Part shown: positions 1-64,000 of the stretch, in pieces
Numbering within the stretch: the first letter of the stretch is position 1
Layout of the letters: each line of letters starts with the position of its first letter
Source: a virus
Direction: 5' to 3' (one strand)
IMG/VR virus record: IMGVR_UViG_3300005289_000003
Span: 1 to 64,000 of that record
DNA: 64,000 nucleotides
The notes under the pieces: generated by a model
Database searches by the model: none
The model's input: only the letters and a program-made list of their open reading frames with translations
Told to the model about the DNA's origin: nothing
Made by a program: the position numbers and the translations under genes

Positions 1-133
1 GGAAATATCGGGATATGTCCTAGCTTGTCCTGAAATGTCCGATTCGGGACCTTCGTCCTAAGTAACTAAAAGTTATCGTTGACGAAGAAGAAGTTTCTTG
101 GGAGACTTGTCGTGGACCCTAAAAGGAGGAACT

Positions 134-340
134 GTGGCTAAGAGTATTCCAAAAACTAAAAGCTCCGTCCGGTGGCTTTCCAACAACCAGTCTTTTGCCT
201 GGTCAAAGGATGGCGCCGATTGGCTCTGCAAGGAGGCTGGACTCTTCCAGGGGAACTCTCGCTTCCTGAAGGTGGAAGACCCCCAGGGCAACATCACGGA
301 GCGTCTGTACAAGACAGCTACGGAGGTATGGATCTACTAG
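134..340 (+). CDS. small hypothetical protein, dispersed beta-barrel-like paralog family (ends VWIY)
   Basis: AAGGAGG SD before GTG at 134; followed by terminator hairpin. Confidence 0.75.
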   Translation: MAKSIPKTKSSVRWLSNNQSFAWSKDGADWLCKEAGLFQGNSRFLKVEDPQGNITERLYKTATEVWIY

Positions 341-349
341 GCAAGTAGG

Positions 350-382
350 AGAAGCCGGGGCATTTGCCCCGGCTTTCTCTTT
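350..382. terminator. intrinsic terminator between convergent genes
   Basis: GAAGCCGGGGC-ATTT-GCCCCGGCTTT hairpin with T-rich tail. Confidence 0.8.
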
Positions 383-390
383 GCCCTGAC

Positions 391-645
391 TTAGATCAGC
401 GTCATGTCCTCCGGCTTCAGAATCAAGTCTTCCCGGTAGTTGCTCACGCGGGTGGACCATGCCTCTGTCTCGGTCCCGAATCGGAAGACCTGACGAAACC
501 GCATGGCCTGCACTCGATAGCGGAGGATCCTTTCCCCATCGCAGATGAACCACTGAGCGCGGACCACACGACCCCGCACCACATAGGTGGTGTGGTTCCG
601 GTGGCTAAAGAACTGAACCTTCGTGCCGTTCTCAATCTTCGTCAT
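391..645 (-). CDS. hypothetical protein, probably leaderless
   Basis: ATG 6 nt downstream of a -10 box (CATAAT). Confidence 0.7.
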   Translation of the reverse strand: MTKIENGTKVQFFSHRNHTTYVVRGRVVRAQWFICDGERILRYRVQAMRFRQVFRFGTETEAWSTRVSNYREDLILKPEDMTLI

Positions 646-651
646 GTTTTA

Positions 652-680
652 ATTATGGAGCCCAGCCGAACCAGAGTCAA
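652..680 (-). promoter_or_regulatory. SigA/HrdB-type early promoter
   Basis: TTGACT-17-CATAAT on minus strand. Confidence 0.75.
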
Positions 681-1386
681 GAAAAACTTTATCTGGACAA
701 AACGGACATTGGGGATTTATACCCTGTCAGGGGAAATATCCGGATCTGGGCTAGATGTCCGGATTCACCCATAGGTCTGGATAGGGCTCATAGTCGGGAA
801 TGTCCGATTTGTCCCTATAGTCCGAAACATACGCTTCATCCCATTCGGTACCTTTATGCCAAATGCCTGGATAGTTCCAGTTGTCCACTTCGTCTGAACT
901 GTCCGGATGAACCCAATTGCGTAGCTTGTCCCATATGTTCCACATGTCCGTCTACTCCTCTTCGTCCCTAATGTCCGAATTGGGAAAGATCTCCCCTTCG
1001 TACCAATCGTCTTCTAAATCCTTTTGGTCCGCTTTGTCCCATGTGTCCATTTTGCCCTAGACCCTCCCAAGTCGTCCCAGACTCTCTCAACTTGTCCAGG
1101 ACTGTACCTCATGTCCTCCAAAGTCACCTATGTCCGATTTGCCCAGTTGCTCCCGAATATACAATCCACAAGATCTTATACATTTGCTTTAAAGGCCCCT
1201 AGGAGGGCCGTAGAGGCACGACTCTTCAAACCCATACTTCCTATAGGGCCTCTCACGATCTTGTTTGCTCTTTGCAAGGAAAATAGTTGGCCTCAAGGTA
1301 TTGACAGGCTGGGAGTGTCCGGAGTGTCCGATTTGCACCACTAAGTCAGGACATGTCCAGGACATAAAGAATCTTGAAAGAACTTC

Positions 1387-1415
1387 TTGACTTCTCCTGG
1401 TACGAAGAGGAAATT
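1387..1415 (+). promoter_or_regulatory. SigA/HrdB-type early promoter
   Basis: AAGAACTTC-TTGACT-17-GAAATT; same upstream context as the other early promoters. Confidence 0.65.
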
Positions 1416-1461
1416 AATAGTTGTCGCTCCCACCCAGGGAGCCAAACCCCTAGGAGGGGCC

Positions 1462-1686
1462 ATGACCAACACCACCACTTCCGACAAGCTTGTTCTTATC
1501 GTTGAGGTTTACTCGGAAGTGTGGGGTTGGGACATCGACAGCATTTTCTACTCGGGTACAACCGAGTACGCCCACAAGCTGACTTTCGGTGTGGTGGCCG
1601 ACCACATCGAAGAGGCCAAGGGCAAGGGCTACATGACGGAGGGCCAGCGGGACGGTAGCAAGCGCTACACCATCCGCCCCCTGTAA
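1462..1686 (+). CDS. hypothetical early protein
   Basis: AGGAGG SD before ATG 1462. Confidence 0.75.
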   Translation: MTNTTTSDKLVLIVEVYSEVWGWDIDSIFYSGTTEYAHKLTFGVVADHIEEAKGKGYMTEGQRDGSKRYTIRPL

Positions 1687-1760
1687 AGGGAACGGCCCAA
1701 TGCCCCAGGGGAAACCCTGGGGCTTAAGGCAGTAGAAGACCAGGTCAAGGAGGATTTCAA

Positions 1761-1979
1761 ATGCTCATCACCATGGACTCTCCCCCGGTTTGCTTCATGA
1801 TCCCTGCTGCTTCTATTCAGGAGGGTGACAAGATCCTGACCATTTGGGGTTGGGCCATCGTGGACAGCATCGGAGAGACCAGGGACGGAAACCCCCTGAT
1901 CTTCTTCACGTTCGTCTACCGGGCTGGTACGGGTGTCCTGCCGTACGGGCCGAGAGTGGAGATACCCACTCTCTTCTAA
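1761..1979 (+). CDS. small hypothetical protein (AxxIxxGD beta-barrel-like family)
   Basis: AAGGAGG SD; motif PAASIQEGDKI. Confidence 0.75.
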   Translation: MLITMDSPPVCFMIPAASIQEGDKILTIWGWAIVDSIGETRDGNPLIFFTFVYRAGTGVLPYGPRVEIPTLF

Positions 1980-2155
1980 ATACCCCTAGAAGGGCCTGAG
2001 AGCCAATCTCAGGCCCTTAGCTGTCTCTGGAGCCCTATCACCCCAGGAGCCTGCCCAGAGGCTTACAGGGCCTCTCAGCCAAATTCGGACAGTACGGACA
2101 TATCCGGATATTTCAGGACAAGGCAGGAGGGCTACAAGATTCTTTAAGAAAGTTC

Positions 2156-2184
2156 TTGACTCCTGGTGGTCAGAAGAGGATATT
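2156..2184 (+). promoter_or_regulatory. SigA/HrdB-type early promoter
   Basis: AGAAAGTTC-TTGACT-17-GATATT. Confidence 0.7.
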
Positions 2185-2221
2185 TAGAAGTGTCAGAGAA
2201 CGACCTAAAGGAGGAGCCGAA

Positions 2222-2506
2222 ATGACCACCACTCAGATCATCGAAGAGGCCAACGCGCTGGTTGCTCGCAACGTCACTCAGATTTGGGTGGCCGTGCTCA
2301 TCCTCATTCAGAAGGACGCGATCACGGTGGAGATCCTGGCGGACGGTACCAAGGTCTACACCCACACTGGCACTGGTCAGACGGTTGACCGCCGGTGGCT
2401 GGTGAACCTCAACAAGCGTGGCCTTGCCGAGATGTGGGCGGGACAGCCCCGACTCACCACCGATGGCAAGATCCGCTTCTTCCAGTGGGTTAACAAGAAG
2501 ATCTGA
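2222..2506 (+). CDS. hypothetical early protein
   Basis: AAGGAGG SD before ATG 2222; terminator at 2521-2550. Confidence 0.75.
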   Translation: MTTTQIIEEANALVARNVTQIWVAVLILIQKDAITVEILADGTKVYTHTGTGQTVDRRWLVNLNKRGLAEMWAGQPRLTTDGKIRFFQWVNKKI

Positions 2507-2684
2507 ACCTAGAGAGACCAGGGCCACCCGAAAGGGTGGCCCTCTCTTTTGCCCCAAAACGGACATTTCACCACATAGCGAGCAAAGCTCGCTTCTCGGC
2601 CAAAGGCCGACATGTCCGGATATATCTCCTGACGGGGTATATTTCCCCCTAACAAAAGAATCATGGAAGTTCCTCAGAAAGTTC

Positions 2685-2713
2685 TTGACTCAGGGCTTGT
2701 CGAAGAGGATATT
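2685..2713 (+). promoter_or_regulatory. SigA/HrdB-type early promoter
   Basis: AGAAAGTTC-TTGACT-17-GATATT, near-copy of the 2156 promoter. Confidence 0.7.
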
Positions 2714-2763
2714 TAGAGATGGCAAGACAAGCACTTACAGAACTCAACAGAGGAGACACCAAC

Positions 2764-3015
2764 ATGTCTGAGACCATCACCATGGACATGATTGCTCGCA
2801 CCGACGTTCGTGACGTCGTGGAGGGCATGGAGCTTGTCACCAAGCTGGGTGTGGCGGAGGTTACGCGGATTGGTTTCGCAAACCCCTACCACCGATGCGG
2901 CTGGAAGTTCTACATGTCGGATGGGGAAGTCATGGAGTTCGGTTTCCACAACGAGAAGGTAATCCGGATCCTGCCGGAGTTCGTGGAACTGACCCGGAAG
3001 GTTTGCTCCAAGTAA
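2764..3015 (+). CDS. small hypothetical protein (beta-barrel-like family)
   Basis: GAGGAG SD; motif VRDVVEGM; terminator at 3021-3047. Confidence 0.75.
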   Translation: MSETITMDMIARTDVRDVVEGMELVTKLGVAEVTRIGFANPYHRCGWKFYMSDGEVMEFGFHNEKVIRILPEFVELTRKVCSK

Positions 3016-3211
3016 GGAACAGGGAGGCTCTTCGGAGCCTCCCTTCCTTGTGTCGCCAGGGGGACAAATCGGACATAGCGGCCAAAGGCCGCTTCTGCAC
3101 CAAAGGTGCATATATACCCCAAAGTCACCTAAATCAGGATATGTCCGGAAATAAAGTATTTGCGAAGCAAAAGCTATTTGTCCCTGTGGCTAAAGAATCT
3201 TCAAGAACTTC

Positions 3212-3240
3212 TTGACTTCCCCCTAGCCAACCCCCATATT
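3212..3240 (+). promoter_or_regulatory. SigA/HrdB-type early promoter
   Basis: AAGAACTTC-TTGACT-17-CATATT; ATG 6 nt later. Confidence 0.7.
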
Positions 3241-3246
3241 TGAAAC

Positions 3247-3456
3247 ATGAGAACTTTCGCTTCCTGGGTTGTGGCGCTGAACCCCACCATCTTCCTTGCC
3301 CTGTTCCTGGTGGCGGAGGTTGTGGCCGGGTACTACTTCCGGACTGATCTTCTGAACGGACTGTCTCTCACCTGGAACTTCCTTTCCTTCGTCCTGGGGT
3401 CGGTCTGGAACTTCTTCGTGGCCCTCTGGTCTGATCTGGTTGGAGTGTTCGTCTGA
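3247..3456 (+). CDS. small membrane protein, leaderless
   Basis: hydrophobic helices; ATG at the predicted TSS. Confidence 0.7.
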   Translation: MRTFASWVVALNPTIFLALFLVAEVVAGYYFRTDLLNGLSLTWNFLSFVLGSVWNFFVALWSDLVGVFV

Positions 3457-3656
3457 TGGCCGGGGGAACAGGGGCACAACAAAAGATTGACCTTGGCTTC
3501 GTAGGACAAGGTGGCTGGTTCGCCATGTACCAAAGTGGCAAGAAGGTCTACCAGGTCACAGATATAGGAGAGTACCGGGGAAGGGTCATCGTCCTGTGGA
3601 GGAAGTCTGATGGCTCCACAGGCCAGAATGACTCTGACAAAGAAGTGTGGATCTAA
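3456..3656 (+). CDS. small hypothetical protein (family ending VWI)
   Basis: TGATG coupling to upstream gene. Confidence 0.7.
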   Translation: MAGGTGAQQKIDLGFVGQGGWFAMYQSGKKVYQVTDIGEYRGRVIVLWRKSDGSTGQNDSDKEVWI

Positions 3657-4147
3657 ACCTGAACCACCTAGAAGGCCCCTACGGGGGCCTTCTTCATTTG
3701 TCCTGAATCATTAGGAAAGCCTTGCCGGCCCTGAGAGCCACGTAGACAACATCAACAGGCTCCTAGGTGTGTTCTATCCAGGAGCCCTCTGTTAGGCCCT
3801 CAGGATTTGCTACAGCCCCTCGGTTAGGAGCCTTAGACCCCCAGGAAGTAGGTACCCCCCCGCCTTATATAAGTTTGGACTTATGTTCTATGCTTGGCCC
3901 GGATCCATCAGGTAGCCAGGGAAGATCCAGGATCATGGGGAACAAAGTTCCCGAAGACACCGAAGGTGTCTATGAGGGGCAAAACGGACATCTTGGTACA
4001 TGTCCCCATATATCCCGATATTTCTCCTGGTGACGGATATTTCCCCTCAAAACTTTCTTGAGAAACTTCTCAGAACTTCTTGCCTTATGTTCCGAACTCC
4101 TCCATACTTAGAAGTGCAGGGACGGGAGAGAATTCTAAGGAGGACAA

Positions 4148-4288
4148 GTGACTCAGGAAGAAGTTCTTCAGAAGATGGGGAAGCTTCGGAAGGCAGACCT
4201 ACTGCTACTCCTGGAAGCCCTCATGAAGTCCTCAGACCAGAAGCTCACGGACTCCCTGGGAAGCGCCGCAGAGCTTCTGAAGAAGTAA
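4148..4288 (+). CDS. 46-aa helical microprotein (not in ORF track)
   Basis: promoter TTGCCT-17-CATACT at 4080; AAGGAGG SD; MTQEEVLQKMGKLRKADLLLLLEALMK... Confidence 0.7.
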   Translation: MTQEEVLQKMGKLRKADLLLLLEALMKSSDQKLTDSLGSAAELLKK

Positions 4289-4334
4289 GAGAAAGAGAGA
4301 AGGCCCGGCCAGTAGGCCGGGCCTCTCTTCGTTC

Positions 4335-4526
4335 CTAGGTGTAGATCCAAACTATGGAGCCTGAGACGGAGAAGGTGTCTTCTCCTCCGGACTGAGGATC
4401 CTTGTACTTGATAGTCACCCCATCATTGGAGAGGACTTCATATTCCTTGGCATCCTCTCTACCGGAGAAGGCAAAGGATTGTCCCCTGGTGAGAGTGGAG
4501 GCTTGCCGGGATTGTCTTCTAGCCAT
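4335..4526 (-). CDS. small hypothetical protein (family ending VWIY)
   Basis: ASTLTRGQSFAF...IVWIYT; bidirectional terminator at 4298-4330. Confidence 0.7.
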   Translation of the reverse strand: MARRQSRQASTLTRGQSFAFSGREDAKEYEVLSNDGVTIKYKDPQSGGEDTFSVSGSIVWIYT

Positions 4527-4707
4527 AAACCCAGACCACCAACCGGCCCATGAAGTCTTCCCGGTACTCTTCTCCGTACTGCTTATAAGTGAGAGTGTGG
4601 GAAGCTCCCTTTCTCTTTCTAGAAACTACTTGGCAGTCAGTCACAGAATCTTCTGACCACCGGAAGAACTCTCCTTCTTCCAAGTCTTTAACTTGCTTCT
4701 TCTTCAA
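4519..4707 (-). CDS. small hypothetical protein (family ending VWVY)
   Basis: VKDLEEGEFF...VVWVYG; AAGGAGG SD. Confidence 0.75.
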   Translation of the reverse strand: MKKKQVKDLEEGEFFRWSEDSVTDCQVVSRKRKGASHTLTYKQYGEEYREDFMGRLVVWVYG

Positions 4708-4786
4708 ACTTCCTCCTTCAGTCCAGCCCCCAGGGAGGGAGAGAGCTAGAACAAGTCTCCCAGGAAGTTTCAGAACTTGTCAATGA

Positions 4787-4936
4787 TAACTTTCTGTTAG
4801 TGGTGACAGAAAGTAAGAAGGTACAAAACGGACATTCCGGACAAAGTAGGATATATCCAGAAATAAGAGGAAGTAACAGAAAGTTAGGAACTACGGAAAG
4901 TTACTTGTCACAGAAAGTTACCGTAACCCAAAGTTA
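4787..4936. repeat. iteron-like repeats ACAGAAAGTTA
   Basis: direct copies at 4876, 4893, 4910, 4926, partial at 4806, inverted at 4787. Confidence 0.7.
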
Positions 4937-5210
4937 TTTTAAAGAATCATGTCTGAGAGGTTGACTCTAGGATGTGGAGGAGGGCAAGACCCCATTCTCA
5001 CCCCCCTCCACTATCATCCCCAATAACTTCCTACAACTTCTTGACTCAAACTTTGTAATTTTTTGGAATTCTTCTTTTCTGGGAGAACTTCTCACTCCCT
5101 CTCTGGCTCTCTCTAGGGAGTTGGGGAGTACGTTTTCCCCCCGTCATTCGCTTCGCTCATGACACCCCCCAGGGGTTAAAACCGTGCAAAGAGTCCCACA
5201 ACTTATCAGG

Positions 5211-5501
5211 CTAGAAACTTTCCACAAAAGTAATTATTCCTCCAATCTGACAGTAATCTTCCAGAGCCTGACTAAGTTCTATAAGTTGTCCATCAGAAAG
5301 TTCTACAGGAAGTTCAACGTTATATCCACCAGGACCACTAGAAATAGCTTTCATTCCCTTCATAATTACTTGTCCATCACCAACCCACTTCACTTCTGGC
5401 CTTGGAAAGAATCTTCCGAATATGTTCTCTAGATCCCTAGTTATTTCTGGTTCATCTTCTGGAGTCCTATTCCAATTCCATGTATTGAAAGTTAGCTCCA
5501 T
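5211..5501 (-). CDS. hypothetical protein
   Basis: AAGGAG SD before ATG 5501 (MELTFN...). Confidence 0.6.
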   Translation of the reverse strand: MELTFNTWNWNRTPEDEPEITRDLENIFGRFFPRPEVKWVGDGQVIMKGMKAISSGPGGYNVELPVELSDGQLIELSQALEDYCQIGGIITFVESF

Positions 5502-5909
5502 CACTTCTCCTTCGCTCTTCACTCTTCCCCCTGAGGGCCTGAGAGACCTTCTACCGATCCCTTCCGACCTACCCTGCCCCTGACTAGGCCCTGAGGCTGA
5601 TGAGGGCTCCTGGGGCTTCTCAGGGCTTCTGGTAGCCACTCTGGTAGTTCCAGGTCCGGATGCCTTCTCAGGACTTCCTGAACCTTCTTGAGAGACAGAT
5701 CTCTCTTCGTCCGGATGTAGTCCCCAAGAGTCTTCTTCGGTCCCTGCCGGACATGCCTGGACTTGTTGGGACCTTCCCACGGGTCTTCTGGTTCTACCGA
5801 TCCATGGGGGTAGTCGTCCCGATCCCTACAGAACCAGACAACCTCTCCGTCTCCACAGATCCCTAGGTGGTTCTCTTCTTGCGTGCAGAAGTTTCCTTCA
5901 TGCTCACAG

Positions 5910-6536
5910 TCACACAGTGACAACTTCTTCCCCTTCCCATCCACATACAGGGCAAAGAATCTTTCCGGCTTCTGTCTTTCCTGTGAACGAAGGAATCCAG
6001 ACTTCATCTTCCGGGTGCTTGGGATCTTCCGACAACGTGTAGCAAACCGTCACCCAGACTCTTGCCCGTGGCTTACCGCCACTCCAGGAAGTCTCTAGGA
6101 AGTAAGACGTGTAGTTGCCACAGATCTTCTGGGGGTTGTGCTGAAAGGCATCTTTGATAACCGGTAGCAAAGACTGAACTTTCCGGTTGAGGTATCCCCT
6201 AGCTCCCTCAGTCAGTTCCTGGAAAGTAGAAGCTTCCTGAGCTTCCATAAGTTCTACCGCTTCTACTAGAACGGCATCAATCTTCCCAAGCAGAACTTTT
6301 GCCGTGAAGTCAATTCCTTTCGTAAAGAACAACTTTCTTGTTCTCATCTTGGGATTCTTCACTCTTCGATAGAGCAAAGCCTTATAGTTATCAAGTTCGG
6401 CTAGTCCTTCTTCCAGGTCCAAGGGGACTCCATGATCTGTGTCTTGTGCATTGGTAAGGGGCACACAAACGGTAGGGTCTGCCCCCGGTGTAAAGGTTCC
6501 AAGAAAGAACCAGACTTCCCGAGTGGCAGACCCCAA
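5910..6536 (-). CDS. hypothetical protein
   Basis: 208-aa ORF in leftward operon. Confidence 0.6.
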   Translation of the reverse strand: MGSATREVWFFLGTFTPGADPTVCVPLTNAQDTDHGVPLDLEEGLAELDNYKALLYRRVKNPKMRTRKLFFTKGIDFTAKVLLGKIDAVLVEAVELMEAQEASTFQELTEGARGYLNRKVQSLLPVIKDAFQHNPQKICGNYTSYFLETSWSGGKPRARVWVTVCYTLSEDPKHPEDEVWIPSFTGKTEAGKILCPVCGWEGEEVVTV

Positions 6537-6541
6537 CCCGC

Positions 6542-6880
6542 CTAAGGAATGAAACGGCTCAGAAGTTCATAGTCTTCATCCGGAATGTCAAAGTACAAGT
6601 TTCCTTCCATGTTCCTGTAGCCGTATACCGCTCCCCTACTCTGGAGAACTTTCCGGACTGTCCCAGGAAACATAGCCAAGTCACCCAAATAAACAAATGG
6701 CCTTTCCTGGCCGAGTACTTTGCTTTCCCAGTTACCCGGACCCATCCAATAGAACCTGAGATCATTCCGGTTCACCCCCAAAGAATCCAGGGTTCGGAAG
6801 TAACCACTAATAGTGCTATTGAACACCAGAATCTTCAAATTAGACACAAGTGTGATCCCTAAAGACAGATATTGAAACAA
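6542..6880 (-). CDS. hypothetical protein
   Basis: ORF in leftward operon; start uncertain. Confidence 0.55.
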   Translation of the reverse strand: MFQYLSLGITLVSNLKILVFNSTISGYFRTLDSLGVNRNDLRFYWMGPGNWESKVLGQERPFVYLGDLAMFPGTVRKVLQSRGAVYGYRNMEGNLYFDIPDEDYELLSRFIP

Positions 6881-6952
6881 AGTCTCGGTGGCACTTCTTG
6901 CAGTGGTTCACCAGTGGATCCCAAGCCTTGCCACAACTACAGGGCTTAGGTG

Positions 6953-7243
6953 TCACCAAGTTACTTTCCCGTTATAGACAACTTCTCCGCCCATGTGTTG
7001 CACCATGACTAGTACAACCTCTATGTCTTCCTTATTGAACCAATTCCAATCCAGCACTAGAAGTTTTAGTTCCTTCCCTCGGAACTTCTCCAGTCGGGAA
7101 TGCCAGTTCTCTACTCCTGGTCCTGGTCCCATCCAAAGAAGTTTCGGATCATACTTCCCCCGACCCTGTTGGGCTAGGAACTCCTCATAAGCCGTATTGC
7201 CTCCACAGACAATAAACCACTCTTCACCCGGTTGGATATTCAC
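6953..7243 (-). CDS. hypothetical protein
   Basis: coupled to HNH stop codon. Confidence 0.6.
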   Translation of the reverse strand: MNIQPGEEWFIVCGGNTAYEEFLAQQGRGKYDPKLLWMGPGPGVENWHSRLEKFRGKELKLLVLDWNWFNKEDIEVVLVMVQHMGGEVVYNGKVTW

Positions 7244-7686
7244 TAATACTCCTTGATGTATCTCACTGGGTTACGGTAATGACTTCTAATTCTGTGACAG
7301 TTAGAACAGACAACTTCGCATTTTGCTATTTCGGCAACTATCTTATGAAACGCCATTCTTCGTCTTCTCATATCAGAGATATTAAATTCTTTATCATTAT
7401 TGACATGGTCAAAATCCATTACAAATGGAGGAAACCTTTCTCGGCAATCCATGCATGGCACAGATTTATAACCAAGTATTAGCTCATCAAGTTCCGCATC
7501 TCTCTTCTTAGCATTAGCAAAATACCTTTCTTTATTTTGCTGATAGTTCAACTTTCCATATTCTCTATTGCATGGTTTGCAGATATATTGATATCTTCTT
7601 TTACCATATTTTCTATTTAGCTTAGTAAATTGACTAGTGTGCTTTAACTTAAGACACTTACTACATCTAAGGAGAACTATTTTCAA
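7243..7686 (-). CDS. HNH endonuclease
   Basis: CxxC...DFDH...CEVVCSNCHRIR; AT-rich relative to neighbours. Confidence 0.85.
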   Translation of the reverse strand: MKIVLLRCSKCLKLKHTSQFTKLNRKYGKRRYQYICKPCNREYGKLNYQQNKERYFANAKKRDAELDELILGYKSVPCMDCRERFPPFVMDFDHVNNDKEFNISDMRRRRMAFHKIVAEIAKCEVVCSNCHRIRSHYRNPVRYIKEY

Positions 7687-7687
7687 G

Positions 7688-8155
7688 CTAGAATTTTCCT
7701 TCCGCCACCTGGATACAAATAAGCCCTAGTTCTTCTCGCCACATCTTCACTACCTGATCTCTGTCATCAATAACCAAGAGAATGTTGAAGTCTTTCAGAT
7801 AGGTATCAAATATCTCTTTCTTGACAACAAAGTCAGGTCGGTTGTCTTCATCCTCTCGCATATAAAGATTGACTATCTGATAAGGAAAGATGTAATCGTG
7901 AATCCATCTGATAGTTTCTGCCCGACACTGCTCTTTCCGACCTGAGACAAAAACTATGTTGTAGCCCTCATTGCGGAGGGCACGGACAACATTGATGATC
8001 GGGTAGTTCGGAAAGTCAGTTCCGACAAGATGCCAATCAAAAGGACCACGGTTATCTTTTCTAAGAGCTACTGTCCCATCAACATCAACAATAACTACTT
8101 GTTGTTTAAGTCCTGTCGGATAGATCTTCTTATTCATCGTCTGGTCCCAACCCAC
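7688..8155 (-). CDS. HAD-family polynucleotide 3'-phosphatase (T4 PNK phosphatase-like domain, stand-alone)
   Basis: VIVDVDGT, VSGR, MR..D.RPD...K, IDDR motifs; no kinase P-loop. Confidence 0.85.
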   Translation of the reverse strand: MGWDQTMNKKIYPTGLKQQVVIVDVDGTVALRKDNRGPFDWHLVGTDFPNYPIINVVRALRNEGYNIVFVSGRKEQCRAETIRWIHDYIFPYQIVNLYMREDEDNRPDFVVKKEIFDTYLKDFNILLVIDDRDQVVKMWREELGLICIQVAEGKF

Positions 8156-8493
8156 ACATGACCCCGGATCCTGGCACCCCCGTAGAGGCCCCTAGGATTT
8201 CCGTAGGCAAATCAACAGGGCACGTCCGGTACCTCAGGACCCCCTGAAGCTCTCAGGCCATCTGAGCCCCTTCCAGCCCCGGCACTGGTCAGTGCATGCT
8301 AGCATCCTGGTTGTCGGACTGACCAGGGGTGGAGGCTCCCTATAAGAGATAACGCGCGCTTACCCCTATTACGCATACCCGTGCGCAGATCTTGTCGACT
8401 AAAGGCTGTTAAGCCTGTGTCGACAAGTCGACACGAGAAGACTATTACTAAGCCTTAGTTACTATTATTAATAGTACTTACTCTGGAGTTATC

Positions 8494-8787
8494 TTGTCTA
8501 TCTTCCATCGGTCTCTTTATCTTCCTTCTTTCGTGATTATCGGACAACACCACGAAGGAAAGGTTCTTCTCACAGCTACTGACTCAATTACTAATTACAC
8601 TCTAGAACGTTCTCTTCCCGACTATGAAAGTTTCAGTAGTATGGATACTCCTTACGAAAGAGTTCTTATGAGACAACCAACTACCAATCTAAGTATGTCT
8701 TTCGGAAAAGCTTCTGTTGGTCATGGAGATAACTTTCTAGAAGCCCTTAATGCCATTTACTCCTTCGTCAAACTAGATAAGGAATAG
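8494..8787 (+). CDS. hypothetical protein
   Basis: GGAG SD; ORF. Confidence 0.5.
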   Translation: MSIFHRSLYLPSFVIIGQHHEGKVLLTATDSITNYTLERSLPDYESFSSMDTPYERVLMRQPTTNLSMSFGKASVGHGDNFLEALNAIYSFVKLDKE

Positions 8788-8791
8788 CTTA

Positions 8792-9019
8792 ATGGATGAA
8801 GAAAACATCAAATGCCATATTTGTTCCCATGACCTAGACCCTCATATATTGATAGCTACCCGATTTGTAAAGATCCTCCCTAACCCCAAAGTACCTGTTC
8901 CCTTCGCTAATGTTCCATTTTCAGGTATTAGTACTTGTCCTGATTGTGATTGTTATATGACCTGGGAGACACAATTTCCTGAAGGTGTTGAATACCAGGT
9001 AATAGAAGATAGCAATTAA
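8792..9019 (+). CDS. small Zn-ribbon-like protein
   Basis: CHIC..H and CPDCDC. Confidence 0.55.
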   Translation: MDEENIKCHICSHDLDPHILIATRFVKILPNPKVPVPFANVPFSGISTCPDCDCYMTWETQFPEGVEYQVIEDSN

Positions 9020-9288
9020 CACGCGCGTATATAGGGGGCACACTTTTTGACAGGGGTCCAGACCTGAGGTAGTGTCCTGTCACGGCACTGACCAGTGCAA
9101 GAGTCGATCGGGACAACGTGATGGGGCCTGTCAACAGTTCGAACAAGGATTACCTAGTCAAAGTCAGAGACATATTTATAGCTTATTGGAGTGTCCTAAG
9201 TTCCAATAAGCTAATACTCTTGTCTGTGCTCTCTGTATGGGTAACAGTAATAGTAATACTTCTAGTAATCATTGTGGGAGTTTGACTA

Positions 9289-9864
9289 ATGATTGACATG
9301 GGTAAGGATGCTAAGACTGTTCTTAGCGTCAAGCGTCTTTACGTAGGCGTTGGTTGGAAGAGCACGGCCGGTGGCAAAAAGGGTGTGATGGGTGCCATCA
9401 AGCGCCGTCAGGGCACTGACCTTGACGCATGGGCCGTTGCTCTCGATGCCAATGGGGTTGCCCGTGCTATTGCCTGGTTCGACGATCAGGACCCATACGA
9501 GAATGGTTCTCTTCTCGTATCTGATGACGACAAGACGGGCCGTGGTCCTGGGGACGATGAATTCCTGACTGCTGACCTGGAGAGGATTAGCGGGCAGGTT
9601 CAATCCATCATCTTCGGAGTGTCCGCTTACAAGCCGGGTGTGACCTTCCAAAGCATCTCTTCGGTCTCTGCCCGAATCGTGGACCAGGGAGACAACAACC
9701 GGGAACTAGGTAACTTCATGCTTCCCGTGAACGCCAATGTGAATTCGGTAGCCCTCTGCAAGGTCGTGCGTCGTCCGGATAACACGTGGGAGTACACCAC
9801 CACGGAGTTGTTGGGCAATGCCCGCGACAAGGCACAAATCATCAACTTGGCTGCTTCAGCCTGA
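9289..9864 (+). CDS. terD: TerD-family stress protein
   Basis: VGVGW, DLDA, DDKTGRGPGDDE motifs. Confidence 0.85.
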   Translation: MIDMGKDAKTVLSVKRLYVGVGWKSTAGGKKGVMGAIKRRQGTDLDAWAVALDANGVARAIAWFDDQDPYENGSLLVSDDDKTGRGPGDDEFLTADLERISGQVQSIIFGVSAYKPGVTFQSISSVSARIVDQGDNNRELGNFMLPVNANVNSVALCKVVRRPDNTWEYTTTELLGNARDKAQIINLAASA

Positions 9865-10278
9865 GAAGCCCTCAGACAGCCGCAGAGCCCTAGCCTCTGC
9901 CTTGGGTACCCCTAGACGCTCTGCGGCTGTCCACGGCCCTCCTAGAGCCCTTCACGGGCCTTCCCTGTCGGGTGGTGGTCAGTGACAGATAACCCGTACG
10001 ACTATGACACTGGTCCCTTTAGGCACTACTCATCTTCTGAGAGAACGGGGCAGAATTTAGCCAACTCTGGTCACTTCGCTAGGAGACACCTAGGGGACTG
10101 TGACTTTAGGGTTATGAATGTCGTGGATGAGTGTTATTTCCGTAACCCATCCAAGGGCAACAGATGTGAATGTACTCAGGAAGATATTCGGTGCTGCACT
10201 CGGATTGACTTTGACGAACAATATTGTCTTGAATGCAAGATGTTCTGTCTGAAGCTCATCAAACCGGAGGTAAGAACC

Positions 10279-10446
10279 ATGGATATCAAGACCTGGGTTA
10301 AGGCACATGCAAAGTTCGTCACCGCGATCACTGGTGCTCTGGTTACGATCCTGGCCATGTTCCTAGCTCCTGACCAGGTTGCCGCAGTAACGGCACTTTT
10401 GACAGCACTAGGCGTTTACCAGGTTCCGAATAAGCCTTCGAATTGA
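10279..10446 (+). CDS. holin-like two-TM protein
   Basis: GGAGG SD; AKFVTA...LTALGVYQVPN, typical of actinophage holins. Confidence 0.7.
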   Translation: MDIKTWVKAHAKFVTAITGALVTILAMFLAPDQVAAVTALLTALGVYQVPNKPSN

Positions 10447-10453
10447 GGAAGTA

Positions 10454-10885
10454 ATGGATACTTCAAAGTTGCGTGATGAGGAATTGGCTAGGGCTGTTTG
10501 GGAAAAGATAAATGCCATTCCTTCCACCGAGGGTGAAGGATTCGATTCTGAATTCGTTGAGTTCCTGAAGGAAGAAGGTATTACCGAAGTTTGGCAGCAG
10601 GATGATTACGTGGAACAAATGTTGGACGAAGAAGAGAACGTCTGCGCCACTGCTGCCTGTTTTGCTGGTTGGGCTTGTATCCTTGTTGATGGTTATATGG
10701 CAATTCAATTGCATGAAAGTGGTAGTGACCGTTACTACATGTACAACCGTGCTAAGGAATTGCTAGGTTTGGATGATGCTCAGGCTAACCGGCTATTCCA
10801 CATGGACAATGACCTAGACAGAATCGGCAACCTACTTGAGGACTATTACGATGGAGCCGAATTCAGAACCACAGACGATAAGTAG
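10454..10885 (+). CDS. hypothetical protein (CxTxxCxAGW motif)
   Basis: WQQ...CATAACFAGWA...A.ELLGL....A.RLF. Confidence 0.7.
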   Translation: MDTSKLRDEELARAVWEKINAIPSTEGEGFDSEFVEFLKEEGITEVWQQDDYVEQMLDEEENVCATAACFAGWACILVDGYMAIQLHESGSDRYYMYNRAKELLGLDDAQANRLFHMDNDLDRIGNLLEDYYDGAEFRTTDDK

Positions 10886-11174
10886 GGAAGGGCAACTAAT
10901 AAACGGGCTGATGTGGATTAGGCATCTAGCCGCTTTGCATTTCATTGGAGACGCTTTCGATCCGGAACACATGAGGAGTCTTGCAAATATTGCTAGCGAC
11001 ACGGTAAATGGTAAGGAGTTTCCGGACTATTACCAGACGACCGTGAAGGCACGTGAACGAGCATTTGAAGAAGCCGCGCATTGGCATGAGATATTGAACA
11101 TAGAAGAGAGTGATGATGGGTCAGAGGCAATGGATAGTGGTAGTACCGGAGAGTCTGGGCAACCAGGCACTTAG
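10851..11174 (+). CDS. hypothetical protein
   Basis: ORF in operon. Confidence 0.55.
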   Translation: MEPNSEPQTISREGQLINGLMWIRHLAALHFIGDAFDPEHMRSLANIASDTVNGKEFPDYYQTTVKARERAFEEAAHWHEILNIEESDDGSEAMDSGSTGESGQPGT

Positions 11175-11481
11175 CCACTATGGCCCCTTTGAAGCTGAGA
11201 TGGCCCTACAGCTACAGGACCAACTGAGGCTTAGGGGTGCAACCGTCCACCGAATTTCACCAACGCACTTCAACCAGAAGGGCTACACGTCACCCAAGGA
11301 TTTGACTGAAGTGGTGCCGCTCCTGGATTGGGTGGTCGGCGTTACCCACGCTGACAATTTGGTGGATGAGGAGACGCTTAAGCCCATCAATCAGAGTGAT
11401 GCGGTGAAGATTCTGGAAGGCATCAACCGGGCTGTCATTGACTTCATGCAAAAGAACAAGTTGGGGAAGGTAAATGACTGA
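11110..11481 (+). CDS. hypothetical protein
   Basis: ORF in operon. Confidence 0.55.
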   Translation: MMMGQRQWIVVVPESLGNQALSHYGPFEAEMALQLQDQLRLRGATVHRISPTHFNQKGYTSPKDLTEVVPLLDWVVGVTHADNLVDEETLKPINQSDAVKILEGINRAVIDFMQKNKLGKVND

Positions 11482-11821
11482 CCAGGACATAGTGTTTCTT
11501 CTTCGTGAGAATGAAGAGCAACTAGCCCAATTGACTTCCATGGAGGAGCGTCTAAGGCTTGCCTATCGGGAACGGGCAATGATGGTTGCCAAGCAGACTG
11601 AGAAGCATTATTCGCACTGGACCATAGATCCGGAGTCACCAACCTGGAAGGTAATTTGTATTCACCTGAACACTCCGGAGGGGAGCTTCACCACGGTCAC
11701 ATGGCATATCTCGGCAGATGACCTAAATCTGTTCCCTGATGACCTGAGTACCTATACGGTTTCCGACTATGACGGGCACGACACCGAAGAGAAGTGGAGG
11801 AGGTTCAGGAAGTACGCATGA
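11474..11821 (+). CDS. hypothetical protein (WDGH-like motif)
   Basis: TWHI...YDGHDTEEKW. Confidence 0.65.
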   Translation: MTDQDIVFLLRENEEQLAQLTSMEERLRLAYRERAMMVAKQTEKHYSHWTIDPESPTWKVICIHLNTPEGSFTTVTWHISADDLNLFPDDLSTYTVSDYDGHDTEEKWRRFRKYA

Positions 11822-11928
11822 CATGTGGTAACTGCAATGGCAGTGGAAGAGTAACGGTAATATCCCCAGGGACCAATACACCTATTACAGTTAATTGCCC
11901 TAGGTGTCACGGTTCGGGGAATGTCTAG
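11818..11928 (+). CDS. 36-aa DnaJ-type zinc-finger microprotein
   Basis: CGNCNGSG...CPRCHGSG; ATGA coupling. Confidence 0.75.
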   Translation: MTCGNCNGSGRVTVISPGTNTPITVNCPRCHGSGNV

Positions 11929-12062
11929 TGGCCCTTATCGATTGCAAGTTTTGCAAAGGTAAAAGGACAGTCTCAGTAATCCTTGAAGGGCAGAACCGCG
12001 CCACTACTGTGATTTGTTCTGCTTGTGATGGGACAGGAAAACAATCGGACGGGAAGAAATAG
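11928..12062 (+). CDS. 44-aa DnaJ-type zinc-finger microprotein
   Basis: CKFCKGKR...CSACDGTG; TAGTG coupling. Confidence 0.75.
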   Translation: MALIDCKFCKGKRTVSVILEGQNRATTVICSACDGTGKQSDGKK

Positions 12063-12554
12063 ATGACAGCAATGGCGGATTATGAGATAGCCATCAAGAG
12101 ATGGGCCAAGAAGCATGGGGGTGTCGTGGCCGATAGTTGGAGCAATCCGGGATACTCAAAGGAGTACGCCCTAGAGCATCATGACGTGCTTCTTCCGGAA
12201 CCTGACTTCGGGGACTACGCGGAAAGTAACATCTTCCGTTCGGATAAAGCCTTCATGTTCAACCCAGATAAGCACGCTTACATCTGGGGTAGTGACAGGG
12301 TAAATGAACTGGCCTTGCACAGAGACCAGCACTTCATTACTTATGCGGAAGACTTTGTTGAGAACAAACTGAATAATCTGATTCAGGCTTCAGGTCAGAG
12401 CGTCCTAGTTCCCATCAGGTGGTGGTATTACTGGGCAATGGAAGGAGAGCACGTAAAGGTGCTCACCGTGGCTGGTTGCGTTATTGTGGCCAAGCCAGAG
12501 ATGCGACCGATCGATACTGACCACATCGTCAGTGAGCTACTGAAAGAGGACTGA
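12063..12554 (+). CDS. hypothetical protein
   Basis: abuts neighbouring genes. Confidence 0.65.
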   Translation: MTAMADYEIAIKRWAKKHGGVVADSWSNPGYSKEYALEHHDVLLPEPDFGDYAESNIFRSDKAFMFNPDKHAYIWGSDRVNELALHRDQHFITYAEDFVENKLNNLIQASGQSVLVPIRWWYYWAMEGEHVKVLTVAGCVIVAKPEMRPIDTDHIVSELLKED

Positions 12555-12812
12555 TTGCCTTTCTATTCACCTGAGTTCGTCATTGACGCAACAGTGGTAA
12601 CTCAGGAACACGGCATGTCAAAGCCAACCGGGATACAGACACCGGTATTCGTCAAGGTCTGCGAGCAATGCGGCTGTATCGTGGTTGTGGAAGACGTCCA
12701 TGACCGCTGGCACCTAAAGATAATTAGAACCGTGAGAGACAGCACCATAGCTGTCATTGAGAAAAATAGGGAGTTGAACAGCAATGCTGACTCAGGGGAG
12801 ACACCGGGCTAA
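12555..12812 (+). CDS. hypothetical protein (CxxC..H..WH)
   Basis: GAGGA SD. Confidence 0.6.
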   Translation: MPFYSPEFVIDATVVTQEHGMSKPTGIQTPVFVKVCEQCGCIVVVEDVHDRWHLKIIRTVRDSTIAVIEKNRELNSNADSGETPG

Positions 12813-13062
12813 GACGGAGTACCACTATTTCAACCGGTTTACCGGTAACAGGGAACTCTTCAACCCGATCTATATCATCATGACTTTCCTGGTGAATTAC
12901 TTCTACCAGGCACCCAAGGGAGTGCGGCCGGTCACGGTTCTTGAGATCCAGGTCTTCTCAAAGCAGACGTACGCCGCTACCTACTTTTGCATCATCTCGT
13001 TGACACTTGCCTTCTTTGCTGCCTTTCAGTCCTACTTGGTGGTGGCCACCGGGAGTGTCTAA
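12784..13062 (+). CDS. membrane protein
   Basis: C-terminal TM segment; directly before amidase. Confidence 0.55.
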   Translation: MLTQGRHRAKTEYHYFNRFTGNRELFNPIYIIMTFLVNYFYQAPKGVRPVTVLEIQVFSKQTYAATYFCIISLTLAFFAAFQSYLVVATGSV

Positions 13063-13776
13063 ATGGAACTGTGGTACCCAAATGCCGTAAAGAAGCCCTT
13101 GACAGGCCCCGCGTGGTCCGACCGTAAAGGCACCAGGATCATCGGGTTTGTTCCTCATGTGCAGGTAGGTCACAACTCTCTTCGTGACTACTTCAGTAAC
13201 ACTAAGAATGAAGCTTCGTCCCATCTATGGCTTTCATATACAGGAGTGTTTGAGCAATACATTCCTTTTGATCTGGCAGCCTGGACACAAGCAGCGGGTA
13301 ACAAAGCATGGGTTACCTGTGAGTGTGAAGGCTTCCCAAATGAGCCATACACAGACCAGCAACTAAATAGGCTAGCTGAGTTCTTCAAGTGGGGAGCAAC
13401 TAACTTCGGTTGGAAACTCCAGATTACTGATAATCCAAACGTGGGTGGTTTGGGTACACATGTGATGGGCGGAACGGCATGGGGTGGCCACTCATGCCCT
13501 GGGACAATCCGGGCCGGACAACGGCTAGAAGTTCTACGTAGAGCACAAGCAGGTGGGGTAACACCAACCGGAGGAGTGAGCATGCCGCTAAACCCAGATG
13601 ACAAGAAGTGGCTTCTCTCTCCTGAATTTATGTTCCCTGTTTATAACGGGGTTTGGAAATACCCCTCACCTGTGAACGACAAAGAGACCATGGAAAGCGT
13701 AATGAAGACCTTGGTAACCACATTGGTGTCTATTGACAAGAAGCTGAGTGAAATCCTTGACAACGTGCGGAAGTGA
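13063..13776 (+). CDS. N-acetylmuramoyl-L-alanine amidase (endolysin)
   Basis: H..., SSH, AW.Q.AGN, ECEG, GTH, HSCPG Zn-amidase motifs. Confidence 0.85.
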   Translation: MELWYPNAVKKPLTGPAWSDRKGTRIIGFVPHVQVGHNSLRDYFSNTKNEASSHLWLSYTGVFEQYIPFDLAAWTQAAGNKAWVTCECEGFPNEPYTDQQLNRLAEFFKWGATNFGWKLQITDNPNVGGLGTHVMGGTAWGGHSCPGTIRAGQRLEVLRRAQAGGVTPTGGVSMPLNPDDKKWLLSPEFMFPVYNGVWKYPSPVNDKETMESVMKTLVTTLVSIDKKLSEILDNVRK

Positions 13777-14057
13777 CTATGGCCGATATTCGACATGGAA
13801 CATCAAGCGGGTACGACAGATGTAGGCCACGGTGCGATGCCTGCAAGAAGTGGCGTAGGGACTATGTCAGGGATCACCGGGAGAAGAACCGTGAGACCGT
13901 ACGGGACTACAACCGCCGGTACGCAAAGGCCCTCCGGATCCTCCGATCCGAGTACCCAGAACGGTTCCTAAGGATCCTGCAAGAGGTACGCCAGGAAGAG
14001 GCCCTAGAAGCCCTCAGGGCCTCCCAGAGACTCCAGGGGTACCCAAACCAGCGGTAG
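13773..14057 (+). CDS. HGT..GY..C.C zinc-binding protein
   Basis: RHGTSSGYDRCRPRCDAC. Confidence 0.65.
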   Translation: MTMADIRHGTSSGYDRCRPRCDACKKWRRDYVRDHREKNRETVRDYNRRYAKALRILRSEYPERFLRILQEVRQEEALEALRASQRLQGYPNQR

Positions 14058-14147
14058 GCCCTGTCAGGGCTCCTACGTGGCTCTCAGGGGCCTTCACGGA
14101 GCTATGAGGTAGATAGGTGGTTCGGCATTAATACCGCTACTCCTTTA

Positions 14148-14819
14148 GTGACACTGATTGCCCTCACTGCTGTTGACTATGACGCTGCTTGGGAAGTGTC
14201 CAAGCAGAGATGGAAGTACAACCATGGTTTTGCTGCTGATGATCTGGCAGAGTTTGCGGGCAGGAATTGCTACCAGTCGTGGGATAACCCAGCAAACAGA
14301 ACAAATAAGGAATACATAGGCAACATCCTGGATAAGATGCATTTCTCTGTCTTGGAACATGCATGTGTGACGTTCCACATTGCTGGCATATCCCGAAGTC
14401 TGTCTCATGAGTTTGTGAGACATCGGCATTTCTCCTATAGCCAGTTGTCACAGAGGTATGTGGACGAGAAGGATTCTCCGATCATCCTGCCCCCGGCTAT
14501 AGCCAAGCTTGGTGATCCAGACTTGATGCTTCTTTATGATGATTCCGAGAAGCAAGCTAGGAACGCCTACCCACTTGCGGTAGAGATCCTGATGGAGAGG
14601 TACGGCTATAACCGGAAAGATGCTCGGTCGGCAGCTAGAGCCCTCTTTCCGAACATGTGGTCAACTCAGATTGTGGTGACTGGTAACCACCGGTCATGGC
14701 GAGAATTCTTGGATAAGCGTTTGTCACCAGCGGCAGATGATGAGATCAGAGAGCTTGCTCAGATCATTGTGAAGCAATTGAAGAAGGTAGCACCAAGCAC
14801 GTATCAAGACATGGCTTAG
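14148..14819 (+). CDS. thyX: flavin-dependent thymidylate synthase
   Basis: signature RHRHFSYSQLSQRY; H.SVLEH. Confidence 0.95.
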   Translation: MTLIALTAVDYDAAWEVSKQRWKYNHGFAADDLAEFAGRNCYQSWDNPANRTNKEYIGNILDKMHFSVLEHACVTFHIAGISRSLSHEFVRHRHFSYSQLSQRYVDEKDSPIILPPAIAKLGDPDLMLLYDDSEKQARNAYPLAVEILMERYGYNRKDARSAARALFPNMWSTQIVVTGNHRSWREFLDKRLSPAADDEIRELAQIIVKQLKKVAPSTYQDMA

Positions 14820-14839
14820 GGAAGTTAGGAGATAGCCAA

Positions 14840-15094
14840 GTGGTTGCCAAGACTCCTGATTGGTATATGCGATATATCGGTAACCAGGTAAGGCAATTGA
14901 GAGTGGCTAATGGTTTCTCTCAGAAGGATCTTTCTAGGGAGCTTAATTGCTCACACGATTACTTCTGGAGAATTGAGAACGGCACGACTGTTCCAACCAT
15001 TCACTTCTTGGTGGCTCTGGCGTATCGCTTCGAAGTAGACATTGCTTCTTTCTTTCCAGGACCAGCAACGAAGAAGGCAAATGACACCGTTTGA
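14840..15094 (+). CDS. XRE-family HTH regulator
   Basis: RQLRVANGFSQKDLS...IENG...P. Confidence 0.85.
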   Translation: MVAKTPDWYMRYIGNQVRQLRVANGFSQKDLSRELNCSHDYFWRIENGTTVPTIHFLVALAYRFEVDIASFFPGPATKKANDTV

Positions 15095-15350
15095 AACCCC
15101 TCTTGATTATCAGTTTCCTTCGGATGGTCTGAGGAAGATAGACGAACGAGTAAAGTACTATCGCAACTCTGGTAGCAAGGTAGTCCATAAGGAAGACTGT
15201 AAGAAGCTTGCTTCTGTAGAAAGAAATCAGTGGTTGTGGGCAACCGGTAAGGAACCAAATGCCGTAGTTCAAGAATGCAAAGTAAATAAGTTCGGTTTGA
15301 AACCATGTGTCCAATGCTTCAAAGAAGACATTAAGGAATCTGATGGCTAA
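15081..15350 (+). CDS. hypothetical protein (VHxxxC...CxxC)
   Basis: motif; coupled to neighbours. Confidence 0.6.
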   Translation: MTPFETPLDYQFPSDGLRKIDERVKYYRNSGSKVVHKEDCKKLASVERNQWLWATGKEPNAVVQECKVNKFGLKPCVQCFKEDIKESDG

Positions 15351-15669
15351 GATTGTTACCAATGCAATTTACTTCTCTCAAAAGGGCCGTGACGTCCGGA
15401 CCGTTGAGATTGAAGTAGTGGGAGACATGTTCTTCATCAAGTTGGGCCGGATGATGGCTTCGCTTCCGGTAGAGAAGATGCTCTCTCTGATTAACCAGGC
15501 AAAGGTCCTGTCTGCTGCTACTCCGGAAGAAGACCTAACCCCGAAGGTAGTAGAGGGTGAACCGCTCGTCTCTGAGTTTGTCCCTATGGGGTCAGTTGAG
15601 TCTGGAGTTCTTCCTAGCGGAGAGTCCGGAACCCTGTTTGAAATGCCAGCAACCGACACCGTTCATTGA
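15343..15669 (+). CDS. hypothetical protein
   Basis: AAGGA SD. Confidence 0.6.
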   Translation: MAKIVTNAIYFSQKGRDVRTVEIEVVGDMFFIKLGRMMASLPVEKMLSLINQAKVLSAATPEEDLTPKVVEGEPLVSEFVPMGSVESGVLPSGESGTLFEMPATDTVH

Positions 15670-15840
15670 GATTAGCTTTGAAGCCTTCCTCCATCCTGGT
15701 CTGTGTGCTAACCAGATGTGGGAAGAGTACTGGCGGGCTATCTACCAACACGGTCCGTTCCCCAAAGCTTTCTATGACAACATCTATCAGCCACACCTAA
15801 ACGGACCTACCAGGTTCCCGCATAGCAAGCTCAGGGCATG

Positions 15841-15877
15841 AAAAAGGGGCCACCCGCTTTCGGGTGGCCCCTTCTCT
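15841..15877. terminator. bidirectional terminator
   Basis: AAAAAGGGGCCACCCG-CTTT-CGGGTGGCCCCTT between convergent operons. Confidence 0.85.
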
Positions 15878-15881
15878 GTTT

Positions 15882-16307
15882 CTATTTATTGTCGCTGTAT
15901 GAATCCAACCTTGGGAGTGGCCCTAGTGGCTTACCATCTCTCCCTAGCTGTTCAGCGCAACCCTTGCCAATATACGAATCACGGGCATTGGTGGACAACT
16001 GGATAGTGACGTCACTCGGTGGCCTCTGAGCGCTGTAGTTCGGGAGCATGTACACGCTACGAAGGAAGGGGCAGTCTGCCCGTACCAAGTCCTTGAAATC
16101 GGTACTCAGCGTCTCAAACCGTTGCGCCAATATCACGTCATTCTTAGCGAACTTGTCATTGGTATGTGAGTTGTTTCGAACGATAAGAATAGTAAGGGTT
16201 ATGACAGCTAGCAAAAGAAAAATGACTACTGCACGGAATACTTTGAAGAAAGTCTCTGGACTTCTTTCATATGACATATCCTGCAATGCATTTTTTACTT
16301 TTCTCAC
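15882..16307 (-). CDS. membrane-anchored protein
   Basis: N-terminal TM; two Cys. Confidence 0.65.
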   Translation of the reverse strand: MRKVKNALQDMSYERSPETFFKVFRAVVIFLLLAVITLTILIVRNNSHTNDKFAKNDVILAQRFETLSTDFKDLVRADCPFLRSVYMLPNYSAQRPPSDVTIQLSTNARDSYIGKGCAEQLGRDGKPLGPLPRLDSYSDNK

Positions 16308-16594
16308 GCTGTGCCTCCCTCACCACTTCCATCTTGCGGTGACGTAGAGGAAGAGGAGGATTGAACAGGGGAATTTTCCAATGGCGGAGAAGGTGTAGAA
16401 GTACGTGAAGATAGCAAGTCTGACGCTCTGGCTTGCAGCACTCTTAGCGTAGCGTCCACAGGTACACCCATAAGAACGAATCCTATTACCACTGCTAGAT
16501 ATCTCGGTTCCGGCTGTCTTATCACTTCGTTGATTTCTATCAACAAGCCAATCAACGGTGACAGGATATTCTGTATTAGATTTTTCAGCCACAC
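16304..16594 (-). CDS. small membrane protein
   Basis: two hydrophobic segments; S/P-rich tail. Confidence 0.6.
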   Translation of the reverse strand: MWLKNLIQNILSPLIGLLIEINEVIRQPEPRYLAVVIGFVLMGVPVDATLRVLQARASDLLSSRTSTPSPPLENSPVQSSSSSTSPQDGSGEGGTA

Positions 16595-16630
16595 CTAACA
16601 CCCCACATTCTTTCTATGCCGGCATTCAGG

Positions 16631-17812
16631 TTAGGCCACACGATATAGTTCTTTGTATTTAGCGGCAGAGTTCGGGTTACCACTAAGCAAGTCTGAATCC
16701 ACATTTCCGCCACCCATTGGGTCTGCGAAATAGAATTCAGCGTAAAGGATTCCCTTCGCAAAGAGATCCTGATAAGTCTCAAAAGTGCATTGGATGAAGT
16801 CTGGGTTGTCGAAGCCACCGTTGGCACCAGCCCCGGAAGCTACTCCCCACTCTCCAACAATCAGTTGCTTACCGGCGGACTGTGCCTTACCGGCTAGCCA
16901 CTTGATGCCACCGACCGCGTTGGCCTGAGAGTTGTAGAGAGCCCTTGAGGCATTTATGTCTTTACCTCTTGATGGCGGGTACATGTCATAGGCGTCAATG
17001 CCCACAAAAGTAACCACGTCATTGCCAGGGTAGAGGTTCCATGGGTCGGTAGTGCCCACTGCGGCAGGAGTCCCGTGAGCGTTAATGATCCATGCTGTCT
17101 TCACATTCGGATAAGTCTTCCGAAGAGAAGTCACGATGGCCTTATAACCCTTGATGTACTGGTCTGGGTTGGCATAGTGGCTAGGACCAGAACCAGAGCC
17201 ACCACCCCAATACATGTAGGTGCCGTTCATCTCCCAGGCAATAGAGACGATAACCGGAACAAACCCGGCATCCTCACGTGCCTTCAAACCGGCCCCAATT
17301 TGCTGCCACCAACTGTCATACTTGTTATCTACAAGATCCTTGTAGTTACCACCTGACGGGAACGGGGCAGTCTGGATAAGTAGTTCTAGCTTCTTATCCG
17401 TGTGAGTGGAGATCTGACCGGCGGAGTAGTGGGAGCTAACAAAAGCATTCCACCCAGCATCACGGGTGGCGTACACAATCGAGAAGTCACAAGCACGGCC
17501 ACGGAAGTTGCCCCACTCCGTCACGGCCGAACCTAGGTTGGTATTCCGGCTACCACCACTCCGCCAGAAGGCCCGTACCGGCCCTGTAGGCCCCGTAGGC
17601 GTGCCAGTTGGGCCGCTAGGCCCTGAAGGGCCGGAAGGTCCCGTTGGGCCGGTAGGACCCTTCTCAAGGGCCTCAACACGGGCCACTAGTTCGTTGAAGT
17701 CTTCTAGGGTTGGAACTTCTACACCAGGCATAGAGAGAAGTACCTCTCTTACAGAAGGAACAAAGTGCGTTCCACCTGGGAACCATGCCGGTTGCCATCT
17801 AGGCAGACTCAT
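16631..17812 (-). CDS. GH26-like glycoside hydrolase with N-terminal coiled coil and Gly-Pro-Thr/Ser linker
   Basis: WEMNG, GIDAYD, GEWG clan GH-A motifs; true start may be ~17731. Confidence 0.75.
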   Translation of the reverse strand: MSLPRWQPAWFPGGTHFVPSVREVLLSMPGVEVPTLEDFNELVARVEALEKGPTGPTGPSGPSGPSGPTGTPTGPTGPVRAFWRSGGSRNTNLGSAVTEWGNFRGRACDFSIVYATRDAGWNAFVSSHYSAGQISTHTDKKLELLIQTAPFPSGGNYKDLVDNKYDSWWQQIGAGLKAREDAGFVPVIVSIAWEMNGTYMYWGGGSGSGPSHYANPDQYIKGYKAIVTSLRKTYPNVKTAWIINAHGTPAAVGTTDPWNLYPGNDVVTFVGIDAYDMYPPSRGKDINASRALYNSQANAVGGIKWLAGKAQSAGKQLIVGEWGVASGAGANGGFDNPDFIQCTFETYQDLFAKGILYAEFYFADPMGGGNVDSDLLSGNPNSAAKYKELYRVA

Positions 17813-18677
17813 AGAGTTCTCTTATGGTCTCTAGGGGAAGGCTGCCAGGATCGGCACCTTCCGGAAGATTTGCGTAGTCGACCGAAGAGATAAGCATGCC
17901 GTCAATGACTTCTTTAGTGGAGGCTAGAGCCTTTCTCCCACTGACGTCATTGTCATAAAAGCATACCACTCTTTTGATATTCAACTTGTGGAGAAGAATT
18001 AGATGATCATCTGAGAAGTATGATCCATAGATCCCTAGGGCCGGAACTCCCGCTTGCCATGCTCGGATCACATCTGTAGGGCCTTCCATCAGAGCCACGG
18101 TCTGTGCTCTGGGCTTCCGGACCTTCCAGGAACCGAACATGTTCTTCTTCTTGGGAAAGCTCTTTGGGTAGACGTATTTCCCATGCTTCGTCTTGTCCAG
18201 ACGACGGAACGCCACTCCCAGGAGCCTGCCGTAAAGGTCCCTCAGAGGCAGTGTGAGCCTGTCTGAGATGGGGTCGTACCCAAGGCCCCAGGAAGCCACG
18301 GTAGGGCCATCAAAGCCCCTCTGAGCCCATGCGTCGTGAGGGAAGGCAAAGCGCTGTAGGGAAGGTTCAGGTAGGAACTTCCGGCCGTATGGTGCCGGTT
18401 GGTTAACCTTCATCTCCATGAAAGCCACCTGAAGATTCAGGACTTCCAGGGATACCGGCGGTTCAATATAGACAGCACCAAAGTGCTTGAGGAACTTTCC
18501 AATACCACCCTTGGCACCACACGAGTAACAGATAAAAACCCCACGTCTCAGGTTGAACCGAAACGAAGGGTTGGAATCCTCATGGAACGGGCAAAGGGCT
18601 AGTGCCTCTTCACCCGAGATATTGAAGATGGTCAAACGTTTCTTGGCTATATCTTCATATCGATACATGACCACCAT
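17799..18677 (-). CDS. dnaG: DNA primase (CHC2 Zn finger + TOPRIM)
   Basis: CPFHED...CYSC; EG.TD; YDND..G. Confidence 0.9.
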   Translation of the reverse strand: MVVMYRYEDIAKKRLTIFNISGEEALALCPFHEDSNPSFRFNLRRGVFICYSCGAKGGIGKFLKHFGAVYIEPPVSLEVLNLQVAFMEMKVNQPAPYGRKFLPEPSLQRFAFPHDAWAQRGFDGPTVASWGLGYDPISDRLTLPLRDLYGRLLGVAFRRLDKTKHGKYVYPKSFPKKKNMFGSWKVRKPRAQTVALMEGPTDVIRAWQAGVPALGIYGSYFSDDHLILLHKLNIKRVVCFYDNDVSGRKALASTKEVIDGMLISSVDYANLPEGADPGSLPLETIRELYESA

Positions 18678-18722
18678 CCAAAGAAAAGGCCCGGCAAGCT
18701 CAGTGCCTACCGGGCCAATCCC

Positions 18723-19196
18723 TTACTCTTCCTCTGCCGCTACAGGCTCAGTATCCCCTGACGTGGCTTCCGTAGTCGGGTTGCTCACCCAGACGACTTT
18801 ACAAGGCTTCCCGACACGCCGGACGTAGCGCTCACACCAGCCAACGCCACCGGAGTTGGTGTCTTCCGTGCAGAGGATGACCACGTAATCGGACTTGTCG
18901 ATGATTTCAGCGTTAGTGTCCCTAAAGCCACCGACAGCATCCCACTTATAAACCTTGGTGGGGATGGTCTCGTAATTGACCCGAAGGTTGTGGGCAATGT
19001 CAGTGGCAATTGCCGGAACACCACTGCCGTTAGAGACATAGACGTTATCGTACTTAGCGTCTGCCCCTGAGCAATTGGTATTCATGAATTCAGTGACAAA
19101 CTCACGAACTCTGATTACTTCTTCAGGAGACAGGTCTTTGCTACCCAAAAAAGAAACGTTAGCCACTTGATTTCTCTTCCGCTTTGTCTTGGTCAC
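18723..19196 (-). CDS. SLOG/YspA-like nucleotide-binding protein
   Basis: FLGS..., W....GFRDTN.EII..SD.V, SGG...GKP pattern. Confidence 0.55.
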   Translation of the reverse strand: MTKTKRKRNQVANVSFLGSKDLSPEEVIRVREFVTEFMNTNCSGADAKYDNVYVSNGSGVPAIATDIAHNLRVNYETIPTKVYKWDAVGGFRDTNAEIIDKSDYVVILCTEDTNSGGVGWCERYVRRVGKPCKVVWVSNPTTEATSGDTEPVAAEEE

Positions 19197-20433
19197 GTAG
19201 GTCTAGATACTTGTCATAACTTATTTCTCTGATGATACCTGCTGTTGGTTCATAATGAAGGTGAATGGTGATTCCACCTTCACCATGCCTGTTTTTCACA
19301 TTCTTTAGAATCATTGTTCTTTTGCTGGTGAGCCTGTTAGCAAATACGGACGTGGCATCCTGCCCGATACTGTCACCACGGGCCAAGTGCTCAGGACCAC
19401 CCGGATCATCTCTCTTGGTGGCAGCATCACGGTTTAGCTGTGCTGCACAGATGATAGGAATTCCGTATTCATTCGCAAGGATAGTCAGGTCATTGGACAG
19501 TTTTACTACAGAGGACCAGTCTTCACCAGCCATCTTCATCAAGGTGATGTAGTCAATGTAGACAATATCTGGCTCATTGCGTTCTATTTGTCCCTGGACA
19601 TCCAAAACCCCCATCCGGCCCTTAGATGAATCCATGACGTGCATCCGGCTACGTAGGTTCTTCCTTAGCCCCTGAAGGAACTTACGGTATTCAGCCGGAT
19701 CGATGTTTTTGCCTTGTGCCAAACTGATATTGTCGAATACCTTATTCCCATATTGCTTGGATAGTAGGGCGTGGACTCTTCCGGATACCTGAGCACGGGG
19801 CATTTCCAGAGAGTCAAACTGAATGCTCTTGCCAGCGATAAGGGCCGTAACCGCCATGCTAAGAAGCAACCATGATTTACCTTGGCCTAGACGGGCAGAG
19901 ACGATGTGGAGCCCAGTAGTAAACCCGCCTATCCGTTCATCAAAGGTTGGGAAGCCAGTGGGGATACCGGCGAATCCTTCTTCCTCATATTTTTGTTTAC
20001 GAAGAAGAAATTCCTTATAGTCTGTTTCCCAATCCCCAATAATGTCGTTATCGTGCATAACGTTACAGACCGAAGCGACTTTGATAGCCCCGGTATGCAT
20101 CGTCTCTATTGCTTTTTGGACGTTCCCTAGAGACAGTTGGTCGGCAGCCTTGGAAATAACACCACTTGTCAGGATTTCGGAGTGACGTTTCCGGACAAGA
20201 TCGGAATAGTGTCCTACGTCGTCTACCGCGATAACCCGGAACTCTGGGAACTGTGCCTTGAAGGCAGGCTTACTAGGTGCCCTCTTATAGGTGTAGATGT
20301 AGTGAAGAAGCCATTTTCCTTCGTCCGGGAACCCATGGAAGAACTCTTCACTAATGCCCTGGTCCAAGAGGGTTTGATGGTCACCCTGCCGGACGACAGC
20401 AGAGATCAAACCCACTTCGGGAGTACTCGCCAA
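19159..20433 (-). CDS. dnaB: DnaB-like replicative helicase
   Basis: GIPTGF, ARLGQGKS, SLEM, IDY, AQLNR, IGQDA, KNRHG; TTG start with SD GAAAGG. Confidence 0.92.
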   Translation of the reverse strand: MASTPEVGLISAVVRQGDHQTLLDQGISEEFFHGFPDEGKWLLHYIYTYKRAPSKPAFKAQFPEFRVIAVDDVGHYSDLVRKRHSEILTSGVISKAADQLSLGNVQKAIETMHTGAIKVASVCNVMHDNDIIGDWETDYKEFLLRKQKYEEEGFAGIPTGFPTFDERIGGFTTGLHIVSARLGQGKSWLLLSMAVTALIAGKSIQFDSLEMPRAQVSGRVHALLSKQYGNKVFDNISLAQGKNIDPAEYRKFLQGLRKNLRSRMHVMDSSKGRMGVLDVQGQIERNEPDIVYIDYITLMKMAGEDWSSVVKLSNDLTILANEYGIPIICAAQLNRDAATKRDDPGGPEHLARGDSIGQDATSVFANRLTSKRTMILKNVKNRHGEGGITIHLHYEPTAGIIREISYDKYLDLRDQDKAEEKSSG

Positions 20434-20840
20434 AGGTGTTAACCGCCTTTCCAGAGCACAAAAAAAGGTGAGCGGTGGAGGGCCACCCAGGACCCGCCAC
20501 CATCTCACCCGTTCGCGCGGTAGTCGACTATGCGTAGGGCACATCACTTCACATAGCCCGTTGACCCGATGTCCTAGGACTACCGGCAACGGAATAGTAA
20601 CAAAACTTTCCGAAGTGCGCAATAGGTGAGCTATGTTTACTTTTGTCCGAACTGTACTCAACTGTCCTATATGCCCGGTTCGTGCTGTCCGGACACCTAC
20701 CCGATCATGGTTGCTCGGGAGCAAGAAAACCAGGCAGGAGAGTCAGCATAGCTCCCTGACCTGGAACGATGCTACTTCTTGACAGACTGACGGGTGGTCT
20801 GATATATGCGGGACGTTCCTAAAAAATCTTGGGAACGTCC

Positions 20841-20869
20841 TTGACACGTGACCACAGGTTCCGTAAGTT
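20841..20869 (+). promoter_or_regulatory. strong promoter heading the ncRNA/tRNA region
   Basis: TTGACA-17-TAAGTT; second TTGACA at 20779. Confidence 0.7.
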
Positions 20870-21117
20870 CGTTCCTGTCAGCCCGGCAGGATGGCACAGA
20901 CCACCTAGACCACTGACACACGTAAGACCCGCATGACGCACCAAATCAAGACAGTAAGGCACGTACGCACGAAGCAAGACAGCATCGCCGCACTACCTGT
21001 AAGGCACGGTACGACACGCACACGAGCGGCAGGAGCAAGGCCAGCGGATACCAACCGCATGGCTGCCAGAGGGCTTTACAGAGCCTCTGGGGCTATACGG
21101 GCTAGGTCCGTGCAACC

Positions 21118-21832
21118 TCTCACTAAGCAACCGGTGTGACCCAACAGAAAAGACATGGCTAGTAATAATAAGCTTGCCCTTTGGCAGGGGTAAGGCGAAG
21201 CATCCCGCGACCGGGAAGGGTACCCCGGTGGGAAACCATGTCCGCCTAGCAGTCTTAGGCATACTAAATAGTGAGTGACTGAATGACGATAACAGTCACG
21301 ACGTGGCACCTTTTAAGGTACACCTATGTAAGTAGTGGGTGCCACTGGATTGACTGTCAGAGTTACTGTGCTCCGTTATGTCATCAGAGGATTGGTTCCG
21401 AGACGTATAGCCGCCGGTAGGGAGTACCTATCGATACGGGTACGCGGTATAACGCTAGCCCTACTAGTAAGTTGAGTACGGCCATGTAGGGCATGGTCCT
21501 ATGCTCCGCCATTTTCTCTGGTGACGTATCGGAGCACAGTCACTCCTATAGATGTGGCTAGGCTCCATTCTAATGGCGTTTCCGGTGACACGTTTATGTC
21601 AAAAGGTGGGGCCTAGTCGCGTAGCTGCAATAACCCAGTTGATATAACTGGGGGTATCCCTTCTGAGTAATACAAAGTACGTCGGTAGATCTCCTGGTCT
21701 TGTATCCGTACTGTGGCAAGAATCTGGACCGAAGATAAAACTTCAATTCGGATTGGCGCTCACCACACTAGACCTTGGCTAAGGCGCGTCGGACGTCTAT
21801 AAGTAGGAGTATAAGAACACACCACATCCGAC
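21118..21832 (+). ncRNA. candidate large structured ncRNA (~700 nt)
   Basis: no credible ORF; many long helices with G-U pairs, e.g. 21360-21391 with 21513-21545. Confidence 0.65.
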
Positions 21833-21836
21833 ACAT

Positions 21837-21910
21837 GCCCCGGTAGCTCAATCCGGCAGAGCGCCACTCTTACAAAGTGGATGTTAGAGGTTCAACTCCT
21901 CTTCGGGGTA
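21837..21910 (+). tRNA. tRNA-Val(TAC)
   Basis: cloverleaf, loop CTTACAA. Confidence 0.92.
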
Positions 21911-21913
21911 CGG

Positions 21914-22040
21914 CACACATGGCGCTAAATCTCAAAATGGGGTATTGGCATTGCGCCATCAGATGTAGCGAAGGTTTGAATAGGCCGGAAACAGTTATGC
22001 CGCTGGGTTCTGTTCATTCCAAGTAACTACGCCATGTGTG
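21914..22040 (+). ncRNA. unassigned structured RNA
   Basis: 11-bp terminal stem CACACATGGCG/CGCCATGTGTG. Confidence 0.55.
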
Positions 22041-22051
22041 TAATTAAAACA

Positions 22052-22114
22052 GGGCAAGGGGTCCGGACTGTATAAACCGGCTTAAACGGCACTGTGGTGT
22101 GCCCTTGCCCACCA
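22052..22114 (+). ncRNA. mini RNA with acceptor-like stem and encoded ACCA
   Basis: GGGCAAGGG/CCCTTGCCC followed by ACCA. Confidence 0.45.
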
Positions 22115-22284
22115 TTAAGATATTGGGAGCGCTGATAGTAGGCAATTCAGGAAGAAGGTTGCGGAGTCCAAGGACTGTGAAACAACTCTTCTTAGGAACC
22201 CTGGATAGGGCCACTGGGTGATGGCAGCGTAACGGCCGATAGCGGGTGATTCGGCTACACACGTCTCTAAGAGGAAGTAGAAGC

Positions 22285-22500
22285 GTGTCTCCAGAAGAGC
22301 AAAAGGTAGTCAAGGCTTCTGCTGACTTGGAAGACCTAGCAGCAGAGCTACGGGACATCATCAACGAAATGCGTCAGCGTCCAACTGATACGGCTTACGC
22401 CTATGCCCTGACTTATAACTTCAGGACTGATCTAGGGCGTGTGGTGGCTTCCCTGGGGGCTGGTAAGCCGAGCATGAAGGTAATGAATGGAAAGCACTAG
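22285..22500 (+). CDS. hypothetical protein
   Basis: GAGGA SD before GTG. Confidence 0.55.
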   Translation: MSPEEQKVVKASADLEDLAAELRDIINEMRQRPTDTAYAYALTYNFRTDLGRVVASLGAGKPSMKVMNGKH

Positions 22501-22698
22501 ACGGGCAGTGGGCGCGATAGCTGCCAACCTAGTAAGTAAGCCGCCCCCCGGCTTTCACTGAACGGTGAACCAAAACGCGCTAAGGGAACCTAGTCCGTTT
22601 ACGGTATGGGAGCGGGCCACGTCCTAGGTGAGGGTTTAGAGGACATTCCCCGTGGGGTCTGTTTGCAGGCTTAAAACCACAAACCCACGGGGCTTCAT

Positions 22699-22770
22699 GC
22701 GGTCATAGCTCAATTGGCAGAGCGCCAGACTTCCAATCTGGTGACCGGGGTTCAATTCCCCGTGGCCGTT
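22699..22770 (+). tRNA. tRNA-Gly(TCC)
   Basis: cloverleaf, loop CTTCCAA. Confidence 0.92.
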
Positions 22771-23022
22771 CTGTTCCCCATAGGTCCGGCAGACTAAAGG
22801 GGAACCGTCTATCCACCTTAGACGTTAAATATGCGTGGTTTATCCCTGCCAATTGGTTAGGGGTACGTCTTTCTCCTCTGACGTTAAACGAGGATGACGG
22901 CCGATGGTACGGCGGTTTGCATTGCTGTCTGGGAGTGGGTACCCAGATGGAACCGACACGAGTTAAACCCATATAGGGAGTGGTCGGACCGTACCACCAT
23001 AAGCTTCAAAGGAGGAGTATAG

Positions 23023-23253
23023 ATGGTTACCATTTACTTCCCTGCCTACACAGCTAAGTTCAAGCTTCAGGATCGGGTTTACCTGACCAACAAGATTTCA
23101 TCAGGTCTGGGGACTGTAGTCGGCATCCACGCTCCATGGTCGATTGGCTTTGTAAGCGTTGGCGTTCGATACTCCGTCTCCTGGGATCGGAACAGGAAGA
23201 CTCTCAACGGTCCGGCCATGGAATCCGAAGAGGAATTGTCTAAGGTGATCTGA
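23023..23253 (+). CDS. small KOW/SH3-like hypothetical protein
   Basis: AAGGAGG SD; KFKLQDRV...GTVVG...YSVSW. Confidence 0.7.
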   Translation: MVTIYFPAYTAKFKLQDRVYLTNKISSGLGTVVGIHAPWSIGFVSVGVRYSVSWDRNRKTLNGPAMESEEELSKVI

Positions 23254-23474
23254 TGCCCAGAGCTAAGGCGACTCATCCTTTCCACCTGGTTCAGGTCGGT
23301 ATTCCTTCGTACAACCCGCTAGAAGAGAAGCCTGTCTTGCGCATCACTGCGATAGACGAAAAAGACGGCAGGTTATTGGAGGGAGACTTCACCCCAGAGG
23401 AATTTAGAGTCTGGGCAGCCTCCTTGAACAAGTGGGCTGATCTATACGACGATATGGTTAGTCGCAAGAAGTAA
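23253..23474 (+). CDS. hypothetical protein
   Basis: TGATG coupling. Confidence 0.65.
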   Translation: MPRAKATHPFHLVQVGIPSYNPLEEKPVLRITAIDEKDGRLLEGDFTPEEFRVWAASLNKWADLYDDMVSRKK

Positions 23475-23539
23475 TACTTGTGGTCCCGATGAAAATAGCC
23501 ACTAGTGCCACGGTCAAGGTTCGGGATAGCCGTTGGTAT

Positions 23540-23612
23540 GGGGTCATAGCTCAGATGGAAGAGCGGAGCACTGAAAATGCTCAGGTCCGTGGTTCGATTC
23601 CACGTGTCCCCA
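23540..23612 (+). tRNA. tRNA-Phe(GAA)
   Basis: cloverleaf, loop CTGAAAA. Confidence 0.92.
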
Positions 23613-23662
23613 CGGGAGGCCCTGAGAGGGCTCCTAACAAGATCACCTTTGAAGGGGGTGTC

Positions 23663-24073
23663 ATGGCAGCGTCAGCAACCCCTCGGGTCCGTACGGCCCG
23701 TTCAGGGGCTTCCAAGAAGGCAGCTACACCAGTAGCCGACCCCATGGTTGTGGAGATGGACTTCAAGCCAAGTTCCGGGGCACGCTTCGTCTACGATCCG
23801 GAAGACATTCCGAAGATTGTGATGGCCTTTGAGGGGCTACACGCGATCCTCTCGGCTGAATTCCTGGCAGAGGCCAAGACTCCGGATATCGTCAAGGTTC
23901 TGGTAGACAACGGCTATACCCTGTCGACCACCAGTGACCCGAAGTATGGGGCACTGTATGAAGGCCCGTTCATCACCTTGACCTACAAGAAGACTCTTCT
24001 TCGTCTGTCCGTGGTGGTTACCAAGGACAGCATCAAGGCAGACTTCCGGACCTATTACGAGACCAGAGGATAA
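23663..24073 (+). CDS. hypothetical protein with basic N-terminal tail
   Basis: GAAGGGGG SD before ATG 23663. Confidence 0.7.
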   Translation: MAASATPRVRTARSGASKKAATPVADPMVVEMDFKPSSGARFVYDPEDIPKIVMAFEGLHAILSAEFLAEAKTPDIVKVLVDNGYTLSTTSDPKYGALYEGPFITLTYKKTLLRLSVVVTKDSIKADFRTYYETRG

Positions 24074-24137
24074 GTTTCCTTCAGGGAATTGATGCCCCAG
24101 GATTTGCGCCATGCGTCCTGGGAGTCCCTGAAGGAGC

Positions 24138-24249
24138 GGCAGGGAAGGAAGCGCGGGCAATCCCCCACACGTGCCCGTGAGACTCTGGCTCCCCGTGGTT
24201 CCCTGATTGGACGACAGGGTTAATCTTCGTGGTAGCTTCCTTCCCTGTC
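24138..24249 (+). ncRNA. unassigned structured RNA
   Basis: 15-bp terminal stem GGCAGGGAAGGAAGC/GCTTCCTTCCCTGTC. Confidence 0.55.
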
Positions 24250-24255
24250 AGTTAG

Positions 24256-24331
24256 GCCCCTGTAGCCAAGTTCGGGGAAGGCATCCGTCTTATACGCGGA
24301 AGATACGTTGGTTCAAATCCAACCAGGGGTA
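24256..24331 (+). tRNA. tRNA-Ile(TAT)
   Basis: cloverleaf, loop CTTATAC. Confidence 0.85.
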
Positions 24332-24640
24332 CTGTTTTTGACCTATCCACTTACCCTAGGGAATCATTTAGTGAAGCACACGCACACGTGCCAGAATGCA
24401 GACTGTAAGAAAGTGTTCTACTGTACTGGCACGGGAGAACACCAGAGTGAATGCACGCATTGTGGAAACAAATATACCTTCACAAGCTAGGGGTTAATGG
24501 GTGGCTTCTCACTCGCACACATGTCAGAACACGTCATGTGGCAAGACGTTCCAATGCAATAAGGTAGGACCCCACACGTTGGCGTGTCCTGATTGTGGTT
24601 CCGATACATCAGGCCACACGCACGCTCACTAATTTCATAA

Positions 24641-24713
24641 TCCCCTGTGGTCTAATCTGGCAAGACATCGGATTTTGGTTCCGATCATCTAGGTTCAAAT
24701 CCTGGCAGGGGAG
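24641..24713 (+). tRNA. tRNA-Gln(TTG)
   Basis: cloverleaf, loop TTTTGGT. Confidence 0.9.
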
Positions 24714-24738
24714 CGGCATTGCGAAAGGAGGATTGCGA

Positions 24739-25335
24739 ATGCCGGGTTTCAACCCTGATGGCTCTTATAGAGTCTTTGATTCTGAAGCGGAAAGACTAGA
24801 AAACCAAGAGGCTGTAAGAAGAATCATTCAGGGTTTGCACACCAAGTATCCTGACCCGAGGGTAAGCCCACGTCCGGGTAATCCTGAAAAATGGGTTGGG
24901 AGTCTGAAGATGCCCAAAAAGATAGAGTTCAAAGATGGTGTGTTCCAATACGTGGGACCGCCAACCAAATCGGAAGGTACTGAAAACAAAATGGCGCGTG
25001 ACAGTGGTATGGACGTCAAGAGCTACAGCCCGTCGGACCCCAAGTTCGCCAGTGACGAGACTCCTTTCGAAGTCGGCCAGATCATCTCCATCGTGGGTCG
25101 CCACGGCGAGAGCGGTACCCACCTGCTGATCACGGACGTTCAGGCAGACACGGAGGTTCGTCACGAGGGTTCACCGGTCGGTGGCACCTACTACACCGGC
25201 TACGCTTCCAACGATTACGACCGTTCCACCCAGGTCATCAAGGTGGAGAACGGCACGGCCGTGACCGTGTGGACCGAGTACGACGTTCCGGTTACCCCGA
25301 AGGGTCTCCAGTCGCTTTCCTTCCCGAAGCGGTGA
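24739..25335 (+). CDS. hypothetical protein (possible second start at 24991)
   Basis: AAGGAGG SD at 24725. Confidence 0.65.
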   Translation: MPGFNPDGSYRVFDSEAERLENQEAVRRIIQGLHTKYPDPRVSPRPGNPEKWVGSLKMPKKIEFKDGVFQYVGPPTKSEGTENKMARDSGMDVKSYSPSDPKFASDETPFEVGQIISIVGRHGESGTHLLITDVQADTEVRHEGSPVGGTYYTGYASNDYDRSTQVIKVENGTAVTVWTEYDVPVTPKGLQSLSFPKR

Positions 25336-25424
25336 CCCTGACCTGATACCCAGGTCTAGATAAGCTCCTACCGGTCGACAGACGACATAAGCCCTGTTAC
25401 GGCAACGTCGGGCCGGTAGGTCTA

Positions 25425-25496
25425 GCCTCTATAGCTCAACGGATAGAGCACCGTGCTACGAACGCGGGTGTCCAGGTTCGATTCCTGGTAGAGGTA
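25425..25496 (+). tRNA. tRNA-Arg(ACG)
   Basis: cloverleaf, loop CTACGAA. Confidence 0.92.
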
Positions 25497-25662
25497 CGCA
25501 ATAAAACTTCCAGCAATGGCTATAGGGTCGATCCGGACGTCTCCCGGTAGGTTGCTGGTTGGCTTGTATGACACGGGTGAGCAATTGCTATTGTGGAACT
25601 TGCCTCCACAAAGAACCAACCCTCCCAAGGCATGGGCTCAGAATGGTTGGCCGTGTCATTAT

Positions 25663-25736
25663 TCCCCGTTAGCTCAACTAGGCAGAGCAACGCACTGTTA
25701 ATGCGTCGGTTGAATGTTCGAATCATTCACGGGGAG
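25663..25736 (+). tRNA. tRNA-Asn(GTT)
   Basis: cloverleaf, loop CTGTTAA. Confidence 0.92.
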
Positions 25737-25739
25737 CCT

Positions 25740-25886
25740 AGTCCCCAATGCGTCAAACTGATTGCCGATATTTGTAAGGTCGTGGTATCGCAGCATGAGG
25801 CAAGGTAGGTTGTAGCTATGTTTTCGCACCTTGGACATAGTTATACGGTGCTCCTAACCAATAGACCTTCCTGCGCATTGGGGACT
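25740..25886 (+). ncRNA. unassigned pseudoknotted RNA
   Basis: 13-bp perfect terminal stem; two potential loop pairings. Confidence 0.6.
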
Positions 25887-26185
25887 TCAAAGCATCCTGA
25901 CGTCAGTCAGGAGCGAAGCATCCTAGGGAGAGTGATACGCCAACACCACTAATACGTGTCCCGTGAGCCCTAGGTAAGTCGGGACGTTGGCAGATTGGGT
26001 AAAAGGGCAAGCTTCCGTTTAGGTGGTGACAGCCGAGAGAAGAAGCCTGGGCACCCTAGGGTTAGATGAGGCAATATAGCGTTGACCTGACCCGTAGGAC
26101 TGTCACCCTGTAGCGCGATGGAAGAATACGCATGCGCGATAGTCGTACTTCTAGGGTGCCACCCAATCGTTACATTGGAGACTAA

Positions 26186-26518
26186 ATGATAAAGTTTGGT
26201 GTCTTTGCTAAGACATTGGAAGAAGCCTGGTTCAAGGCTCACAACGAAGCAAAGCTCTTCTTCGGTGAGTCCAGGGTTCATAGCGTCAGGTTTCTGGGTG
26301 GCACCAAAGAAGATGATGACGCCTATTACTGCACCTTTGCCGCAGACTTGGTAAATGATGCGGATGCGGTTTCTGAGTACTACCCAACGGGTCGGCCATC
26401 TTCTCCGCCACCTTTCGAACCTCTGACTACTCCTCTGCCACTCTTGGAGGCCACGGCGATAATCGGGCCTACCACAGAGGAAAGAGAAGTCCTCAGAGTC
26501 AGCTATACAACCGAATAG
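26186..26518 (+). CDS. hypothetical protein
   Basis: GGAG SD. Confidence 0.6.
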   Translation: MIKFGVFAKTLEEAWFKAHNEAKLFFGESRVHSVRFLGGTKEDDDAYYCTFAADLVNDADAVSEYYPTGRPSSPPPFEPLTTPLPLLEATAIIGPTTEEREVLRVSYTTE

Positions 26519-26525
26519 ATGGCTT

Positions 26526-26610
26526 GCCATGGATGCACGCATGGGACGTGCGCCAGTCTGTAGAACTGGTGTCTAACAAGGCTAAGTAGGTTCGATTCCT
26601 ACCCGTGGCA
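26526..26610 (+). tRNA. atypical tRNA-Tyr(GTA)
   Basis: loop CTGTAGA; long variable arm; non-canonical D arm. Confidence 0.7.
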
Positions 26611-26612
26611 CT

Positions 26613-26719
26613 GGAGACAATGAGGATAGAGCAGAGTCCCTAACCCGTAAGGGTGGGACGGTTTCCATAGCTGGCCACCGGCGAAACTCTGCTTTCACGG
26701 TTCAATTCCGGAGTCTCCT
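26613..26719 (+). ncRNA. tRNA-like RNA, TLD-type (copy 1)
   Basis: acceptor GGAGAC/GTCTCC, T-loop TTCAATT, long helix replacing the anticodon arm. Confidence 0.6.
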
Positions 26720-26745
26720 CTATTCAAAAACTATAAGGAGTATTT

Positions 26746-26955
26746 GTGGGCAGAGCTACACACACGACAACCACGATTAGGCGAATCATTGTTGGTCAAG
26801 AGTTCTATCTCTCTATCGACGGAGTCACCGCTTACAAGCTCCTGACCAAGTCAGACATTGGTGGAGCAAGCTACAACGTCACCTTCAAGCGTGCAGACAA
26901 TGAAGGTGAAACCGAGCATGGAGACTGGCCGTACAACACCAAGGTCTACATCTGA
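26746..26955 (+). CDS. small hypothetical protein (family ending VYI)
   Basis: AAGGAG SD; IRRIIVGQEF...TKVYI. Confidence 0.75.
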   Translation: MGRATHTTTTIRRIIVGQEFYLSIDGVTAYKLLTKSDIGGASYNVTFKRADNEGETEHGDWPYNTKVYI

Positions 26956-27260
26956 CGGGGTCATGCCTGTTGGCCCGTTGCTGGTGAGCCTGTAGGCGAG
27001 CGGAGCACACCAGCCCAAAGAGGCTCACCTTTGCAGGGGTAGAGCCTCAATAGGTGGCCCCCGTGACGGTACCCAGAAGCCACGTGGTAGGGCTCTGGTG
27101 AGCTACCGGGGGCAGAGGCCCTAGGTTGTGTTCCAGCCCTTCCTAGGGCCTCTCAGACGTCTCTGTGGGAGCTTCCCTGTCCCCCCGTCAGGGCCACAGA
27201 GACAGGGGGAACCCTGGTGGGTTCCACTCCCCCCGGAATTCCTAGGGTTCCCCCGTTCAA

Positions 27261-27333
27261 GCGTCGTTAGCTTAATTGGTAGAGCTACGGTCTCCAAAAC
27301 CGTCAGGTGAGGGTTCGAATCCCTTGCGGCGTG
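27261..27333 (+). tRNA. tRNA-Trp(CCA)
   Basis: cloverleaf, loop CTCCAAA. Confidence 0.9.
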
Positions 27334-27479
27334 CTCCAAAGGAGGAAACTATATGAGCAAAAATATATCTGGTATGGAGTGTGGCTGCATGCTGGTTATT
27401 GAGTACGGTAAAGCGCCGTACATCATCAGGCACGCTAATTGCAAGAAGGCCCACGGCACACCAGAGAAGAAGAATTGAC

Positions 27480-27983
27480 ATGACCATGTCAGATGCCGAT
27501 CACATGCACCCGCATGTGGCTAGGGCTCTTCACGATGCTTTGAAGAGTGGGGACTACAAGCAAGGTCACAACTTCCTTCACAAGGTAATGAAGGACATAG
27601 GTGATCTTTACTGCTGCTTGGGTGTCCTTTGCCGGCTAGCCATTAACGCTGGCGTAGTGGTTCCTCAGGAAGAGTTCAATCTAGGGAACGGCAATCAGGT
27701 AGTCATCAAGTATGAAGGTGATGACGGGTGGCTTGGCCTGATAGTCAGTGAGTGGGCCGGAAAGCACGCTACTCCTTCTTATAGGCTTCCTCTCTGGTAC
27801 GACGAAGAGAAGAAGATTCCTTTTGCTGGGGACCTTGACGAAGAAATGGACCGTATTACTCTGGCCATCTTGAATGATGGAGATAGCAATAGGTTCCATG
27901 GTCTGACATTCTCTCAAATAGCCGACATCGTTTTGTTCATGTGGGGATACGGCGATGAAGACGAAGTATCGGCTAACGATTAG
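27480..27983 (+). CDS. hypothetical protein (CCLGV motif)
   Basis: ALKSGDYKQG...YCCLGVLC...LND...TFSQIAD. Confidence 0.75.
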   Translation: MTMSDADHMHPHVARALHDALKSGDYKQGHNFLHKVMKDIGDLYCCLGVLCRLAINAGVVVPQEEFNLGNGNQVVIKYEGDDGWLGLIVSEWAGKHATPSYRLPLWYDEEKKIPFAGDLDEEMDRITLAILNDGDSNRFHGLTFSQIADIVLFMWGYGDEDEVSAND

Positions 27984-28125
27984 ACGGAGTAACGGAAGAC
28001 TCGTTCGCGAATACGGCAACCTGAGCAAGTACGCGGCTAAAGTCCGTAGAGATGAACTAGAAGACAAATACGATTCCGGCTATTACGTCGAATTGACACC
28101 CGATAGGAAACCCAATGCTGAATAA
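27955..28125 (+). CDS. 56-aa hypothetical protein (not in ORF track)
   Basis: MKTKYRLTIRRSNGRLVREYGNLSKY...; overlaps both neighbours. Confidence 0.55.
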   Translation: MKTKYRLTIRRSNGRLVREYGNLSKYAAKVRRDELEDKYDSGYYVELTPDRKPNAE

Positions 28126-28402
28126 TCCAGGTCTCGTCTACGTCTGCTACATGGTCAGTGGGGACCAGGAGCCACGGCCCATCAAGGTGGGTCTGACGTA
28201 TGACGAAGCCTTGAAGGAAGTCAACGCGAATAAGAGGGCTGTCAAAACCGTACTCAGGTTCGCGTGGATCGCTGGCCTGTTCAGTAAGGAAGCGCGCAAG
28301 AACATGCAAACCCTGAAGGGTGTGAAGTACTACATCACGGGGTACCGGCCCACGGCGGTCAACAACCTTGCCACGGTGGATGAGGAGTGGGCAGAACAAT
28401 AA
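28115..28402 (+). CDS. hypothetical protein
   Basis: ORF in operon. Confidence 0.65.
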   Translation: MLNNPGLVYVCYMVSGDQEPRPIKVGLTYDEALKEVNANKRAVKTVLRFAWIAGLFSKEARKNMQTLKGVKYYITGYRPTAVNNLATVDEEWAEQ

Positions 28403-28410
28403 GGAAATAA

Positions 28411-28483
28411 GCCCCATTAGCTCAGTGGACAGAGCGACACCCTTCTAAGGTGAAGGCCGTAGGTTCGACTCCTACATGGGGTA
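28411..28483 (+). tRNA. tRNA-Arg(TCT)
   Basis: cloverleaf, loop CTTCTAA. Confidence 0.92.
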
Positions 28484-28485
28484 CG

Positions 28486-28584
28486 GGGGCACGATGTGGA
28501 AACGCGGGGAAGTAGGAAACAGTTTCTTCCTCCTTTATGTTTCCTATGATGACCGTTGTCACGGTTCGATTCCGGGGTGCCCCT
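28486..28584 (+). ncRNA. tRNA-like RNA, TLD-type (copy 2) with anti-SD loop
   Basis: GGGGCAC/GTGCCCC acceptor, TTCGATT T-loop, hairpin loop containing TTCCTCCTTT. Confidence 0.65.
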
Positions 28585-28960
28585 CTATTCACTCTGAAGA
28601 GTGACCTGTAAGCACACCTATAAGTAGACTCTCCCTTCTGTCTGGCAGGATAAGAGCCACGGCTAGCATGCTGTCTGTGGTGACTGAAACTGCCCCGTAC
28701 GCGGAGAATGGCAAAGGGAGCGCATGTCACGCCACTGTGGATGAGTCATAGCCCTACCGAGTGCGCCGGTTCTAAGGGGTTAGGCGTTCGTCCGGAAGAG
28801 CGCTGGAACGAATGAGGGCCTACTAGGTGGAGTCGATTGGACTACTCGGGTCAGGTTGTCTAGGGTCTTAGAGCTGACGCAACCTGATGCAAAAGGGACG
28901 GGTAGGAGACTGAGAAGCCGATAATGTAGGCCCTCATTTGTTTTGTCCAAAGGAGGAAAA

Positions 28961-29287
28961 ATGACAGATTTCATTATTGGCTGGATTCTTCCACCATTGA
29001 TGGTTATCGTGCTAGTAATCATGAATGTGTGTGGATACATGACAAAGAAGGGATACGATAAATACGTATGCCTGTCATGGGGAATAATGGCTATTTATTC
29101 TCTCGTCAAGGTTGATATCGGCGGGATAATCATCTACCTTACTTTTTCTCTTTATCACGGTTACAAGTGGTGGAAGAACCGCAAGGATGACGACTGGACC
29201 GACAAGGGTAACAAGCCAAAGCGGAAGCGTTCCCGTAACTGGGTTCCGAAGCTAAAGAACCCTGAACCAACAAAGTCGGTGGTGTAG
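28961..29287 (+). CDS. membrane protein
   Basis: AAAGGAGG SD; TM segments then WWKN..DDDW motif. Confidence 0.7.
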   Translation: MTDFIIGWILPPLMVIVLVIMNVCGYMTKKGYDKYVCLSWGIMAIYSLVKVDIGGIIIYLTFSLYHGYKWWKNRKDDDWTDKGNKPKRKRSRNWVPKLKNPEPTKSVV

Positions 29288-29388
29288 TGGCGACCGAGAA
29301 GCGTCCGCTAAGTTGCGGTTGTGTCCTGGTATTCGTGGATGGCAAGTTTTCACATCAGGACGTTAAGAACTGCAACAGAGGGCATTAG
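29287..29388 (+). CDS. 33-aa Cys/His microprotein
   Basis: TAGTG coupling; SCGC...C..GH. Confidence 0.5.
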   Translation: MATEKRPLSCGCVLVFVDGKFSHQDVKNCNRGH

Positions 29389-29482
29389 TTATTAATGGGT
29401 GGGCGAGGAAGACACCGCGCGTGGTCGGTGCTTGGAAACCGCCCTATGCCTCTGCACCAGATAGCCAGAGGTAGCCACGCAT

Positions 29483-29569
29483 GGGGAGTTGGCAGAGTGG
29501 CCGAATGCACTAGTCTTGAAAACTAGAGGGGCCTTAAAACCCCCAAGGGTTCAAATCCCTTACTCCCTT
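29483..29569 (+). tRNA. tRNA-Ser(TGA)
   Basis: loop CTTGAAA, long variable arm. Confidence 0.9.
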
Positions 29570-29570
29570 C

Positions 29571-29681
29571 GTGATACAAGAAGATGGTTGTACCTGCTGC
29601 GAGGATGGCGGGTTTACCGAGGGATATGGTAATAGCCATCGGTGCGGCAATTGTGGACACACTGAAGGAGCCCATAAGTAA
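29571..29681 (+). CDS. CxCC/CxxCxH..H microprotein 1 (36 aa)
   Basis: MIQEDGCTCCEDGGFTEGYGNSHRCGNCGHTEGAHK. Confidence 0.7.
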   Translation: MIQEDGCTCCEDGGFTEGYGNSHRCGNCGHTEGAHK

Positions 29682-29821
29682 TGGCCGAATGTACCTGTTG
29701 CACAAATGGTGCCTTTGTTGAAGGACTCAACCCGAACCTGTGTAACAACTGCTTTCACCTGAAGTCGCTTCACTCCATCGTGGTGAGCTTCTTCAAGTTC
29801 TGGAATAGGATTAGCTTCTGA
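29681..29821 (+). CDS. CxCC/CxxCxH..H microprotein 2 (46 aa)
   Basis: MAECTCCTNGAFVEGLNPNLCNNCFHLKSLH...; TAATG coupling. Confidence 0.8.
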   Translation: MAECTCCTNGAFVEGLNPNLCNNCFHLKSLHSIVVSFFKFWNRISF

Positions 29822-29934
29822 TGGGTGTCTGTATCTGCTGCCTCTTTGGTGACTTCAAGGGTGGTGGCGAAAAGGACATCAAGGATATATGCGGGTGTGG
29901 CCATCACAGGAAAGACCACCAGAAGAGGTTTTAA
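29821..29934 (+). CDS. CxCC/CxCxH..H microprotein 3 (37 aa)
   Basis: MGVCICCLFGDFKGGGEKDIKDICGCGHHRKDH...; TGATG coupling. Confidence 0.8.
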   Translation: MGVCICCLFGDFKGGGEKDIKDICGCGHHRKDHQKRF

Positions 29935-30047
29935 TGTTCTTCTTTCTCTTCGGAGCATGTAGTTGCTGCTTGGCAGGCTCCTTCTCTGAGGGTGGCAACG
30001 ACGGTAAGTGCTCCCTCTGCAATCACACGTACGGAGCACACACCTAG
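29934..30047 (+). CDS. CxCC/CxxCxH..H microprotein 4 (37 aa)
   Basis: MFFFLFGACSCCLAGSFSEGGNDGKCSLCNHTYGAHT; TAATG coupling. Confidence 0.8.
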   Translation: MFFFLFGACSCCLAGSFSEGGNDGKCSLCNHTYGAHT

Positions 30048-30052
30048 AAATA

Positions 30053-30141
30053 GGTAGGGTGGCAGAGTGGCCTATTGCGCGTCCCTGCTAAGGACGTAAG
30101 GGAACAACACACCTTCCAGGGTTCGAATCCCTGCCCTACCG
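30053..30141 (+). tRNA. tRNA-Ser(GCT)
   Basis: loop CTGCTAA, long variable arm. Confidence 0.92.
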
Positions 30142-30169
30142 CGCACCATTAAAAAGGAGGAAATAAAGG

Positions 30170-30286
30170 ATGCTTTGGTACCTATTTGCAGGTTGCTACT
30201 GTTGCTTCATCGGTGACTTCATCGAGAGTGATAGCGACCGGAAAACCTGCAAGAGATGTACGCATGTGAGGGGTGCTCATTCTTAA
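30170..30286 (+). CDS. CxCC/CxxCxH..H microprotein 5 (38 aa)
   Basis: AAGGAGG SD; MLWYLFAGCYCCFIGDFIESDSDRKTCKRCTHVRGAHS. Confidence 0.85.
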   Translation: MLWYLFAGCYCCFIGDFIESDSDRKTCKRCTHVRGAHS

Positions 30287-30432
30287 TGGGCTCTTGCTCA
30301 TGCTGTAACTCTGGTGGATTCGAAGCTAGCGCTACAGCCCTCATTTGCAAACATTGTCTTCATGTCAGGTCTGCTCACTCTGGCTACTTCCACTACATGG
30401 CTTCCTTCCTCCGCTACATGACAGGAAGGTAA
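30286..30432 (+). CDS. CxCC/CxxCxH..H microprotein 6 (48 aa)
   Basis: MGSCSCCNSGGFEASATALICKHCLHVRSAH...; TAATG coupling. Confidence 0.8.
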   Translation: MGSCSCCNSGGFEASATALICKHCLHVRSAHSGYFHYMASFLRYMTGR

Positions 30433-30509
30433 ATAGCGTGGAGTATGACGGGCCTCCACGGTGGTGAACGTGCGGCCGTAGGTAGCCACCGAAACAAATC
30501 CCGTCAAAT

Positions 30510-30585
30510 GCCCCCGTAGCTTAGCCGGGTTTAAAGCGCCACCCTGTCAAGGTGGAGACCGAGGGTTCAAATCCCTTCGGGGGCG
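30510..30585 (+). tRNA. tRNA-Asp(GTC)
   Basis: cloverleaf, loop CTGTCAA. Confidence 0.92.
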
Positions 30586-30732
30586 CGTGCTACGTAATGG
30601 CAATTGCGTAGAGTCTGTGGTCAGCAACCGCCAATTGCTCCGCGCGACAGACACGCATTACGTGTGGCCGAGTGACCGGCAATGCTTTGGTGGTGGAGAT
30701 GGTCACGCTGCCTACCAGAGAGCCACACGGAA

Positions 30733-30806
30733 CGGGTCATAGCTCAATTTGGTGGAGCGCTTGGTTTGGGACCAAGAGGTTACAGGTTCAAATCCTGTTG
30801 GCCCGA
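30733..30806 (+). tRNA. tRNA-Pro(TGG)
   Basis: cloverleaf, loop TTTGGGA. Confidence 0.92.
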
Positions 30807-30902
30807 CGCGAAAGGAGGAATGATGCGTAGATTCCTGGAAGAGCTTCTAGAGAGAATCGCGGACATGAACGACAACGACACGAGAGAGCTTGGCAAGGAT
30901 CG

Positions 30903-31091
30903 GTGAGTATAGCCACCTTTGGAATCTTTTGTTTCCTCTGGTTGGCCGCTGCTTACTCGCTCTGTATTTACTTGATAAAGACAGTTCGGGACGACACGTT
31001 TAACCTTAGGGTCACAATTGCTTGCTTCTCTGTCCTGATACCTGTGGGCATCCTGCTACTGGTGGTGTCCTTTGTGTCAGTGGTGACTTAG
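30903..31091 (+). CDS. small two-TM membrane protein
   Basis: AAGGA SD; hydrophobic. Confidence 0.6.
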   Translation: MSIATFGIFCFLWLAAAYSLCIYLIKTVRDDTFNLRVTIACFSVLIPVGILLLVVSFVSVVT

Positions 31092-31114
31092 CAAGATTTG
31101 AAGGAGGAATTGAG

Positions 31115-31282
31115 ATGGGTTTCGCGATAGCCATAGTCGTCATGCTCGTTGCCCTGGTGGTTGTGATGTCTGCTCTACTGGCGGTTGACCAGCACATCCG
31201 GAACAGGCCACCCTTGGCCCCCACCATCAAGCAAGACATTGCTGAAGCGGTGGAGCGTTACCGGACGGAGCTTTACCAGTGA
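31115..31282 (+). CDS. small membrane protein
   Basis: AAGGAGG SD. Confidence 0.65.
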   Translation: MGFAIAIVVMLVALVVVMSALLAVDQHIRNRPPLAPTIKQDIAEAVERYRTELYQ

Positions 31283-31924
31283 GCTTGGTTGAAGCGATAT
31301 ACGAAACCGCGCTACTAGACATCCTGGTTGCCCTGGAAGCGGGACACCCTGAAGAAGCCGCCAGGATGGCCCGTAAGGCTCTGGGAGTACCTGACCCATC
31401 CAAGGACACCCAGGACGGTTCAGAGGCTGTCAGCGTGGCTCCTGGGGGCCTTCATGGGCTCAGTGGGCTTGAGACCTTGCCGGTACTTGTCAGGGACTCA
31501 GGGGGTATGCCCGTCAGGGGTAACGGGCTACCTCCAATCAATTGGCGTCGTCCGTGGATGAGGAAACGGTGAGCTTCTTCCGCCGTAGATTTTGGATCCG
31601 AAGTCCAGAGCAAAAAGCTTTCGCCAGGATCGTTGCCCTTGGGTGTGAGCTTCTTCAGGAAGAGTTTCCTGAACTCTCAAAGAGGGAGTTCGACGTAATA
31701 GCGGTGACGATCCTGGAAGAGCTAATGGAGTCGGATCCGGATACTCTCATTAGTCCCTCTTCGCTCGTGTGGCGCGTGAGAGAACGGGTCAGGTCTTCTA
31801 GGCTCTGATTTCGTGTGGTCTGCCTGAGGGACACTGAAGAGGGCAGGGTAACGATGGACACATAAGAGCGTGGCTCTCTAAAAGCACGTCGCTGCCCAAC
31901 CATCGCCGCACCAATGGATAAGGT

Positions 31925-32254
31925 ATGGACGAAGTAGACACTGTTAAAAGAGAAGTGTCAATAAAAGGTCAGTGGGTTGACCGGATTGTTAAAGACCCAG
32001 ACTTGTCGGAAAGAGAGAAACTTCTCCTTCTGGTTATTAGTAACTTCATGAATAGATCAGGTATAGCTTTTGTCAATAGGATGAATGTTGCTGCCTATAG
32101 TGGCATTAGCTCTGCTAAGATCAAAAGCATGGTAGAAAGTCTAGCCGAAAGACATTACCTATCCGTTAGATTCACACTCCCTGGTACAAACACAAAGAAC
32201 AGTCCAAATTATAGGAAGTTTGAAGTTCACGGATTGATAGAAGCGGATGGGTGA
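31925..32254 (+). CDS. winged-HTH DNA-binding protein
   Basis: DPDLS..EKLLLL.I...A..SG.S...I...V.SL...YL pattern. Confidence 0.6.
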   Translation: MDEVDTVKREVSIKGQWVDRIVKDPDLSEREKLLLLVISNFMNRSGIAFVNRMNVAAYSGISSAKIKSMVESLAERHYLSVRFTLPGTNTKNSPNYRKFEVHGLIEADG

Positions 32255-32257
32255 AGC

Positions 32258-32437
32258 ATGAAGGCTGGACACATCAACGTAGGCAATGGCTTTAAGTGGA
32301 CACCAGACGATGATGATTGCGTCTGTGTGGGCAGAGAAGACGAACCAGATGAGACCAGGATTCGCATCATCTGGCGCTATAAGGACAGTCAGAGCAATTA
32401 CACCACTTCGGTATCAAGAGAAGACACGCTTTATTAA
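32258..32437 (+). CDS. 59-aa member of the small beta-barrel-like family (not in ORF track)
   Basis: MKAGHINVGNGFKW... Confidence 0.6.
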   Translation: MKAGHINVGNGFKWTPDDDDCVCVGREDEPDETRIRIIWRYKDSQSNYTTSVSREDTLY

Positions 32438-32446
32438 GGAATAACT

Positions 32447-32686
32447 ATGGGTTTCAAGTTGCGTACTTACTCCAGTGTCGCACTGTTGGTAGCGCTTATC
32501 CTGACTGCTGCTATCCTGGCGAGTTGCAAGCCTGCCGGTAGCCTTTCGGGGCCTCCCCTGGGTGTCTGCAAGTACAAGGCAAATGCCGTGGTCCTGAAGG
32601 ATGACGGTAAGTGGAAGTGCTACAGCACCAAGAAGCAGAATGGCGTCACGGTCCTGGTCCGTCAGAAGACTTGGGACAAGAAGTAA
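32447..32686 (+). CDS. putative lipoprotein
   Basis: signal peptide with LASC lipobox. Confidence 0.65.
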   Translation: MGFKLRTYSSVALLVALILTAAILASCKPAGSLSGPPLGVCKYKANAVVLKDDGKWKCYSTKKQNGVTVLVRQKTWDKK

Positions 32687-32899
32687 ATGGGGTTTTGGAG
32701 CAACGACGCTCCGAAGCAGAAGTATGGAACCCTAGGAGTGCGTTCGGAATTCAAGTTCAGCCCTAGTGGATATACCTGTATCGTCACTGGGGTATCCAAT
32801 GGTGCATACGGCAAACTAGTCATCACCTATAAGATAAAGGGTGGTGATGGTGGTACCGCCAGTATGGATGTCTACCCAACCGAGAGTTGTTACCTATGA
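32687..32899 (+). CDS. small hypothetical protein (beta-barrel-like family)
   Basis: YGTLGVRSEFKF... Confidence 0.65.
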   Translation: MGFWSNDAPKQKYGTLGVRSEFKFSPSGYTCIVTGVSNGAYGKLVITYKIKGGDGGTASMDVYPTESCYL

Positions 32900-33090
32900 C
32901 TCCTGATGAACTGGCGGAATTTGCCGGTAGGTTTATGTTCCTGCTAGACAAAGACTGGGTTTACCGCGCTCCTGAGACGTTCATCAAGCCTGCCCGTATC
33001 TGGTGGGCTCTAGCGAATAAGAATTGGGAGATGGCAAACCGGTTGCTATCGGAGCTTGAATCCGATAGCGTCTAAACAACTGAATACATG

Positions 33091-33162
33091 GTGTCTGTGG
33101 CAGAGTGGCTATGCACTGGATTGTGGGTCCAGACCACGTGGGTTCAAATCCCACCAGACACA
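33091..33162 (+). tRNA. tRNA-His(GTG)
   Basis: loop TTGTGGG; G at -1; A73 instead of the usual bacterial C73. Confidence 0.88.
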
Positions 33163-33163
33163 C

Positions 33164-33307
33164 GAGGTACCGAAGCGAAGAAGACGGATACTTCAATGGA
33201 TAAACCGTAGGTCGTTGGTTCAAATCCAACCCTCCCAACCATTGGGAGGTAGCTCAGTGGTTAGAGCAACGGTGAAAAGACTGTCTTCGATTATTTCTCG
33301 GTACCTC
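33164..33307 (+). ncRNA. Y RNA 1, YrlA-like (circularly permuted tRNA domain)
   Basis: terminal stem + GAAGCG-N8-GGATACTTC...TATTTCTC; T arm, acceptor, D arm order. Confidence 0.85.
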
Positions 33308-33313
33308 CCAGTT

Positions 33314-33453
33314 TGGCACTGAAGCGGAAGGTAAGGGTTACTCCTAATATGAATAGGGTAGACCAGGTTCGAATCCTGGCCGCTCCACAATAAGGGGCGG
33401 TAGTGTAATGGCAGCACACTAAAAATACCCAAACCTAATATTTCTCAGTGCCA
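33314..33453 (+). ncRNA. Y RNA 2, YrlA-like (circularly permuted tRNA domain)
   Basis: same conserved helix; CCAGG-TTCGAAT-CCTGG, then acceptor, then D arm. Confidence 0.85.
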
Positions 33454-33460
33454 CCCAGTT

Positions 33461-33585
33461 TGACCCGAAGCGTAGTAACTGGTTACTTCTCTCCGCCAGG
33501 GCCTAGCCCGGAGGGCACCTACTTCCAAGCTTTTAAACTTGGTTTCGTAGGAACCTGTGTGCCAATTACGATATTTCTCGGGTCG
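33461..33585 (+). ncRNA. Y RNA-like 3 (non-tRNA insert)
   Basis: GACCCGAAGCG-N8-GGTTACTTC...TATTTCTCGGGTC. Confidence 0.78.
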
Positions 33586-33592
33586 CCTAGAC

Positions 33593-33758
33593 GGCTTCAG
33601 AAGCGAAGAGAGAAGATACTTCTACAGAGAAAGAAAGTCCGTCCGACCAACGGCGCGCTACCTACTCCACACGTCATTGAGTAGGAGCAAGGGTGTAATT
33701 ACCAGATGTTGTGATTTGTTAATACCACCCGTCTTTTCTCAAGTATTACTCTGAAGTC
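33593..33758 (+). ncRNA. Y RNA-like 4 (non-tRNA insert)
   Basis: GGCTTCAGAAGCG-N8-AGATACTTC...TATTACTCTGAAGTC. Confidence 0.75.
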
Positions 33759-33765
33759 TCCTTGT

Positions 33766-33858
33766 TGGGTCAGAAGCGGACGGATAGGTTACTTCACAAA
33801 CACCACTATTAATGGTGTCTCTAAGAGACAAACTTATTCGAATTATTTCTCTGACCCA
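33766..33858 (+). ncRNA. Y RNA-like 5 (short insert)
   Basis: TGGGTCAGAAGCG-N8-GGTTACTTC...TATTTCTCTGACCCA. Confidence 0.78.
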
Positions 33859-33862
33859 CCCT

Positions 33863-33949
33863 AAAGCAAGAGGCACCGAAGCGGAGAATACGGTTACTTC
33901 TTTCGGCTGATAGATCCGTATTCGTTTATTACTCGGTGCTCCTTGCTTT
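33863..33949 (+). ncRNA. Y RNA-like 6 (minimal; just upstream of the Ro60 RBS)
   Basis: GGCACCGAAGCG-N8-GGTTACTTC...TATTACTCGGTGCT; extended stem ending in T run. Confidence 0.75.
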
Positions 33950-33976
33950 TATTACTCTCCCGAAAGGAGAAGCGGC

Positions 33977-35584
33977 ATGGGAAAGCTAGGTAAGCAAAGC
34001 GCAAAGCTTCAGGTGGAAAGTGCGAACAAGAAGGCTGGACTGATTCGCACCAGCGGGGGAAAGACCACCACTCATGAAGGTGGAACCGGGCACCTACGCG
34101 ATACCAAGTCGGAACTATTCCTTCTTGGTGTTACCAACATGGTGTCTGAGCAAACCTTCTATGAGCGCGGTTCGGATCGTGACAAGCGCTTTATGGGTCT
34201 GCTCATCACGGTGACCCATCAGGATGCCGATTGGGTATCTCGGTTCCTACCGTGGCTACGCGGACCAGGCAACATGAGAACCGCTTCTATCGTCGGTGCG
34301 GCTGTCTATGCCCGCACCGTCCTGTCCATGGCTCCTGAGGCACGTGAGGCTCTTTACAGGGCTTTCCCTGGGGCCACGGTCCGGAAGGTTGTGGCGTCCG
34401 TCCTACAGCGTCCCGACGAACCAGCAGAGTTCATCTCCTACTGGCTTCAGGGAAGTGACACCAAGACGCTTCCTGGTGGCGTGCAGCGTGGTCTAGCCGA
34501 CGCGGTAAAGCGTCTGTACACGGAACGGAACTCCCTGAAGTACGACGGACAGAACCAGCCATGGCGTATGTCTGACGTGATTCAGTTGGTTCACCCGGAC
34601 CCTGATACTGAGGTTCAGTCTCTTCTTTTCGATTACCTTGCCAAGAAGCGCTTCAGCGGAAGCGAAGCGGTAATCCCAGACGAACTCTTGATGCTTCAGG
34701 CAAACAGGAAGCTCTACGAAATCCCTCAGGAGCTACGTCGGGAGCGTCTGGCAGCAGACCCGAAGTCAATGGCTACCATTCTCCGGAGTGGTGGCATGAC
34801 CTGGGAATCACTAGCAACGTGGCTAGGTGGTCCTCTGGGTAAGGAAGGTTGGGAGGCAATTGCTCCTAGCCTGGGAATCTTCGCTCTGGTCCGGAACCTT
34901 CGGAACATCAGTGAAGCTGGAGTGAGCAACGAGGTTCAGGAAGCCCTAGCGGCAAAGATTTCTGACCCTCAGGTAATTGCCAACTCTCGTATGTTCCCTC
35001 TTCGCTTCTACACGGCGTATCGGGAAGCCACGAACGTCATATGGAGCTACCCCCTTGAGAAGGCCCTGATGGCTTCTCTGGGGAACATTCCGAAGTTGGA
35101 CGGCCGAACGCTGGTACTGATCGACCAATCAGGTTCGATGAATTTTTCTATGTCGAACAAGTCCACCGTGCGACTCTCGGAACAGGCTGCCTTGTTCGGT
35201 ATCGCTCTGGGCATGGCTGCCGACAATGCGGATGTCTACGTCTACGGGAATTCTCACAAGGAAATCCCGCTACCCAAGGGTGGTTCAATCCTGCCGCTTG
35301 TCGCTAAGTACGGTCAGGCTGATATGGGTGGAACCCAGACATGGACCACTGCCAGATCCCTTTACCGGGGTCATGACAGAATCGTTATCGTGACGGATGA
35401 GCAGAGCCACGATAGCGCGTACGGAATTCCGGATATCCCCATCGTGACCTTCAACGTTGAGGGCTACAAGGCTGCCCACACGGAATCCTCAAAGAAGAGA
35501 ATCACCGTGGGTGGTCTGTCGGATGGTGGGTTCAGCCTGATTCAGGCCATGGACTCCGCCGGTAAGGGTGAGTGGCCTTTCTGA
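33977..35584 (+). CDS. rsr: Ro60/Rsr TROVE-domain RNA-binding protein with vWA domain
   Basis: TTTHEGG.G, FYE, R.D, KY, H P, TWE, ALVRNLRN, SRMFP.RFY; vWA MIDAS DQSGSM, GGT, TDEQ. Confidence 0.93.
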   Translation: MGKLGKQSAKLQVESANKKAGLIRTSGGKTTTHEGGTGHLRDTKSELFLLGVTNMVSEQTFYERGSDRDKRFMGLLITVTHQDADWVSRFLPWLRGPGNMRTASIVGAAVYARTVLSMAPEAREALYRAFPGATVRKVVASVLQRPDEPAEFISYWLQGSDTKTLPGGVQRGLADAVKRLYTERNSLKYDGQNQPWRMSDVIQLVHPDPDTEVQSLLFDYLAKKRFSGSEAVIPDELLMLQANRKLYEIPQELRRERLAADPKSMATILRSGGMTWESLATWLGGPLGKEGWEAIAPSLGIFALVRNLRNISEAGVSNEVQEALAAKISDPQVIANSRMFPLRFYTAYREATNVIWSYPLEKALMASLGNIPKLDGRTLVLIDQSGSMNFSMSNKSTVRLSEQAALFGIALGMAADNADVYVYGNSHKEIPLPKGGSILPLVAKYGQADMGGTQTWTTARSLYRGHDRIVIVTDEQSHDSAYGIPDIPIVTFNVEGYKAAHTESSKKRITVGGLSDGGFSLIQAMDSAGKGEWPF

Positions 35585-35787
35585 TGAAAGTAACCATTGG
35601 GGAACTAATGGATACCATCAACAAGGTTCTAAATGACCCTGACAACCCATTCGACATGGGGCCTGATACGGAAGTGGTGGTGAGTCGCGGTATCTTTCAT
35701 CCGGACTCACCAGAAGGGAAATTCCAGGTACTAATGGTTGCCCCTTATCAGGGTAAACTTCATCTGGTAGTTTCCAAGCTTCACTGA
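35583..35787 (+). CDS. hypothetical protein coupled to Ro60 (ATG at 35584)
   Basis: TGATG overlap; MKVTIGELM... Confidence 0.6.
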
Positions 35788-35792
35788 ATGAT

Positions 35793-35873
35793 GTGGTCTA
35801 GCACCTAGGTAAGACTCTGTACTAAGGCGCCTTAGGTGTTTGCGTCGATAGATCGGGTAGTGCAGAGCACCAC
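35793..35873 (+). ncRNA. compact pseudoknotted RNA
   Basis: interleaved 9- and 10-bp helices inside a closing stem. Confidence 0.55.
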
Positions 35874-35876
35874 TAT

Positions 35877-35950
35877 GGATCGCTAGCTCAATTGGTCAGA
35901 GCAATGCGCTCTTAACGCATAGGTTCAGGGTTCGAGTCCCTGGCGATCCA
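35877..35950 (+). tRNA. tRNA-Lys(CTT)
   Basis: cloverleaf, loop CTCTTAA. Confidence 0.92.
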
Positions 35951-35978
35951 CTTAATAGTCCTGTGGTAGAGTGCAGTT

Positions 35979-36401
35979 ATGCCTATTTGCCATGTCTGCT
36001 CAAAAGAAGTCGATAGATACGCCAACAACAAGCGTTGCCGAGAATGCTATAACGAATATATGCGCGAATATATGAAAAAGCGCTTTCACCAAAAGCGTGC
36101 AGAAATGATAGCCATTCTTGGTGGCGTTTGTGTTCATTGTGGAACTACAGAAAAGCTGGAATTCGACCACATATTTGAGAATACCAAATCATGGGATATA
36201 GGTAAGATTTGGGGACACCGTAAAGTAATAGCTGAATTGAAGAAGATTCAGTTGCTATGCAATAGCTGCCACAAAAAGAAGTCAGCTAGATATATGAGTG
36301 TTGACCATGGTGGCGGTCTATCTGGTAAAGATGGTTGCAAATGTACAAAGTGCAAAGCACGCAAAGCAGAATATATGAAGAAATACAATAAGCCCCGTTA
36401 G
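35979..36401 (+). CDS. HNH endonuclease inserted in tRNA cluster
   Basis: CVHCG...LEFDHI...QLLCNSCHKKK; AT-rich. Confidence 0.88.
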   Translation: MPICHVCSKEVDRYANNKRCRECYNEYMREYMKKRFHQKRAEMIAILGGVCVHCGTTEKLEFDHIFENTKSWDIGKIWGHRKVIAELKKIQLLCNSCHKKKSARYMSVDHGGGLSGKDGCKCTKCKARKAEYMKKYNKPR

Positions 36402-36465
36402 CCCAACCTGGTAGGGCAATCGGCTTTTAACCGATAGATTGTAGGTTCAAATCCTACACGGGGCA
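36392..36465 (+). tRNA. tRNA-Lys(TTT)
   Basis: cloverleaf, loop CTTTTAA. Confidence 0.92.
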
Positions 36466-36466
36466 C

Positions 36467-36700
36467 ATGGACATTTACGACGTATTCAGGTCAGTAGCGG
36501 ATGCCATTCCCAATGGAGGTAATTCACGAAAGAGAATGAGGAGACGTGTCAAGGCTTACCGTATGGCTGACAGCATCATGGACCCGAAGTCATTCCTTCG
36601 TTCTCAGACCTACTGTCGGATGGGTAAGCACCAGCCTGTAGGCAAAATGTATTGCATCATCTGCGAGCATTGCCGCAAAGTCCTAGGAAACAACTATTAG
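36467..36700 (+). CDS. hypothetical protein (C..G.H...C.HC)
   Basis: ATG at tRNA position 75; stop codon overlaps next tRNA. Confidence 0.65.
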   Translation: MDIYDVFRSVADAIPNGGNSRKRMRRRVKAYRMADSIMDPKSFLRSQTYCRMGKHQPVGKMYCIICEHCRKVLGNNY

Positions 36701-36772
36701 GGGCCTTAGCTCAGTTGGTAGAGCACTTGCCTTGCAAGCAAGGGGTGGGGGGTTCGATTCCCCTAGGCTCCA
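36700..36772 (+). tRNA. tRNA-Ala(TGC)
   Basis: cloverleaf, G3-U70, loop CTTGCAA. Confidence 0.93.
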
Positions 36773-36773
36773 C

Positions 36774-36977
36774 ATGAACAATCAAAAGTTGGTAGTAGGT
36801 TTCTGTGATGGCAGCATGGAAATCCACGATTGGCAGCGTGGTTATAGCTTGACCACGGATGTCGGTACTGGAGAGATGCTTTGGATCTATAAGAAAGAAG
36901 GTGCCAAATATGTAAAGATTGGTAGCCTGGAAGATATCGACTGGTTTACCATCAGTGGCAAGATAACAATCAAGTAA
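36774..36977 (+). CDS. hypothetical protein
   Basis: ATG at tRNA position 75. Confidence 0.65.
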   Translation: MNNQKLVVGFCDGSMEIHDWQRGYSLTTDVGTGEMLWIYKKEGAKYVKIGSLEDIDWFTISGKITIK

Positions 36978-36985
36978 TGGTTTAA

Positions 36986-37059
36986 GGGTGTGTAGCTCAG
37001 TTGGTTAGAGCATTCGGCCGATAACCGAAAGGTCGGGGGTTCAATTCCTCCCACACCTA
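36986..37059 (+). tRNA. tRNA-Ile(GAT)
   Basis: cloverleaf, loop CCGATAA (C33). Confidence 0.88.
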
Positions 37060-37060
37060 C

Positions 37061-37205
37061 GCTGTCATTCCGGGGTTTCCTCAGCCGGAATATTAAGTCA
37101 CATGTACTCTTCCGGAAATGGTTTTGGCTTAGCACCATACTAGACCGGAACGGTTGGGCAAAGGCAGAGAGCTAAGCCGATCGCCTTTCAAGCATGTGAG
37201 ACAGT
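37061..37205 (+). ncRNA. structured RNA with kissing loops
   Basis: loop GGCTTAGC complementary to loop GCTAAGCC; closing stems. Confidence 0.6.
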
Positions 37206-37208
37206 TAA

Positions 37209-37280
37209 GGCCCTATCTTCCAGCGGTTAGGAAGCGAGGTTTTCACCCTCGTAACCGGGGTTCGACTCCCCGTAGGGTCA
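37209..37280 (+). tRNA. tRNA-Glu(TTC)
   Basis: cloverleaf, loop TTTTCAC. Confidence 0.9.
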
Positions 37281-37281
37281 C

Positions 37282-37366
37282 GAGTCGCAAAGAGGCATGA
37301 TGCCTAGAGAGATTCTAGGATGGGTTCGATGGTGTCTTACCTTGTGAAACAAACTCTTTGTGGCTC
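37282..37366 (+). ncRNA. unassigned structured RNA
   Basis: 13-bp terminal stem with G-U pairs. Confidence 0.5.
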
Positions 37367-37452
37367 TCTTCTAGATGGTGACTAGAAGAAGCGGCACCTT
37401 CGGGTCTGGCTAGGGGTGCAAGAAGCCCCAGGGGTTGCCGCCCCTGGGGTGA

Positions 37453-37526
37453 GCCCACATATCCCAATTGGTAGAGGAGACGGATTCAAACTCCGTATGT
37501 TGTCAGTTCAAATCTGACTGTGGGTA
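37453..37526 (+). tRNA. tRNA-Leu(CAA), short variable loop
   Basis: ACGGA-TTCAAAC-TCCGT. Confidence 0.8.
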
Positions 37527-37554
37527 CGTCGTCTCTGACTGTGGGTACGTCGTC
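37513..37554 (+). repeat. 21-bp tandem duplication of tRNA 3' end
   Basis: TCTGACTGTGGGTACGTCGTC twice. Confidence 0.9.
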
Positions 37555-37670
37555 ATGGTGGCCATACTGCTTCACCCGAATAACCAGCGCTGGTGTCGCT
37601 TGTCGGTACCGGCTGGACTTGTCCAGTTCACAAGCGGCAGGGTGTGTAAGGCGGAGCAACCACCATGACG
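37551..37670 (+). ncRNA. unassigned structured RNA
   Basis: GTCATGGTGG/CCACCATGAC closing stem; TGTCGCTTGT/ACAAGCGGCA inner stem. Confidence 0.55.
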
Positions 37671-37676
37671 TCTTAT

Positions 37677-37747
37677 GGCTACGTACGCAATTGGTTAGCG
37701 AGACGTCTGCAAAACGTCGTAAGCCGGTTCGATTCCGGCCGTAGCTT
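37677..37747 (+). tRNA. tRNA-Cys(GCA)
   Basis: cloverleaf, loop CTGCAAA, U73. Confidence 0.9.
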
Positions 37748-37914
37748 CGTGGGGTATAGCTTAAGTAATTGACATTGCCTGCCAGCAATCGAGATGAAAT
37801 GGCTAGACGTTGGCAGACGTTCCGATGCCTCAGAAACATCGGTGCCCCGTTAAACTCCTGTTGGACCCAGGAGAGCAAGAAGCCCCATAGGAGTTCCAGC
37901 CCCTATGGGGTCAC

Positions 37915-37997
37915 GCCCGTGTGGTGGAATTTGGTATACACGCTAGCCTTAGGAGCTAGTGCCGAAAGGTTTGCAGGTTCGAATCCTGTCACGGGTA
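37915..37997 (+). tRNA. tRNA-Leu(TAG)
   Basis: loop CTTAGGA, long variable arm. Confidence 0.92.
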
Positions 37998-38048
37998 CTT
38001 CCGCCAGAGTGCGGATATAGGGAACTAGATAAGAAAGGAGGAAAAAAT

Positions 38049-38318
38049 ATGGGTGCCAAGAAGCGCATCAACAAGTCACACCCTTCGCATGATCGCAGGT
38101 CCCGAAGCATCGCCCGTGGGCTGGTTCGGAAGAAGGCCCGTAGTGAGGCTCAGAAGGCCGCAGAGCGACGCAACAGGGCACGTGGCTACTCGGCATGGGA
38201 TGTGGCCAAGGCACGGCGTACGGCCCGTCTAGGGCGCATCCTGACACCAGAGCAACGGAAGATGCTCACAGACCAGGGTTACAGCGCAGAGACAGGCAAG
38301 AAGACAACTTCAAAGTAA
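38049..38318 (+). CDS. very basic hypothetical protein
   Basis: AAGGAGG SD; R/K-rich; terminator at 38329-38368. Confidence 0.7.
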   Translation: MGAKKRINKSHPSHDRRSRSIARGLVRKKARSEAQKAAERRNRARGYSAWDVAKARRTARLGRILTPEQRKMLTDQGYSAETGKKTTSK

Positions 38319-38397
38319 GGACCACACGAAGAAGCCGGTAGCCCATGGGGAGCTACCGGCTTTCTTTGTTCTTTGAGAATTGAGGAATTGAAAAAGA

Positions 38398-39402
38398 ATG
38401 ATTAGCAAGGTTGAGTTCAAGACAGGGGATATGGGCCGCCCGGTGTTCCCCGTACCCATCTTCGGAGAGTACGACGAAGACAACGTGCGGACCATCAAGA
38501 TGGAGATCACACCTTCCATCGCTCGTATCCTGCTGACAAAGAACATCGGCAACAGGAACGTTTCGGAAGACTACATCAACGAGTACGCCGGACGTATCTC
38601 GCGTGGTGAGTGGTGGTTGAACGGTGCAGCCATCAAGATTGCTTGGAATGGCAGATTGTTGGACGGGCAGACCCGTCTAGAGGCTGTCATCAAGGCTGGT
38701 CTTCCCATCACCACCATGGTTACCTACGGACTCCACCCGGAATCCCAGATGACCATGGACATGGGCAAGAAGCGTTCTCAGGCAGACGTCCTGAGGATGC
38801 ACGGTTTCACGGACACCATTCGGTTGGCCGCTCTCATCAACATTGTCATGCGGTACAAGGATGGCAAGTTGATTCCGGGGCACCGTGCCGCGCGGTACTC
38901 GGAAGGTCAGATCCTGGACTTTGCCAACCAGAACAAGACCCTTCTGTACAACGCGCTTTCCCACTCATGGACCTTCAACAGTAAGGTTCCCATGGCCATC
39001 GTTTCCGCTGCTGCTGCGGCGTGGTACATCATGGCCGAGAAGAACATGCAAGACCTGGATTCCTTCTGGACCAGACTCATCACAGGTGAACACCAGATTG
39101 ACCGTGATCCGGTTTGGGTCCTACGGGAGCGGATTGCCAAGGGTGCCAAGCTTGCGGGTGGAGGCAAGGGAAAGCTCCCCTCCTACCTTCAGGTGGCGCT
39201 CACCCTCAAGGCTTTCAGGTATCACATCATCGGCCGTCCGATTTCCTACCTCAGGTGGGATCCGGAAACGGAACCCTTCCCCGAAGTCACCGTGTCCGTG
39301 GGAGATGACGACGGTTTCGACAGTGCGGAAGACCAGACGAACGCGGTCATTCTGAACGAGACTGACGAATTCGACATTCCCGACGACACACCTAGGGACT
39401 AA
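38398..39402 (+). CDS. ParB/Srx-like N-terminal domain protein
   Basis: N.GNR......YA..I..GEW..NG..I....GRLLDGQ.RL.A. Confidence 0.75.
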   Translation: MISKVEFKTGDMGRPVFPVPIFGEYDEDNVRTIKMEITPSIARILLTKNIGNRNVSEDYINEYAGRISRGEWWLNGAAIKIAWNGRLLDGQTRLEAVIKAGLPITTMVTYGLHPESQMTMDMGKKRSQADVLRMHGFTDTIRLAALINIVMRYKDGKLIPGHRAARYSEGQILDFANQNKTLLYNALSHSWTFNSKVPMAIVSAAAAAWYIMAEKNMQDLDSFWTRLITGEHQIDRDPVWVLRERIAKGAKLAGGGKGKLPSYLQVALTLKAFRYHIIGRPISYLRWDPETEPFPEVTVSVGDDDGFDSAEDQTNAVILNETDEFDIPDDTPRD

Positions 39403-40427
39403 TACATGCCACAACACCAATACGTTATTGACCCACGTACCGGTGAAGTGGACATGGCTGCATACGAAGCAGAAGGCCACAAAGGCTCACTCTGCTTCGT
39501 GTGTGGCGCCCACGTCTGTGCAGCCTCCTGCACGTCTCACAGAGGCAGGCTGATACCGCTAGACGTAGCCCAGTGTCGTGGGGCGGAAACTACCTTCTTT
39601 GTCGTCTACGAAGCTTCTACCTACACGTCTCTTTCTTTCCACCTTTCGAAGGTAGGGGCGCAGAGCTACGTTTCAAAGCGGCTAGAGAAGGATCGTTCTA
39701 GCGGTAAGGTTCACCAATACGTAGACCCCTACCCGATCGTAGAGGAGCCGCTATGTCTCTAGGTTCGACAGGGGTCGGTTATAAGATCCTGTTGTTTGTT
39801 GTCAGGGCTAACTTCCTGATGACTGATCTATATGACAACATTATGCGTATCCTCTTCGGTACAGAAGCTTTTGATGACGCGCAAATGAGGGTTTACAATG
39901 AGCGCGTCAAGAGAGAGCAAGAGGAAGAAGGGGAGGATGCCACGGGGTAAGGGCAAGCAGGGTCGGGAGGGCCGTAGGCTTAAAGCTGAGAGCCTGAGAG
40001 TCCTTAGGGAGTCCCGTAGCCTAGGTGAGCAACTGGATTTGCTAGACGCTCGCCTAGGGCCTAACAGAGGGGCATCACGGGAGCGCCAGCGTCTCCTATA
40101 TGAGTCGGCAGCTAGGAACAATGACCGTGCTCAACAAGAGGCAAAGGACTTTTCGATGATTGGCCGGAAGAGACGAAAGTAGGTTCTCGATGGATAGAGA
40201 GCAGGTTTCATTTTTTCTGGATTCGCAAGCATTGAGAAATTATGAACCGCTCTCTATCCAGAGAGTAGTAACTGATATTCTTTGTGGCGACTTTGACAAT
40301 CAACTAGATCTAATAACGGCCACCATTGCGAGACGCAAACACATTCTTTTGATTGCACCTAAAATGCGCCGTATCGTCCTACGGCGGGCAGTTGTACTGA
40401 AGAGAACCGGTAGGAAGGTTAACGGGG

Positions 40428-40892
40428 TTGAGGCTGGTAAGAACCCAGAAGGCACAACAGCGGCAACAAATCGCACTAGAACTTTCACAAATACGTGACC
40501 AAATTGCAGACCTGAAGAAGCAAGAAGCAGAGCTTCAAGCTTCATTGTTGTCAATGACGGGGCCTGAGGAAGTCATTGCCCTAAGCCCTACCCGTTCTCT
40601 TCTTCGTGTGGATCCTGAAGCCAAAGACGAAATTGATGACTCAACCCTTAAGCACTTGGTAGATGATAAGACTTGGGAAGCTATCACTATCAGGGTGCTT
40701 GACCACAAAGCGCTTTCCCTTGCAATCCGGACAGGGGTTGTACAACCGGGTATAGTCGCGGAAGCCACGGTCAAAAAGGAACCGAAGGCTTCCCACTTCC
40801 GGGCGGTACGACATGATGAAACTAAGGATTCAGGGGAAGGTAAAGAGGGAAAGACAACACAGAGAAAAAGAACTAGAGCGCTATCTAATTGA
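40428..40892 (+). CDS. hypothetical coiled-coil protein
   Basis: ORF with SD-like AGGAAGG. Confidence 0.6.
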   Translation: MRLVRTQKAQQRQQIALELSQIRDQIADLKKQEAELQASLLSMTGPEEVIALSPTRSLLRVDPEAKDEIDDSTLKHLVDDKTWEAITIRVLDHKALSLAIRTGVVQPGIVAEATVKKEPKASHFRAVRHDETKDSGEGKEGKTTQRKRTRALSN

Positions 40893-41236
40893 GCGGTTTC
40901 CGGGTTATACTCTTGAAACAATTCATATTGTGATGAGGAAAGCTAGGGAGACGTATGCGCTTGGACTATAGTTACACAGCGGAAAAAGGCTTCACGGTTG
41001 CCGAACTAAGGGAATTCGTGAACGCTCTTGATGGGCTCCCTGGTGACTACATTATCCGTGGGGAAAAGGAACTCAAGTTCGATTTCAATGCGGCGGGTGG
41101 CCGTATAGTTAGATTGACTGCTGTTCCACCACCCAAGCCTGTATGATATGCCTTTGCTATTGTTGCCTCTTTGACATTGCCAAGCCAAAGAGACGTGTGA
41201 TTAGACCTAAAGTCAAGCAAAGGAAGAAGTGACTGA

Positions 41237-41905
41237 GTGGCAATCAGGGCCGGTATCCTTGGGTCAAAACAAGCCGTAAAGAAAGCTGCCGCAAAAGGCG
41301 GTGGTGGGGATTTCGCGCAAATCCTTAAAGGCGATGGCGACACTTGGAAGGTTCGATTCCTGATCGAACCTGAAAATTGGCTTGAATACTTTGAGCACTA
41401 CTACGATGGCAAATACGTTGTGTGTGATGATGAAGTCTGCCCGGCTTGTGACGATGGCGTACGGCGTAGCCAACGCTTCCTAGTCCCTGTCTTGATGGTG
41501 GACGACAGTAAGGTTGCTTGCATCAAGCTTGCCAAGACTGCCTATTCAGCCTTGGAGCGCAAGTACCAGCGATACGACACCATGACCGATCGGGATTATG
41601 AAATCACCCGACACGGCACGGGACAGAATGACACAGAATACGAAGTAGAACCGGGTGACCCCATTAAGGTCAACCTCTCTCGGTTCAAGCCTCCTTCTCC
41701 TCACAAGACGTGGGAGGCTTACGTATTCTCCTTTATCAAGGCCATGGTTGATTCAGCGGCCAATGCGGACATTGATGATGACGATGATGAAGAAGATGAG
41801 GAAACACCAGCAGTAAAGAAGCGGCCGGTTGCTGCCAAGGCCACAGTAAAAAAGACGATTGCAGCAAAGAAGCCAAGCACCAACGTCATTCGTCGCTCAC
41901 GCTGA
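41237..41905 (+). CDS. single-stranded DNA-binding protein (gp32-like)
   Basis: VRFL...EHY...C....CPAC...RDYEITR.GTG...TEY; acidic tail. Confidence 0.75.
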   Translation: MAIRAGILGSKQAVKKAAAKGGGGDFAQILKGDGDTWKVRFLIEPENWLEYFEHYYDGKYVVCDDEVCPACDDGVRRSQRFLVPVLMVDDSKVACIKLAKTAYSALERKYQRYDTMTDRDYEITRHGTGQNDTEYEVEPGDPIKVNLSRFKPPSPHKTWEAYVFSFIKAMVDSAANADIDDDDDEEDEETPAVKKRPVAAKATVKKTIAAKKPSTNVIRRSR

Positions 41906-41917
41906 AAGGCTCTCTGA

Positions 41918-42652
41918 ATGCCTAAGGGTCCGAAGTCAGAAGTTTCTAGTACTGGTGCGGTTCTTCTAGAGGCTTTGAGAGCCTATATTGAAGAGGAGTT
42001 CGGAGAGGAAAGCGACGAAACCGGTAAGGTCATTGACGGGGTTTCTTCGGAGAAGCTTGGCTTTGAACAACTCAAGGCGCTTTCTCTGGTAGAGCTACGG
42101 GCATGGGCCAAGGAAGCCGGATTCACCGCTAGTAATAAGAAAGCGGATATCCTCAACTGGGCACAGCAACAGGAGACTTCTTCTGATGAGGAAGAGTCTG
42201 ATGAGGATGTAGACGAAGACGAGGATGACGAGGAAGACACCGAAGAAGACGACTCTGACGACGAAGACGAAACTTCGGAGGAAGAGACCGAACTACGGGA
42301 AGAGCTAGAAGAGCTTGGCCCGGTAGACCTACGCAAGCGGGCACGGGAGAACGACAAGTCTCTCAAGCTTGCAGAGCTAAAGGAAAAGAGCAATGAAGAG
42401 CTAATCGAACTGATTGTCAGTCAGGAGATTAGTTCTGAAGAAGAAGACGAAGATGACGAAGAGTCGGACGATGAAGACGACGACGATTCAGGCATCGATC
42501 CCAAGGAAATGATGGACAAGAAGATTTGGCCGATGCCACGTCTTCACAAGTTCGCAGAAGAGAACGGTGTAGCGATTCCGGCCAAGGTGAAAAACAACCG
42601 GTCGGCAATCGTAGAGCTTCTGACTGAAGCTCTAGGGGAAGATGACGAGTAG
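41918..42652 (+). CDS. highly acidic protein with three Rho-N/SAP-like helix-extension-helix repeats
   Basis: L..LSLVELR..AKE.G...KADI-type repeats separated by D/E tracts. Confidence 0.6.
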   Translation: MPKGPKSEVSSTGAVLLEALRAYIEEEFGEESDETGKVIDGVSSEKLGFEQLKALSLVELRAWAKEAGFTASNKKADILNWAQQQETSSDEEESDEDVDEDEDDEEDTEEDDSDDEDETSEEETELREELEELGPVDLRKRARENDKSLKLAELKEKSNEELIELIVSQEISSEEEDEDDEESDDEDDDDSGIDPKEMMDKKIWPMPRLHKFAEENGVAIPAKVKNNRSAIVELLTEALGEDDE

Positions 42653-42664
42653 CCAGACATAGAG

Positions 42665-42697
42665 AAGGGGCCACGGTTCTTTGCCGTGGCCCCTTTT
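42665..42697 (+). terminator. intrinsic terminator
   Basis: AAGGGGCCACGG...CCGTGGCCCCTTTT. Confidence 0.8.
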
Positions 42698-42715
42698 CGT
42701 GTTTGTGGAGAACCT

Positions 42716-45484
42716 ATGACCAACTCCTATTTCTCAGTCCACACACATTCTTCCTTTTCGTGTCTTGACGGCATGTCCGAAGTCAGGCACTTGGTAACCA
42801 AAGCGGCCAAACTTGGTCACCCTGCCATGGCCCTTACCGACCATGGCCACATGGCTGGAACCGTGCAGCTATATAAAGCCTGTAAAGACCAAGGGATCCT
42901 TCCCTACCCTGCCGTAGAGGCTTACCTAGTCCCAGAGCATGAGGAGTGGGACGGTAAGGCTTCTCGGTACCACCTGGGGCTTATCGCGCTAAGCCTGAAG
43001 GGCTACAGGGCTCTTATCAAGCTTGTGTCACGGAGCTACACCCGACCACAGTTCAACCGGTTTCCTCGGATCGACTGGAACGATCTAGCCCTGTTGTCCC
43101 AGGAAGCGCGAGACGATATAGCCCTGACTACCGGTTGCTATTTCGGTCTGCCTATTCAAACGCTGGTAACCGAAACAGTGGATCCGGTCAAGGGCCTGAA
43201 CTTTGGGAAGCTGAGTAACCGGAACAAGGCAAGGTCTGTTGTCCAGACCTACGCCCGACTCTTCCCCAATACCTATGTGGAACTCCAGAACCACTACACC
43301 CCGCACCCAGACAACTGGACTGACGAGCAAATCTGTACGGAAATGTTCGGTATAGCTCAGGAGCTAGGGCTACCTGTGGTGGTCACCCAGGACACCCACT
43401 ATTTGGATGTCCGGCACTCATCAGCCCACACGCTGATGAAGAGATCCACCTACGGCGGTATGGAAGATGGATTCCCTGGGGACTCCTACCACTTCGCTTC
43501 CACCAGATTCATCAAGAACCACCACCAGGCAGAACACTGGGAAGCGGCGCAAGAAGGTTTCACAGATCTACTGGACCGACACCGGGTGTCCCTCCCTGCC
43601 CTGGACACCTTCCGCGCGCACATCCCAGAAGTCACCACAGACCCGCTGAAGGGTGTCACCCAGCTAGTTACCCGCCGACTCCAGGATCTTGCCTCTACGG
43701 GCCTCCTAGCCCCCTCTAAGGGCCGATCAGGGAAGCCAGCAGAGACGCTAGCCCGGTACCAGGAGCGGCTAGACCACGAACTAGAAGTCATCGAGTATCT
43801 AAACATTGCGGGTTATTTTGCACTTGTTAGACAGATCGTTCTGTGGTGTCAGCGTAACGGTGTCTTTGTGGAAGCGAGAGGTTCGGCCAACGGTTCCCTT
43901 GTCTGCTTTCTTCTTGGTATCACGCAAGTCGATCCGCTTAGATGGGGAACTTCCTTTGAGCGGTTTTTGTCTAAAGATAGAAAGAAGCCACCGGACGTAG
44001 ACCTAGACGTTTCCTATACCGAACGCAAGCGTCTATTGGAATACATCTCCTCACACTTCCCGACTCAACAAATTGGGACCTTCCAGCAACTAGGTACCAA
44101 TGATGAGGGTCAAGGCTCTGTCATGGTCACCTATAAGGCTGGAATTAGGAAACAACTAGGTGACGACACCAAGGCCCTGAACGACGTCAAGACGGTAGAA
44201 GACGTTAAGTGGTTTCGACCCCAGGATTACCAGGCTCTCAAATACCTTTCAGAAATGGAAGTCAAGAGATCCTATGGCGTCCATGCCGCTGGACTTCTTA
44301 TCAGCGCTCCATCTCTCAAGATGGAAGATTATGTTCCGACCATGCTGGTTGCTTCGTCCAACACGAAGGTAACTCAGTTCGTCGGTAATGACCTGGAAGA
44401 GTTCGGCTTCTGCAAGATTGACATCCTTGGCCAGATCACGCTAACCGCGATGATGAAGTGTCAAGAACTAATCGGTGGCGAGCATGCCGAGAAGACAGAC
44501 GACTTCTCTTGGATTCCTTTTGATGACAAGAAGACCATGGCCACGATTGGGCAGGGTCGGCTAGACACGGGGATCTTCCACTTCGATAAGTTCACCAAGG
44601 CCCGTGGTGCCCGTGACATGCAACCCAGGAACACGATGGAGCTATGTCTAGCTCAGGGCCTGTTCCTACCAGGGGCCATGGATACTGGGCAGACTGCGGC
44701 CTACCTGAAGCGTCGGAAGATGACCAGGGAAGAGCGGCAAGCCGATATTGAGTACATACACCCTGCCTGGGAGCACGCCCTAGCCAAGACGTACGGGACT
44801 GTCATTTTTCAGGAACAAGTTATTGACATCCTCCGTGAACTTGGTATGAGCATTGAGGCCATCAACATCTTCTTCAAGTTGGTGAAGGACTCCGCTTCAG
44901 GTTCCCTCGGTCGTAACGCGGAACGTATGAAGGTAGTCAAGGCAGAGTTCGATAAGGCTTGCCACCGGAACGGTATTGAAGATGCTGATGCCGCTTACCA
45001 CTCCTTTGCCGGTTTGATTGCCTATGCCTTCAACTTCAATCACGCGGTTGGTTATGGCATCAGGGCTTATCGGACGGCGTACCTAAAGACTCACTATCCG
45101 CTTGAATATATGACTGCACTTCTGAACTATGCTGGTAGTGAGATGGAACCCAAGTACGTGGTGGAGTGCCGACGTATCGGTATCCGGATCCTTCCCCCAG
45201 ACATCAACTTGTCTGGTGCGTCCTGGTCCATGGATAAGGGCCGTAACGCCATCCGTAGGGGCCTAGGAGCGGTCAAGGGCATTGGACCCAAGGCAGCTAC
45301 CGACCTGGTCAGCAACCAGCCCTTCAAGTCCGTCAAGGACGTCTATCTGAGATGTGGCCGATCAGTGACCGGTGGAGACGAATACATGAAGACAAAGAAT
45401 CCACAAGACCTGATCGGCACCATGAAGGTTCTGTTGGATTCAGGAGCCTTTGAGTCTTCCTTCGGTATCTCCCGTTATAGCTAA
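42716..45484 (+). CDS. dnaE: DNA polymerase III alpha subunit (family C)
   Basis: PHP HTHS.FS.LDG, ALTDHG; RGSA, FERF, PDVDLD, HAAG, YAFN..HA. Confidence 0.95.
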   Translation: MTNSYFSVHTHSSFSCLDGMSEVRHLVTKAAKLGHPAMALTDHGHMAGTVQLYKACKDQGILPYPAVEAYLVPEHEEWDGKASRYHLGLIALSLKGYRALIKLVSRSYTRPQFNRFPRIDWNDLALLSQEARDDIALTTGCYFGLPIQTLVTETVDPVKGLNFGKLSNRNKARSVVQTYARLFPNTYVELQNHYTPHPDNWTDEQICTEMFGIAQELGLPVVVTQDTHYLDVRHSSAHTLMKRSTYGGMEDGFPGDSYHFASTRFIKNHHQAEHWEAAQEGFTDLLDRHRVSLPALDTFRAHIPEVTTDPLKGVTQLVTRRLQDLASTGLLAPSKGRSGKPAETLARYQERLDHELEVIEYLNIAGYFALVRQIVLWCQRNGVFVEARGSANGSLVCFLLGITQVDPLRWGTSFERFLSKDRKKPPDVDLDVSYTERKRLLEYISSHFPTQQIGTFQQLGTNDEGQGSVMVTYKAGIRKQLGDDTKALNDVKTVEDVKWFRPQDYQALKYLSEMEVKRSYGVHAAGLLISAPSLKMEDYVPTMLVASSNTKVTQFVGNDLEEFGFCKIDILGQITLTAMMKCQELIGGEHAEKTDDFSWIPFDDKKTMATIGQGRLDTGIFHFDKFTKARGARDMQPRNTMELCLAQGLFLPGAMDTGQTAAYLKRRKMTREERQADIEYIHPAWEHALAKTYGTVIFQEQVIDILRELGMSIEAINIFFKLVKDSASGSLGRNAERMKVVKAEFDKACHRNGIEDADAAYHSFAGLIAYAFNFNHAVGYGIRAYRTAYLKTHYPLEYMTALLNYAGSEMEPKYVVECRRIGIRILPPDINLSGASWSMDKGRNAIRRGLGAVKGIGPKAATDLVSNQPFKSVKDVYLRCGRSVTGGDEYMKTKNPQDLIGTMKVLLDSGAFESSFGISRYS

Positions 45485-45492
45485 GGACAATT

Positions 45493-46029
45493 ATGAATCT
45501 GGTTAGCCCAGAAGAAGTCATCAAGGTCTATCGTCAGTGTGTGGAAGAGGTAATCCGCAAGTACGGCATGCAGCCTGAGAGCTACCAAACCGATTTTGCG
45601 GATGAAGCGGAAGTCTCTCCGGTCATGACTTCGGTTATGGCTACCTGGGACATTGCCGGTAGACGAGCATTCATCATGGTCTACTACCAGTCAATCTCTG
45701 GGAACTACACACTGAACTTCCACGGGTTTGGTGATGGTCGGTTGTTGTCCCTGACAGAGATAGTCACCAAGGACAACATCTCTGACAATGACTTCTACTT
45801 CCCCATGACACTGGTTGGTCTGGGAGATATGAACTACCTACTCCCAGAGCTAGCAGAGTTGCCAGAGGTTCCGGAAGGTAGCGGAATCTTTATGGGTGAG
45901 ATAGTCGGGGCATCCTACGATGATTTCAAGAAGCTTCTAGACGTAGCCGGTCAAGAAGGCTTCACGATCATTGGCCCGGATTTCGTGGCGACTGTTGGGC
46001 ACGAAGAGGAAGAGCCTACCCAGGAGTAA
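45493..46029 (+). CDS. hypothetical acidic protein
   Basis: AAGGA SD. Confidence 0.65.
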   Translation: MNLVSPEEVIKVYRQCVEEVIRKYGMQPESYQTDFADEAEVSPVMTSVMATWDIAGRRAFIMVYYQSISGNYTLNFHGFGDGRLLSLTEIVTKDNISDNDFYFPMTLVGLGDMNYLLPELAELPEVPEGSGIFMGEIVGASYDDFKKLLDVAGQEGFTIIGPDFVATVGHEEEEPTQE

Positions 46030-46050
46030 CCCTTTACTCATGGAGTAAAG

Positions 46051-46458
46051 ATGACTTCAGATTGGACGGTAGAAACTCTCCGCGAACATTACAATGAAGT
46101 CCTACAACAGATGGACCTTAGGTACCAACAGAGATATGACGCACAAAACAAAGCTCTAGACGCTGCACTTCTTGCCGCTAAAGAAGCCGTACAGACTGCC
46201 CTGTTGGCGGCCAAGGAAGCGGTCATCAAGGCAGAGGTAGCCACCGAGAATCGGCTAACTCTTCTGAACGAACTACGCGCGGGTGTTGCTACCAGGGAAC
46301 AGATAGACGGACTGACGGAAAGACAGAGTGACCTGAAGGAACGGCTAGACCGAATAGAAGGCAAAAATTCTGGCATCGGTTCGTCCTGGTCAATACTGAT
46401 TGGTGCTATTAGTGTTATTGCCACAGTAATTATAGTAATCGTCACTCTGACATCATGA
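46051..46458 (+). CDS. coiled-coil protein with C-terminal TM anchor
   Basis: A-rich coiled coil; hydrophobic C-terminus. Confidence 0.7.
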   Translation: MTSDWTVETLREHYNEVLQQMDLRYQQRYDAQNKALDAALLAAKEAVQTALLAAKEAVIKAEVATENRLTLLNELRAGVATREQIDGLTERQSDLKERLDRIEGKNSGIGSSWSILIGAISVIATVIIVIVTLTS

Positions 46459-46461
46459 AGA

Positions 46462-47628
46462 TTGGCGTCTGTGTCGACTGCTCAGGACTTGATGCGGCAT
46501 GTGAATCAGTTCATGGGTTCACAAGTCGTGTCATTGGGAGATGACCCCAAATACAAAGTTAAGAACTTGCCCAGTGGAATAGTTCCCATTGACTATCTGA
46601 TGCACGGTGGCTTTCCGCGCGGACGATGCACGGAGCTATACGGAACGTTCTCGTCTCTGAAGACTTTCATTGGTTTGAACGCCATTGCCCAGACGCAACG
46701 TGATGGGGGCACAGCGGCACTTATCGATACTGAACGGGTCTATGACTCCGATTGGGCGCAGAGGCTAGGCGTAGACACCAGCGCGCTTATCCTGCTCCAA
46801 CCTGAGAACGGAGAAACCGCGATCGATGCAGCGGAGGTACTTGTCAGGAAAAATCTGGACATTCTAGTCTTTGACTCCGTGGCAGCCACCCTGCCCAAAG
46901 CGGAACAAGAGACGAAAATTTCGGACAAAGTACCCCAGATGGCGAGACTTGCCGCTTTGATGTCATTGGGACTCCGGAAGCTCACGGCAGCCAATGACCA
47001 CACGGCAATCATCTGGATTAACCAGACCAGACAGAACGTGGGCATTACCTTCGGGAACCCAGAGAATCCGACCGGAGGTAAGGCACTCGGTTACTACGCT
47101 TCGTGGCGCATCAACGTACGGCGGGCAGGACAAGTCACCAAGGAAAAGAAGATATTTGATGGTGAGAAGTTCCGTTCCGCTAAGTCCGTTGAGAAGGTCC
47201 GTATCTGCGCCACGGTAGAAAAGTCGAAACTAGCCAAACCCTTTGAGGTTATCTACTTCGACTATGACCTAGCTTCCGCCACAGTTGATGACGTTGGCTT
47301 CCTGATCTCACTTGGCCTTGAGTCCGGAGTCATCAAACAGGATGGTCAAATGTGGACACTCCAAAATGGAAGCAAGGTAAGGGGCAAGGACAAGTTCCGG
47401 GAAACAGTGGACGTGGAAGCCCTCAGAGCCCTTCTGAGCCTTCCTGGCGGGCACGTACCCCCCAAGACACCGGCCGCGCGGTTGAGGCTGCCAGCGTCCA
47501 AGCTAGGGGCCTCCACGGGCACCCCAGGTCCGGGGCAGGGAAAATCAAGTACGACGCTTCGGACCAAGAAGCTATCTACGAAATCAAGTCTGCCCAACGA
47601 TCCTTCAGACTGGGATACATACTTGTAA
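46462..47628 (+). CDS. recA: RecA-like recombinase
   Basis: GGFPRGR..ELYG..SS.KT, IDTE, FDSVAA, INQ.R, TGGKAL.YYAS.R. Confidence 0.93.
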   Translation: MASVSTAQDLMRHVNQFMGSQVVSLGDDPKYKVKNLPSGIVPIDYLMHGGFPRGRCTELYGTFSSLKTFIGLNAIAQTQRDGGTAALIDTERVYDSDWAQRLGVDTSALILLQPENGETAIDAAEVLVRKNLDILVFDSVAATLPKAEQETKISDKVPQMARLAALMSLGLRKLTAANDHTAIIWINQTRQNVGITFGNPENPTGGKALGYYASWRINVRRAGQVTKEKKIFDGEKFRSAKSVEKVRICATVEKSKLAKPFEVIYFDYDLASATVDDVGFLISLGLESGVIKQDGQMWTLQNGSKVRGKDKFRETVDVEALRALLSLPGGHVPPKTPAARLRLPASKLGASTGTPGPGQGKSSTTLRTKKLSTKSSLPNDPSDWDTYL

Positions 47629-47726
47629 GAGATCTCTTCAGGTATGCAACCAGGCAAGGGAAGAAACCAGTAATACTAATTTACTTTCCAGAATATGTGG
47701 TGGAATGTGAGATTAAGAGAAGGTAA
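47352..47726 (+). CDS. PD-(D/E)xK Holliday-junction resolvase-like nuclease overlapping recA
   Basis: G...E.......G...HP.SGAG..K.D.......EIK...KKPV. Confidence 0.6.
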   Translation: MDTPKWKQGKGQGQVPGNSGRGSPQSPSEPSWRARTPQDTGRAVEAASVQARGLHGHPRSGAGKIKYDASDQEAIYEIKSAQRSFRLGYILVRDLFRYATRQGKKPVILIYFPEYVVECEIKRR

Positions 47727-47729
47727 AAG

Positions 47730-48092
47730 TTGGCTTTTTATGATGACATAGACAGAGAGAAAAGGGCAACTAGATCTGTATACATTGAATCTGAAGAGCA
47801 TCGTTATAAACTAGATCTTTGTGAAGAAAACTATACCACTATAATTTTCCCGCTTTTGAAAGCAGCTACGAAAGTAGCGCAGCCCAAAAGCACAAATATT
47901 AAAGTTAAACCAAATAAGGATGATCAACCTAAGAGTCCAACTTACCCATGGAGCACAAATGAAGTCAGAATAGCAAAAATCTATTTTAGAAATAAAGGTG
48001 AAAAGGTTCCGCAAGCTTTGTTGAAAAAAGAAAAAATGCAAGAATGGGAACGTGCCGGTAGACCTCATGAAATACTAAAAGAAGGAATGTGA
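47730..48092 (+). CDS. divergent Lsr2-like protein
   Basis: DDID...V.....Y.LDL...N dimerisation motif; C-terminal domain lacks RGR. Confidence 0.55.
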   Translation: MAFYDDIDREKRATRSVYIESEEHRYKLDLCEENYTTIIFPLLKAATKVAQPKSTNIKVKPNKDDQPKSPTYPWSTNEVRIAKIYFRNKGEKVPQALLKKEKMQEWERAGRPHEILKEGM

Positions 48093-48379
48093 GGTAAAAA
48101 GAAGGTAATGGCAGAGTTCGGAAGTAAGCTTGGAGATAATGAACCACCCAACTTTTGCACGATAGAAGAGTGCGAAAACGACTCAGAGACTGCTATAGAA
48201 CTAGTAATATTTCAAACTCCAACCACACATATGGTTACTACCATTATGGTTTGCTACGAATGCAAACACAAGTATGAAGACTATAAGAATATGCAAGGTA
48301 ACCAAATAGACAGTACCAAAAGATACGAAGAAAACACTAGACATATTGAGCAAGGCTACGAAGAAGGTTCAATAACCTA

Positions 48380-48754
48380 GTGATTAGTCGTCGTGCCAAA
48401 TATATATTGGTGGGCTCTGCTGGAATAATCCTGTTTGCCAGTTGTGTTGCTGCTCTTAGCTCACCATCAGCAGACACGAGGAAGGACAGGATCACACCAG
48501 TAGTAACCACAACGACAGCTAGCCCGGTAACATCAACAAGTTCTATTACAGAACCTATTGAGACTACAGAACCTCCGGTACAAACCACGCAAGCGCCGGA
48601 ACCTGTAGTCATAGAAACTACAAATAAGCCAAGTCAAATTTATTACGGTAGTTGCTCCGAAGTCAGGCAAGCGGGTGCCGCTCCACTCAGTCAGGGTGAA
48701 CCTGGTTACCGCGCTGGTCTGGACAGAGATAGCGACGGAATGGCATGTGAATAA
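48380..48754 (+). CDS. excalibur Ca-binding domain lipoprotein
   Basis: Y.SC.EVR.AGAAPL..GEPGY...LDRD.DG.ACE; T/P-rich linker. Confidence 0.85.
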   Translation: MISRRAKYILVGSAGIILFASCVAALSSPSADTRKDRITPVVTTTTASPVTSTSSITEPIETTEPPVQTTQAPEPVVIETTNKPSQIYYGSCSEVRQAGAAPLSQGEPGYRAGLDRDSDGMACE

Positions 48755-48756
48755 CA

Positions 48757-49170
48757 ATGAGTAAGTTTTTGAAGGTCCTTCTTGGAATCATCGTCGTGAT
48801 CGTCCTGATTCTGGTCATAGCCGCATCTTGTGGGACAAATTCGGACAAGTCCGGACATGCCCCGGATCGGCAGAAGCCAGGGACAGAAGATGTTACAATC
48901 AGTAATTGCAATCTTTCGGAAGACTTGCCAGGAACCTTCAAACTGTCAGTAGACGTCAGCATTGAGAACCACTCAAGCAAGCCGAGCAACTACCTAGTTA
49001 CCACCGGTTTTGAGAACGAAGAAGGGGACCAACTAGGTACCGGTACCGCTGCTGTAGTTCACCTGAACCCAGGTCAGAAGTCCAAGCAACCGGCTATTAG
49101 TTTGCTTCAGGCTACTAAGCCAAAGGAACTTCACTGCACGATAGCGGACATTACCCGGTACGCCGCTTGA
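48757..49170 (+). CDS. FxLYD-like lipoprotein
   Basis: AASC lipobox; N.S.K.S.Y......G.QLG......L.PGQ. Confidence 0.65.
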   Translation: MSKFLKVLLGIIVVIVLILVIAASCGTNSDKSGHAPDRQKPGTEDVTISNCNLSEDLPGTFKLSVDVSIENHSSKPSNYLVTTGFENEEGDQLGTGTAAVVHLNPGQKSKQPAISLLQATKPKELHCTIADITRYAA

Positions 49171-49270
49171 GAAAAGGCGATTGGTTCGTACTGATTGGCG
49201 GAGTGCTGGGAACTCTCGCGCTCCTATGGTTTCTTTCTAATGTGGTTTGGGCCTAGAAAGGGTCTGAGCA

Positions 49271-49804
49271 ATGGAAGTAGAAATAGGTAAGGACGAGACC
49301 GAGGATGGTCCGTCCGGCCCGGACAAGTCCGTAAAGGGACGTCGCGTCAACCGTCCTGGTGTACGGGGTCGGTTCACCCGTCGGCGTGTGGCCGTCCTGG
49401 TGGCTCTCATGGGCCTTGCCGGAACGTTGTTCGGAGTTGGTGTAGCTCAGGCTGATCTACCTACAGCCTGGACACAGACCATTACGACTCCTGCCAATGG
49501 GTCGGCTAATGGTCTTCTTATCACTGGTCCGACTTCTGGCCTGGTCAACCTCTTTGAAATCAAGGACGGTTTCGATCAGCCCATTGCGGCAGTTGGTAAT
49601 GATGGTGGCCTGAAGGTCTTTGGTGATGACCTGGGGGTTTACGGTGCCCGTGGTGGAGTCTTCCTCCCTGAGGTTTACTTCACCCCTGACACCATCACAG
49701 CGGGTGCAGCCTGCCCGCTAGCGAACCAAGTAGCCATCTCTGGTCAAGACGGTAGCTTCTGGCGTTGCCACGCAACGCTTCTGAAGTGGAACAGAATTCT
49801 GTAA
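49271..49804 (+). CDS. secreted protein
   Basis: RRR plus hydrophobic stretch ending in AQA. Confidence 0.55.
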   Translation: MEVEIGKDETEDGPSGPDKSVKGRRVNRPGVRGRFTRRRVAVLVALMGLAGTLFGVGVAQADLPTAWTQTITTPANGSANGLLITGPTSGLVNLFEIKDGFDQPIAAVGNDGGLKVFGDDLGVYGARGGVFLPEVYFTPDTITAGAACPLANQVAISGQDGSFWRCHATLLKWNRIL

Positions 49805-50038
49805 GTGGCATGGCAGATTTCCAGGAATCACCCCTGGGGAGATGTAATAGTCTGGCTTCCCACTGAATATGGTTGGGGGTTCTCTCCTGACTATCAGGAC
49901 AGGGAAGCCAGACTAGAAGCTGTGTTGAATGCTTATGCGGAATACCATCAGCAACAGGAAAGGGGCACCACTGGATAACTCCGGTGTGTGCCCCTTTTTT
50001 AGTCTAAGGAGATTGATACGAAACTTCCGAAAGATCTA

Positions 50039-50878
50039 ATGGAAGAATTGAGGAACATAAAGAACGCGAACTTGATAGTCACGCCATACTTTGAGAACTG
50101 GCTTTTGACCCACCTTGATGATTCCCTTTCGGAAGAAATAATCTCCATCATTGTTCAGGAGTTCCGCAAGCCTCCCTATGATGACAAGCGACGTCTAGGG
50201 GGAAGCTCTGCCGGAACCTGCCTACGTAAGCAAGTCTTGTCTTATCTCGGGACCACTCCCACCAGTCTGCCCAACAACCACCTACGCCGAATCTTCCACG
50301 ATGGAAACTGGCGGCATCTCCGGTGGCAAGCTGCACTTCTCTCCGCTGGAATAGTTAGCGAAATAGAAGTCACTGTTGAGGATCCGGAAACGAAGGTAAG
50401 AGGGAAGATTGACGCGGTTGGTTTCGTACATGAAGACCACCCGAACAAGCTCTTCCGTGGCAAAAAGTTTGCTTTTGAATTGAAAGGCGCACACGACTAC
50501 GCTTACCGTTCTTACGGTAAGGAGGGTTGGCGCCAATACGGCGACCAAATGGTTAGGTATTTGAATGCCGACCCGACTATTGAGCTTTATGTCTTGGTGG
50601 TAGAGAACAAGAACACCAACGACTACAAAGAGTGGGTCATCCGGCGGGAAGACCTGGGGGCAGCCATTGCGCGGGAGCACTCGGAACTAGAGGCCCTGAA
50701 CCAGGCCATAGACACGCGGACGCTACCGCCCATGCTCACCCAGTGCGCGGCCGGTAAGGGCACCCTATGGACGCGCTGTAAGTTCGGTGGAGATACTGGC
50801 CAATGTGTGCAGCTAACCGAATGGCCAGTCAAGAAGCGAGTGATTAGGCCAAAGAATGGCGCCACGAATAAGGGTTAA
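50039..50878 (+). CDS. Cas4-like PD-(D/E)xK exonuclease
   Basis: SSAG.C.RK, G...H, GKID, ELK, Q..RY, C-terminal Cys cluster. Confidence 0.8.
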   Translation: MEELRNIKNANLIVTPYFENWLLTHLDDSLSEEIISIIVQEFRKPPYDDKRRLGGSSAGTCLRKQVLSYLGTTPTSLPNNHLRRIFHDGNWRHLRWQAALLSAGIVSEIEVTVEDPETKVRGKIDAVGFVHEDHPNKLFRGKKFAFELKGAHDYAYRSYGKEGWRQYGDQMVRYLNADPTIELYVLVVENKNTNDYKEWVIRREDLGAAIAREHSELEALNQAIDTRTLPPMLTQCAAGKGTLWTRCKFGGDTGQCVQLTEWPVKKRVIRPKNGATNKG

Positions 50879-51257
50879 CTCCCTAGCCCGTAAGACTCTG
50901 GCAATCAAAGTCCCCTATGGTCTCCTCTCGGTTAAAGACCTTGAGAAGGAAATAGACGAAATGGCTAGCGTCCTTCTCGGCCACACGCCACCACCCATCG
51001 ATACCGGTATATCCACCATGATGGAAGTGGCAGAAGGCTACTACGCCCGATGTGCAGAGCTAACCCGTCTTATCCTTCGGGAAGAGAGCAATGGGACGAT
51101 AGTCAAGGGAAGCCCCTACTACAAGCTTCGTACCGGTGAGCTACGGCTAATGCTGGAACTTTGTTCCCGACTAGCTAACCTTGGCAGCAGACGAATAACA
51201 GCCGATGAATTGAGATTTAAGAAGACAACCTATGGCCGAGAATCCTACCGTTCGTAA
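50856..51257 (+). CDS. hypothetical protein
   Basis: overlapping operon gene. Confidence 0.6.
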   Translation: MAPRIRVNSLARKTLAIKVPYGLLSVKDLEKEIDEMASVLLGHTPPPIDTGISTMMEVAEGYYARCAELTRLILREESNGTIVKGSPYYKLRTGELRLMLELCSRLANLGSRRITADELRFKKTTYGRESYRS

Positions 51258-51478
51258 GCTAGCCTTTGCTGGTGCTGGTGCGTCTTGGTTGTCTCATGCT
51301 GGCGTACCGGTAAAGGCAATTGTCTGCCTTGAGTGCGGAACAGTAATAGACATCACCATTGCTCCGCCAAATGTCCAACCTGACTTTTACTTGGACCAAC
51401 ACCAATTCAGAACAGCACGTGATTTGATTGTGGACTTTTGGAGGCTTAACAGAACCTTCCGAGGGAAGCTAGATACCG

Positions 51479-52003
51479 GTGTCGAAAAGGTACAAGCATA
51501 CGACGATTGCCATTGACCCTAGCTCCGTCCGGTTGGCATTCGCGGTGACGGGGCCACGTGGCGAGAAGTTCTATCTTTTTGACCTACCTAAAGATAAGGT
51601 CGAAGCATGTGGCTACGCCTACCGGTACACCAGAGACGTAATTTCTGAATTCTCTTTCTTCGGGTGTCGTCCGGTCGTCTTCTGTGAGCGTCAGGTAGGA
51701 AGCCCCAGAGGGGGCTACAACGCGCTCATACCTCAGGCCCATGTCTCGGGTGCCATCATGGCCGCTACGGTCACTGCGGCCACCCCAGCACCCTTCGTGC
51801 CCGTGCAGGTGGGCACATGGAAGAAGACAGTGATAGGGGTCGGGAGTGCCGGCAAGGATCTGGTAGCCGCACGCATCAAAGTCATGTGGCCGTCCGCATG
51901 GGAAGTTGCCCAACAACACCCAAAGACTAAGGGACGGCAAGACATCATTGATGCTGCGGCTATGAACCTCTGGGGTCGCATGTACCAGAATGGCAAAATT
52001 TAA
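51479..52003 (+). CDS. ruvC: RuvC-like resolvase
   Basis: IAIDPS, FCE, WKK.VIG.G.A.K, D..DAAA. Confidence 0.8.
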   Translation: MSKRYKHTTIAIDPSSVRLAFAVTGPRGEKFYLFDLPKDKVEACGYAYRYTRDVISEFSFFGCRPVVFCERQVGSPRGGYNALIPQAHVSGAIMAATVTAATPAPFVPVQVGTWKKTVIGVGSAGKDLVAARIKVMWPSAWEVAQQHPKTKGRQDIIDAAAMNLWGRMYQNGKI

Positions 52004-52378
52004 ATGACATTTGAAGAGGCTAAGCACATACTTAGTCAGATAACGTATAAGCCTGGTTGGAAATTCATTTTAAGTCCAGCCTATATGGATAATACGGCAG
52101 TCATTCATATTGATTATGAAGCCGATGAAGCAAGACTTCATCGAGCAAGATATATGCCAAAGACACACATAGTTTCCAGCCACATGATTTCTTTGGGATC
52201 TTTGGAGACTTCATACTTCCTTAGTCAAGTGTGGCGAGCAATCCTGGAAGCAGAGACTCACGAAATGCTAGAGTTCTTCAAAGTAAACGGTGAGATCTAT
52301 TGTGATCCACACGAGCGAGAGAACTACCGATACGGTAGCCCACCGAAGATGCCAGACTTCACTAAGTCCATAAACTAG
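52004..52378 (+). CDS. hypothetical protein (paralog of 54298-54684)
   Basis: I.YKPGW.F...E.HE..E.F...PH. Confidence 0.7.
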   Translation: MTFEEAKHILSQITYKPGWKFILSPAYMDNTAVIHIDYEADEARLHRARYMPKTHIVSSHMISLGSLETSYFLSQVWRAILEAETHEMLEFFKVNGEIYCDPHERENYRYGSPPKMPDFTKSIN

Positions 52379-52412
52379 AGAAGGGCCGTGGCTTTTGCCA
52401 CGGCCCTTTCTC
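52378..52412. terminator. bidirectional terminator
   Basis: GAGAAGGGCCGTGGC-TTTT-GCCACGGCCCTTTCTC. Confidence 0.85.
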
Positions 52413-52422
52413 ACGTCCTGGG

Positions 52423-52692
52423 TTAGTTCTTGTCTAGCTGTTCTGCCCTGAGATAGATATCTACCCCGTCTAGCCGAACATGAATGTTGGGGTAGTTCAC
52501 TCTGGTGTATTGCAGGAGTGACGAGTAGAGGCTACGAACGGTCGTCGTCCTGCCTCTCCAGTTGAGAAAGCTCTGTGGAACTCTCCAGGGCTTCTCACCA
52601 CCAGCACGCTTGAACTCCGTGATGACTTCGCTAGACCTGGATACCTGGATCTTACGGGGTGATCCGTCCCTATTAGTTGTAGTCACGTTCAT
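52423..52692 (-). CDS. hypothetical protein
   Basis: leftward operon ORF. Confidence 0.6.
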   Translation of the reverse strand: MNVTTTNRDGSPRKIQVSRSSEVITEFKRAGGEKPWRVPQSFLNWRGRTTTVRSLYSSLLQYTRVNYPNIHVRLDGVDIYLRAEQLDKN

Positions 52693-53170
52693 TGCCTTCT
52701 ACTCGTTGCGGTCCGAATGCTGACGTAAGTTGCTCTTTTACTGCGGCGACGAAATCAGGGTTCTCTAGGGGAAGGTCTGTTCCTTCTCCATTAGTCAGCA
52801 TCTCTATCTCGGCGTAAGCCTTCAGAACTTTACTGGCTTCCAGAGACAAAGTGCTGACTTCTACATCAGGCCAAAGCCTGAGCATCTTCCACATGAACTC
52901 AGTTGCGTTGACGGCATTAGGAATGCTCGCCGCATTTCTCGGTATTCCGAACTCTTCCATCATTGCTTTATAAAGCAGAGTCCGAAGCTTGAACCGAACC
53001 TCTACAGCCGTCAGTATTTCTCCGTCATCCCAGTCACCAACTATTTGGTTGATGATGTTGGCTGGTTCGGTACCGGGCCACAGGTTCACTATCTCCTGAT
53101 AGACCATGTAGGCGTAATTCCTAATGTTGCCTAGCAGGAATTCCATGTCTTCTATATCTTTTTGTTCCAC
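52673..53170 (-). CDS. hypothetical protein
   Basis: leftward operon ORF. Confidence 0.6.
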   Translation of the reverse strand: MEQKDIEDMEFLLGNIRNYAYMVYQEIVNLWPGTEPANIINQIVGDWDDGEILTAVEVRFKLRTLLYKAMMEEFGIPRNAASIPNAVNATEFMWKMLRLWPDVEVSTLSLEASKVLKAYAEIEMLTNGEGTDLPLENPDFVAAVKEQLTSAFGPQRVEGNERDYN

Positions 53171-53973
53171 TCCTAAAGCCTCTCAAACTGCCGTAGGGGA
53201 CCTGAGGCAGCCTCCCGGGGTGTTCGTACCGGGCAGACGTTCTCAGGTCCCCTACGGGGCTTCTAGGCCCCTTCCTGGGGCCTCACTGAACCAGGGTGGT
53301 CACTACGTCCCTGATCACTTGCTTGCGATTCCAGTGCTTGCCCGTACCCGTCTTCAGGTCCATGGACATCAGGCCCAATTGCACGGACAGATCGTGCAGC
53401 GCTTGAGCAAGCTCTAGGTCTTCATCCGTTGGCTTCCGGCTACCCATTCAGACCAGCCCTTCCAGTTCCTGAGGCTTCCCGAAGTGAGAGAACAGCATCG
53501 GACGTAGCTTCCGCCATTCCTCTATCGGGTCATGCTGGGTGTCGTCCGGTGCATCGTCGTCAAGTATTTCATTCAACCACTGAACGATGATGCCGCGTAC
53601 GTGCATCGCGTGCTCATGCCAGACGACGAAGGAAGCGATTTGGATTACCTCGAAGAATTCCATTGGGTCCATACTCACGGCCCAAAAGTCGGTGGCCAGC
53701 AGAGCCAGCGAACCGGTACGCGGTTCCTCGTTGTTCCGATCGGGAAGCAGAGCTTCCAGGATCCTCCGATCGTTCTGGAGAACTACCTCGTACCGTTCGG
53801 CCCACTCCTCCGGAATATCTCCGGTCGACATCTTGTCAAAAAGATCCCATACAGCACTCACGTTAATTACCTCCCTATAGTTGCCTCTTCCGATGAAGAG
53901 GCTACGTGCCTTTCCCTGGTTTCGCACCATAAGCCGCTTTCCGAAGAAAGCACTTGGGTAAGGCCACCTTGGT

Positions 53974-54285
53974 TTAACCGTTAGTGAACTTGACCACCGG
54001 GGCATCTCCCCAGTCTGGATCCTTTTCCATTAGGTCCCAACGGTAATCAGACCTTCTGGGGAGATCCACTTCAAAACCGGTAGGGACGCGAGTAACCAGC
54101 ATCTCTACGGTTCCGCCAGGAATCTTGTTCGGGGTGTGGCTGGTCTTTACCCACATGTCCCTATTGGCATCAGCCCACATGGCCCATGGGACCACATAGG
54201 CGGATTGACCAATCTTTAGGTCTGCCAATGTGCGCCGTTCCAACCGCTTCGGAAGTTTGGGCCGCTTCCAGAAACTCACTGCCAT
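53974..54285 (-). CDS. hypothetical protein
   Basis: AGGAG SD. Confidence 0.65.
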   Translation of the reverse strand: MAVSFWKRPKLPKRLERRTLADLKIGQSAYVVPWAMWADANRDMWVKTSHTPNKIPGGTVEMLVTRVPTGFEVDLPRRSDYRWDLMEKDPDWGDAPVVKFTNG

Positions 54286-54297
54286 TTCCCACTTCTC

Positions 54298-54684
54298 CTA
54301 GACGATGCCGAACTTCAGGTCATCCACCATCGTTCCGAATCGCTTCATGCCCGCGATCGTGTGGGGGTGGAATGGCGCGTCCATGTCCGGTGAGGTACGG
54401 AAGTACTCGCGTGCCTCATGCATCTCGATATCAAAGATGACTTCCAGGACACGACGGAGAAGGCTGTAGTGGTCGCAATCGGCCACCACCAGGGGGAAGG
54501 AAGCGTAGGTCTTGATTTCCTCCGGATACTCGGGAGCCTGGTCCTGATTGGTGTTCCGGGCCGGATAGTCAATCCGGACCTTGATAGCTCCCTCAAACCG
54601 GTTGGTGTGCTCCTCCGCCGTGAAGGTCCAACCAGGCTTGTAGATGATGGCGTTCACCAGATTGACAGCCTCAACCGGTCGCAT
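54298..54684 (-). CDS. hypothetical protein (paralog of 52004-52378)
   Basis: AAGGAGG SD; YKPGW...HEAREYF...HPH. Confidence 0.75.
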   Translation of the reverse strand: MRPVEAVNLVNAIIYKPGWTFTAEEHTNRFEGAIKVRIDYPARNTNQDQAPEYPEEIKTYASFPLVVADCDHYSLLRRVLEVIFDIEMHEAREYFRTSPDMDAPFHPHTIAGMKRFGTMVDDLKFGIV

Positions 54685-54713
54685 TTCATTTCCTCCTTTT
54701 GTTTGATGAAGCC

Positions 54714-54953
54714 TTAGCGGACAGGGTTGGGAAGTTCGTTGATGACCACGCGACCGTAACCGAACTTGTCGGTAAGCCGCGCGTAGTACTCATCCGGGGT
54801 CTGGCCATTGTGTACGTACTCGCCATCAATGGCCGTGATGTGGCCCTTGAAGACTTCCAGGATGCCGGCCAGGGACCAAGGAACCTCACTGATGTCTGTG
54901 TCCTGGTAGACCATGACGGCGAGGTTGGTCCGCTTTGGCTTGATACCCAACAT
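54714..54953 (-). CDS. hypothetical protein
   Basis: AAGGAGG SD. Confidence 0.7.
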   Translation of the reverse strand: MLGIKPKRTNLAVMVYQDTDISEVPWSLAGILEVFKGHITAIDGEYVHNGQTPDEYYARLTDKFGYGRVVINELPNPVR

Positions 54954-54993
54954 TTCCCTTTTCCTCCTTCTATTGGTTGTCGTGCTTACTGCG

Positions 54994-55041
54994 CTCCCCT
55001 ACCTGGGATCAAACCCGCAAGCTCTAAGGCTAGGAAGGGGA
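54994..55041 (-). ncRNA. anticodon-less mini-tRNA-like element D
   Basis: TCCCCT../..AGGGGA stem, short hairpin, GGG-TTTGAT-CCC T-like arm. Confidence 0.5.
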
Positions 55042-55048
55042 TCCGGCC

Positions 55049-55291
55049 CTAAAGCCGGGATAGGTCTTCCTTGACGTCGTGGCCGATGTGCTGGACATCA
55101 ACGCTGACGTGGTGAATGTAGTGGCCGAAACCGTGAAGACCACCCATGGTGGTAATGCTGGCGTGGACGGCAGGTTCCGCGTGAATCACCAGGGCCATGA
55201 ACTCCACCGCCAGGATGAAGAGGAAGAACAGCAGAGACGATCCACTGTCGATCCGGTAGAAGGCAAGCTTGTCACGGGTGGCCTGAACCAT
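55049..55291 (-). CDS. small membrane protein
   Basis: AAGGAGG SD; TM segment. Confidence 0.65.
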   Translation of the reverse strand: MVQATRDKLAFYRIDSGSSLLFFLFILAVEFMALVIHAEPAVHASITTMGGLHGFGHYIHHVSVDVQHIGHDVKEDLSRL

Positions 55292-55326
55292 TTTCTTTCC
55301 TCCTTGTTTGTTGAACTTGCATTGCG

Positions 55327-55375
55327 CGCCCTATTCGCCATCAAAGGCCACGGTGTCACTGCTGACCCGTAGGGC
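55327..55375 (-). ncRNA. anticodon-less mini-tRNA-like element C
   Basis: GCCCTA/TAGGGC stem, hairpin, GCC-TTTGAT-GGC arm. Confidence 0.45.
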
Positions 55376-55545
55376 TTGTGTTCACTCCTTCTCGGTGAAC
55401 TTAAACGCTGGTGGGAAATCTACTATCTGCCCGTCAGGAAGTTCCAACTTGGTCCACATGACCCACTGAGTTGGTATTACTATCCTTCCGACTATTTCGA
55501 AAGCAGAAGTCCCATACACGGTTTCCACTGAAACTTTGTAGGTCA

Positions 55546-55767
55546 TCACGGTATGTTCCCTCTTACTACATTGAACTTCTCGTCTCTAGCTGTAACCCAG
55601 AGACGTTCCGTTAGCGTGCTGGTGTCTATTGCCGTGAAGCCAACATCATCGATAAACAACCCTGGGGTTATCTCTATCTGAGTGTCAGTGTCTATCTCCT
55701 TAACTACCCAGTAGGTTTTATCAGAGAGGAAGACATCACCTTTCATCAACTGGTGAGCCTCTTTCAC
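55546..55767 (-). CDS. small hypothetical protein (AxxLxxGD family)
   Basis: EAHQLMKGDVF...YWVV. Confidence 0.65.
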   Translation of the reverse strand: MKEAHQLMKGDVFLSDKTYWVVKEIDTDTQIEITPGLFIDDVGFTAIDTSTLTERLWVTARDEKFNVVRGNIP

Positions 55768-55976
55768 TGCTCCTCCACGATCTTCCAGAACGACGCGCGG
55801 TAGTTTCCGGAGGGAAGGTCACCGGAGTGGACCTTCACACGGAGTTCATAGAACCCCTTGACCGTGTTGTAACCGTAGCCGTTGATGGTTCCGAAGATGG
55901 GCACATTCCCCATCTGGAAGGTGAATCGAACCTTCTTGCCGATTGCGTATTCAACCGGCTTGATTACCTTTGGCAT
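55764..55976 (-). CDS. small KOW/SH3-like hypothetical protein
   Basis: AAGGAGG SD; YAIGKKVRF. Confidence 0.7.
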   Translation of the reverse strand: MPKVIKPVEYAIGKKVRFTFQMGNVPIFGTINGYGYNTVKGFYELRVKVHSGDLPSGNYRASFWKIVEEQ

Positions 55977-56007
55977 TTCCTTCCCTCCTTTGTTTTGCCT
56001 TGTTACG

Positions 56008-56057
56008 TGGGTTTGCTGGATTCGAACCAGGCCATCCGCTCCATCTAGCGCTAACCC
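56008..56057 (-). ncRNA. anticodon-less mini-tRNA-like element B
   Basis: GGGTTAG-CGCTAGATGGAGCG-..-CTGGTTCGAATCCAG-CAAACCC-A. Confidence 0.7.
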
Positions 56058-56403
56058 TGGGGCTTACCAGCCCCTTGCCTTCTTGTACTCTCGTTGACTC
56101 TTGCGGCTACTGAAGTAACGCCCGACCTTTTCGAACTGGTTACCGACCATGATGATCAGAATATGCAGCCAAAAAACAATGGCAATCAATGCCAAGACTG
56201 CAAGGACTGCACAAATTGGCGCAAAGAAACCGATTAGGAAAGCGTTCGCTGATTGGTCCATGGTCAGTCCATTTCCGCAAGCTTGCCGATCAGGCTAAAG
56301 ATGAAGTAGAACAAAGCGAAAGCGCCTAGTCCCCCGAAGATTCCAAGGATTGGCGCCAGGATCTCCATCATTTGACTTCCTCCTTTTAGTTGATTTCCTT
56401 ACG

Positions 56404-56452
56404 TGGGTGCCGCCGGATTTGAACCGGTTAACGCTCCATCTAGCGCGGTCCC
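56404..56452 (-). ncRNA. anticodon-less mini-tRNA-like element A
   Basis: GGGACCG-CGCTAGATGGAGCG-TTAA-CCGGTTCAAATCCGG-CGGCACCC-A. Confidence 0.7.
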
Positions 56453-56462
56453 TGCCTGTTAC

Positions 56463-57509
56463 TTAGAACGCCCGTGCCACGTCCCATGCCTTGTCCAGCG
56501 CGCTGGTAAGCGCGGGAACCGACTCCAGGACACGGCGCGCGTTGGCCTCTGCCCTGGTCTCGCCAGAGCGCGTCTGCACGCGCCCCGGAAGGTGCTGGGT
56601 GACTTCCACCGTGGCGTTCAACCACCCTGCCGCCGTGCCGCTAATGTCCGCCGTAGTGGCCGAACGGAGGGCACCGAAAAGGGCCTCCCGCTGCTTCTCC
56701 ATCACGGTCTGGCCACGCTTGGAGTCCTTCTCTCCCCACCCGTAAAGGTCGGTCCACGCGGCCAAAGCCTGATCGGCCGTGACCCGAGTGTTGAGAAGTT
56801 CCCGATAGTCCGCGATCCACTTCTCAAGGTCAGCGTCACCCTTGGCAAGGATCTTCTGAACCGTCGCGTCAATCTTCGACGGAGCTAGGGCACTGTGCTT
56901 GATGCTCACAGCACCCATGACCTTGGAAGAAGTCATCAGGTTCGCGCACACCCGCCGGATCCCCCGAAGAGAAACCCTCAGGGCCGTCTTGCCGTTGTTG
57001 CCAAGGTCCAGTTGCCACCGGAAAGCGATAACCTCCCGGCTTTCAACCTGACGCTTGGCCACATCCGAATACGCCGTAGTCGTGAAGTCCGCTGACTTGT
57101 GTTCGAACACCAACCGGGTAACCGGCCCTGGAACGATGCTCATCAGTGGGTGACCCGTGGCGGTAATAGCGTCCACCAGGGGAACAACCTCTTCCGGAAG
57201 GATGAAGTTGAAGCCCTCCGAAGCCTGCCCGAACCGAACCGATTCCCGATCCGGCCCGAAGTTGTGGACGATGATTGCCGCTTCGGACGCTGGCGCCATG
57301 TGGATGTTTCCGCGTGAGTCCATCGCGCTCTGGGGAGCGGTTTCCGCTTCCCACCCGAAAAGACCCGCGTCGTTCATGGCCTGGTTCGCGTTCTCCATGT
57401 TGCCCTGAACCGTCGACAGAAGCTCAAACGGGTCAAGAACCCCGTTAGCAGCAACGGCGAATTCCTGGCGGTCCAGACCAGCGGAGAAGATTTCCATTTC
57501 GCGAGACAT
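56463..57509 (-). CDS. DUF932/DUF945-like protein
   Basis: R.VC.N motif, I.H, GT..G.LNA..E; AAGGAGG SD. Confidence 0.7.
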   Translation of the reverse strand: MSREMEIFSAGLDRQEFAVAANGVLDPFELLSTVQGNMENANQAMNDAGLFGWEAETAPQSAMDSRGNIHMAPASEAAIIVHNFGPDRESVRFGQASEGFNFILPEEVVPLVDAITATGHPLMSIVPGPVTRLVFEHKSADFTTTAYSDVAKRQVESREVIAFRWQLDLGNNGKTALRVSLRGIRRVCANLMTSSKVMGAVSIKHSALAPSKIDATVQKILAKGDADLEKWIADYRELLNTRVTADQALAAWTDLYGWGEKDSKRGQTVMEKQREALFGALRSATTADISGTAAGWLNATVEVTQHLPGRVQTRSGETRAEANARRVLESVPALTSALDKAWDVARAF

Positions 57510-57544
57510 TCCATTTCCTCCTTATAGTGTTGCATTACCTTGCG

Positions 57545-57617
57545 CGCTCCAAAGGGGAATCCAACCCCTGTCTTCTGGTTGAGAGCCAGAGATCCTAAGC
57601 AATTGAACGATTGGAGC
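57545..57617 (-). tRNA. atypical tRNA-Glu(CTC)
   Basis: GCTCCAA/TTGGAGC acceptor, loop CTCTCAA; T-loop TTGGATT; D-loop lacks GG. Confidence 0.65.
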
Positions 57618-57790
57618 TAGGAGGATTTAGTCACTCACTATTTAGTTAGCGGATTGGGGTCACTGCCCGTCCGTCCGGAATTCCGGCTTCCACCCGCCCC
57701 GTAGCACCCGCGCGTCCTGGTTCGAACCTTCGGGCTATTGCGTCCGGCCGTTGGTGGCTTTTTTGTTTTCGTGTTCCCCGTGCAACACCA

Positions 57791-57820
57791 ACTATGGGGG
57801 ACGGACACCCCGCCAGTCAA
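57791..57820 (-). promoter_or_regulatory. early promoter of the leftward operon
   Basis: AGAAAGTTC-TTGACT-18-CATAGT. Confidence 0.7.
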
Positions 57821-58051
57821 GAACTTTCTTCAAGATTTTTTATAAACCTGTGACCTGGGGTTTTTGGTAATCAGCAACCAGGACGGGCAACCGGACGGCC
57901 CGGAACCTGCCTCCCAGGTGGAGGGACGCGCGCCTACGCGCGTACGTGCGTGCGCGTACGTGGGAGGGCCTGAGAGCCACCAGGAGCACTGAACCTGCCC
58001 CCGGACATGCCAAAGGCCCGGACCGTTGGGGTCCGGGCCTCTCTGTGGCTC

Positions 58052-58495
58052 TCAGGCTGATCGGAGTGGCATGTATTGGGACAGATCCCCCGGATAGGGG
58101 AAGAACACCCCGACGTCTGCCCTGTCATAGAAGTAGGCGCCGATGAAGTCGGGAGACCTACCGGCGGACATCATGGTTTCCCCGTTTACCGTGCTGTAGG
58201 CGTGACGAATAGTCCGGCCGCTGGAAATGAAATCATCGACAAAAAGCCACGTCTCGCCTATTTCTCCTTCAATGATGTTTCCACTGTTCCGGCTTTCACC
58301 CTCCTTGCGAACGATCGCCCATTTCTTGCCGAGAATTTCAGCGGCACGGGGAATGACCAGGGCACCAGAGAGACCAACGCCAACCATGGTGTCGAACTCT
58401 TCGGTTACCTTTTCCGCTATGTCATCCGCGAACCACTGGCCGGAACGATTGAAAGCCTTACGCAACCAGATAGCGTGATCCGAATAGGTGTTCAT
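58052..58495 (-). CDS. type I phosphoribosyltransferase
   Basis: PRPP-binding FVDDFISSGRT; VRKE; AAGGAGG SD. Confidence 0.85.
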   Translation of the reverse strand: MNTYSDHAIWLRKAFNRSGQWFADDIAEKVTEEFDTMVGVGLSGALVIPRAAEILGKKWAIVRKEGESRNSGNIIEGEIGETWLFVDDFISSGRTIRHAYSTVNGETMMSAGRSPDFIGAYFYDRADVGVFFPYPGDLSQYMPLRSA

Positions 58496-58524
58496 CTTAA
58501 GGCCCTCCTTATAAGACTTACCAA

Positions 58525-58941
58525 TTAGAGCAAGAAGCCGTACTTCTCGGCCAACCGGGAGACTCCCACGTGGTAGCAGACATCTACCTTCGGTGTTCCG
58601 TCGACCTTGACACCAGGCACGGCCCGAAAGCGGAAGACACCATGAGGGCACGTGCATTGACCCTTGATGGAGGCCAGATAGTTTCTGTCCCCCTTCTTGG
58701 AACGCACCTTGTAGATACCAGGGAAGACAGTCTTCTGTATCGCTCCATCTTCAATAACGTCTATGGCATTATCCAGTTGACCGACGTACATACTGTGAGG
58801 GTTGTTACTGATAAGTTTTTCCAGATAGGAGACAGCCTTATCCCTACGTTCGGCTATCTCTTTTACGGCGCACTCACGACCGTAACCACGGGCTATAGAC
58901 GGACCAGCCTTTAGGAGATGGCCGCAACGCTTGCACTTCAT
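58525..58941 (-). CDS. DUF6011-like + SWIM zinc-finger protein
   Basis: CKRCG..L....SI.RGYG.EC; CTC...CYH. Confidence 0.75.
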   Translation of the reverse strand: MKCKRCGHLLKAGPSIARGYGRECAVKEIAERRDKAVSYLEKLISNNPHSMYVGQLDNAIDVIEDGAIQKTVFPGIYKVRSKKGDRNYLASIKGQCTCPHGVFRFRAVPGVKVDGTPKVDVCYHVGVSRLAEKYGFLL

Positions 58942-58984
58942 ATAGGTGTCTCCCGGTTTGGAGCTTGACGGACGTGGGGGCCAC

Positions 58985-59014
58985 AGTCTTACCTACCTCC
59001 CGTCAGTCTGTCAA
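58985..59014 (-). promoter_or_regulatory. early promoter
   Basis: AAGAAGTTC-TTGACA-18-AAGACT. Confidence 0.6.
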
Positions 59015-59247
59015 GAACTTCTTACCAAGATTTTTTCTCCCTCGGTTGCCTACCTGACATCTCCCCCGATGTCCCCATATATCCGGGCGATTGGGGCAAA
59101 TCGGACAAACCGTTGACGATCGGGCAAATAGGCTGGTAAGCTCCGAACACCGGACAAGACGGGCCTTTTTGCCGAATCGGGTCATAGCGTGTAATGTCCG
59201 ATAGGTACAACCACAAATAGTTTTCACATTGGGAGCAAAAAACAACT

Positions 59248-59844
59248 ATGGCAGTATCAGCAGCAAAGCTACGTAAGCTTGACAGTGAGAACGTTAAGAG
59301 TCTGAATGGCGAGAGCCTATGGGTTACTATCATTCTGGAAGATTCCACTGAGCTACAAGGATTCTTCCGTCACGATGCTGTAGCCGACACGGTGTCTGTT
59401 AAGGTTCCCGGACGTCGCGGACGCTTGAAGGCTTACCCGTTGACCGATGTTAATGACATCGAGATCACGGAAGCTCCTAAGGACGTAGTTTCCAACCTGC
59501 AAGCGGTACGGACTGTCAACACCCCTACTCGCCAGGGACGTCGGACCGTTACCAGCATTCCGGACGACGGTAGGGCAGAGAAGCTAGGCGCGGCAGCCAA
59601 GCAATTGGTAGCTCCCGCTGGTGTTCTTTGCTACCTAACCGGCCAGAAGACAGATCCCCGTAAGGATGTTGCTGTCTGGTACGAAGGAAACAAGTACTTC
59701 ATCACTAAGGAAGCTTTCGCTCCTGTCCTGAAGGCTTTGGGCCTGATGGAAGAGGATGCGACAGAGGAAGCCCCGGTAGCCAAGCGTCGTCCGGGCCGTC
59801 CGGCTGGATCAAAGAACACCACGGTACGGCGTGCCAAGAAGTGA
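59248..59844 (+). CDS. hypothetical protein with C-terminal AT-hook-like RPGRP motif
   Basis: GGAG SD; KRRPGRPAGSKN; terminator at 59853-59886. Confidence 0.7.
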   Translation: MAVSAAKLRKLDSENVKSLNGESLWVTIILEDSTELQGFFRHDAVADTVSVKVPGRRGRLKAYPLTDVNDIEITEAPKDVVSNLQAVRTVNTPTRQGRRTVTSIPDDGRAEKLGAAAKQLVAPAGVLCYLTGQKTDPRKDVAVWYEGNKYFITKEAFAPVLKALGLMEEDATEEAPVAKRRPGRPAGSKNTTVRRAKK

Positions 59845-59891
59845 ATGATCGGAAGGGGCCACGGTGAAGATTACCGTGGCCCTTTTCGTTT

Positions 59892-59964
59892 GCCTCCTTA
59901 GTTCAGTGGCCTAGAACCTCTGCCTTGTAAGCAGATAACGAGAGTTCAAATCTCTCAGGAGGCT
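59892..59964 (+). tRNA. tRNA-Thr(TGT)
   Basis: cloverleaf, loop CTTGTAA. Confidence 0.92.
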
Positions 59965-59998
59965 CTTTCCCTAACCGGAAACTTGATTATGAGGAAGT

Positions 59999-60493
59999 AT
60001 GCCTAAGCCACCTACAGCAAAAGCAGTTCATATCATCTTCGCAATTGGTCCGGATGATGAATCCACAATAGACCAATTTGTGGAAGGCATAAAACTAGCT
60101 GTCAGTCACGCCTATATGGGTAAAGTGCTGGCAACCATGCTTTATGGTGAATACCAGCATGACGGTAAAAGATATAAGCAACTGGATTGGGAACGTTGGG
60201 ATGGTGATCCAAGTAAGAAACCACAGGATCGCTACACCAATGAACCACGCGCCGTGGCTATCCACCAGACAGTCAGGGATAAGCCCCTAACTTCTGCCGA
60301 CGTCAAGAAGGCCCTTGACGTCCACAGAGAGGCCCTAGGACTACCACCCCGCCCATTGCCCCCAGAGGCTCATGACAGGCCCGTAGAATCGCTCTCAGGC
60401 CCTCTGGCGGGGTGGCCCCGTCTAGAGGGTTGGGAACCAGACCCTTGGCCACGTGTAAGCCACAAGAAAAGATTGATACGTCGCAATAAGTAG
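59999..60493 (+). CDS. hypothetical protein
   Basis: GAGGA SD. Confidence 0.6.
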   Translation: MPKPPTAKAVHIIFAIGPDDESTIDQFVEGIKLAVSHAYMGKVLATMLYGEYQHDGKRYKQLDWERWDGDPSKKPQDRYTNEPRAVAIHQTVRDKPLTSADVKKALDVHREALGLPPRPLPPEAHDRPVESLSGPLAGWPRLEGWEPDPWPRVSHKKRLIRRNK

Positions 60494-60500
60494 GTTCTAA

Positions 60501-60812
60501 ATGAATATGCCCTTGGTGGATCCACACGAATGGATAAATGATAAGAATCATCAAATACATATAGGTGACATGGTTGACCGAAATACCATCGCTACTCGTC
60601 TGAAAGTCTCCAGGCAAGCCATAGGAAATTGGGCTATCCAGAGAAGTAGGACAGGATTTCCCGAACCTATCTTTGGGAATGACGGAGTACGCGGAAGATC
60701 CAGAGGCAACGCAACATGTATTTATTATTGGCCGGATGTTTCCTCTTGGTTTGAGAAGTGGCAAAAGGTCAAGCCTCTAGGCGGTATCAAATACCATAAG
60801 GATCGGTCATGA
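60501..60812 (+). CDS. HTH (AlpA/excisionase-like) DNA-binding protein
   Basis: IA.RL.VSRQAIGNW..R....GFPEP...YYW.DV..W. Confidence 0.7.
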   Translation: MNMPLVDPHEWINDKNHQIHIGDMVDRNTIATRLKVSRQAIGNWAIQRSRTGFPEPIFGNDGVRGRSRGNATCIYYWPDVSSWFEKWQKVKPLGGIKYHKDRS

Positions 60813-61396
60813 AAATTATAAATAAGGCCAAGGTTCTTGCAGACACAAGAGCAGAGTACGAAGAAGTTCCAGTTCTCCAGTTCTTGAAGAATAAAGCTAA
60901 GCAATACGTTCCGGGCAACGGTCCCTTTAACGCTTCTGTGGCCATCCTGGGGGAAGCTCCCGGGGGCACAGAGGATGACCTAGGCCAACCCTTTGTTGGT
61001 CCGGCCGGACGTGTTCTGAACAAACTTCTCAAAGAGAACGATGTTGACCGAGACTCCATCTGGGTGACAAACATCGTGAAGTACCGGCCACCACAGAACA
61101 GGCCACCCACTCCGGAGGAGATAGAGGCTTCACGGCCCTTCCTTCTGAGAGAGCTATCTACCCTGAAGATTAAGAACGTAATTGTTCTGGGGCGGTCCGC
61201 CATGTCGGCTATGGGCATTGCCAACCCGGTGGTAAGTCAGCTACACGGAACAAGCAAGGTAAGAGAGTTCGACGGTAGGGAAATCAGACTGTTTATGACC
61301 TACCATCCTGCTGCCGCTCTCAGAGATCCAACCAATATGGTGACACTTCGGGAAGACTTTGGTGCCATCTTTAAGGAGATAAACCGTGGCAGTTGA
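60809..61396 (+). CDS. uracil-DNA glycosylase, family 4
   Basis: GEAPG, PFVG.AG, TN.VK.RPP.NR.P, YHPAA. Confidence 0.92.
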   Translation: MKIINKAKVLADTRAEYEEVPVLQFLKNKAKQYVPGNGPFNASVAILGEAPGGTEDDLGQPFVGPAGRVLNKLLKENDVDRDSIWVTNIVKYRPPQNRPPTPEEIEASRPFLLRELSTLKIKNVIVLGRSAMSAMGIANPVVSQLHGTSKVREFDGREIRLFMTYHPAAALRDPTNMVTLREDFGAIFKEINRGS

Positions 61397-61534
61397 ACAG
61401 GATCTTGACGCGCTAACTGAACGTGTAGCCCAGCTAGAGAACCTAGTTATTGCGATCATTTCTTTCATGGGTATCTCACGGCAAATCCTCACACAAAACT
61501 ACGGCGTAGTAATCCCAAGTAGGAATGAATAAAA

Positions 61535-61568
61535 GAAAGGCCCCCAGGAAGAATCCTGGGGGCCTTTC
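61535..61568. terminator. bidirectional terminator
   Basis: GAAAGGCCCCCAGGA..TCCTGGGGGCCTTTC. Confidence 0.85.
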
Positions 61569-61577
61569 GCATGCCCA

Positions 61578-62678
61578 CTATCGGGCAACGAATCTTTCTA
61601 TTGGGCGTTGCTGGTAGAAGCCATCTTCATACAGGGTGAACAAGTGATCAAAATAATCCTGATACTGCCATTGAATCGTGTTCATGGAGAACCGCTTAAT
61701 GGCGTAGTCCCTGATTGCCTGTCTGTCTAGAGAGGGAGCACGCTTGGCACCCTCCACAAATTCAGCCATGCTGCGACATCTGAAACCAGTAACGCCGTGA
61801 ATGTTGACTTCCGGGCAGGAACCCCAATCTGTTGTCAGTACTGGAGTTCCACAGAACATGGCTTCAATCTGGACAGCGCCAAAAGGTTCTAGATATAGGG
61901 AAGGCATGAAGCTAAATTGAGCCTTAGAGAAAAGTTCCGCTCTCTCTTCAGGTCCAACGACACCGACGTACTCACCATATATCGGGGGGGCACCCTCACC
62001 AGCGACGATAAGACGTATTCCCAACATTTTGCAAACATCAGCCGCAATGTGGTAACCCTTGCGGTCTATAAGTCTGCCCATGAAGAGCGCATAGTCAGAG
62101 CGCTGGTCACTTGGGACGAAGGGGAAATAATCATCTTCGAAGAAGTTAGGGATTACGCAATCGTAGAAGTTACCGTTAGCGTTGTTTGCACCCTGTTGTT
62201 GTCCGTAAAGGGTATGCATCCACGCATACGATTCGAATACCCGGAATCTTGAGTACGTACCTTCGTACCCAACTCCCCATTCGACAACAATGTTTTCCGG
62301 GAATTCATCTGTTACCGGCTTCTGACAGGCCCCGGCAATGACACAGATGATGTCCCGTGGCTGGATTCTCTTTCTGATCTCTGCGATGCAGTTGTCATTA
62401 AAGAGTTTCCAGTAGGGCATTTCCGTGTTGTACGCACCCTTGAGAATATCCTTGGGTCCGTTTAGTCCGTACTCCGCTTGTTGTGCTCTGGTGATGCAAG
62501 GAATGTTTTCGGTGTACTCCGCGTCTTCGCTCTCGTCACCGTGGTAAAGGTAAACCTCATTCCCTACCGCCATCATCATCTTAGTGAATTTGGCAACCTT
62601 CATGGTGTACGCGCACATACTGTACTGATAAGAGCATTGAGTGTGCGGAAGACCTAGCACATGCAAGCGGTACTTCAT
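61578..62678 (-). CDS. GT-B (GT4-like) glycosyltransferase
   Basis: MGRL..RKG, EPFG...IEAM.CGTPV...D.G...E. Confidence 0.85.
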   Translation of the reverse strand: MKYRLHVLGLPHTQCSYQYSMCAYTMKVAKFTKMMMAVGNEVYLYHGDESEDAEYTENIPCITRAQQAEYGLNGPKDILKGAYNTEMPYWKLFNDNCIAEIRKRIQPRDIICVIAGACQKPVTDEFPENIVVEWGVGYEGTYSRFRVFESYAWMHTLYGQQQGANNANGNFYDCVIPNFFEDDYFPFVPSDQRSDYALFMGRLIDRKGYHIAADVCKMLGIRLIVAGEGAPPIYGEYVGVVGPEERAELFSKAQFSFMPSLYLEPFGAVQIEAMFCGTPVLTTDWGSCPEVNIHGVTGFRCRSMAEFVEGAKRAPSLDRQAIRDYAIKRFSMNTIQWQYQDYFDHLFTLYEDGFYQQRPIERFVAR

Positions 62679-63055
62679 TTTTCTAGTCCGTCCATTCTGA
62701 ACTTTAGCTCTTTGTATTCTTCGAAAATCCTTAGGACCGTATCGGCTGTTCTTTCCTCATGCCGATAGAAGCTAGGGAAATCCGCTTTGATGACACGTCG
62801 TACTTGCTTTACTTGCTCATACCAAGATGGATCCGTGATTGGTTTTGTCATTAGGCAAATCCAAACTTCTTCCGGAAGACCAGGTATTCCCCGCTAGGCA
62901 GGAAGATACCTGGTTCCTCCGTCTCTTCGTCACTGACCATGTAGTGCGTACCAGAGTGAGGCATTGGTTCATCTTCTTCAGATGAGCTTGAAAGCTCTAT
63001 GCAGTAATTAGGCTCATCTGGCCAAAGCAATGGAGCGTACAGACTCATCTTTACC

Positions 63056-63706
63056 TCACGTGATGATAATCCTAGGACGGAAGGAAGTGATAGCCGCCCC
63101 GTCGTTCACGGTTAGGTCATCCCACGTGAAGGTACACGTGGAGTTAACCCCTGGCAATCCTGCCAATCCGACATAGCCTGCCGCAGTGACATCAGAGTCA
63201 GTTACTTCTGAATCCCATGAGGCAGGCTCACCCGAACCATCATTCCAAATCTTAGCCTTGATAGCTGTGCCTACAGCTACCAGCCTGATTTGAATAGCGG
63301 TACCAGCGGTAAAAGTCTTACTGATGGTGTCCATAAGAGTGTAAGCCTGAGCTACACCTTTACGAAAAGTATAAGAGTTGTTGTTCAAATCGATATCAAG
63401 AAAATAGCCAGTGTCCGGGTAGAAACCAGTACCAGTAAAAGTGTTACACCGAACGGCAGCCAAACAATATTCGGTCTTCTTCGGGTTATCAAATGCACAC
63501 TTAACAGTTATGTCGTAATCAACTACTGGTGTCTCTCCTGATGCCCTTGCCTCCACGTCTGTAGTGAAGGCAGTAACACCCGTCCGCATTCTTCCCGCGT
63601 TGCTCTGAATATCTGTACTGGAACCAGTACCACCAGTTTTCACCCATCGTGCGTTCCAGGCTGCACCGTTGGTACCCGTGAAGTTGTCAGACCACAAGAC
63701 AGTCAT
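63056..63706 (-). CDS. probable minor virion/tail protein (concanavalin-like beta sandwich)
   Basis: T/G/W-rich beta pattern: SDNF, I.AKIW..G..EP..W, WDD. Confidence 0.55.
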   Translation of the reverse strand: MTVLWSDNFTGTNGAAWNARWVKTGGTGSSTDIQSNAGRMRTGVTAFTTDVEARASGETPVVDYDITVKCAFDNPKKTEYCLAAVRCNTFTGTGFYPDTGYFLDIDLNNNSYTFRKGVAQAYTLMDTISKTFTAGTAIQIRLVAVGTAIKAKIWNDGSGEPASWDSEVTDSDVTAAGYVGLAGLPGVNSTCTFTWDDLTVNDGAAITSFRPRIIIT

Positions 63707-63712
63707 TAATTA

Positions 63713-64000
63713 TCACCCGAACCTGAGAACAACGCCTAGACCCTTGGTTCCCGTTCCGGCCACGTCGACGTCAATTGCGATACGGTCACCGGTCGCCACG
63801 TCATCTGTAGATGTGTTGATGACCGGAGGAGTAGCCGCACTGTAGGACGTGAACTCAGAGGCATCAATCGTGATGGCTGTTGAGAGCATGTCTACAGCGT
63901 CAGTCACATTCCTAATCATGACCGTAGGCAGACCCGAAGAAGAAACCGTAGTCACATAAGCGTCAGCGTCAATAAGGTTGAGAGTGTCGAAGTCAGACGA
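63713..64000 (-). CDS. 3' part of probable virion structural protein (runs off window)
   Basis: GD.I.IDVD.AGTG.KGL.V motif; frame stays open to the edge. Confidence 0.55.
   Translation of the reverse strand, partial: SSDFDTLNLIDADAYVTTVSSSGLPTVMIRNVTDAVDMLSTAITIDASEFTSYSAATPPVINTSTDDVATGDRIAIDVDVAGTGTKGLGVVLRFG

Follow-up and report, generated by a model that had tools for sequence, protein, structure and literature searches.

What occupies the ~1 kb of non-coding DNA that separates an early promoter from the first gene of a phage tRNA array? The question arises in the first 64 kb (hereafter the window) of a virus record of 86,444 bp, which is complete and carries direct terminal repeats. 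Here the interval 21118-21832 (+ strand, 715 nt) had been singled out in a preliminary description as a single structured non-coding RNA of ~700 nt. We favour, with a probability of about 0.5, a model in which the interval is the structured core of a ~0.96 kb untranslated leader that heads an early tRNA operon.

The DnaB helicase and DnaG-type primase of the phage share ~40% identity with their counterparts in Brevibacterium phage Cantare and in Gordonia phages (Bendigovirus/Chidieberevirus group). Because of this relationship we assign the source virus, a soil phage, to the actinophages, among which it represents a rare lineage; its host is probably an actinobacterium. The gene for the DnaB-type replicative helicase (19159-20433, - strand; Pfam DnaB_C, E 2.4e-26; 424 aa with a TTG start) is transcribed away from the candidate interval, and its 424-aa form matches entry P0001 of the protein collection. 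In 5.8 billion protein clusters this protein has a single close relative, at 85% (P0002, encoded on a Logan contig of 84,276 nt), and a further relative at 69% (P0003); the lineage is represented by essentially two genomes. On the strand opposite to the helicase, ARAGORN identifies 23 + strand tRNA genes between 21837 and 37998, interspersed with small coding-like ORFs and a Ro60/TROVE gene. The first of them is tRNA-Val(TAC) at 21837-21911 (+; Rfam tRNA score 64.3 bits). The candidate is contiguous with this tRNA gene, lies on the same strand and ends 4 nt before it.

The region between promoter and tRNA is non-coding by several measures. Apart from tRNA-Val there is no credible gene in 20752-22284. 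In 20752-22245 the codon scores of all ORFs stay at or below the 90th percentile set by wrong-frame ORFs, a level that small ORFs from 22246 onward exceed. Each + strand frame of the stretch contains all three stop codons; reassignment of a stop codon was considered and discarded, since no single reassignment opens any of the six frames. Within the stretch there are no Shine-Dalgarno-led ORFs of at least 15 aa, and its ORFs have no PHROG matches and did not turn up among 5.8 to 15 billion predicted proteins, not even among those from the phage's own contig. The absence of a convincing ORF behind a TTGACA-17-TAAGTT promoter, noted from the letters of the DNA, is thus borne out by codon score, stop codons, Shine-Dalgarno sites, PHROG and protein searches.

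The promoter itself is of the early type (20821-20869, +) and consists of the upstream element AAAAAATCTTG, a -35 box TTGACA (20841-20846), a 17-nt spacer and a -10 box TAAGTT (20864-20869). The boxes (20841-20869) are sigma-A-type and directed into the interval; transcription would be expected to start near 20876. The window contains four promoters of this phage-specific design (AAnAATCTTG, ~10 nt, TTGAC), the others being at 1367 (+), 2136 (+) and 57840 (-); the present copy is one base off in its spacing from these three. The copies at 1367 and 2136 precede ordinary Shine-Dalgarno-led genes near the genome end, and the copy at 57840 precedes a 170-nt leader followed by tRNA-Glu. Directly 5' of the -35 box lies the inverted repeat GGACGTTCCTAA / TTGGGAACGTCC (20811-20840; 12-nt arms, 92% complementary), a candidate operator with a possible regulatory role. 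On the + strand no terminator-like sites were found in 20300-22400, hence none between the promoter and the tRNAs; a terminator-like hairpin is seen on the - strand at 20489-20469.

The leaders of tRNA-Val and tRNA-Glu have a sequence in common. The 18-nt motif ACTAAATAGTGAGTGACT at 21263-21280 (+) has an exact second copy at 57629-57646 (-), which lies 8 nt upstream of tRNA-Glu, behind the same kind of promoter. Two exact copies were found where chance alone, with up to 3 mismatches allowed, would give 0.06 matches. Since it occurs in both leaders, the two have a putative signal in common.

The folding evidence is single-sequence thermodynamics. On the + strand the 715-nt interval has a minimum free energy (MFE) of -275.5 kcal/mol versus -227 kcal/mol for dinucleotide shuffles (z -7.3; -8.8 in a re-run). 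The - strand also beats its shuffles (z -3.7), and the strands differ in MFE by 32 kcal/mol. This genome overall folds somewhat better than shuffles, and 25 control intervals of 715 nt taken from it gave z values of +0.8 to -5.8 and energy excesses of +4 to -36 kcal/mol, with some getting to z -4.7 to -5.8. The excess of the candidate, -46 kcal/mol, is the largest of all 26. The energy is unevenly distributed along the interval. Segment 21300-21550 reaches z -7.5 on the + strand and -4.6 on the - strand, and the flanking segments 21118-21300 and 21550-21832 score -2.4 and -2.8, near the genome background. Upstream, the C/A-rich 5' part of the leader (20876-21117, +) is weakly structured (z -1.3) and carries repeated GTAAGGCACG(G)TACG motifs. 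The statistical signal is solid for ~270 of the 715 nt, in two long hairpins within 21300-21625, and ordinary for the rest. Structure outside these limits is no better than the genome background, and part of the '700 nt' may therefore be unselected. What stands of the idea of one ~700-nt structured RNA is that the interval is more structured on the + strand than the other sampled intervals; its extent is not supported, as the signal comes from ~270 nt.

The most prominent feature is a 186-nt element (21360-21545, +), in which a 32-position helix closes around a 122-nt branched insert (21392-21513). The helix pairs 21360-21391 with 21514-21545 through 27 Watson-Crick pairs, three G-U pairs and two mismatches, none of them A-C, at pair probabilities of 0.87-0.98; as an inverted repeat it spans 30 nt with 87% complementarity. 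Its best 30-nt ungapped stem has 26 Watson-Crick pairs (28 with G-U), whereas 200 shuffles gave at most 21 (25), so that the helix is far beyond chance expectation. The second long hairpin (21552-21622, +; 17 + 6 bp, pair probabilities 0.96-0.99) has seven G-U pairs and therefore forms well on the + strand only. Together the non-Watson-Crick positions of the two long helices comprise eight G-U and no A-C, a count to be read with the caveat that folding of the + strand biases the hairpins found towards G-U. Since these positions are G-U and not A-C and the strands differ by 32 kcal/mol, an RNA read from the + strand is favoured.

The remaining helices are less distinctive. A 9-bp hairpin, CUUGCCCUU / AGGGGUAAG (21173-21194, +), has a mean pair probability of 0.88. 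The hairpin GUGGCACC / GGUGCCAC at 21303-21345 (+), in which GTGGCACC (21303-21310) pairs with GGTGCCAC (21338-21345), is part of the centroid structure but competes with alternative pairings. Three more hairpins (21634-21652, which is CCCAGTT / AACTGGG, 21676-21712 and 21721-21754, all +) have pair probabilities of 0.84-0.87. A GUCGGA / UCCGAC hairpin (21788-21832, +) ends 4 nt before tRNA-Val and is missing from the MFE fold; it may form a 3' cap after RNase P cleavage. GTGACTG (21275-21281) is complementary to CAGTCAC (21293-21299). CTCACTA (21119-21125) and TAGTGAG (21269-21275), as well as GACATGG (21152-21158) and CCATGTC (21236-21242), are complementary too, but these pairs lie outside the minimum-energy fold. 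Helices of the 5' part of the candidate have low pair probabilities, and the long-range closing pairs reach 0.57-0.78 at lengths that chance supplies.

All helices listed in the preliminary description are found at the positions given there, or a few bases away, including 21553-21567 / 21607-21621. Its remark that the deviations of the long helix are mostly G-U agrees with the three G-U pairs, two mismatches and lack of A-C, and its preference for + strand RNA structure with z values of -7.3 to -8.8 on that strand versus -3.7 on the other. Its picture of helices nested throughout holds only in so far as every helix exists, because the minimum-energy fold lacks the 'enclosing' pairs CTCACTA/TAGTGAG and GACATGG/CCATGTC. 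The interval is thus probably best described as a chain of hairpins, two of them outstanding; a globular fold of 700 nt is not what the modelling supports.

Comparison with known RNA classes gave no assignment. With Rfam 15 (4227 covariance models) at the gathering threshold, the whole window yields tRNAs only, and a permissive scan of 20700-21836 (E up to 10) gave no match, the nearest hit being tRNA-Val. GOLLD (RF01998) and ROOL (RF03087) are not matched in 20700-24300 at E up to 10 or in 24300-40000 at E up to 5. As Rfam returned nothing, the candidate is not GOLLD, ROOL, an intron, RNase P RNA, tmRNA or YrlA, and the failure to recognize either of the first two by eye agrees with the cmscan result. 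The scans likewise excluded 6S RNA, riboswitches and small ribozymes, and covered introns of both groups I and II.

GOLLD and ROOL are phage or prophage RNAs that often lie near tRNA islands, and GOLLD is reported from Mycobacterium tRNA arrays, with tRNAs sometimes inside it (bioRxiv 10.1101/2024.12.08.627333). The candidate resembles GOLLD as a large non-coding RNA of similar size by or around tRNA genes, with actinobacterial cases among the phage and prophage examples, and it sits at the head of 23 tRNA genes. However, it has no match to the model, and neither the conserved 3' domain of GOLLD nor its ornate multi-pseudoknot fold is in evidence here. ROOL is likewise a large phage-borne RNA often found near tRNA islands, but the candidate has no Rfam match to it, and ROOL has been described from other hosts (rumen, Lactobacillales). 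In Rhodococcus phage WC1 (nc_1 to nc_3) and mycobacteriophages D29 and Kampy, intergenic non-coding transcripts are among the most abundant phage RNAs (PMC10986025). These regions, compared by description only, are like the candidate in being intergenic and non-coding; they differ in lying at genome ends or mid-genome and in belonging to temperate siphoviruses.

Homologues of the candidate were sought by several routes. Searches with blastn against GenBank phages at E 1e-5 and E 10 found none. The best IMG/VR loci anchored on the helicase have 52% helicase identity, and their leaders do not resemble the candidate as DNA; a search of GTDB genomes with P0003, the helicase at 69% identity, gave no homologue. 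Exact or degenerate patterns of the long-helix arms had no match in IMG/VR, GTDB or JGI metagenomes. Anchoring on tRNA-Val led only to unrelated phages in IMG/VR and to nothing in JGI metagenomes. A single-sequence covariance model of 21356-21549, run over 531 kb of retrieved loci, had no match outside the window. Gordonia phage VanLee, which was found via its Ro60, is unrelated to the candidate in this region. We also considered and rejected a miniature inverted-repeat transposable element, as no second arm copy was found in the genome, in IMG/VR or in 185,579 GTDB genomes by exact-pattern scans, which diverged copies could escape. No target-site duplication was seen to flank the long inverted repeat.

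Near-identical contigs of ~200 nt fall on 20997-21399. They come from two wastewater libraries labelled RNA-Seq cDNA, which are probably DNA, and from one other run. The runs were picked by words from this same stretch, so that the contigs are uninformative on expression and conservation, and they show neither ends nor strand. One contig from another run, over 21152-21356, has one difference and one insertion, versus seven differences in 242 nt just past tRNA-Val, in what is a very small sample.

Related phages carry something comparable at the same place. In two IMG/VR contigs with 52% helicase identity (L012 and L007) the helicase is followed by a divergent look-alike promoter (TTGACC-17-TAGCTT), a ~290-nt leader and a tRNA array. 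Their leaders are 79-88% identical to one another and keep two helices by compensatory changes (CCTGCC/GGCAGG to CCGGCC/GGCCGG, and CATGAT/ATCATG to CACAGTC/GGCTGTG). Seven Gordonia phages of the Bendigovirus/Chidieberevirus group have an unannotated gap of ~1.17 kb at the same helicase-side position, made up of a variable 320 nt, a TTGACT-17-TATTGT promoter and ~730 nt that are very highly conserved. RNAalifold predicts 218 pairs for this stretch, of which five show compensatory changes, 11 one-side changes and 15 a break. Slid alignments gave 0-1 compensatory pairs and the reverse strand nine, so that the pairs favour neither strand. An alignment of two paralogous Bendigovirus modules had a poor consensus fold.

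An nhmmer profile of the Bendigovirus stretch showed no similarity to the window or to relatives. The three leader versions (this phage, L012/L007 and the Bendigovirus group) are mutually unalignable, and no Rfam match was found for any of them. As judged by these comparisons, phages of this group repeatedly have a structured non-coding segment behind an early promoter beside the helicase, with a sequence that changes from clade to clade. The recurrence across clades supports a function of the stretch and does not discriminate between a leader and an autonomous RNA.

The model that we prefer follows the layout of the locus. Host RNA polymerase would start near 20876 at the sigma-A-type early promoter, and the transcript would pass through the unstructured C/A-rich 240 nt, the hairpin-rich 715 nt and tRNA-Val into the tRNA/small-gene region. 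A cut by RNase P between 21836 and 21837, at the 5' end of tRNA-Val, would free the leader as a separate molecule. The near-perfect duplex of 32 positions is of sufficient length for RNase III to act on, and the leader is therefore probably cut again, which would leave hairpin-capped, nuclease-resistant pieces, including the 122-nt branched insert. These pieces might act in trans, as a decoy or as a protein docking site. We infer transcription, processing and product stability, the processing steps by analogy with what is known of tRNA and rRNA operon maturation and of T7 and T4 RNA processing. In rRNA operons and in the early transcripts of phage T7, RNase III stems are formed by insert-flanking sequences in a highly transcribed polycistronic RNA. 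The long near-perfect duplex of the candidate is likewise formed by sequences that flank an insert; it differs in that the enclosed insert is a 122-nt branched RNA and in that cleavage there is a prediction. The tRNA cluster of phage T4 gives rise to stable RNAs (species 1 and 2; rnaC and rnaD) of ~120-140 nt that are co-transcribed with the tRNAs and released by the tRNA-processing machinery. They are, as proposed for the candidate, structured non-coding RNAs co-transcribed with phage tRNAs, but the leader here is ~960 nt long and is not known to have any sequence relationship to them.

We prefer an operon leader over a ~700-nt RNA of a new class because it explains the same facts with fewer assumptions. 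The similar promoter-leader-tRNA layout of L012 and L007, with its two compensatory helices, supports it, as does the exact 18-nt motif common to the tRNA-Glu leader behind the same kind of promoter. Against it, 960 nt is long for a mere spacer, and the leader in L012 and L007 is three times shorter. The - strand z of -3.7 and the terminator-like hairpin at 20489-20469 (-) hint at possible leftward transcription. An autonomous large structured RNA of a new class comparable to GOLLD and ROOL, that is a stable molecule of 0.7-1 kb with a defined tertiary or multimeric fold beside a tRNA island, would agree with the size, the position and the strong + strand folding. GOLLD and ROOL also often lie near such islands (bioRxiv 10.1101/2024.12.08.627333), and the Bendigovirus/Chidieberevirus Gordonia phages keep a conserved ~730-nt stretch with some compensatory pairs at the same position. 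We nevertheless consider it possible but rather unlikely. Rfam gives no match at a threshold as loose as E 10, the folding excess is local, the long-range closing helices (0.57-0.78) have chance-like lengths, no similarity to the Bendigovirus stretch (nhmmer) or to any relative compared is detectable, and the lineage is represented by essentially two genomes.

It is improbable, in our view, that the stretch has no selected RNA function and is a spacer, or the remains of decayed genes, tRNAs or a mobile element, with incidental hairpins. Such an origin would fit an orphan sequence of which only ~270 of 715 nt fold clearly above a genome background that itself reaches z -4.7 to -5.8, and the long inverted repeat does resemble the ends of a miniature transposon. 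Yet shuffles come nowhere near the long helix and the G-U-rich hairpin, the repeat has no second copy and no target-site duplication was seen, and no six-frame ORF has a protein relative. The low divergence of the 21152-21356 contig relative to the DNA past tRNA-Val points the same way, on a very small sample. Least probable of all the explanations considered is an element that acts as DNA, either as an origin of replication or as a regulatory region separating the divergent units of helicase-primase and tRNA genes, with palindromes that would be protein-binding or cruciform sites. The interval adjoins the helicase and primase genes and contains inverted repeats, CGTACG-containing motifs are repeated at 20955-21020, the - strand also folds better than chance, and compensatory pairs in the Bendigovirus stretch are as frequent on the reverse strand. 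The strand asymmetry (32 kcal/mol in MFE; z -7.3 versus -3.7) argues against such an element, however, and the seven G-U pairs of hairpin 21552-21622 become A-C mismatches in the hairpin of the other strand. In addition, there is no AT-rich unwinding tract (GC 0.52) and no iteron family.

The phage also encodes a Ro60 system. The Ro60/TROVE gene (33977-35584) lies 12 kb downstream of the candidate, and upstream of this gene are six Y-like units whose terminal stems covary between units; the unit at 33181-33290 gives a sub-threshold YrlA match (38.3 bits, E 1.9e-5). The units carry repeated boxes, GAAGCG on the 5' side and TATTWCTC on the 3' side. Their 5' strands read (C/U/A)GAAGCG, with CAGAAGCG in units 4 and 5, and their 3' strands UAUUUCUC(U/G/A)G; in units 4 and 5 the respective sequences are UCAGAAGCG and either UAUUUCUCUG or UAUUACUCUG. 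The top of the candidate's long helix (5' UCAGAGGA, 3' AUUUUCUCUG) closely resembles units 4 and 5 at the topologically equivalent position. The overall shape of a Y RNA is a long stem with an internal module, known Y RNAs measure 80-130 nt, and Ro60 presumably contacts the 5' strand motif GNCGAA(N)G (Chen et al., 2014, PMC4201824).

We therefore weighed whether element 21360-21545 might be a divergent module of the Y-RNA type, consisting of a long docking stem and a domain inserted in it, that serves the phage Ro60. Its 32-position helix around a 122-nt branched insert has the long terminal stem and inserted module of YrlA (RF02553), together with the common 3' motif AUUU(U)CUCUG, and the phage's own Ro60 and its six units, one of which scores as YrlA, speak for such a module too. 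On the other hand, GAAGCG is absent from 20434-22245, where the candidate reads CAGAGGAUUGG instead; GNCGAA(N)G is absent as well, and the internal loop of the units is fully paired in the candidate. YrlA has no match in 20700-24300 at E up to 10. The element lies far away from the Ro60 gene and exceeds known Y RNAs in size. The likeness was spotted after the fact, and the loose 3' motif turns up about once per 3.5 kb elsewhere. We regard a Y-like module as quite improbable, slightly more so than the lack of any RNA function. Ro60/Y-RNA complexes tether an exonuclease that degrades structured RNA (PMC4201824), and we speculate that the phage Ro60 system could dispose of structured leader or spacer RNAs.

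Phage tRNA islands harbour GOLLD and ROOL, which among bacterial non-coding RNAs are the largest and the least understood, and a bolder proposal can be made for the present locus. This phage and its Gordonia- and Brevibacterium-phage relatives would keep a structured RNA of 0.3-1 kb behind an early promoter, divergent from the helicase, whose sequence has been replaced repeatedly (three unalignable versions). The version described here would be a new tRNA-island class of large RNA with a trans-acting function of its own, analogous to GOLLD and ROOL, and it might work together with the phage Ro60/Y-RNA system. We put this forward tentatively, as doubtful rather than likely. If true, the GOLLD/ROOL class would gain a third, unrelated large RNA, here heading the tRNA island of an actinophage, and a phage with Ro60 and six Y-like RNAs would be a compact system for the roles of such RNAs in infection. 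If the interval is an operon leader only, it provides an example of a long structured precursor segment that RNase P, RNase III and perhaps the Ro60/Y-RNA machinery may have to remove. The value of the locus at present is that of a lead rather than a result, given its basis in the thermodynamics of one sequence.

Past tRNA-Val, a second non-coding stretch (21912-22284, +) is moderately structured (z -2.65 on the + strand, -1.3 on the - strand) and contains no coding-like ORF. The first protein gene beyond the leader (22285-22500, +; 71 aa, codon score 0.285) marks the right boundary of the non-coding block. Its product is identical to P0121 across 71 aa and 87% identical to P0122, which is encoded on the 84,276-nt relative.

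The candidate RNA shares an exact 18-nt repeat, ACTAAATAGTGAGTGACT, with a second leader of the same phage. One copy lies within the candidate (positions 21263-21280, + strand) and the other at 57629-57646 (- strand), where about 10 nt separate its end from the downstream tRNA-Glu(CTC); the extended match around the two copies is 21/22 identical, and the same type of promoter is found upstream of both. These early-type promoters form a family with an AAnAATCTTG element upstream of TTGAC, separated by a gap of about 10 nt, and members are located at 1367-1391, 2136-2160 and 20821-20846 (all + strand) and at 57816-57840 (- strand). In the vicinity of two promoters of the family there are repeated CGTACG-containing motifs (GTAAGGCACGTACGCACG, GTAAGGCACGGTACGACACG and CACGTACGCGCACGCACGTACGCGCG; 20919-21020, + strand, and 57930-57960, - strand), which could be binding sites for a regulator.

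L012 and L007, the IMG/VR contigs with related helicases, carry a look-alike promoter (GATCTTGAAG...CTTGACC) ahead of a tRNA array. Leaders of about 290 nt run from this promoter-like site to tRNA-Lys (L012:8896-9215 and L007:2654-2960, both - strand), and two helices are preserved between them via compensatory changes. L012 has an additional 430 nt upstream, and a weak tmRNA-like match is located at 8142-8212 of the same contig. Gordonia phage Hanem (L006) has an unannotated conserved stretch of about 730 nt (L006:11900-12640, - strand) that adjoins the helicase region. It is very highly conserved in Hanem, Chidiebere, Schomber, Gray, ChisanaKitsune, ScarletRaider and FlyingTortilla, is preceded by a TTGACT-17-TATTGT promoter and includes a pair of paralogous modules, each about 130 nt long. 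Some compensatory pairs are present in this Gordonia phage stretch, which do not settle the strand, and a search of it against Rfam gave no match.

Close to the helicase gene, a terminator-like hairpin with a run of seven T (20469-20489, - strand) is positioned about 35 nt upstream of the start codon, which hints at either the end of a leftward transcript or a structured 5' UTR of the helicase. Apart from the candidate, strong folding excess on the + strand (in 200-nt segments) was seen at 27001-27400 (z -6.0; overlapping tRNA-Trp and its upstream flank), 38201-38500 (z -5.8), 20401-20900 (z -4.6) and 31501-31800 (z -4.2).

The phage also encodes a Ro60/TROVE protein (33977-35584, + strand), and 5' of this gene six Y-RNA-like units are arranged in tandem (33164-33942, + strand). 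The units have common boxes, GAAGCG on the 5' side and TATTWCTC on the 3' side, and their terminal stems covary; unit 1 gives a sub-threshold match to YrlA (38.3 bits, E 1.9e-5).

Short contigs 95-100% identical to positions 20997-22800 were found not only in the soil sample of 2012 from which the phage came but also in one run from 2020 and two wastewater libraries from 2025, and the phage therefore recurs across different habitats. The small protein encoded at 22285-22500 (+ strand) is present on seven contigs.

Follow-up and report, generated by a model that had tools for sequence, protein, structure and literature searches.

Two tRNA-shaped RNA genes in the tRNA operon of an uncultured phage, one with a hairpin loop complementary to Shine-Dalgarno sequences

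The tRNA-like domain of tmRNA is described in Rfam (RF00023) by a consensus of a 7-bp acceptor stem, 10 unpaired bases (AucuGGaUUC), a long helix, a single base, the T arm and the acceptor. In Escherichia coli a base-pairing sponge, 3′ETS-leuZ, is derived from a tRNA spacer; it is unstructured and not tRNA-shaped. For the t-elements of plant mitochondria we know of no function in trans. These elements are a documented precedent for tRNA-like processing signals (PMC1920247). The tRNA region of phage T4 gives rise to two small stable RNAs, RNA C and RNA D, of unknown role (PMC3014915; PMC9697503). Bacterial Y RNAs mimic tRNA: YrlA of M. smegmatis is an RNase P substrate to which CCA is added, and pyrimidine-rich loops occur in others (PMC4201824, Chen et al. 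2014); known Y RNAs are encoded within ∼4 kb of a Ro60 gene, mostly adjacent to it (PMC4201824). The 6C sRNA of actinobacteria pairs through C-rich loops with G-rich ribosome-binding sites and represses translation (PMC6486639, Mai et al. 2019).

The locus analysed here belongs to an uncultured 86-kb phage (IMG/VR record IMGVR_UViG_3300005289_000003), whose host phylum is probably the actinobacteria, and contains two related small RNA genes, each directly 3′ of a tRNA gene. Positions refer to the first 64,000 nt of the record (the window), and the features are collected in Table 1. An earlier note on this DNA had the two RNAs, X1 and X2, each starting 2 nt after a tRNA, in agreement with the tRNA ends called by ARAGORN (26611 and 28484, versus starts at 26613 and 28486); a single spacer base lies between the encoded C74 of the upstream tRNA and the start of either element. 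All 25 tRNA genes of the phage encode N73 and C74 followed by a sequence other than CCA, and both X genes follow this rule with U73-C74 as their 3′ ends. The other 23 tRNAs in the genome have no X-like neighbour. No promoter-like or terminator-like site was found between X1 or X2 and its upstream tRNA. The trailer TATTCA was itself considered as a promoter or terminator, and nothing was found in support. An open reading frame (ORF) with its own Shine-Dalgarno (SD) sequence begins 26 nt past X1, and the ∼350 nt from the X2 trailer to the SD at 28949 hold no convincing ORF.

Table 1. Positions of X1, X2, their parts and neighbouring features in the window.
Feature	Position	Strand	Basis or remark
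tRNA-Tyr(GUA) gene	26526–26611	+	ARAGORN, table of ends; encoded A73-C74 one base short of X1
X1, first tRNA-shaped RNA	26613–26720	+	Sequence, MFE fold, covariance model R1 (135 bits); 108 nt
X1 acceptor 5′ strand	26613–26618	+	
X1 stemless D-like segment	26619–26628	+	
X1 three-way-junction cargo arm	26629–26694	+	
X1 T arm	26696–26712	+	
X1 acceptor 3′ strand	26713–26718	+	
X1 U73-C74	26719–26720	+	
Conserved trailer TATTCA 3′ of X1	26721–26726	+	Sequence
69-aa ORF downstream of X1 trailer	26746–26955		GTG start, SD AAGGAG
tRNA-Arg(UCU) gene	28411–28484	+	ARAGORN, table of ends; encoded A73-C74 one base short of X2
X2, second tRNA-shaped RNA	28486–28585	+	Sequence, folds, covariance model R1 (132 bits); 100 nt
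X2 acceptor 5′ strand	28486–28492	+	
X2 stemless D-like segment	28493–28503	+	
X2 short helix GCGG/CCGT	28504–28507 with 28553–28556	+	
X2 hairpin	28512–28547	+	
16-nt apical loop of X2 hairpin	28522–28537	+	Fold, complementarity
X2 T arm	28560–28576	+	
X2 acceptor 3′ strand	28577–28583	+	
X2 U73-C74	28584–28585	+	
Conserved trailer TATTCA 3′ of X2	28586–28591	+	Sequence
Six-unit Y RNA array (YrlA-like) upstream of Ro60 gene	33164–33960		
Ro60 (Rsr) gene, TROVE domain	33977–35584		

Sequence comparison of the two copies bore out the common parts listed in the earlier note, namely the acceptor stem, a stemless ATG(A/T)GGA, the T arm and the trailer. The acceptor stems are 6–7 bp long (GGAGAC/GTCTCC in X1 and GGGGCAC/GTGCCCC in X2); they differ at several positions and are perfectly paired in both copies, and these compensatory changes, read directly from the DNA, argue for selection on the helix. 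The stemless, GG-containing segment resembling a D loop reads ATGAGGA in X1 and ATGTGGA in X2. The T arm, TCACGG-TTC(A/G)ATT-CCGG, is near-identical down to an A·G mismatch present in both, and in each case TC and then TATTCA come after the acceptor 3′ strand. Like a tRNA, both elements have an acceptor stem that stacks on a T arm whose loop fits TTCRANY, and their 3′ ends are encoded as in the tRNAs of this genome. The central arms cannot be aligned with each other; near-identity of the T arm, D-like segment and trailer around unalignable centres points to a conserved scaffold with variable cargo. A covariance model (R1) built from the X1–X2 pair and searched against the window found only X1 (135 bits) and X2 (132 bits), with the next match at 12.6 bits. 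The sequence TCTATTCA occurs five times in the 64 kb, twice at X1 and X2.

The layout of X1 and X2 is that of the tRNA-like domain in RF00023, including the ∼10 unpaired bases with a central GGA that replace the D arm. The differences are in the identity elements and in size. tmRNA carries the G3·U70 alanine identity pair and A73-CCA, whereas X1 has A3-U70 and X2 has G3-C70, both with U73; and tmRNA is ∼350 nt long with an mRNA-like domain, a tag frame and pseudoknots, all absent from the ∼100 nt of X1 and X2. The tmRNA models, permuted and mitochondrial forms included, gave no match at E≤10 even on the isolated elements, and ARAGORN at its default threshold found no tmRNA in the genome. Its low-threshold calls span coding genes and were not recognised as tags; neither these nor its calls with introns are credible. 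The description of both elements as tRNA-shaped and similar to the tRNA-like domain of tmRNA, yet not tmRNA, was thus upheld. Ordinary tRNA is a poor description too: both a D stem and an anticodon arm (a 7-nt loop on a 5-bp stem) are missing, and ARAGORN does not call either element as a tRNA. The tRNA and YrlA models of Rfam gave no match when the elements were tested alone at E≤10, and the best scores within the tRNA clan were 13.5 and 15.7 bits (tRNA-Sec model), compared with gathering scores of 47 and 29. The leuA-Halobacteria family was either not found or scored far under its threshold.

Folding of X1 gives the tRNA-like structure as its minimum free energy (MFE) state (−43.1 kcal/mol, z −3.3), and in X2 that structure is 2.6 kcal/mol less stable than the MFE. 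Both X2 folds contain a hairpin, TAGGAAACA/TGTTTCCTA, that displays the 16-nt loop GTTTCTTCCTCCTTTA. The claim that a long helix replaces the anticodon arm needs one correction: in X1 this arm is a three-way junction rather than a simple long helix. The core of X1 contains GUC, three helices and CGAAAC, and has ACGGUUUCCAUA in place of the hammerhead CUGAUGA box; a type III hammerhead was rejected (14.4 bits versus a gathering score of 48.5, E 1.1). A K-turn in the internal loop of X2 (UGAUGA opposite GGAA) was likewise dismissed, the geometry being unfit for tandem G·A pairs.

The core of the X2 loop, CTTCCTCCTTT (28526–28536), is over 11 nt the exact complement of AAAGGAGGAAG, an SD type of the phage, as the earlier note had proposed for this loop. 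AAAGGAGG is found 13 times in the window. Apart from the X2 loop, the 12 others lie on the strand of the surrounding genes, nine of them directly upstream of start codons, and the X2 loop is the only antisense copy within the plus-strand block. It is also the only unpaired loop containing CCUCC in the non-coding part of the tRNA block; no general enrichment of such loops was found there, and CCTCC is seen 11 times on that strand, with 13 expected. One match per strand to an 8-mer in 64 kb is about the chance expectation. The loop does not serve as the SD of a minus-strand gene, since no start codon is suitably placed: on the minus strand no ATG, GTG or TTG occurs until ∼35 nt past the GGAGG, and that region runs antisense first to X2 and then to tRNA-Arg. 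Matches of 9–11 nt connect the loop with 17 SDs, which are the strongest of the phage itself and make a simple role as repressor in trans awkward. No single extended target was found, and a specific sRNA target was ruled out, the longest match being 11 nt. Both UUCCU and UCCUU occur in the loop, which reproduces the anti-SD core of 16S rRNA, CCUCCUUU. A loop of this kind is missing from X1; pairing with SDs can therefore not be a function shared by the pair, and the anti-SD loop is cargo of one copy and not a trait of the family.

Of the two elements, X2 alone shares a feature with 6C (RF01066): the unpaired loop of its hairpin is pyrimidine-rich and complementary to ribosome-binding sites. 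Such a loop, rich in C (in X2, in C and U), could pair with purine-rich sites of this kind unaided by a chaperone. However, 6C is a free-standing RNA with two or more hairpins and CCCCCC loops, whereas X2 is tRNA-shaped and its loop copies CCUCCUUU rather than a run of C, and the RF01066 model gave no match to X2. A 6C-like double hairpin with two CCCCCC loops is located between X1 and X2. The likeness to T4 RNA C and RNA D is one of genomic setting alone, the tRNA gene region of a phage: no sequence similarity of X1 or X2 was found to any GenBank phage. With the t-elements and 3′ETS-leuZ they would have in common that tRNA-processing enzymes free them from a precursor, as pieces that resemble a tRNA or are linked to one. 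The YrlA RNAs are tRNA mimics from phages with many tRNAs and a Ro60 gene, as is the case here. The two ends of a YrlA RNA pair into the Ro-binding stem, and its acceptor-like stem is capped by a loop; the ends of X1 and X2 make up the acceptor stem itself. RF02553 (YrlA) matched only at 33181–33290 (38 bits) and 33346–33445 (22 bits). The six units of the array share a handle, stem-GAAGCGNA ... ATTTCTC-stem (a GNCGAA-type motif), that X1 and X2 lack; the lone GGCGAA in X1 has a chance expectation of about one in ten. Between minus-strand genes at ∼55.9–56.5 kb the phage also has short tRNA-like folds, which are mini-tRNAs without an anticodon. Neither an SmpB nor a CCA-adding enzyme encoded by the phage was found, and Pfam searches with 20 ORFs gave nothing relevant.

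Searches outside the window returned no homologue of X1 or X2. Megablast and blastn against 50,697 GenBank phages gave only 20–26-nt matches of the T arm to ordinary tRNAs; scans of IMG/VR with the 17-mer of the T arm, or with T arm plus trailer, gave unrelated matches only; and a metagenome scan with the 17-mer gave 119 loci, most of them in coding sequence and none matching R1 beyond the seed. IMG/VR loci selected through the neighbouring protein, and others through Ro60, contained no R1 match in 1.35 Mb. Just one relative is evident, an 84-kb Logan contig with a gene for a protein (P0002) that is 43% identical to the product of the ORF at 27480–27983. In 1.48 Mb of phage DNA a descriptor scan detected one element of the same layout (L205:14143–14242), together with several tRNA-shaped RNAs in which the D arm is normal and the anticodon arm enlarged. 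R1 gave no link between the L205 element and X1 or X2, and a search with the motif common to X1 and this element recovered only the L205 element again. Three unrelated viral contigs (L366, L384 and L344) contain tRNA-like elements with UUCCUCCUUU in an apical loop; they were found by searching for the loop motif itself, the covariance model gave no link to X2, and they are analogues of the design, not proven relatives. A search for an anti-SD on a tRNA scaffold yielded 105 matches versus 10 for a composition-matched control motif, none of the 10 clearly of this kind; the low numbers and the dominance of two families preclude statistics on this comparison. Among the datasets listed as containing this stretch there is none of RNA; a soil metagenome from 2012 contains it and may be where it came from. 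Short, near-identical pieces at 26669–26838 and 27565–27752 were present in two wastewater runs from 2025 labelled RNA-Seq (probably DNA); as contigs, these pieces are uninformative on expression or RNA ends.

The reading that we prefer, and hold tentatively, is that X1 and X2 are stable small RNAs that mimic tRNA and are released from the tRNA operon by the enzymes of tRNA maturation, each with a cargo arm of its own, that of X2 directed against ribosome-binding sites. They would be paralogous and tRNA-derived, built on the top half of tRNA: the acceptor stem, the T arm and a stemless analogue of the D loop. We infer that both are transcribed within the long tRNA operon of the phage and then excised by host tRNA-maturation enzymes. 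Cleavage by RNase P at G1 would leave the upstream tRNA with just a single additional base. Trimming of the 3′ end would stop at U73-C74, to which the rest of CCA would be added, as with the 25 tRNAs, whose ends are encoded likewise. Since the acceptor stem of X1 has only 6 bp and its T stem 3 Watson-Crick pairs, efficient recognition by RNase P and the CCA enzyme is an assumption. The scaffold would provide processing, stability and a tRNA-like elbow, and the arm in place of the anticodon arm would be the variable functional cargo. In X2 the 16-nt loop may pair with 9–11 nt of AAAGGAGGAA-type ribosome-binding sites; this RNA would then most likely be a chaperone-independent, 6C-like small RNA against ribosome-binding sites, with targets either in trans or, in cis, within its own precursor. 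The cargo of X1 would be a different one, with the three-way-junction fold.

X1 and X2 could instead be pure processing punctuation, cis-acting tRNA-like signals that attract RNase P and 3′ enzymes, define where the upstream tRNA ends and the downstream RNA begins, and leave an excised piece without function. Their abutment on tRNAs with a single spacer base, the ORF with its own SD 26 nt after X1 and the short tRNA-like folds between the minus-strand genes of the same phage are what such signals would look like, with the t-elements as documented precedent (PMC1920247). However, an acceptor/T-arm minihelix suffices for RNase P, so that structured arms of 65–70 nt, a conserved D-loop analogue and a conserved trailer would be superfluous; 23 other tRNAs of the genome manage without such a neighbour, and the punctuation elements on the minus strand are far smaller. 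We regard this explanation as unlikely. Quite unlikely, in our judgement, is that the two RNAs are decoys built on the top half of tmRNA or tRNA that titrate a host factor for the acceptor/T-arm/D-loop elbow or for the 16S 3′ end. Candidates would be SmpB (with trans-translation being blocked), toxins acting on the 3′ ends of tRNAs by modification or cleavage, and those nucleases of the MazF type that cleave at UUCCU or UCCUU, with the 16S anti-SD among their sites. Both motifs are present in the X2 loop, as is the CCUCCUUU core; the layout of the tmRNA tRNA-like domain and ends suited to CCA addition also fit a decoy. Since neither SmpB nor a CCA-adding enzyme is encoded by the phage, a partner of this sort would have to come from the host. 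Yet there is no match to a tmRNA model and no G3·U70, no specific toxin is tied to phage or host, and X1 has no loop of the UUCCU/UCCUU type.

A role as extra partners or substrates of the phage Ro60 (Rsr), as a further Y-RNA-like kind beside the six-unit array, is suggested by the TROVE-domain gene and the YrlA-like tRNA-mimic units in the same genome, and by the tRNA mimicry of bacterial Y RNAs, of which one is RNase P-cut and given CCA and others have pyrimidine-rich loops (PMC4201824). We consider it highly unlikely, because the handle common to the six units is missing, the ends form an acceptor stem instead of a Ro-binding stem, the YrlA model gives no match, and X1 and X2 lie 5.4–7.3 kb upstream of the Ro60 gene, beyond the ∼4 kb limit for known Y RNAs. 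That X1 and X2 are decaying, functionless tRNA genes is hardly credible. The stretch GG-AT-AGAGC-A-GAG in X1 does resemble the 3′ half of a tRNA D arm without its 5′ partner, the T stems contain mismatches and an anticodon loop is lacking; but two diverged copies have both kept a perfect acceptor helix through compensatory changes, together with the same mismatched T arm, D-like segment, U73-C74 rule and trailer, the replacement arm of X1 is highly structured, and phage genomes are compact.

Beyond this phage, X2 and the elements on L366, L384 and L344 might be instances of a design that phages build repeatedly: a tRNA-shaped RNA whose anticodon arm is replaced by a hairpin with a copy of the 16S anti-SD, matured like a tRNA, and either binding SDs and so reprogramming translation or acting as a decoy of the 16S 3′ end for factors or toxins. 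We think this unlikely; if true, it would define an undescribed class of translation-directed tRNA mimics. Large phages carry many tRNA genes, and small RNAs of enigmatic role, T4 RNA C and RNA D being the first found, also come from their tRNA operons. X1 and X2 exhibit a design rule in which the part of tRNA that is read by enzymes is retained and the decoding arm is swapped. If they merely mark cleavage sites, they are a modest addition to what is known of phage tRNA processing. With a Ro60 gene and six Y RNAs, mini-tRNA punctuation and a 6C-like RNA in one genome, the phage is a compact test bed for tRNA mimicry. If the arm of X2 pairs with ribosome-binding sites, host tRNA maturation would offer the phage a cheap route to abundant, stable regulators or decoys of translation.

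X1 and X2, two RNA genes of the phage tRNA operon, were confirmed as related tRNA-shaped elements. Each adjoins a tRNA gene, with a single base between its start and the encoded C74 of that tRNA (tRNA ends from ARAGORN), and pairwise comparison recovered four of the common parts that the earlier note had listed: acceptor stem, stemless segment, T arm and trailer. The acceptor strands (GGAGAC/GTCTCC in X1 and GGGGCAC/GTGCCCC in X2) are unlike at several positions while both helices are fully paired, the pattern that selection on the helix would produce. The stemless segment reads ATGAGGA in X1 and ATGTGGA in X2, the T arm is TCACGG-TTC(A/G)ATT-CCGG with an A·G mismatch in both, and the 3' strand of the acceptor is followed by T, C and then TATTCA. 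The central 65–70 nt are not alignable. A covariance model built from the pair scored X1 and X2 at 135 and 132 bits and gave no further match above 12.6 bits across the window. X1 adopts the tRNA-like fold at its predicted free-energy minimum (−43.1 kcal/mol, z −3.3); in X2 this fold lies 2.6 kcal/mol above the minimum, and both predicted X2 folds contain a hairpin whose 16-nt loop is GTTTCTTCCTCCTTTA. The long helix said to replace the anticodon arm did not hold for X1, whose central arm is predicted to form a three-way junction rather than a plain helix. A weak Hammerhead_3 match to this junction (14.4 bits, E 1.1) was rejected, as the CUGAUGA box is missing.

The description of both RNAs as resembling the tRNA-like domain of tmRNA is apt, since their plan is that of the Rfam tmRNA consensus, as given for a genuine phage tmRNA in the viral contig L189: a 7-bp acceptor, ten unpaired bases (AucuGGaUUC), a long helix, one base, the T arm and the acceptor. 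The corresponding segments, each followed by the helix, are AAUGAGGAUA in X1 and GAUGUGGAAAC in X2. Unlike tmRNA, X1 and X2 have discriminator U73 and lack both G3·U70 and a tag frame, and no SmpB gene was found in the phage genome, which upholds the view that they are not tmRNA; covariance models of tmRNA, tRNA and YrlA gave no match, even with the elements alone at E≤10. The stretch GG-AU-AGAGC-A-GAG in X1 resembles the 3' half of a tRNA D arm without its 5' partner, which suggests that X1 descends from a tRNA gene. X1 and X2 belong to a known kind of RNA, the phage tRNA mimics. A long-standing precedent comes from RNA C and RNA D of T4, two small RNAs with no established role that are produced from the tRNA region of that phage (PMC3014915, PMC9697503).

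The virus record is 86,444 bp long with direct terminal repeats, the window being its first 64 kb. The DnaE-type polymerase is 42–44% identical to Gordonia phage counterparts (e.g. GMA6) and the Ro60-like protein 37–40% identical to those of Streptomyces and Gordonia phages, which makes an actinobacterial host likely but unproven. Short contigs 98–99% identical to 26669–26838 and 27565–27752 occur in two 2025 wastewater runs, and a 2012 soil metagenome is the source of the window or matches it, so more than one sample may contain the phage or a very close relative. ARAGORN called 25 tRNA genes in the genome (21837–59965), with Met as the sole amino-acid class lacking one, and no tmRNA at its default threshold; most of the tRNA genes lie on the plus strand at 21.8–38 kb with small ORFs in between. 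All 25 encode N73 and a single C followed by non-CA sequence, a rule that X1 and X2 obey (U73-C74, no CA next). As no CCA-adding enzyme gene was found in the phage genome, we infer that host 3' trimming and CCA completion serve tRNAs and X RNAs alike. Cleavage by RNase P at G1 of X1 or X2 would leave the upstream tRNA with one extra base. Between the X genes and the preceding tRNAs, no site resembling a promoter or a terminator was found.

Positions of the RNA elements and the Ro60 gene in the phage and in other viral contigs (L handles)
Feature	Position	Strand	Remarks
X1	26613-26720	+	starts one base after encoded C74 of tRNA-Tyr
X2	28486-28585	+	starts one base after encoded C74 of tRNA-Arg(UCU)
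Double hairpin	27159-27254	+	−61.3 kcal/mol, z −5.0; between X1 and X2
Six tandem Y-RNA-like units	33164-33960	+	terminal stem and GAAGCGNA ... ATTTCTC in common
TROVE-domain Ro60 gene	33977-35584	+	directly downstream of Y-RNA-like units
Two short tRNA-like folds	~55990-56090, 56390-56460	-	D arm (GCGCTAGATGGAGCG) joined directly to T arm
tRNA-like element, UUCCUCCUUU loop	L366:4356-4471	+	central hairpin loop, pyrimidine-rich
tRNA-like element, UUCCUCCUUU loop	L384:9640-9727	+	normal D arm
tRNA-like element, UUCCUCCUUU loop	L344, oriented 5157-5296	-	terminator hairpin next
tRNA-shaped RNAs, enlarged arm	L157:7835-7946; L212:12618-12729; L215:13583-13688; L216:14389-14504, 14821-14934		

The loop of X2 is complementary to the Shine-Dalgarno (SD) sequence, as proposed: its core CTTCCTCCTTT (28526–28536) is perfectly complementary to AAAGGAGGAAG. 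The window contains 13 copies of AAAGGAGG; 12 lie on the strand of the surrounding genes, nine of these seen directly upstream of start codons, and the X2 copy is antisense, inside a plus-strand block. The possibility that the loop is the SD of a real minus-strand gene was ruled out by the absence, on the minus strand, of ATG, GTG or TTG for ~35 nt past GGAGG, a stretch antisense to X2 and then to tRNA-Arg. Seventeen SDs match the loop perfectly across 9–11 nt and none beyond 11 nt, so the loop has no one dedicated target. This strand of the tRNA block shows no enrichment of CCTCC (11 copies against 13 expected), and the 8-mer at the loop, found once per strand in 64 kb, is near chance expectation. 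The case for an anti-SD function is thus one of motif location, not of counts: the X2 CCTCC is the only copy on this strand that is unpaired in the non-coding part of the block in predicted folds. Since X1 has no such loop, anti-SD display cannot be the common function of the pair.

Between X1 and X2, the double hairpin carries CCCCCC in both loops, lies a few bases upstream of tRNA-Trp and matches Rfam 6C below threshold (21.4 bits; gathering score 47), making it a candidate phage 6C-like small RNA directed against ribosome-binding sites (RBSs). The C-rich loops of mycobacterial 6C pair with G-rich RBSs and need no chaperone to repress translation (PMC6486639), so X2 is plausibly not the only RNA of the operon that has an anti-RBS loop. 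Past X2, some 350 nt (28592–28940, plus strand) contain no convincing ORF or Rfam match up to an SD at 28949; this stretch may encode a further structured RNA or serve as a long leader. The two short minus-strand folds lack an anticodon arm, and downstream of each come CCCACGTAA, a strong SD and a small ORF.

Homologues of X1 and X2 were found neither by blastn against GenBank phages, nor in three IMG/VR motif scans, a metagenome scan or a covariance-model search of ~1.9 Mb of fetched loci. The one evident relative, a contig of 84 kb, codes for a protein 43% identical to that of the ORF located between X1 and X2. The element L205:14143-14242 (GGGGATG, stemless ACAGGGTAAG, long helix, T arm, A-C end) has the layout of X1. 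It sits within the tRNA cluster of a viral contig of 110 kb, where permuted, YrlA-like tRNA units bearing a GGGTCGA(A/C) handle are also present (18800-20100). A scan of IMG/VR for TTCCTCCTTT 15–45 nt upstream of a T loop yielded 105 loci, 86 of which form two trivial families (the tRNA-Val anticodon stem, and an SD beside a mini-tRNA). Three singletons (L366, L384, L344) present UUCCUCCUUU in an apical pyrimidine-rich hairpin loop of a well-formed tRNA-like element with no usable minus-strand start codon nearby; the L384 element stops 3 nt short of an ATG that lacks its own SD. A control motif of matched composition gave 10 loci, none clearly tRNA-like with the motif in an apical loop. With a search conditioned on the motif and small numbers, this is a hint, not proof, that the design of an anti-SD loop on a tRNA scaffold recurs; the covariance model of the pair did not link the three elements to X2. 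In two unrelated viral contigs (L003:7301-7317 and L004:4126-4142, minus strand), tRNA-like genes have a second T-arm-like arm at the variable-arm position that carries the exact X2 17-mer TCACGGTTCGATTCCGG, A·G mismatch included; L009, L010, L013 and L015 hold similar two-T-arm genes.

We tentatively favor the interpretation that X1 and X2 are tRNA-derived, host-matured small RNAs in which a constant scaffold shaped like the tRNA-like domain bears a variable cargo arm. Host tRNA-maturation enzymes would free them from the operon, and the cargo of X2 would be an anti-RBS loop acting, by analogy to the loops of 6C, either in trans or, in cis, on its own precursor. The expression, processing and pairing that this reading implies are predictions from sequence. 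That both are pure processing punctuation is unlikely. Less probable is a role as decoys, either for SmpB or for toxins directed against tRNA ends or the anti-SD.

A role as Ro60 partners is slightly more doubtful again. The first two of the six Y-RNA-like units carry tRNA-like modules in permuted form (Rfam YrlA, 38 and 22 bits), but the handle common to all six is missing from X1 and X2. The RNAs with an enlarged arm in L157, L212, L215 and L216, probably Ro60-linked, retain canonical D and T arms with 45–60 nt in place of the anticodon arm, and several have ATCTTGT..AAGAT..CAGCAATT in common. That X1 and X2 are pseudogenes is very improbable. The elements are at present of moderate interest, which would be much greater if tRNA scaffolds with anti-SD loops prove to be a recurrent phage device.

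Follow-up and report, generated by a model that had tools for sequence, protein, structure and literature searches.

Six short Cys/His-rich open reading frames in the tRNA cluster of an uncultured phage look like a new family of probably zinc-binding microproteins

The window analyzed here, a stretch of 64,000 nucleotides, corresponds to positions 1 to 64,000 of an IMG/VR virus record (IMGVR_UViG_3300005289_000003) of 86,444 bp, which carries direct terminal repeats and is rated complete. The phage is uncultured and its DNA originates from a soil metagenome. Pfam scanning showed that the genome encodes a DnaE-type polymerase, RecA, DnaB, a primase, ThyX and a TerD-domain protein, together with a PNKP-type phosphatase, UDG, an amidase, a glycosyltransferase and an ordinary tailed-phage structural module. 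There are 25 tRNA genes, 23 of which form a plus-strand cluster at 21.8-38.0 kb, and a Ro60/TROVE gene (33977-35584, Pfam scan) adjoins this cluster. Inside the cluster, on the plus strand at 29571-30432, lies an array of six short open reading frames (ORFs), m1 to m6, which is arranged as follows (coordinates of the window).

29483-29570, plus strand: tRNA-Ser(TGA), found by ARAGORN; its 3' end abuts the m1 start codon
29571-29681, plus strand: m1, 36 aa, GTG start, acidic (pI 4.9), no Shine-Dalgarno sequence
29664-29670, plus strand: Shine-Dalgarno-like GAAGGAG for m2, 10 nt upstream of the start
29681-29821, plus strand: m2, 46 aa, TAATG overlap with m1, aromatic amphipathic tail
29807-29810, plus strand: Shine-Dalgarno-like AGGA for m3 (weak), 10 nt upstream of the start
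29821-29934, plus strand: m3, 37 aa, TGATG overlap, variant C-x-C-x-H knuckle, basic tail
29925-29928, plus strand: Shine-Dalgarno-like GAGG for m4, 5 nt upstream of the start
29934-30047, plus strand: m4, 37 aa, TAATG overlap, hydrophobic N-terminus MFFFLFGA
30053-30142, plus strand: tRNA-Ser(GCT), found by ARAGORN and Rfam; begins 5 nt past the m4 stop and divides the array into two blocks
30154-30160, plus strand: Shine-Dalgarno sequence AAGGAGG for m5, 9 nt before the ATG
30170-30286, plus strand: m5, 38 aa, hydrophobic N-terminus MLWYLFAG
30268-30273, plus strand: Shine-Dalgarno-like GAGGGG for m6, 12 nt upstream of the start
30286-30432, plus strand: m6, 48 aa, TAATG overlap with m5, aromatic C-terminal tail
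30433-30509, plus strand: 77-nt spacer from the m6 stop to tRNA-Asp, with a predicted stem-loop
30510-30586, plus strand: tRNA-Asp, found by ARAGORN

Translational coupling joins the ORFs into two blocks, m1-m4 and m5-m6, and a tRNA-Ser gene precedes each block; the four one-base stop/start overlaps read, in order, TAATG, TGATG, TAATG and TAATG. Shine-Dalgarno-like sequences stand 5-12 nt before five of the six starts, m1 being the one without. The Rfam tRNA model placed tRNA-Ser(TGA) at 29483-29569 with 57.7 bits, and reading of the sequence showed that CCA is not encoded in this gene. These features agree with a first-pass annotation of the window, which had reported six ORFs of 36-48 aa at 29571-30432, four linked by TAATG/TGATG overlaps and two more with a strong Shine-Dalgarno sequence after tRNA-Ser(GCT); the aromatic C-terminal tails that it ascribed to m2 and m6, and the hydrophobic N-termini to m4 and m5, are likewise present in the translations.

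An in-frame TAA lies two codons upstream of the m5 start, which rules out a longer form of m5. Longer starts for m4 (29889) and m6 (30256) were judged less likely, because each would create an out-of-frame overlap with the gene before it and because m4 and m5 share an M-x3-L-F-[GA]-[AG]-C N-terminus. A lipoprotein reading of the F-[GA]-[AG]-C sequence in m4 and m5 was rejected: a segment of eight residues that has no charged n-region is too short to act as a signal peptide, and no upstream extension is possible for m5.

All six proteins contain the motif C-x-C-C-x2-G-x-F-x(8-11)-C-x(1-2)-C-x-H-x4-H, which supplies seven potential metal ligands per protein, five Cys and two His. Of the alignment columns, eight are invariant (three Cys, Gly, Phe, a fourth Cys and two His), and a ninth, the first Cys of CxxC, is displaced by one residue in m3. 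A regular-expression scan of the six frames of the whole 86,444-bp genome found the full motif six times, always at the array, in the three plus-strand frames and each time within its own start-stop ORF. The half-motif C.CC..G.F was not found outside the array in a six-frame scan of the whole genome.

Outside these columns the proteins diverge strongly, in line with what had been noted on first inspection. Identity between paralogues at the non-invariant columns is 4-35%, which is close to random; the loop of 8-11 residues, the stretch that separates the two His and the extensions at both termini all vary, as does the net charge. The pI of the six proteins ranges from 4.9 to 8.8 and the net charge from -4.3 (m1) to +2.8, with m4 at -1.4 and m3, m5 and m6 mildly basic. 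At the DNA level, each of the eight invariant residues is encoded by two synonymous codons across the array (TGT/TGC, CAT/CAC, GGC/GGT and TTT/TTC). Inter-copy identity in two ungapped motif blocks is 0.18-0.59 at codon position 3 versus 0.47-0.76 at positions 1 and 2; these blocks were picked by amino-acid conservation, so that codon mixing is a cleaner argument than position-wise identity. Folding of the m1-m4 RNA showed it to be no more structured than its shuffles (z = -0.81), and Rfam found only tRNAs at the array. The mixed synonymous codons at invariant residues, combined with low identity elsewhere, point to selection that acts on the protein scaffold, not on DNA or RNA.

To place the family among known proteins, a profile built from the six members was used to search 1.84 billion representative proteins. 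Besides m2, it recovered two further proteins, P0002 and P0003, at E = 1e-5 each. The motif lies mid-protein in the 163-aa P0002 (residues 74-102) and at the N-terminus of the 90-aa P0003 (residues 1-32); both proteins retain every ligand as well as the Gly and the Phe, and in both the motif is inside an annotated ORF. The loop G-L-N-P-N-L-C is common to m2, P0002 and P0003. A word-indexed search of 5.8 billion clusters found the same three proteins, P0002 and P0003 being single-member JGI metagenome clusters encoded on contigs of 9.8 kb and 55 kb, and the use of P0002 as a query gave no further relatives. At variable columns, m2 is 43-48% identical to P0002 and P0003 versus at most 26% identical to its own paralogues. 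That m2 is nearer to the two metagenomic proteins than to its neighbours in the array suggests that the duplications are old and that the paralogues have been kept.

The first-pass annotation had proposed a profile search of actinophage genomes. The five isolate phages nearest by DnaE (42-44% identical), namely Gordonia phages GMA6, DalanDe, ChisanaKitsune and FlyingTortilla and Brevibacterium phage Cantare, lack the motif. Furthermore, neither P0003 nor m5 had a tblastn match in 50,697 isolate phage genomes. A search for the locus in viral, metagenome and genome collections recovered only a 2.7-kb fragment of the same phage (L008), with two SNPs outside the array, and no relatives were found in IMG/VR with the Ro60 protein as a synteny anchor.

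Scans at the DNA level were also performed. A strict degenerate-DNA motif scan of IMG/VR with loops of 11, 12 and 13 codons gave 0, 2 and 0 matches, respectively, both containing stops, and in about 185,000 prokaryote species genomes the strict pattern matched 10 times by chance, seven of these matches containing stops and three being open but off-frame. A relaxed scan of IMG/VR for the Cys/His positions only gave 55 loci, none with G-x-F. Against two of these loci, L041, the most protein-like of them, and L019, hhalign returned 66% and 49%, respectively, but both had been selected by the pattern. The L041 family, which has 19 metagenomic members, is a 95-aa Zn-ribbon with CxCC-x13-CxxC, in which CxH is not conserved; it was rejected as a relative, the hhalign profile-profile probability being 14.8%.

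Domain and structure libraries were searched as well. Pfam, PHROGs and NCBIfam scans of the six proteins gave only sub-threshold noise (FtrD-like, lunapark Zn ribbon and DnaJ finger), as did Pfam and NCBIfam scans of P0002 and P0003. A sequence profile search of the PDB returned nothing below E = 0.27, and the best score of the P0003 core against the ESM Atlas was 0.82, below the useful range. The first-pass annotation had not recognized the motif, and with no match in any library or structure search this was justified. As judged from these sequence searches, the family appears almost unique to one phage, comprising the array and two metagenomic singletons.

It may be asked whether the six ORFs are expressed at all, or whether they are relics, or frames that arose by chance in the spacers between tRNAs. 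Gene finders missed five of the six: in a collection of 15 billion proteins only m2 is called, m1 and m3-m6 as well as the longer antisense ORFs being uncalled. In addition, m1 has no Shine-Dalgarno sequence and starts with GTG. Against non-expression stand six intact frames in which every ligand has been kept despite saturated synonymous change, the presence of Shine-Dalgarno sequences and coupled starts, and homologues within annotated proteins elsewhere. Moreover, unlike the six, almost all motif-like matches elsewhere in IMG/VR and from bacterial genomes are interrupted by stops or of low complexity. We therefore regard unexpressed frames as very improbable, and the six ORFs look like real genes.

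The seven conserved Cys/His residues suggest that the six proteins bind metal, probably Zn. In the structure that we propose, the five Cys and two His, together with the Gly and the Phe, would build a metal-stabilized mini-domain, with Zn the most likely metal. The CxC and CxxC knuckles would form one Cys4-type site, and the remaining Cys, His and His would form either a second, thiolate-bridged Zn site or a three-ligand site. Seven ligands misfit one or two standard tetrahedral sites unless there is a bridging Cys or an outside ligand. Two Zn that share a bridging Cys would accommodate them, as would a Cys4 site combined with a site of three ligands.

Structure prediction and Foldseek comparison, also proposed on first inspection, did not lead to a fold. 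AlphaFold2 with an eight-row alignment modelled m2 with a mean pLDDT of 61 (low confidence), as two short strands, a terminal helix and a helical tail, and m5 with a mean pLDDT of 67 (core about 70-73), as two short strands and a terminal helix. The predicted shape is a beta-hairpin with a short helix after it. A Foldseek search of the PDB and a wide VIA-align search found no similar structure, a result of little weight given query models so small and of such low confidence. Prediction of an m2 homodimer with four Zn scored 0.01, which speaks neither for nor against a dimer.

A cluster of seven conserved potential ligands in about 30 residues, present in six copies by which capacity could rise, would also suit a metal sink or redox module amplified for dosage, whether as a Zn/Cu buffer of metallothionein type or as a set of small Fe-S proteins. 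The first-pass annotation had offered a metallothionein-like Zn sink as one reading. Amplification for dosage predicts copies that are alike, whereas the six differ to the extent of 4-35% identity outside the ligands. With five Cys per protein, the Cys content is just 10-14%, and the Gly, an aromatic residue (the Phe) and hydrophobic tails are conserved. In addition, the prokaryotic metallothionein model PF02069 did not match, and Pfam gave no Fe-S or WhiB-type match. These observations disfavour the sink, and we consider it quite improbable.

Several short, Cys-rich tandem paralogues with variable residues between the Cys also recall multi-precursor lanthipeptide or ranthipeptide loci, in which case the ORFs would encode RiPP precursors with Cys-derived cross-links. 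A leader/core split is lacking, because conserved positions span the whole 30-residue core and it is the N-termini that vary in length and sequence, and in the two homologues the motif sits inside proteins of 90 and 163 aa. No radical-SAM, YcaO or LanB/C/M domain was found by Pfam in the 18 scanned of the 26 ORFs of at least 250 aa (both strands), nor was such a maturase found in the shorter ORFs scanned, including the larger ORFs of the tRNA cluster; these scans, in which the ORFs gave domains of replication, repair, lysis, glycosyltransferase, Ro60 or structural type or none, concern phage ORFs, and a host-encoded enzyme is possible. Together, these data make RiPP precursors extremely improbable.

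The position of the array among tRNA genes bears on how it may be expressed. No promoter- or terminator-like sites were found inside the array, and the simplest reading is that it is co-transcribed with the tRNAs and then released by tRNA processing. The tRNAs and the microproteins would thereby share a primary transcript, from which tRNA excision would yield one message for m1-m4 and another for m5-m6, each translated by coupling through the TAATG/TGATG overlaps. In that case, 3' processing of the tRNA would create a 5' end that coincides with the m1 start or lies 1 nt from it, and m1 would be translated from a GUG with no leader or almost none. Actinobacteria commonly use leaderless starts, both GUG and AUG. 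Folding of the RNA from 30143 to 30509 gave z = -2.44, with a long hairpin that falls in the 30433-30509 spacer; this predicted stem-loop is possibly a processing or stability element. The sequencing runs that contain the sequence are DNA only (the source soil metagenome and, for a 160-nt piece, one aquatic metagenome), with no RNA runs listed.

The same setting raises the question of whether the products act on RNA, as small zinc-finger RNA-binding proteins that help to process, protect or modify tRNA or Y RNA, or as translational regulators of the Mu Com type. Their location among 23 clustered tRNA genes and beside a Ro60/TROVE gene, a PNKP-type phosphatase in the genome and the mildly basic nature of m3, m5 and m6 would all be in keeping with such a role. 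Small phage ORFs of unrelated kinds are, however, commonly located inside tRNA clusters. Moreover, m1 and m4 are acidic, which is poor for RNA binding, and there is no conserved basic patch, only the ligands, Gly and Phe being invariant. RNA binding as the common function is thus distinctly unlikely in our estimation.

We favour the reading that the array is a panel of small binders, each of which would target a different macromolecule in the infected cell, to serve host takeover, regulation or counter-defence. This would account for ligands, Gly and Phe that are invariant in a near-random remainder, for differing termini and for the long retention of six copies, and the spread of charge and of pI from 4.9 to 8.8 argues for different targets. 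The suggestion made on first inspection, of a tandemly amplified and diversified mini-domain family, gains support here from the invariant scaffold written in mixed codons, its near-random remainder and the two metagenomic homologues. The reading as a whole, in which six real genes expressed from the tRNA-cluster transcript would encode cytoplasmic microproteins of one new Zn-stabilized family diversified as a binder panel, has in our judgement about an even chance of being right. A more specific version is one that we regard as unlikely overall. It holds that a binuclear Zn2(Cys5His2) mini-fold of about 30 residues with one bridging thiolate would serve as a minimal, evolvable display scaffold with six specificities, that RNase P/Z would cut the messages out of a tRNA precursor transcript, that m1 would be translated leaderless from the tRNA trailer and that some members would neutralize host defence or tRNA-targeting factors.

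Several aspects give the array a wider interest, although its weight is limited, the family being known so far from a single uncultured phage and from two singletons in metagenomes. Gene callers miss most phage microproteins, as they did five of the six here, and small phage proteins often decide host takeover and counter-defence. The proteins add a very compact Cys5His2 scaffold that has no relative in Pfam, PHROGs, NCBIfam or the PDB, and conservation confined to the ligands, as among these paralogues, is what one would expect of a binder library of natural origin. A putative metal-folded domain of 36 residues is small enough for chemical synthesis and NMR, and, packed so closely between tRNAs, the array could serve as a study case for mRNAs that tRNA processing sets free.

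The motif was compared with known Cys/His families. The SWIM signature is CxCxnCxH, and all six proteins follow this order of CxC and CxH, with an aromatic residue after CxC when aligned by eye; this short SWIM-like ligand order is present throughout the array but is not sufficient for membership. The SWIM model PF04434 (cut-off 19.6 bits), which matched 14 of 14 control genomes, gave no match at E <= 10 in the six-frame translated phage genome, and no SWIM entry appeared in the Pfam scan of the six proteins at E <= 10. Different from SWIM, which is normally a domain of large proteins, the array proteins have two extra invariant Cys and one extra invariant His. The CSL motif of DPH3/Kti11 is C-x-C-G-D-x-F ... 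C-x2-C, and the array resembles this zinc ribbon (PF05207) in a CxC knuckle followed by G-(D)-x-F and later CxxC, with CC-x2-G-D-F in m3 and m5. The spacing differs from that of CSL, a third Cys and two His are invariant in the array, a diphthamide pathway context is absent, and PF05207 gave no match at E <= 10 in six frames of the genome.

The bacterial metallothioneins SmtA/BmtA (PF02069) are likewise small, with Cys and His ligands and a zinc-finger-like core. The array proteins differ from them in a far lower Cys density (five Cys versus a Cys9His2-type Zn4 cluster), in hydrophobic tails and in diverged paralogues, and the six-frame genome gave no match at E <= 10 to PF02069; the same search with the FAM221 model PF14753 gave no match either. 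P2 Ogr, P4 Delta and Mu Com are phage metal-finger proteins of less than 80 aa that bind RNA polymerase or mRNA. A job of this type is conceivable for members of the array, but Ogr, Delta and Com are single-copy with Cys4 motifs, and no similarity to them was detected in the Pfam scan of the six proteins.

The closest parallel in kind is a lineage-specific expansion of about 35 small zinc-ribbon proteins in Bacillus phage G (Iyer et al. 2021, PMC7824862), and a role as transcription factors or DNA binders has been proposed for phage zinc-ribbon expansions (PMC7824862). Phage G and the phage studied here each have several small paralogous Cys-based proteins in one genome. Different from the phage G zinc ribbons, the array proteins are of Cys5His2 type (CxCC ... 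CxxCxH-x4-H) instead of having two CxxC knuckles, and they are half the size or less, in only six copies that are tandem, coupled and placed in a tRNA cluster. With six paralogues of one small Cys/His scaffold in its genome, this phage would, provided that the proteins bind metal, belong to the functional class of small phage Zn-finger expansions, which is not a sequence family and for which several such paralogues per genome are one criterion. Small phage zinc-finger expansions are therefore a kind already known, whereas the Cys5His2 ligand pattern and the family that carries it are new.

Domain matches in the window identified these two proteins:

7688-8155, minus strand: PNKP phosphatase (HAD) domain protein, 155 aa (E = 2e-45)
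33977-35584, plus strand: TROVE (Ro60-type) domain protein, 535 aa, within the tRNA cluster and directly 3' of tRNA-His

Together with the 25 tRNAs, the PNKP-phosphatase protein and the Ro60-type protein suggest an investment by this phage in repairing RNA or protecting tRNAs. Structured RNA was also predicted downstream of the last microprotein gene, m6:

30433-30509, plus strand: 77-nt spacer from the m6 stop to tRNA-Asp, with a long predicted stem-loop

When the segment 30143-30509 was folded, its predicted structure outperformed all 100 shuffled sequences (z = -2.44).

DNA matching part of the array was also found in an aquatic metagenome (run X3), in which a 160-nt contig (depth ~3.7) matches window positions 30013-30154, comprising the 3' end of m4 and tRNA-Ser(gct), with one difference. 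This phage, or one closely related to it, may be present beyond the source soil.

The phage genome further encodes the following proteins, of which the second is probably a tail fibre:

9289-9864, plus strand: TerD-domain protein (domain match, E = 9e-18)
63713-64000 and beyond (63713-67930 of the full genome), minus strand: collagen triple-helix repeat protein, 1405 aa, with ~7 repeat stretches (repeat matches)

In P0002, a 163-aa metagenomic homologue of the microproteins, residues 42-50 form a second, partial N-terminal motif (W-C-D-C-C-G-A-L-L) ~30 residues N-terminal to the full motif. Distinct from the m1-m6 family is that of one IMG/VR locus, L041, which includes proteins P0004-P0022:

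L041:2076-2474, minus strand: L041 family gene

This family comprises metagenomic and viral proteins of ~95 aa in 19 clusters, one member being annotated 'Nob1' by JGI. Its invariant motifs are C-x-H-D-R, H-K-I-H-x-C-x-C-C-x-N-L-F-V-D-P and C-x2-C, and it appears to be a small, hitherto undescribed Zn-ribbon protein.
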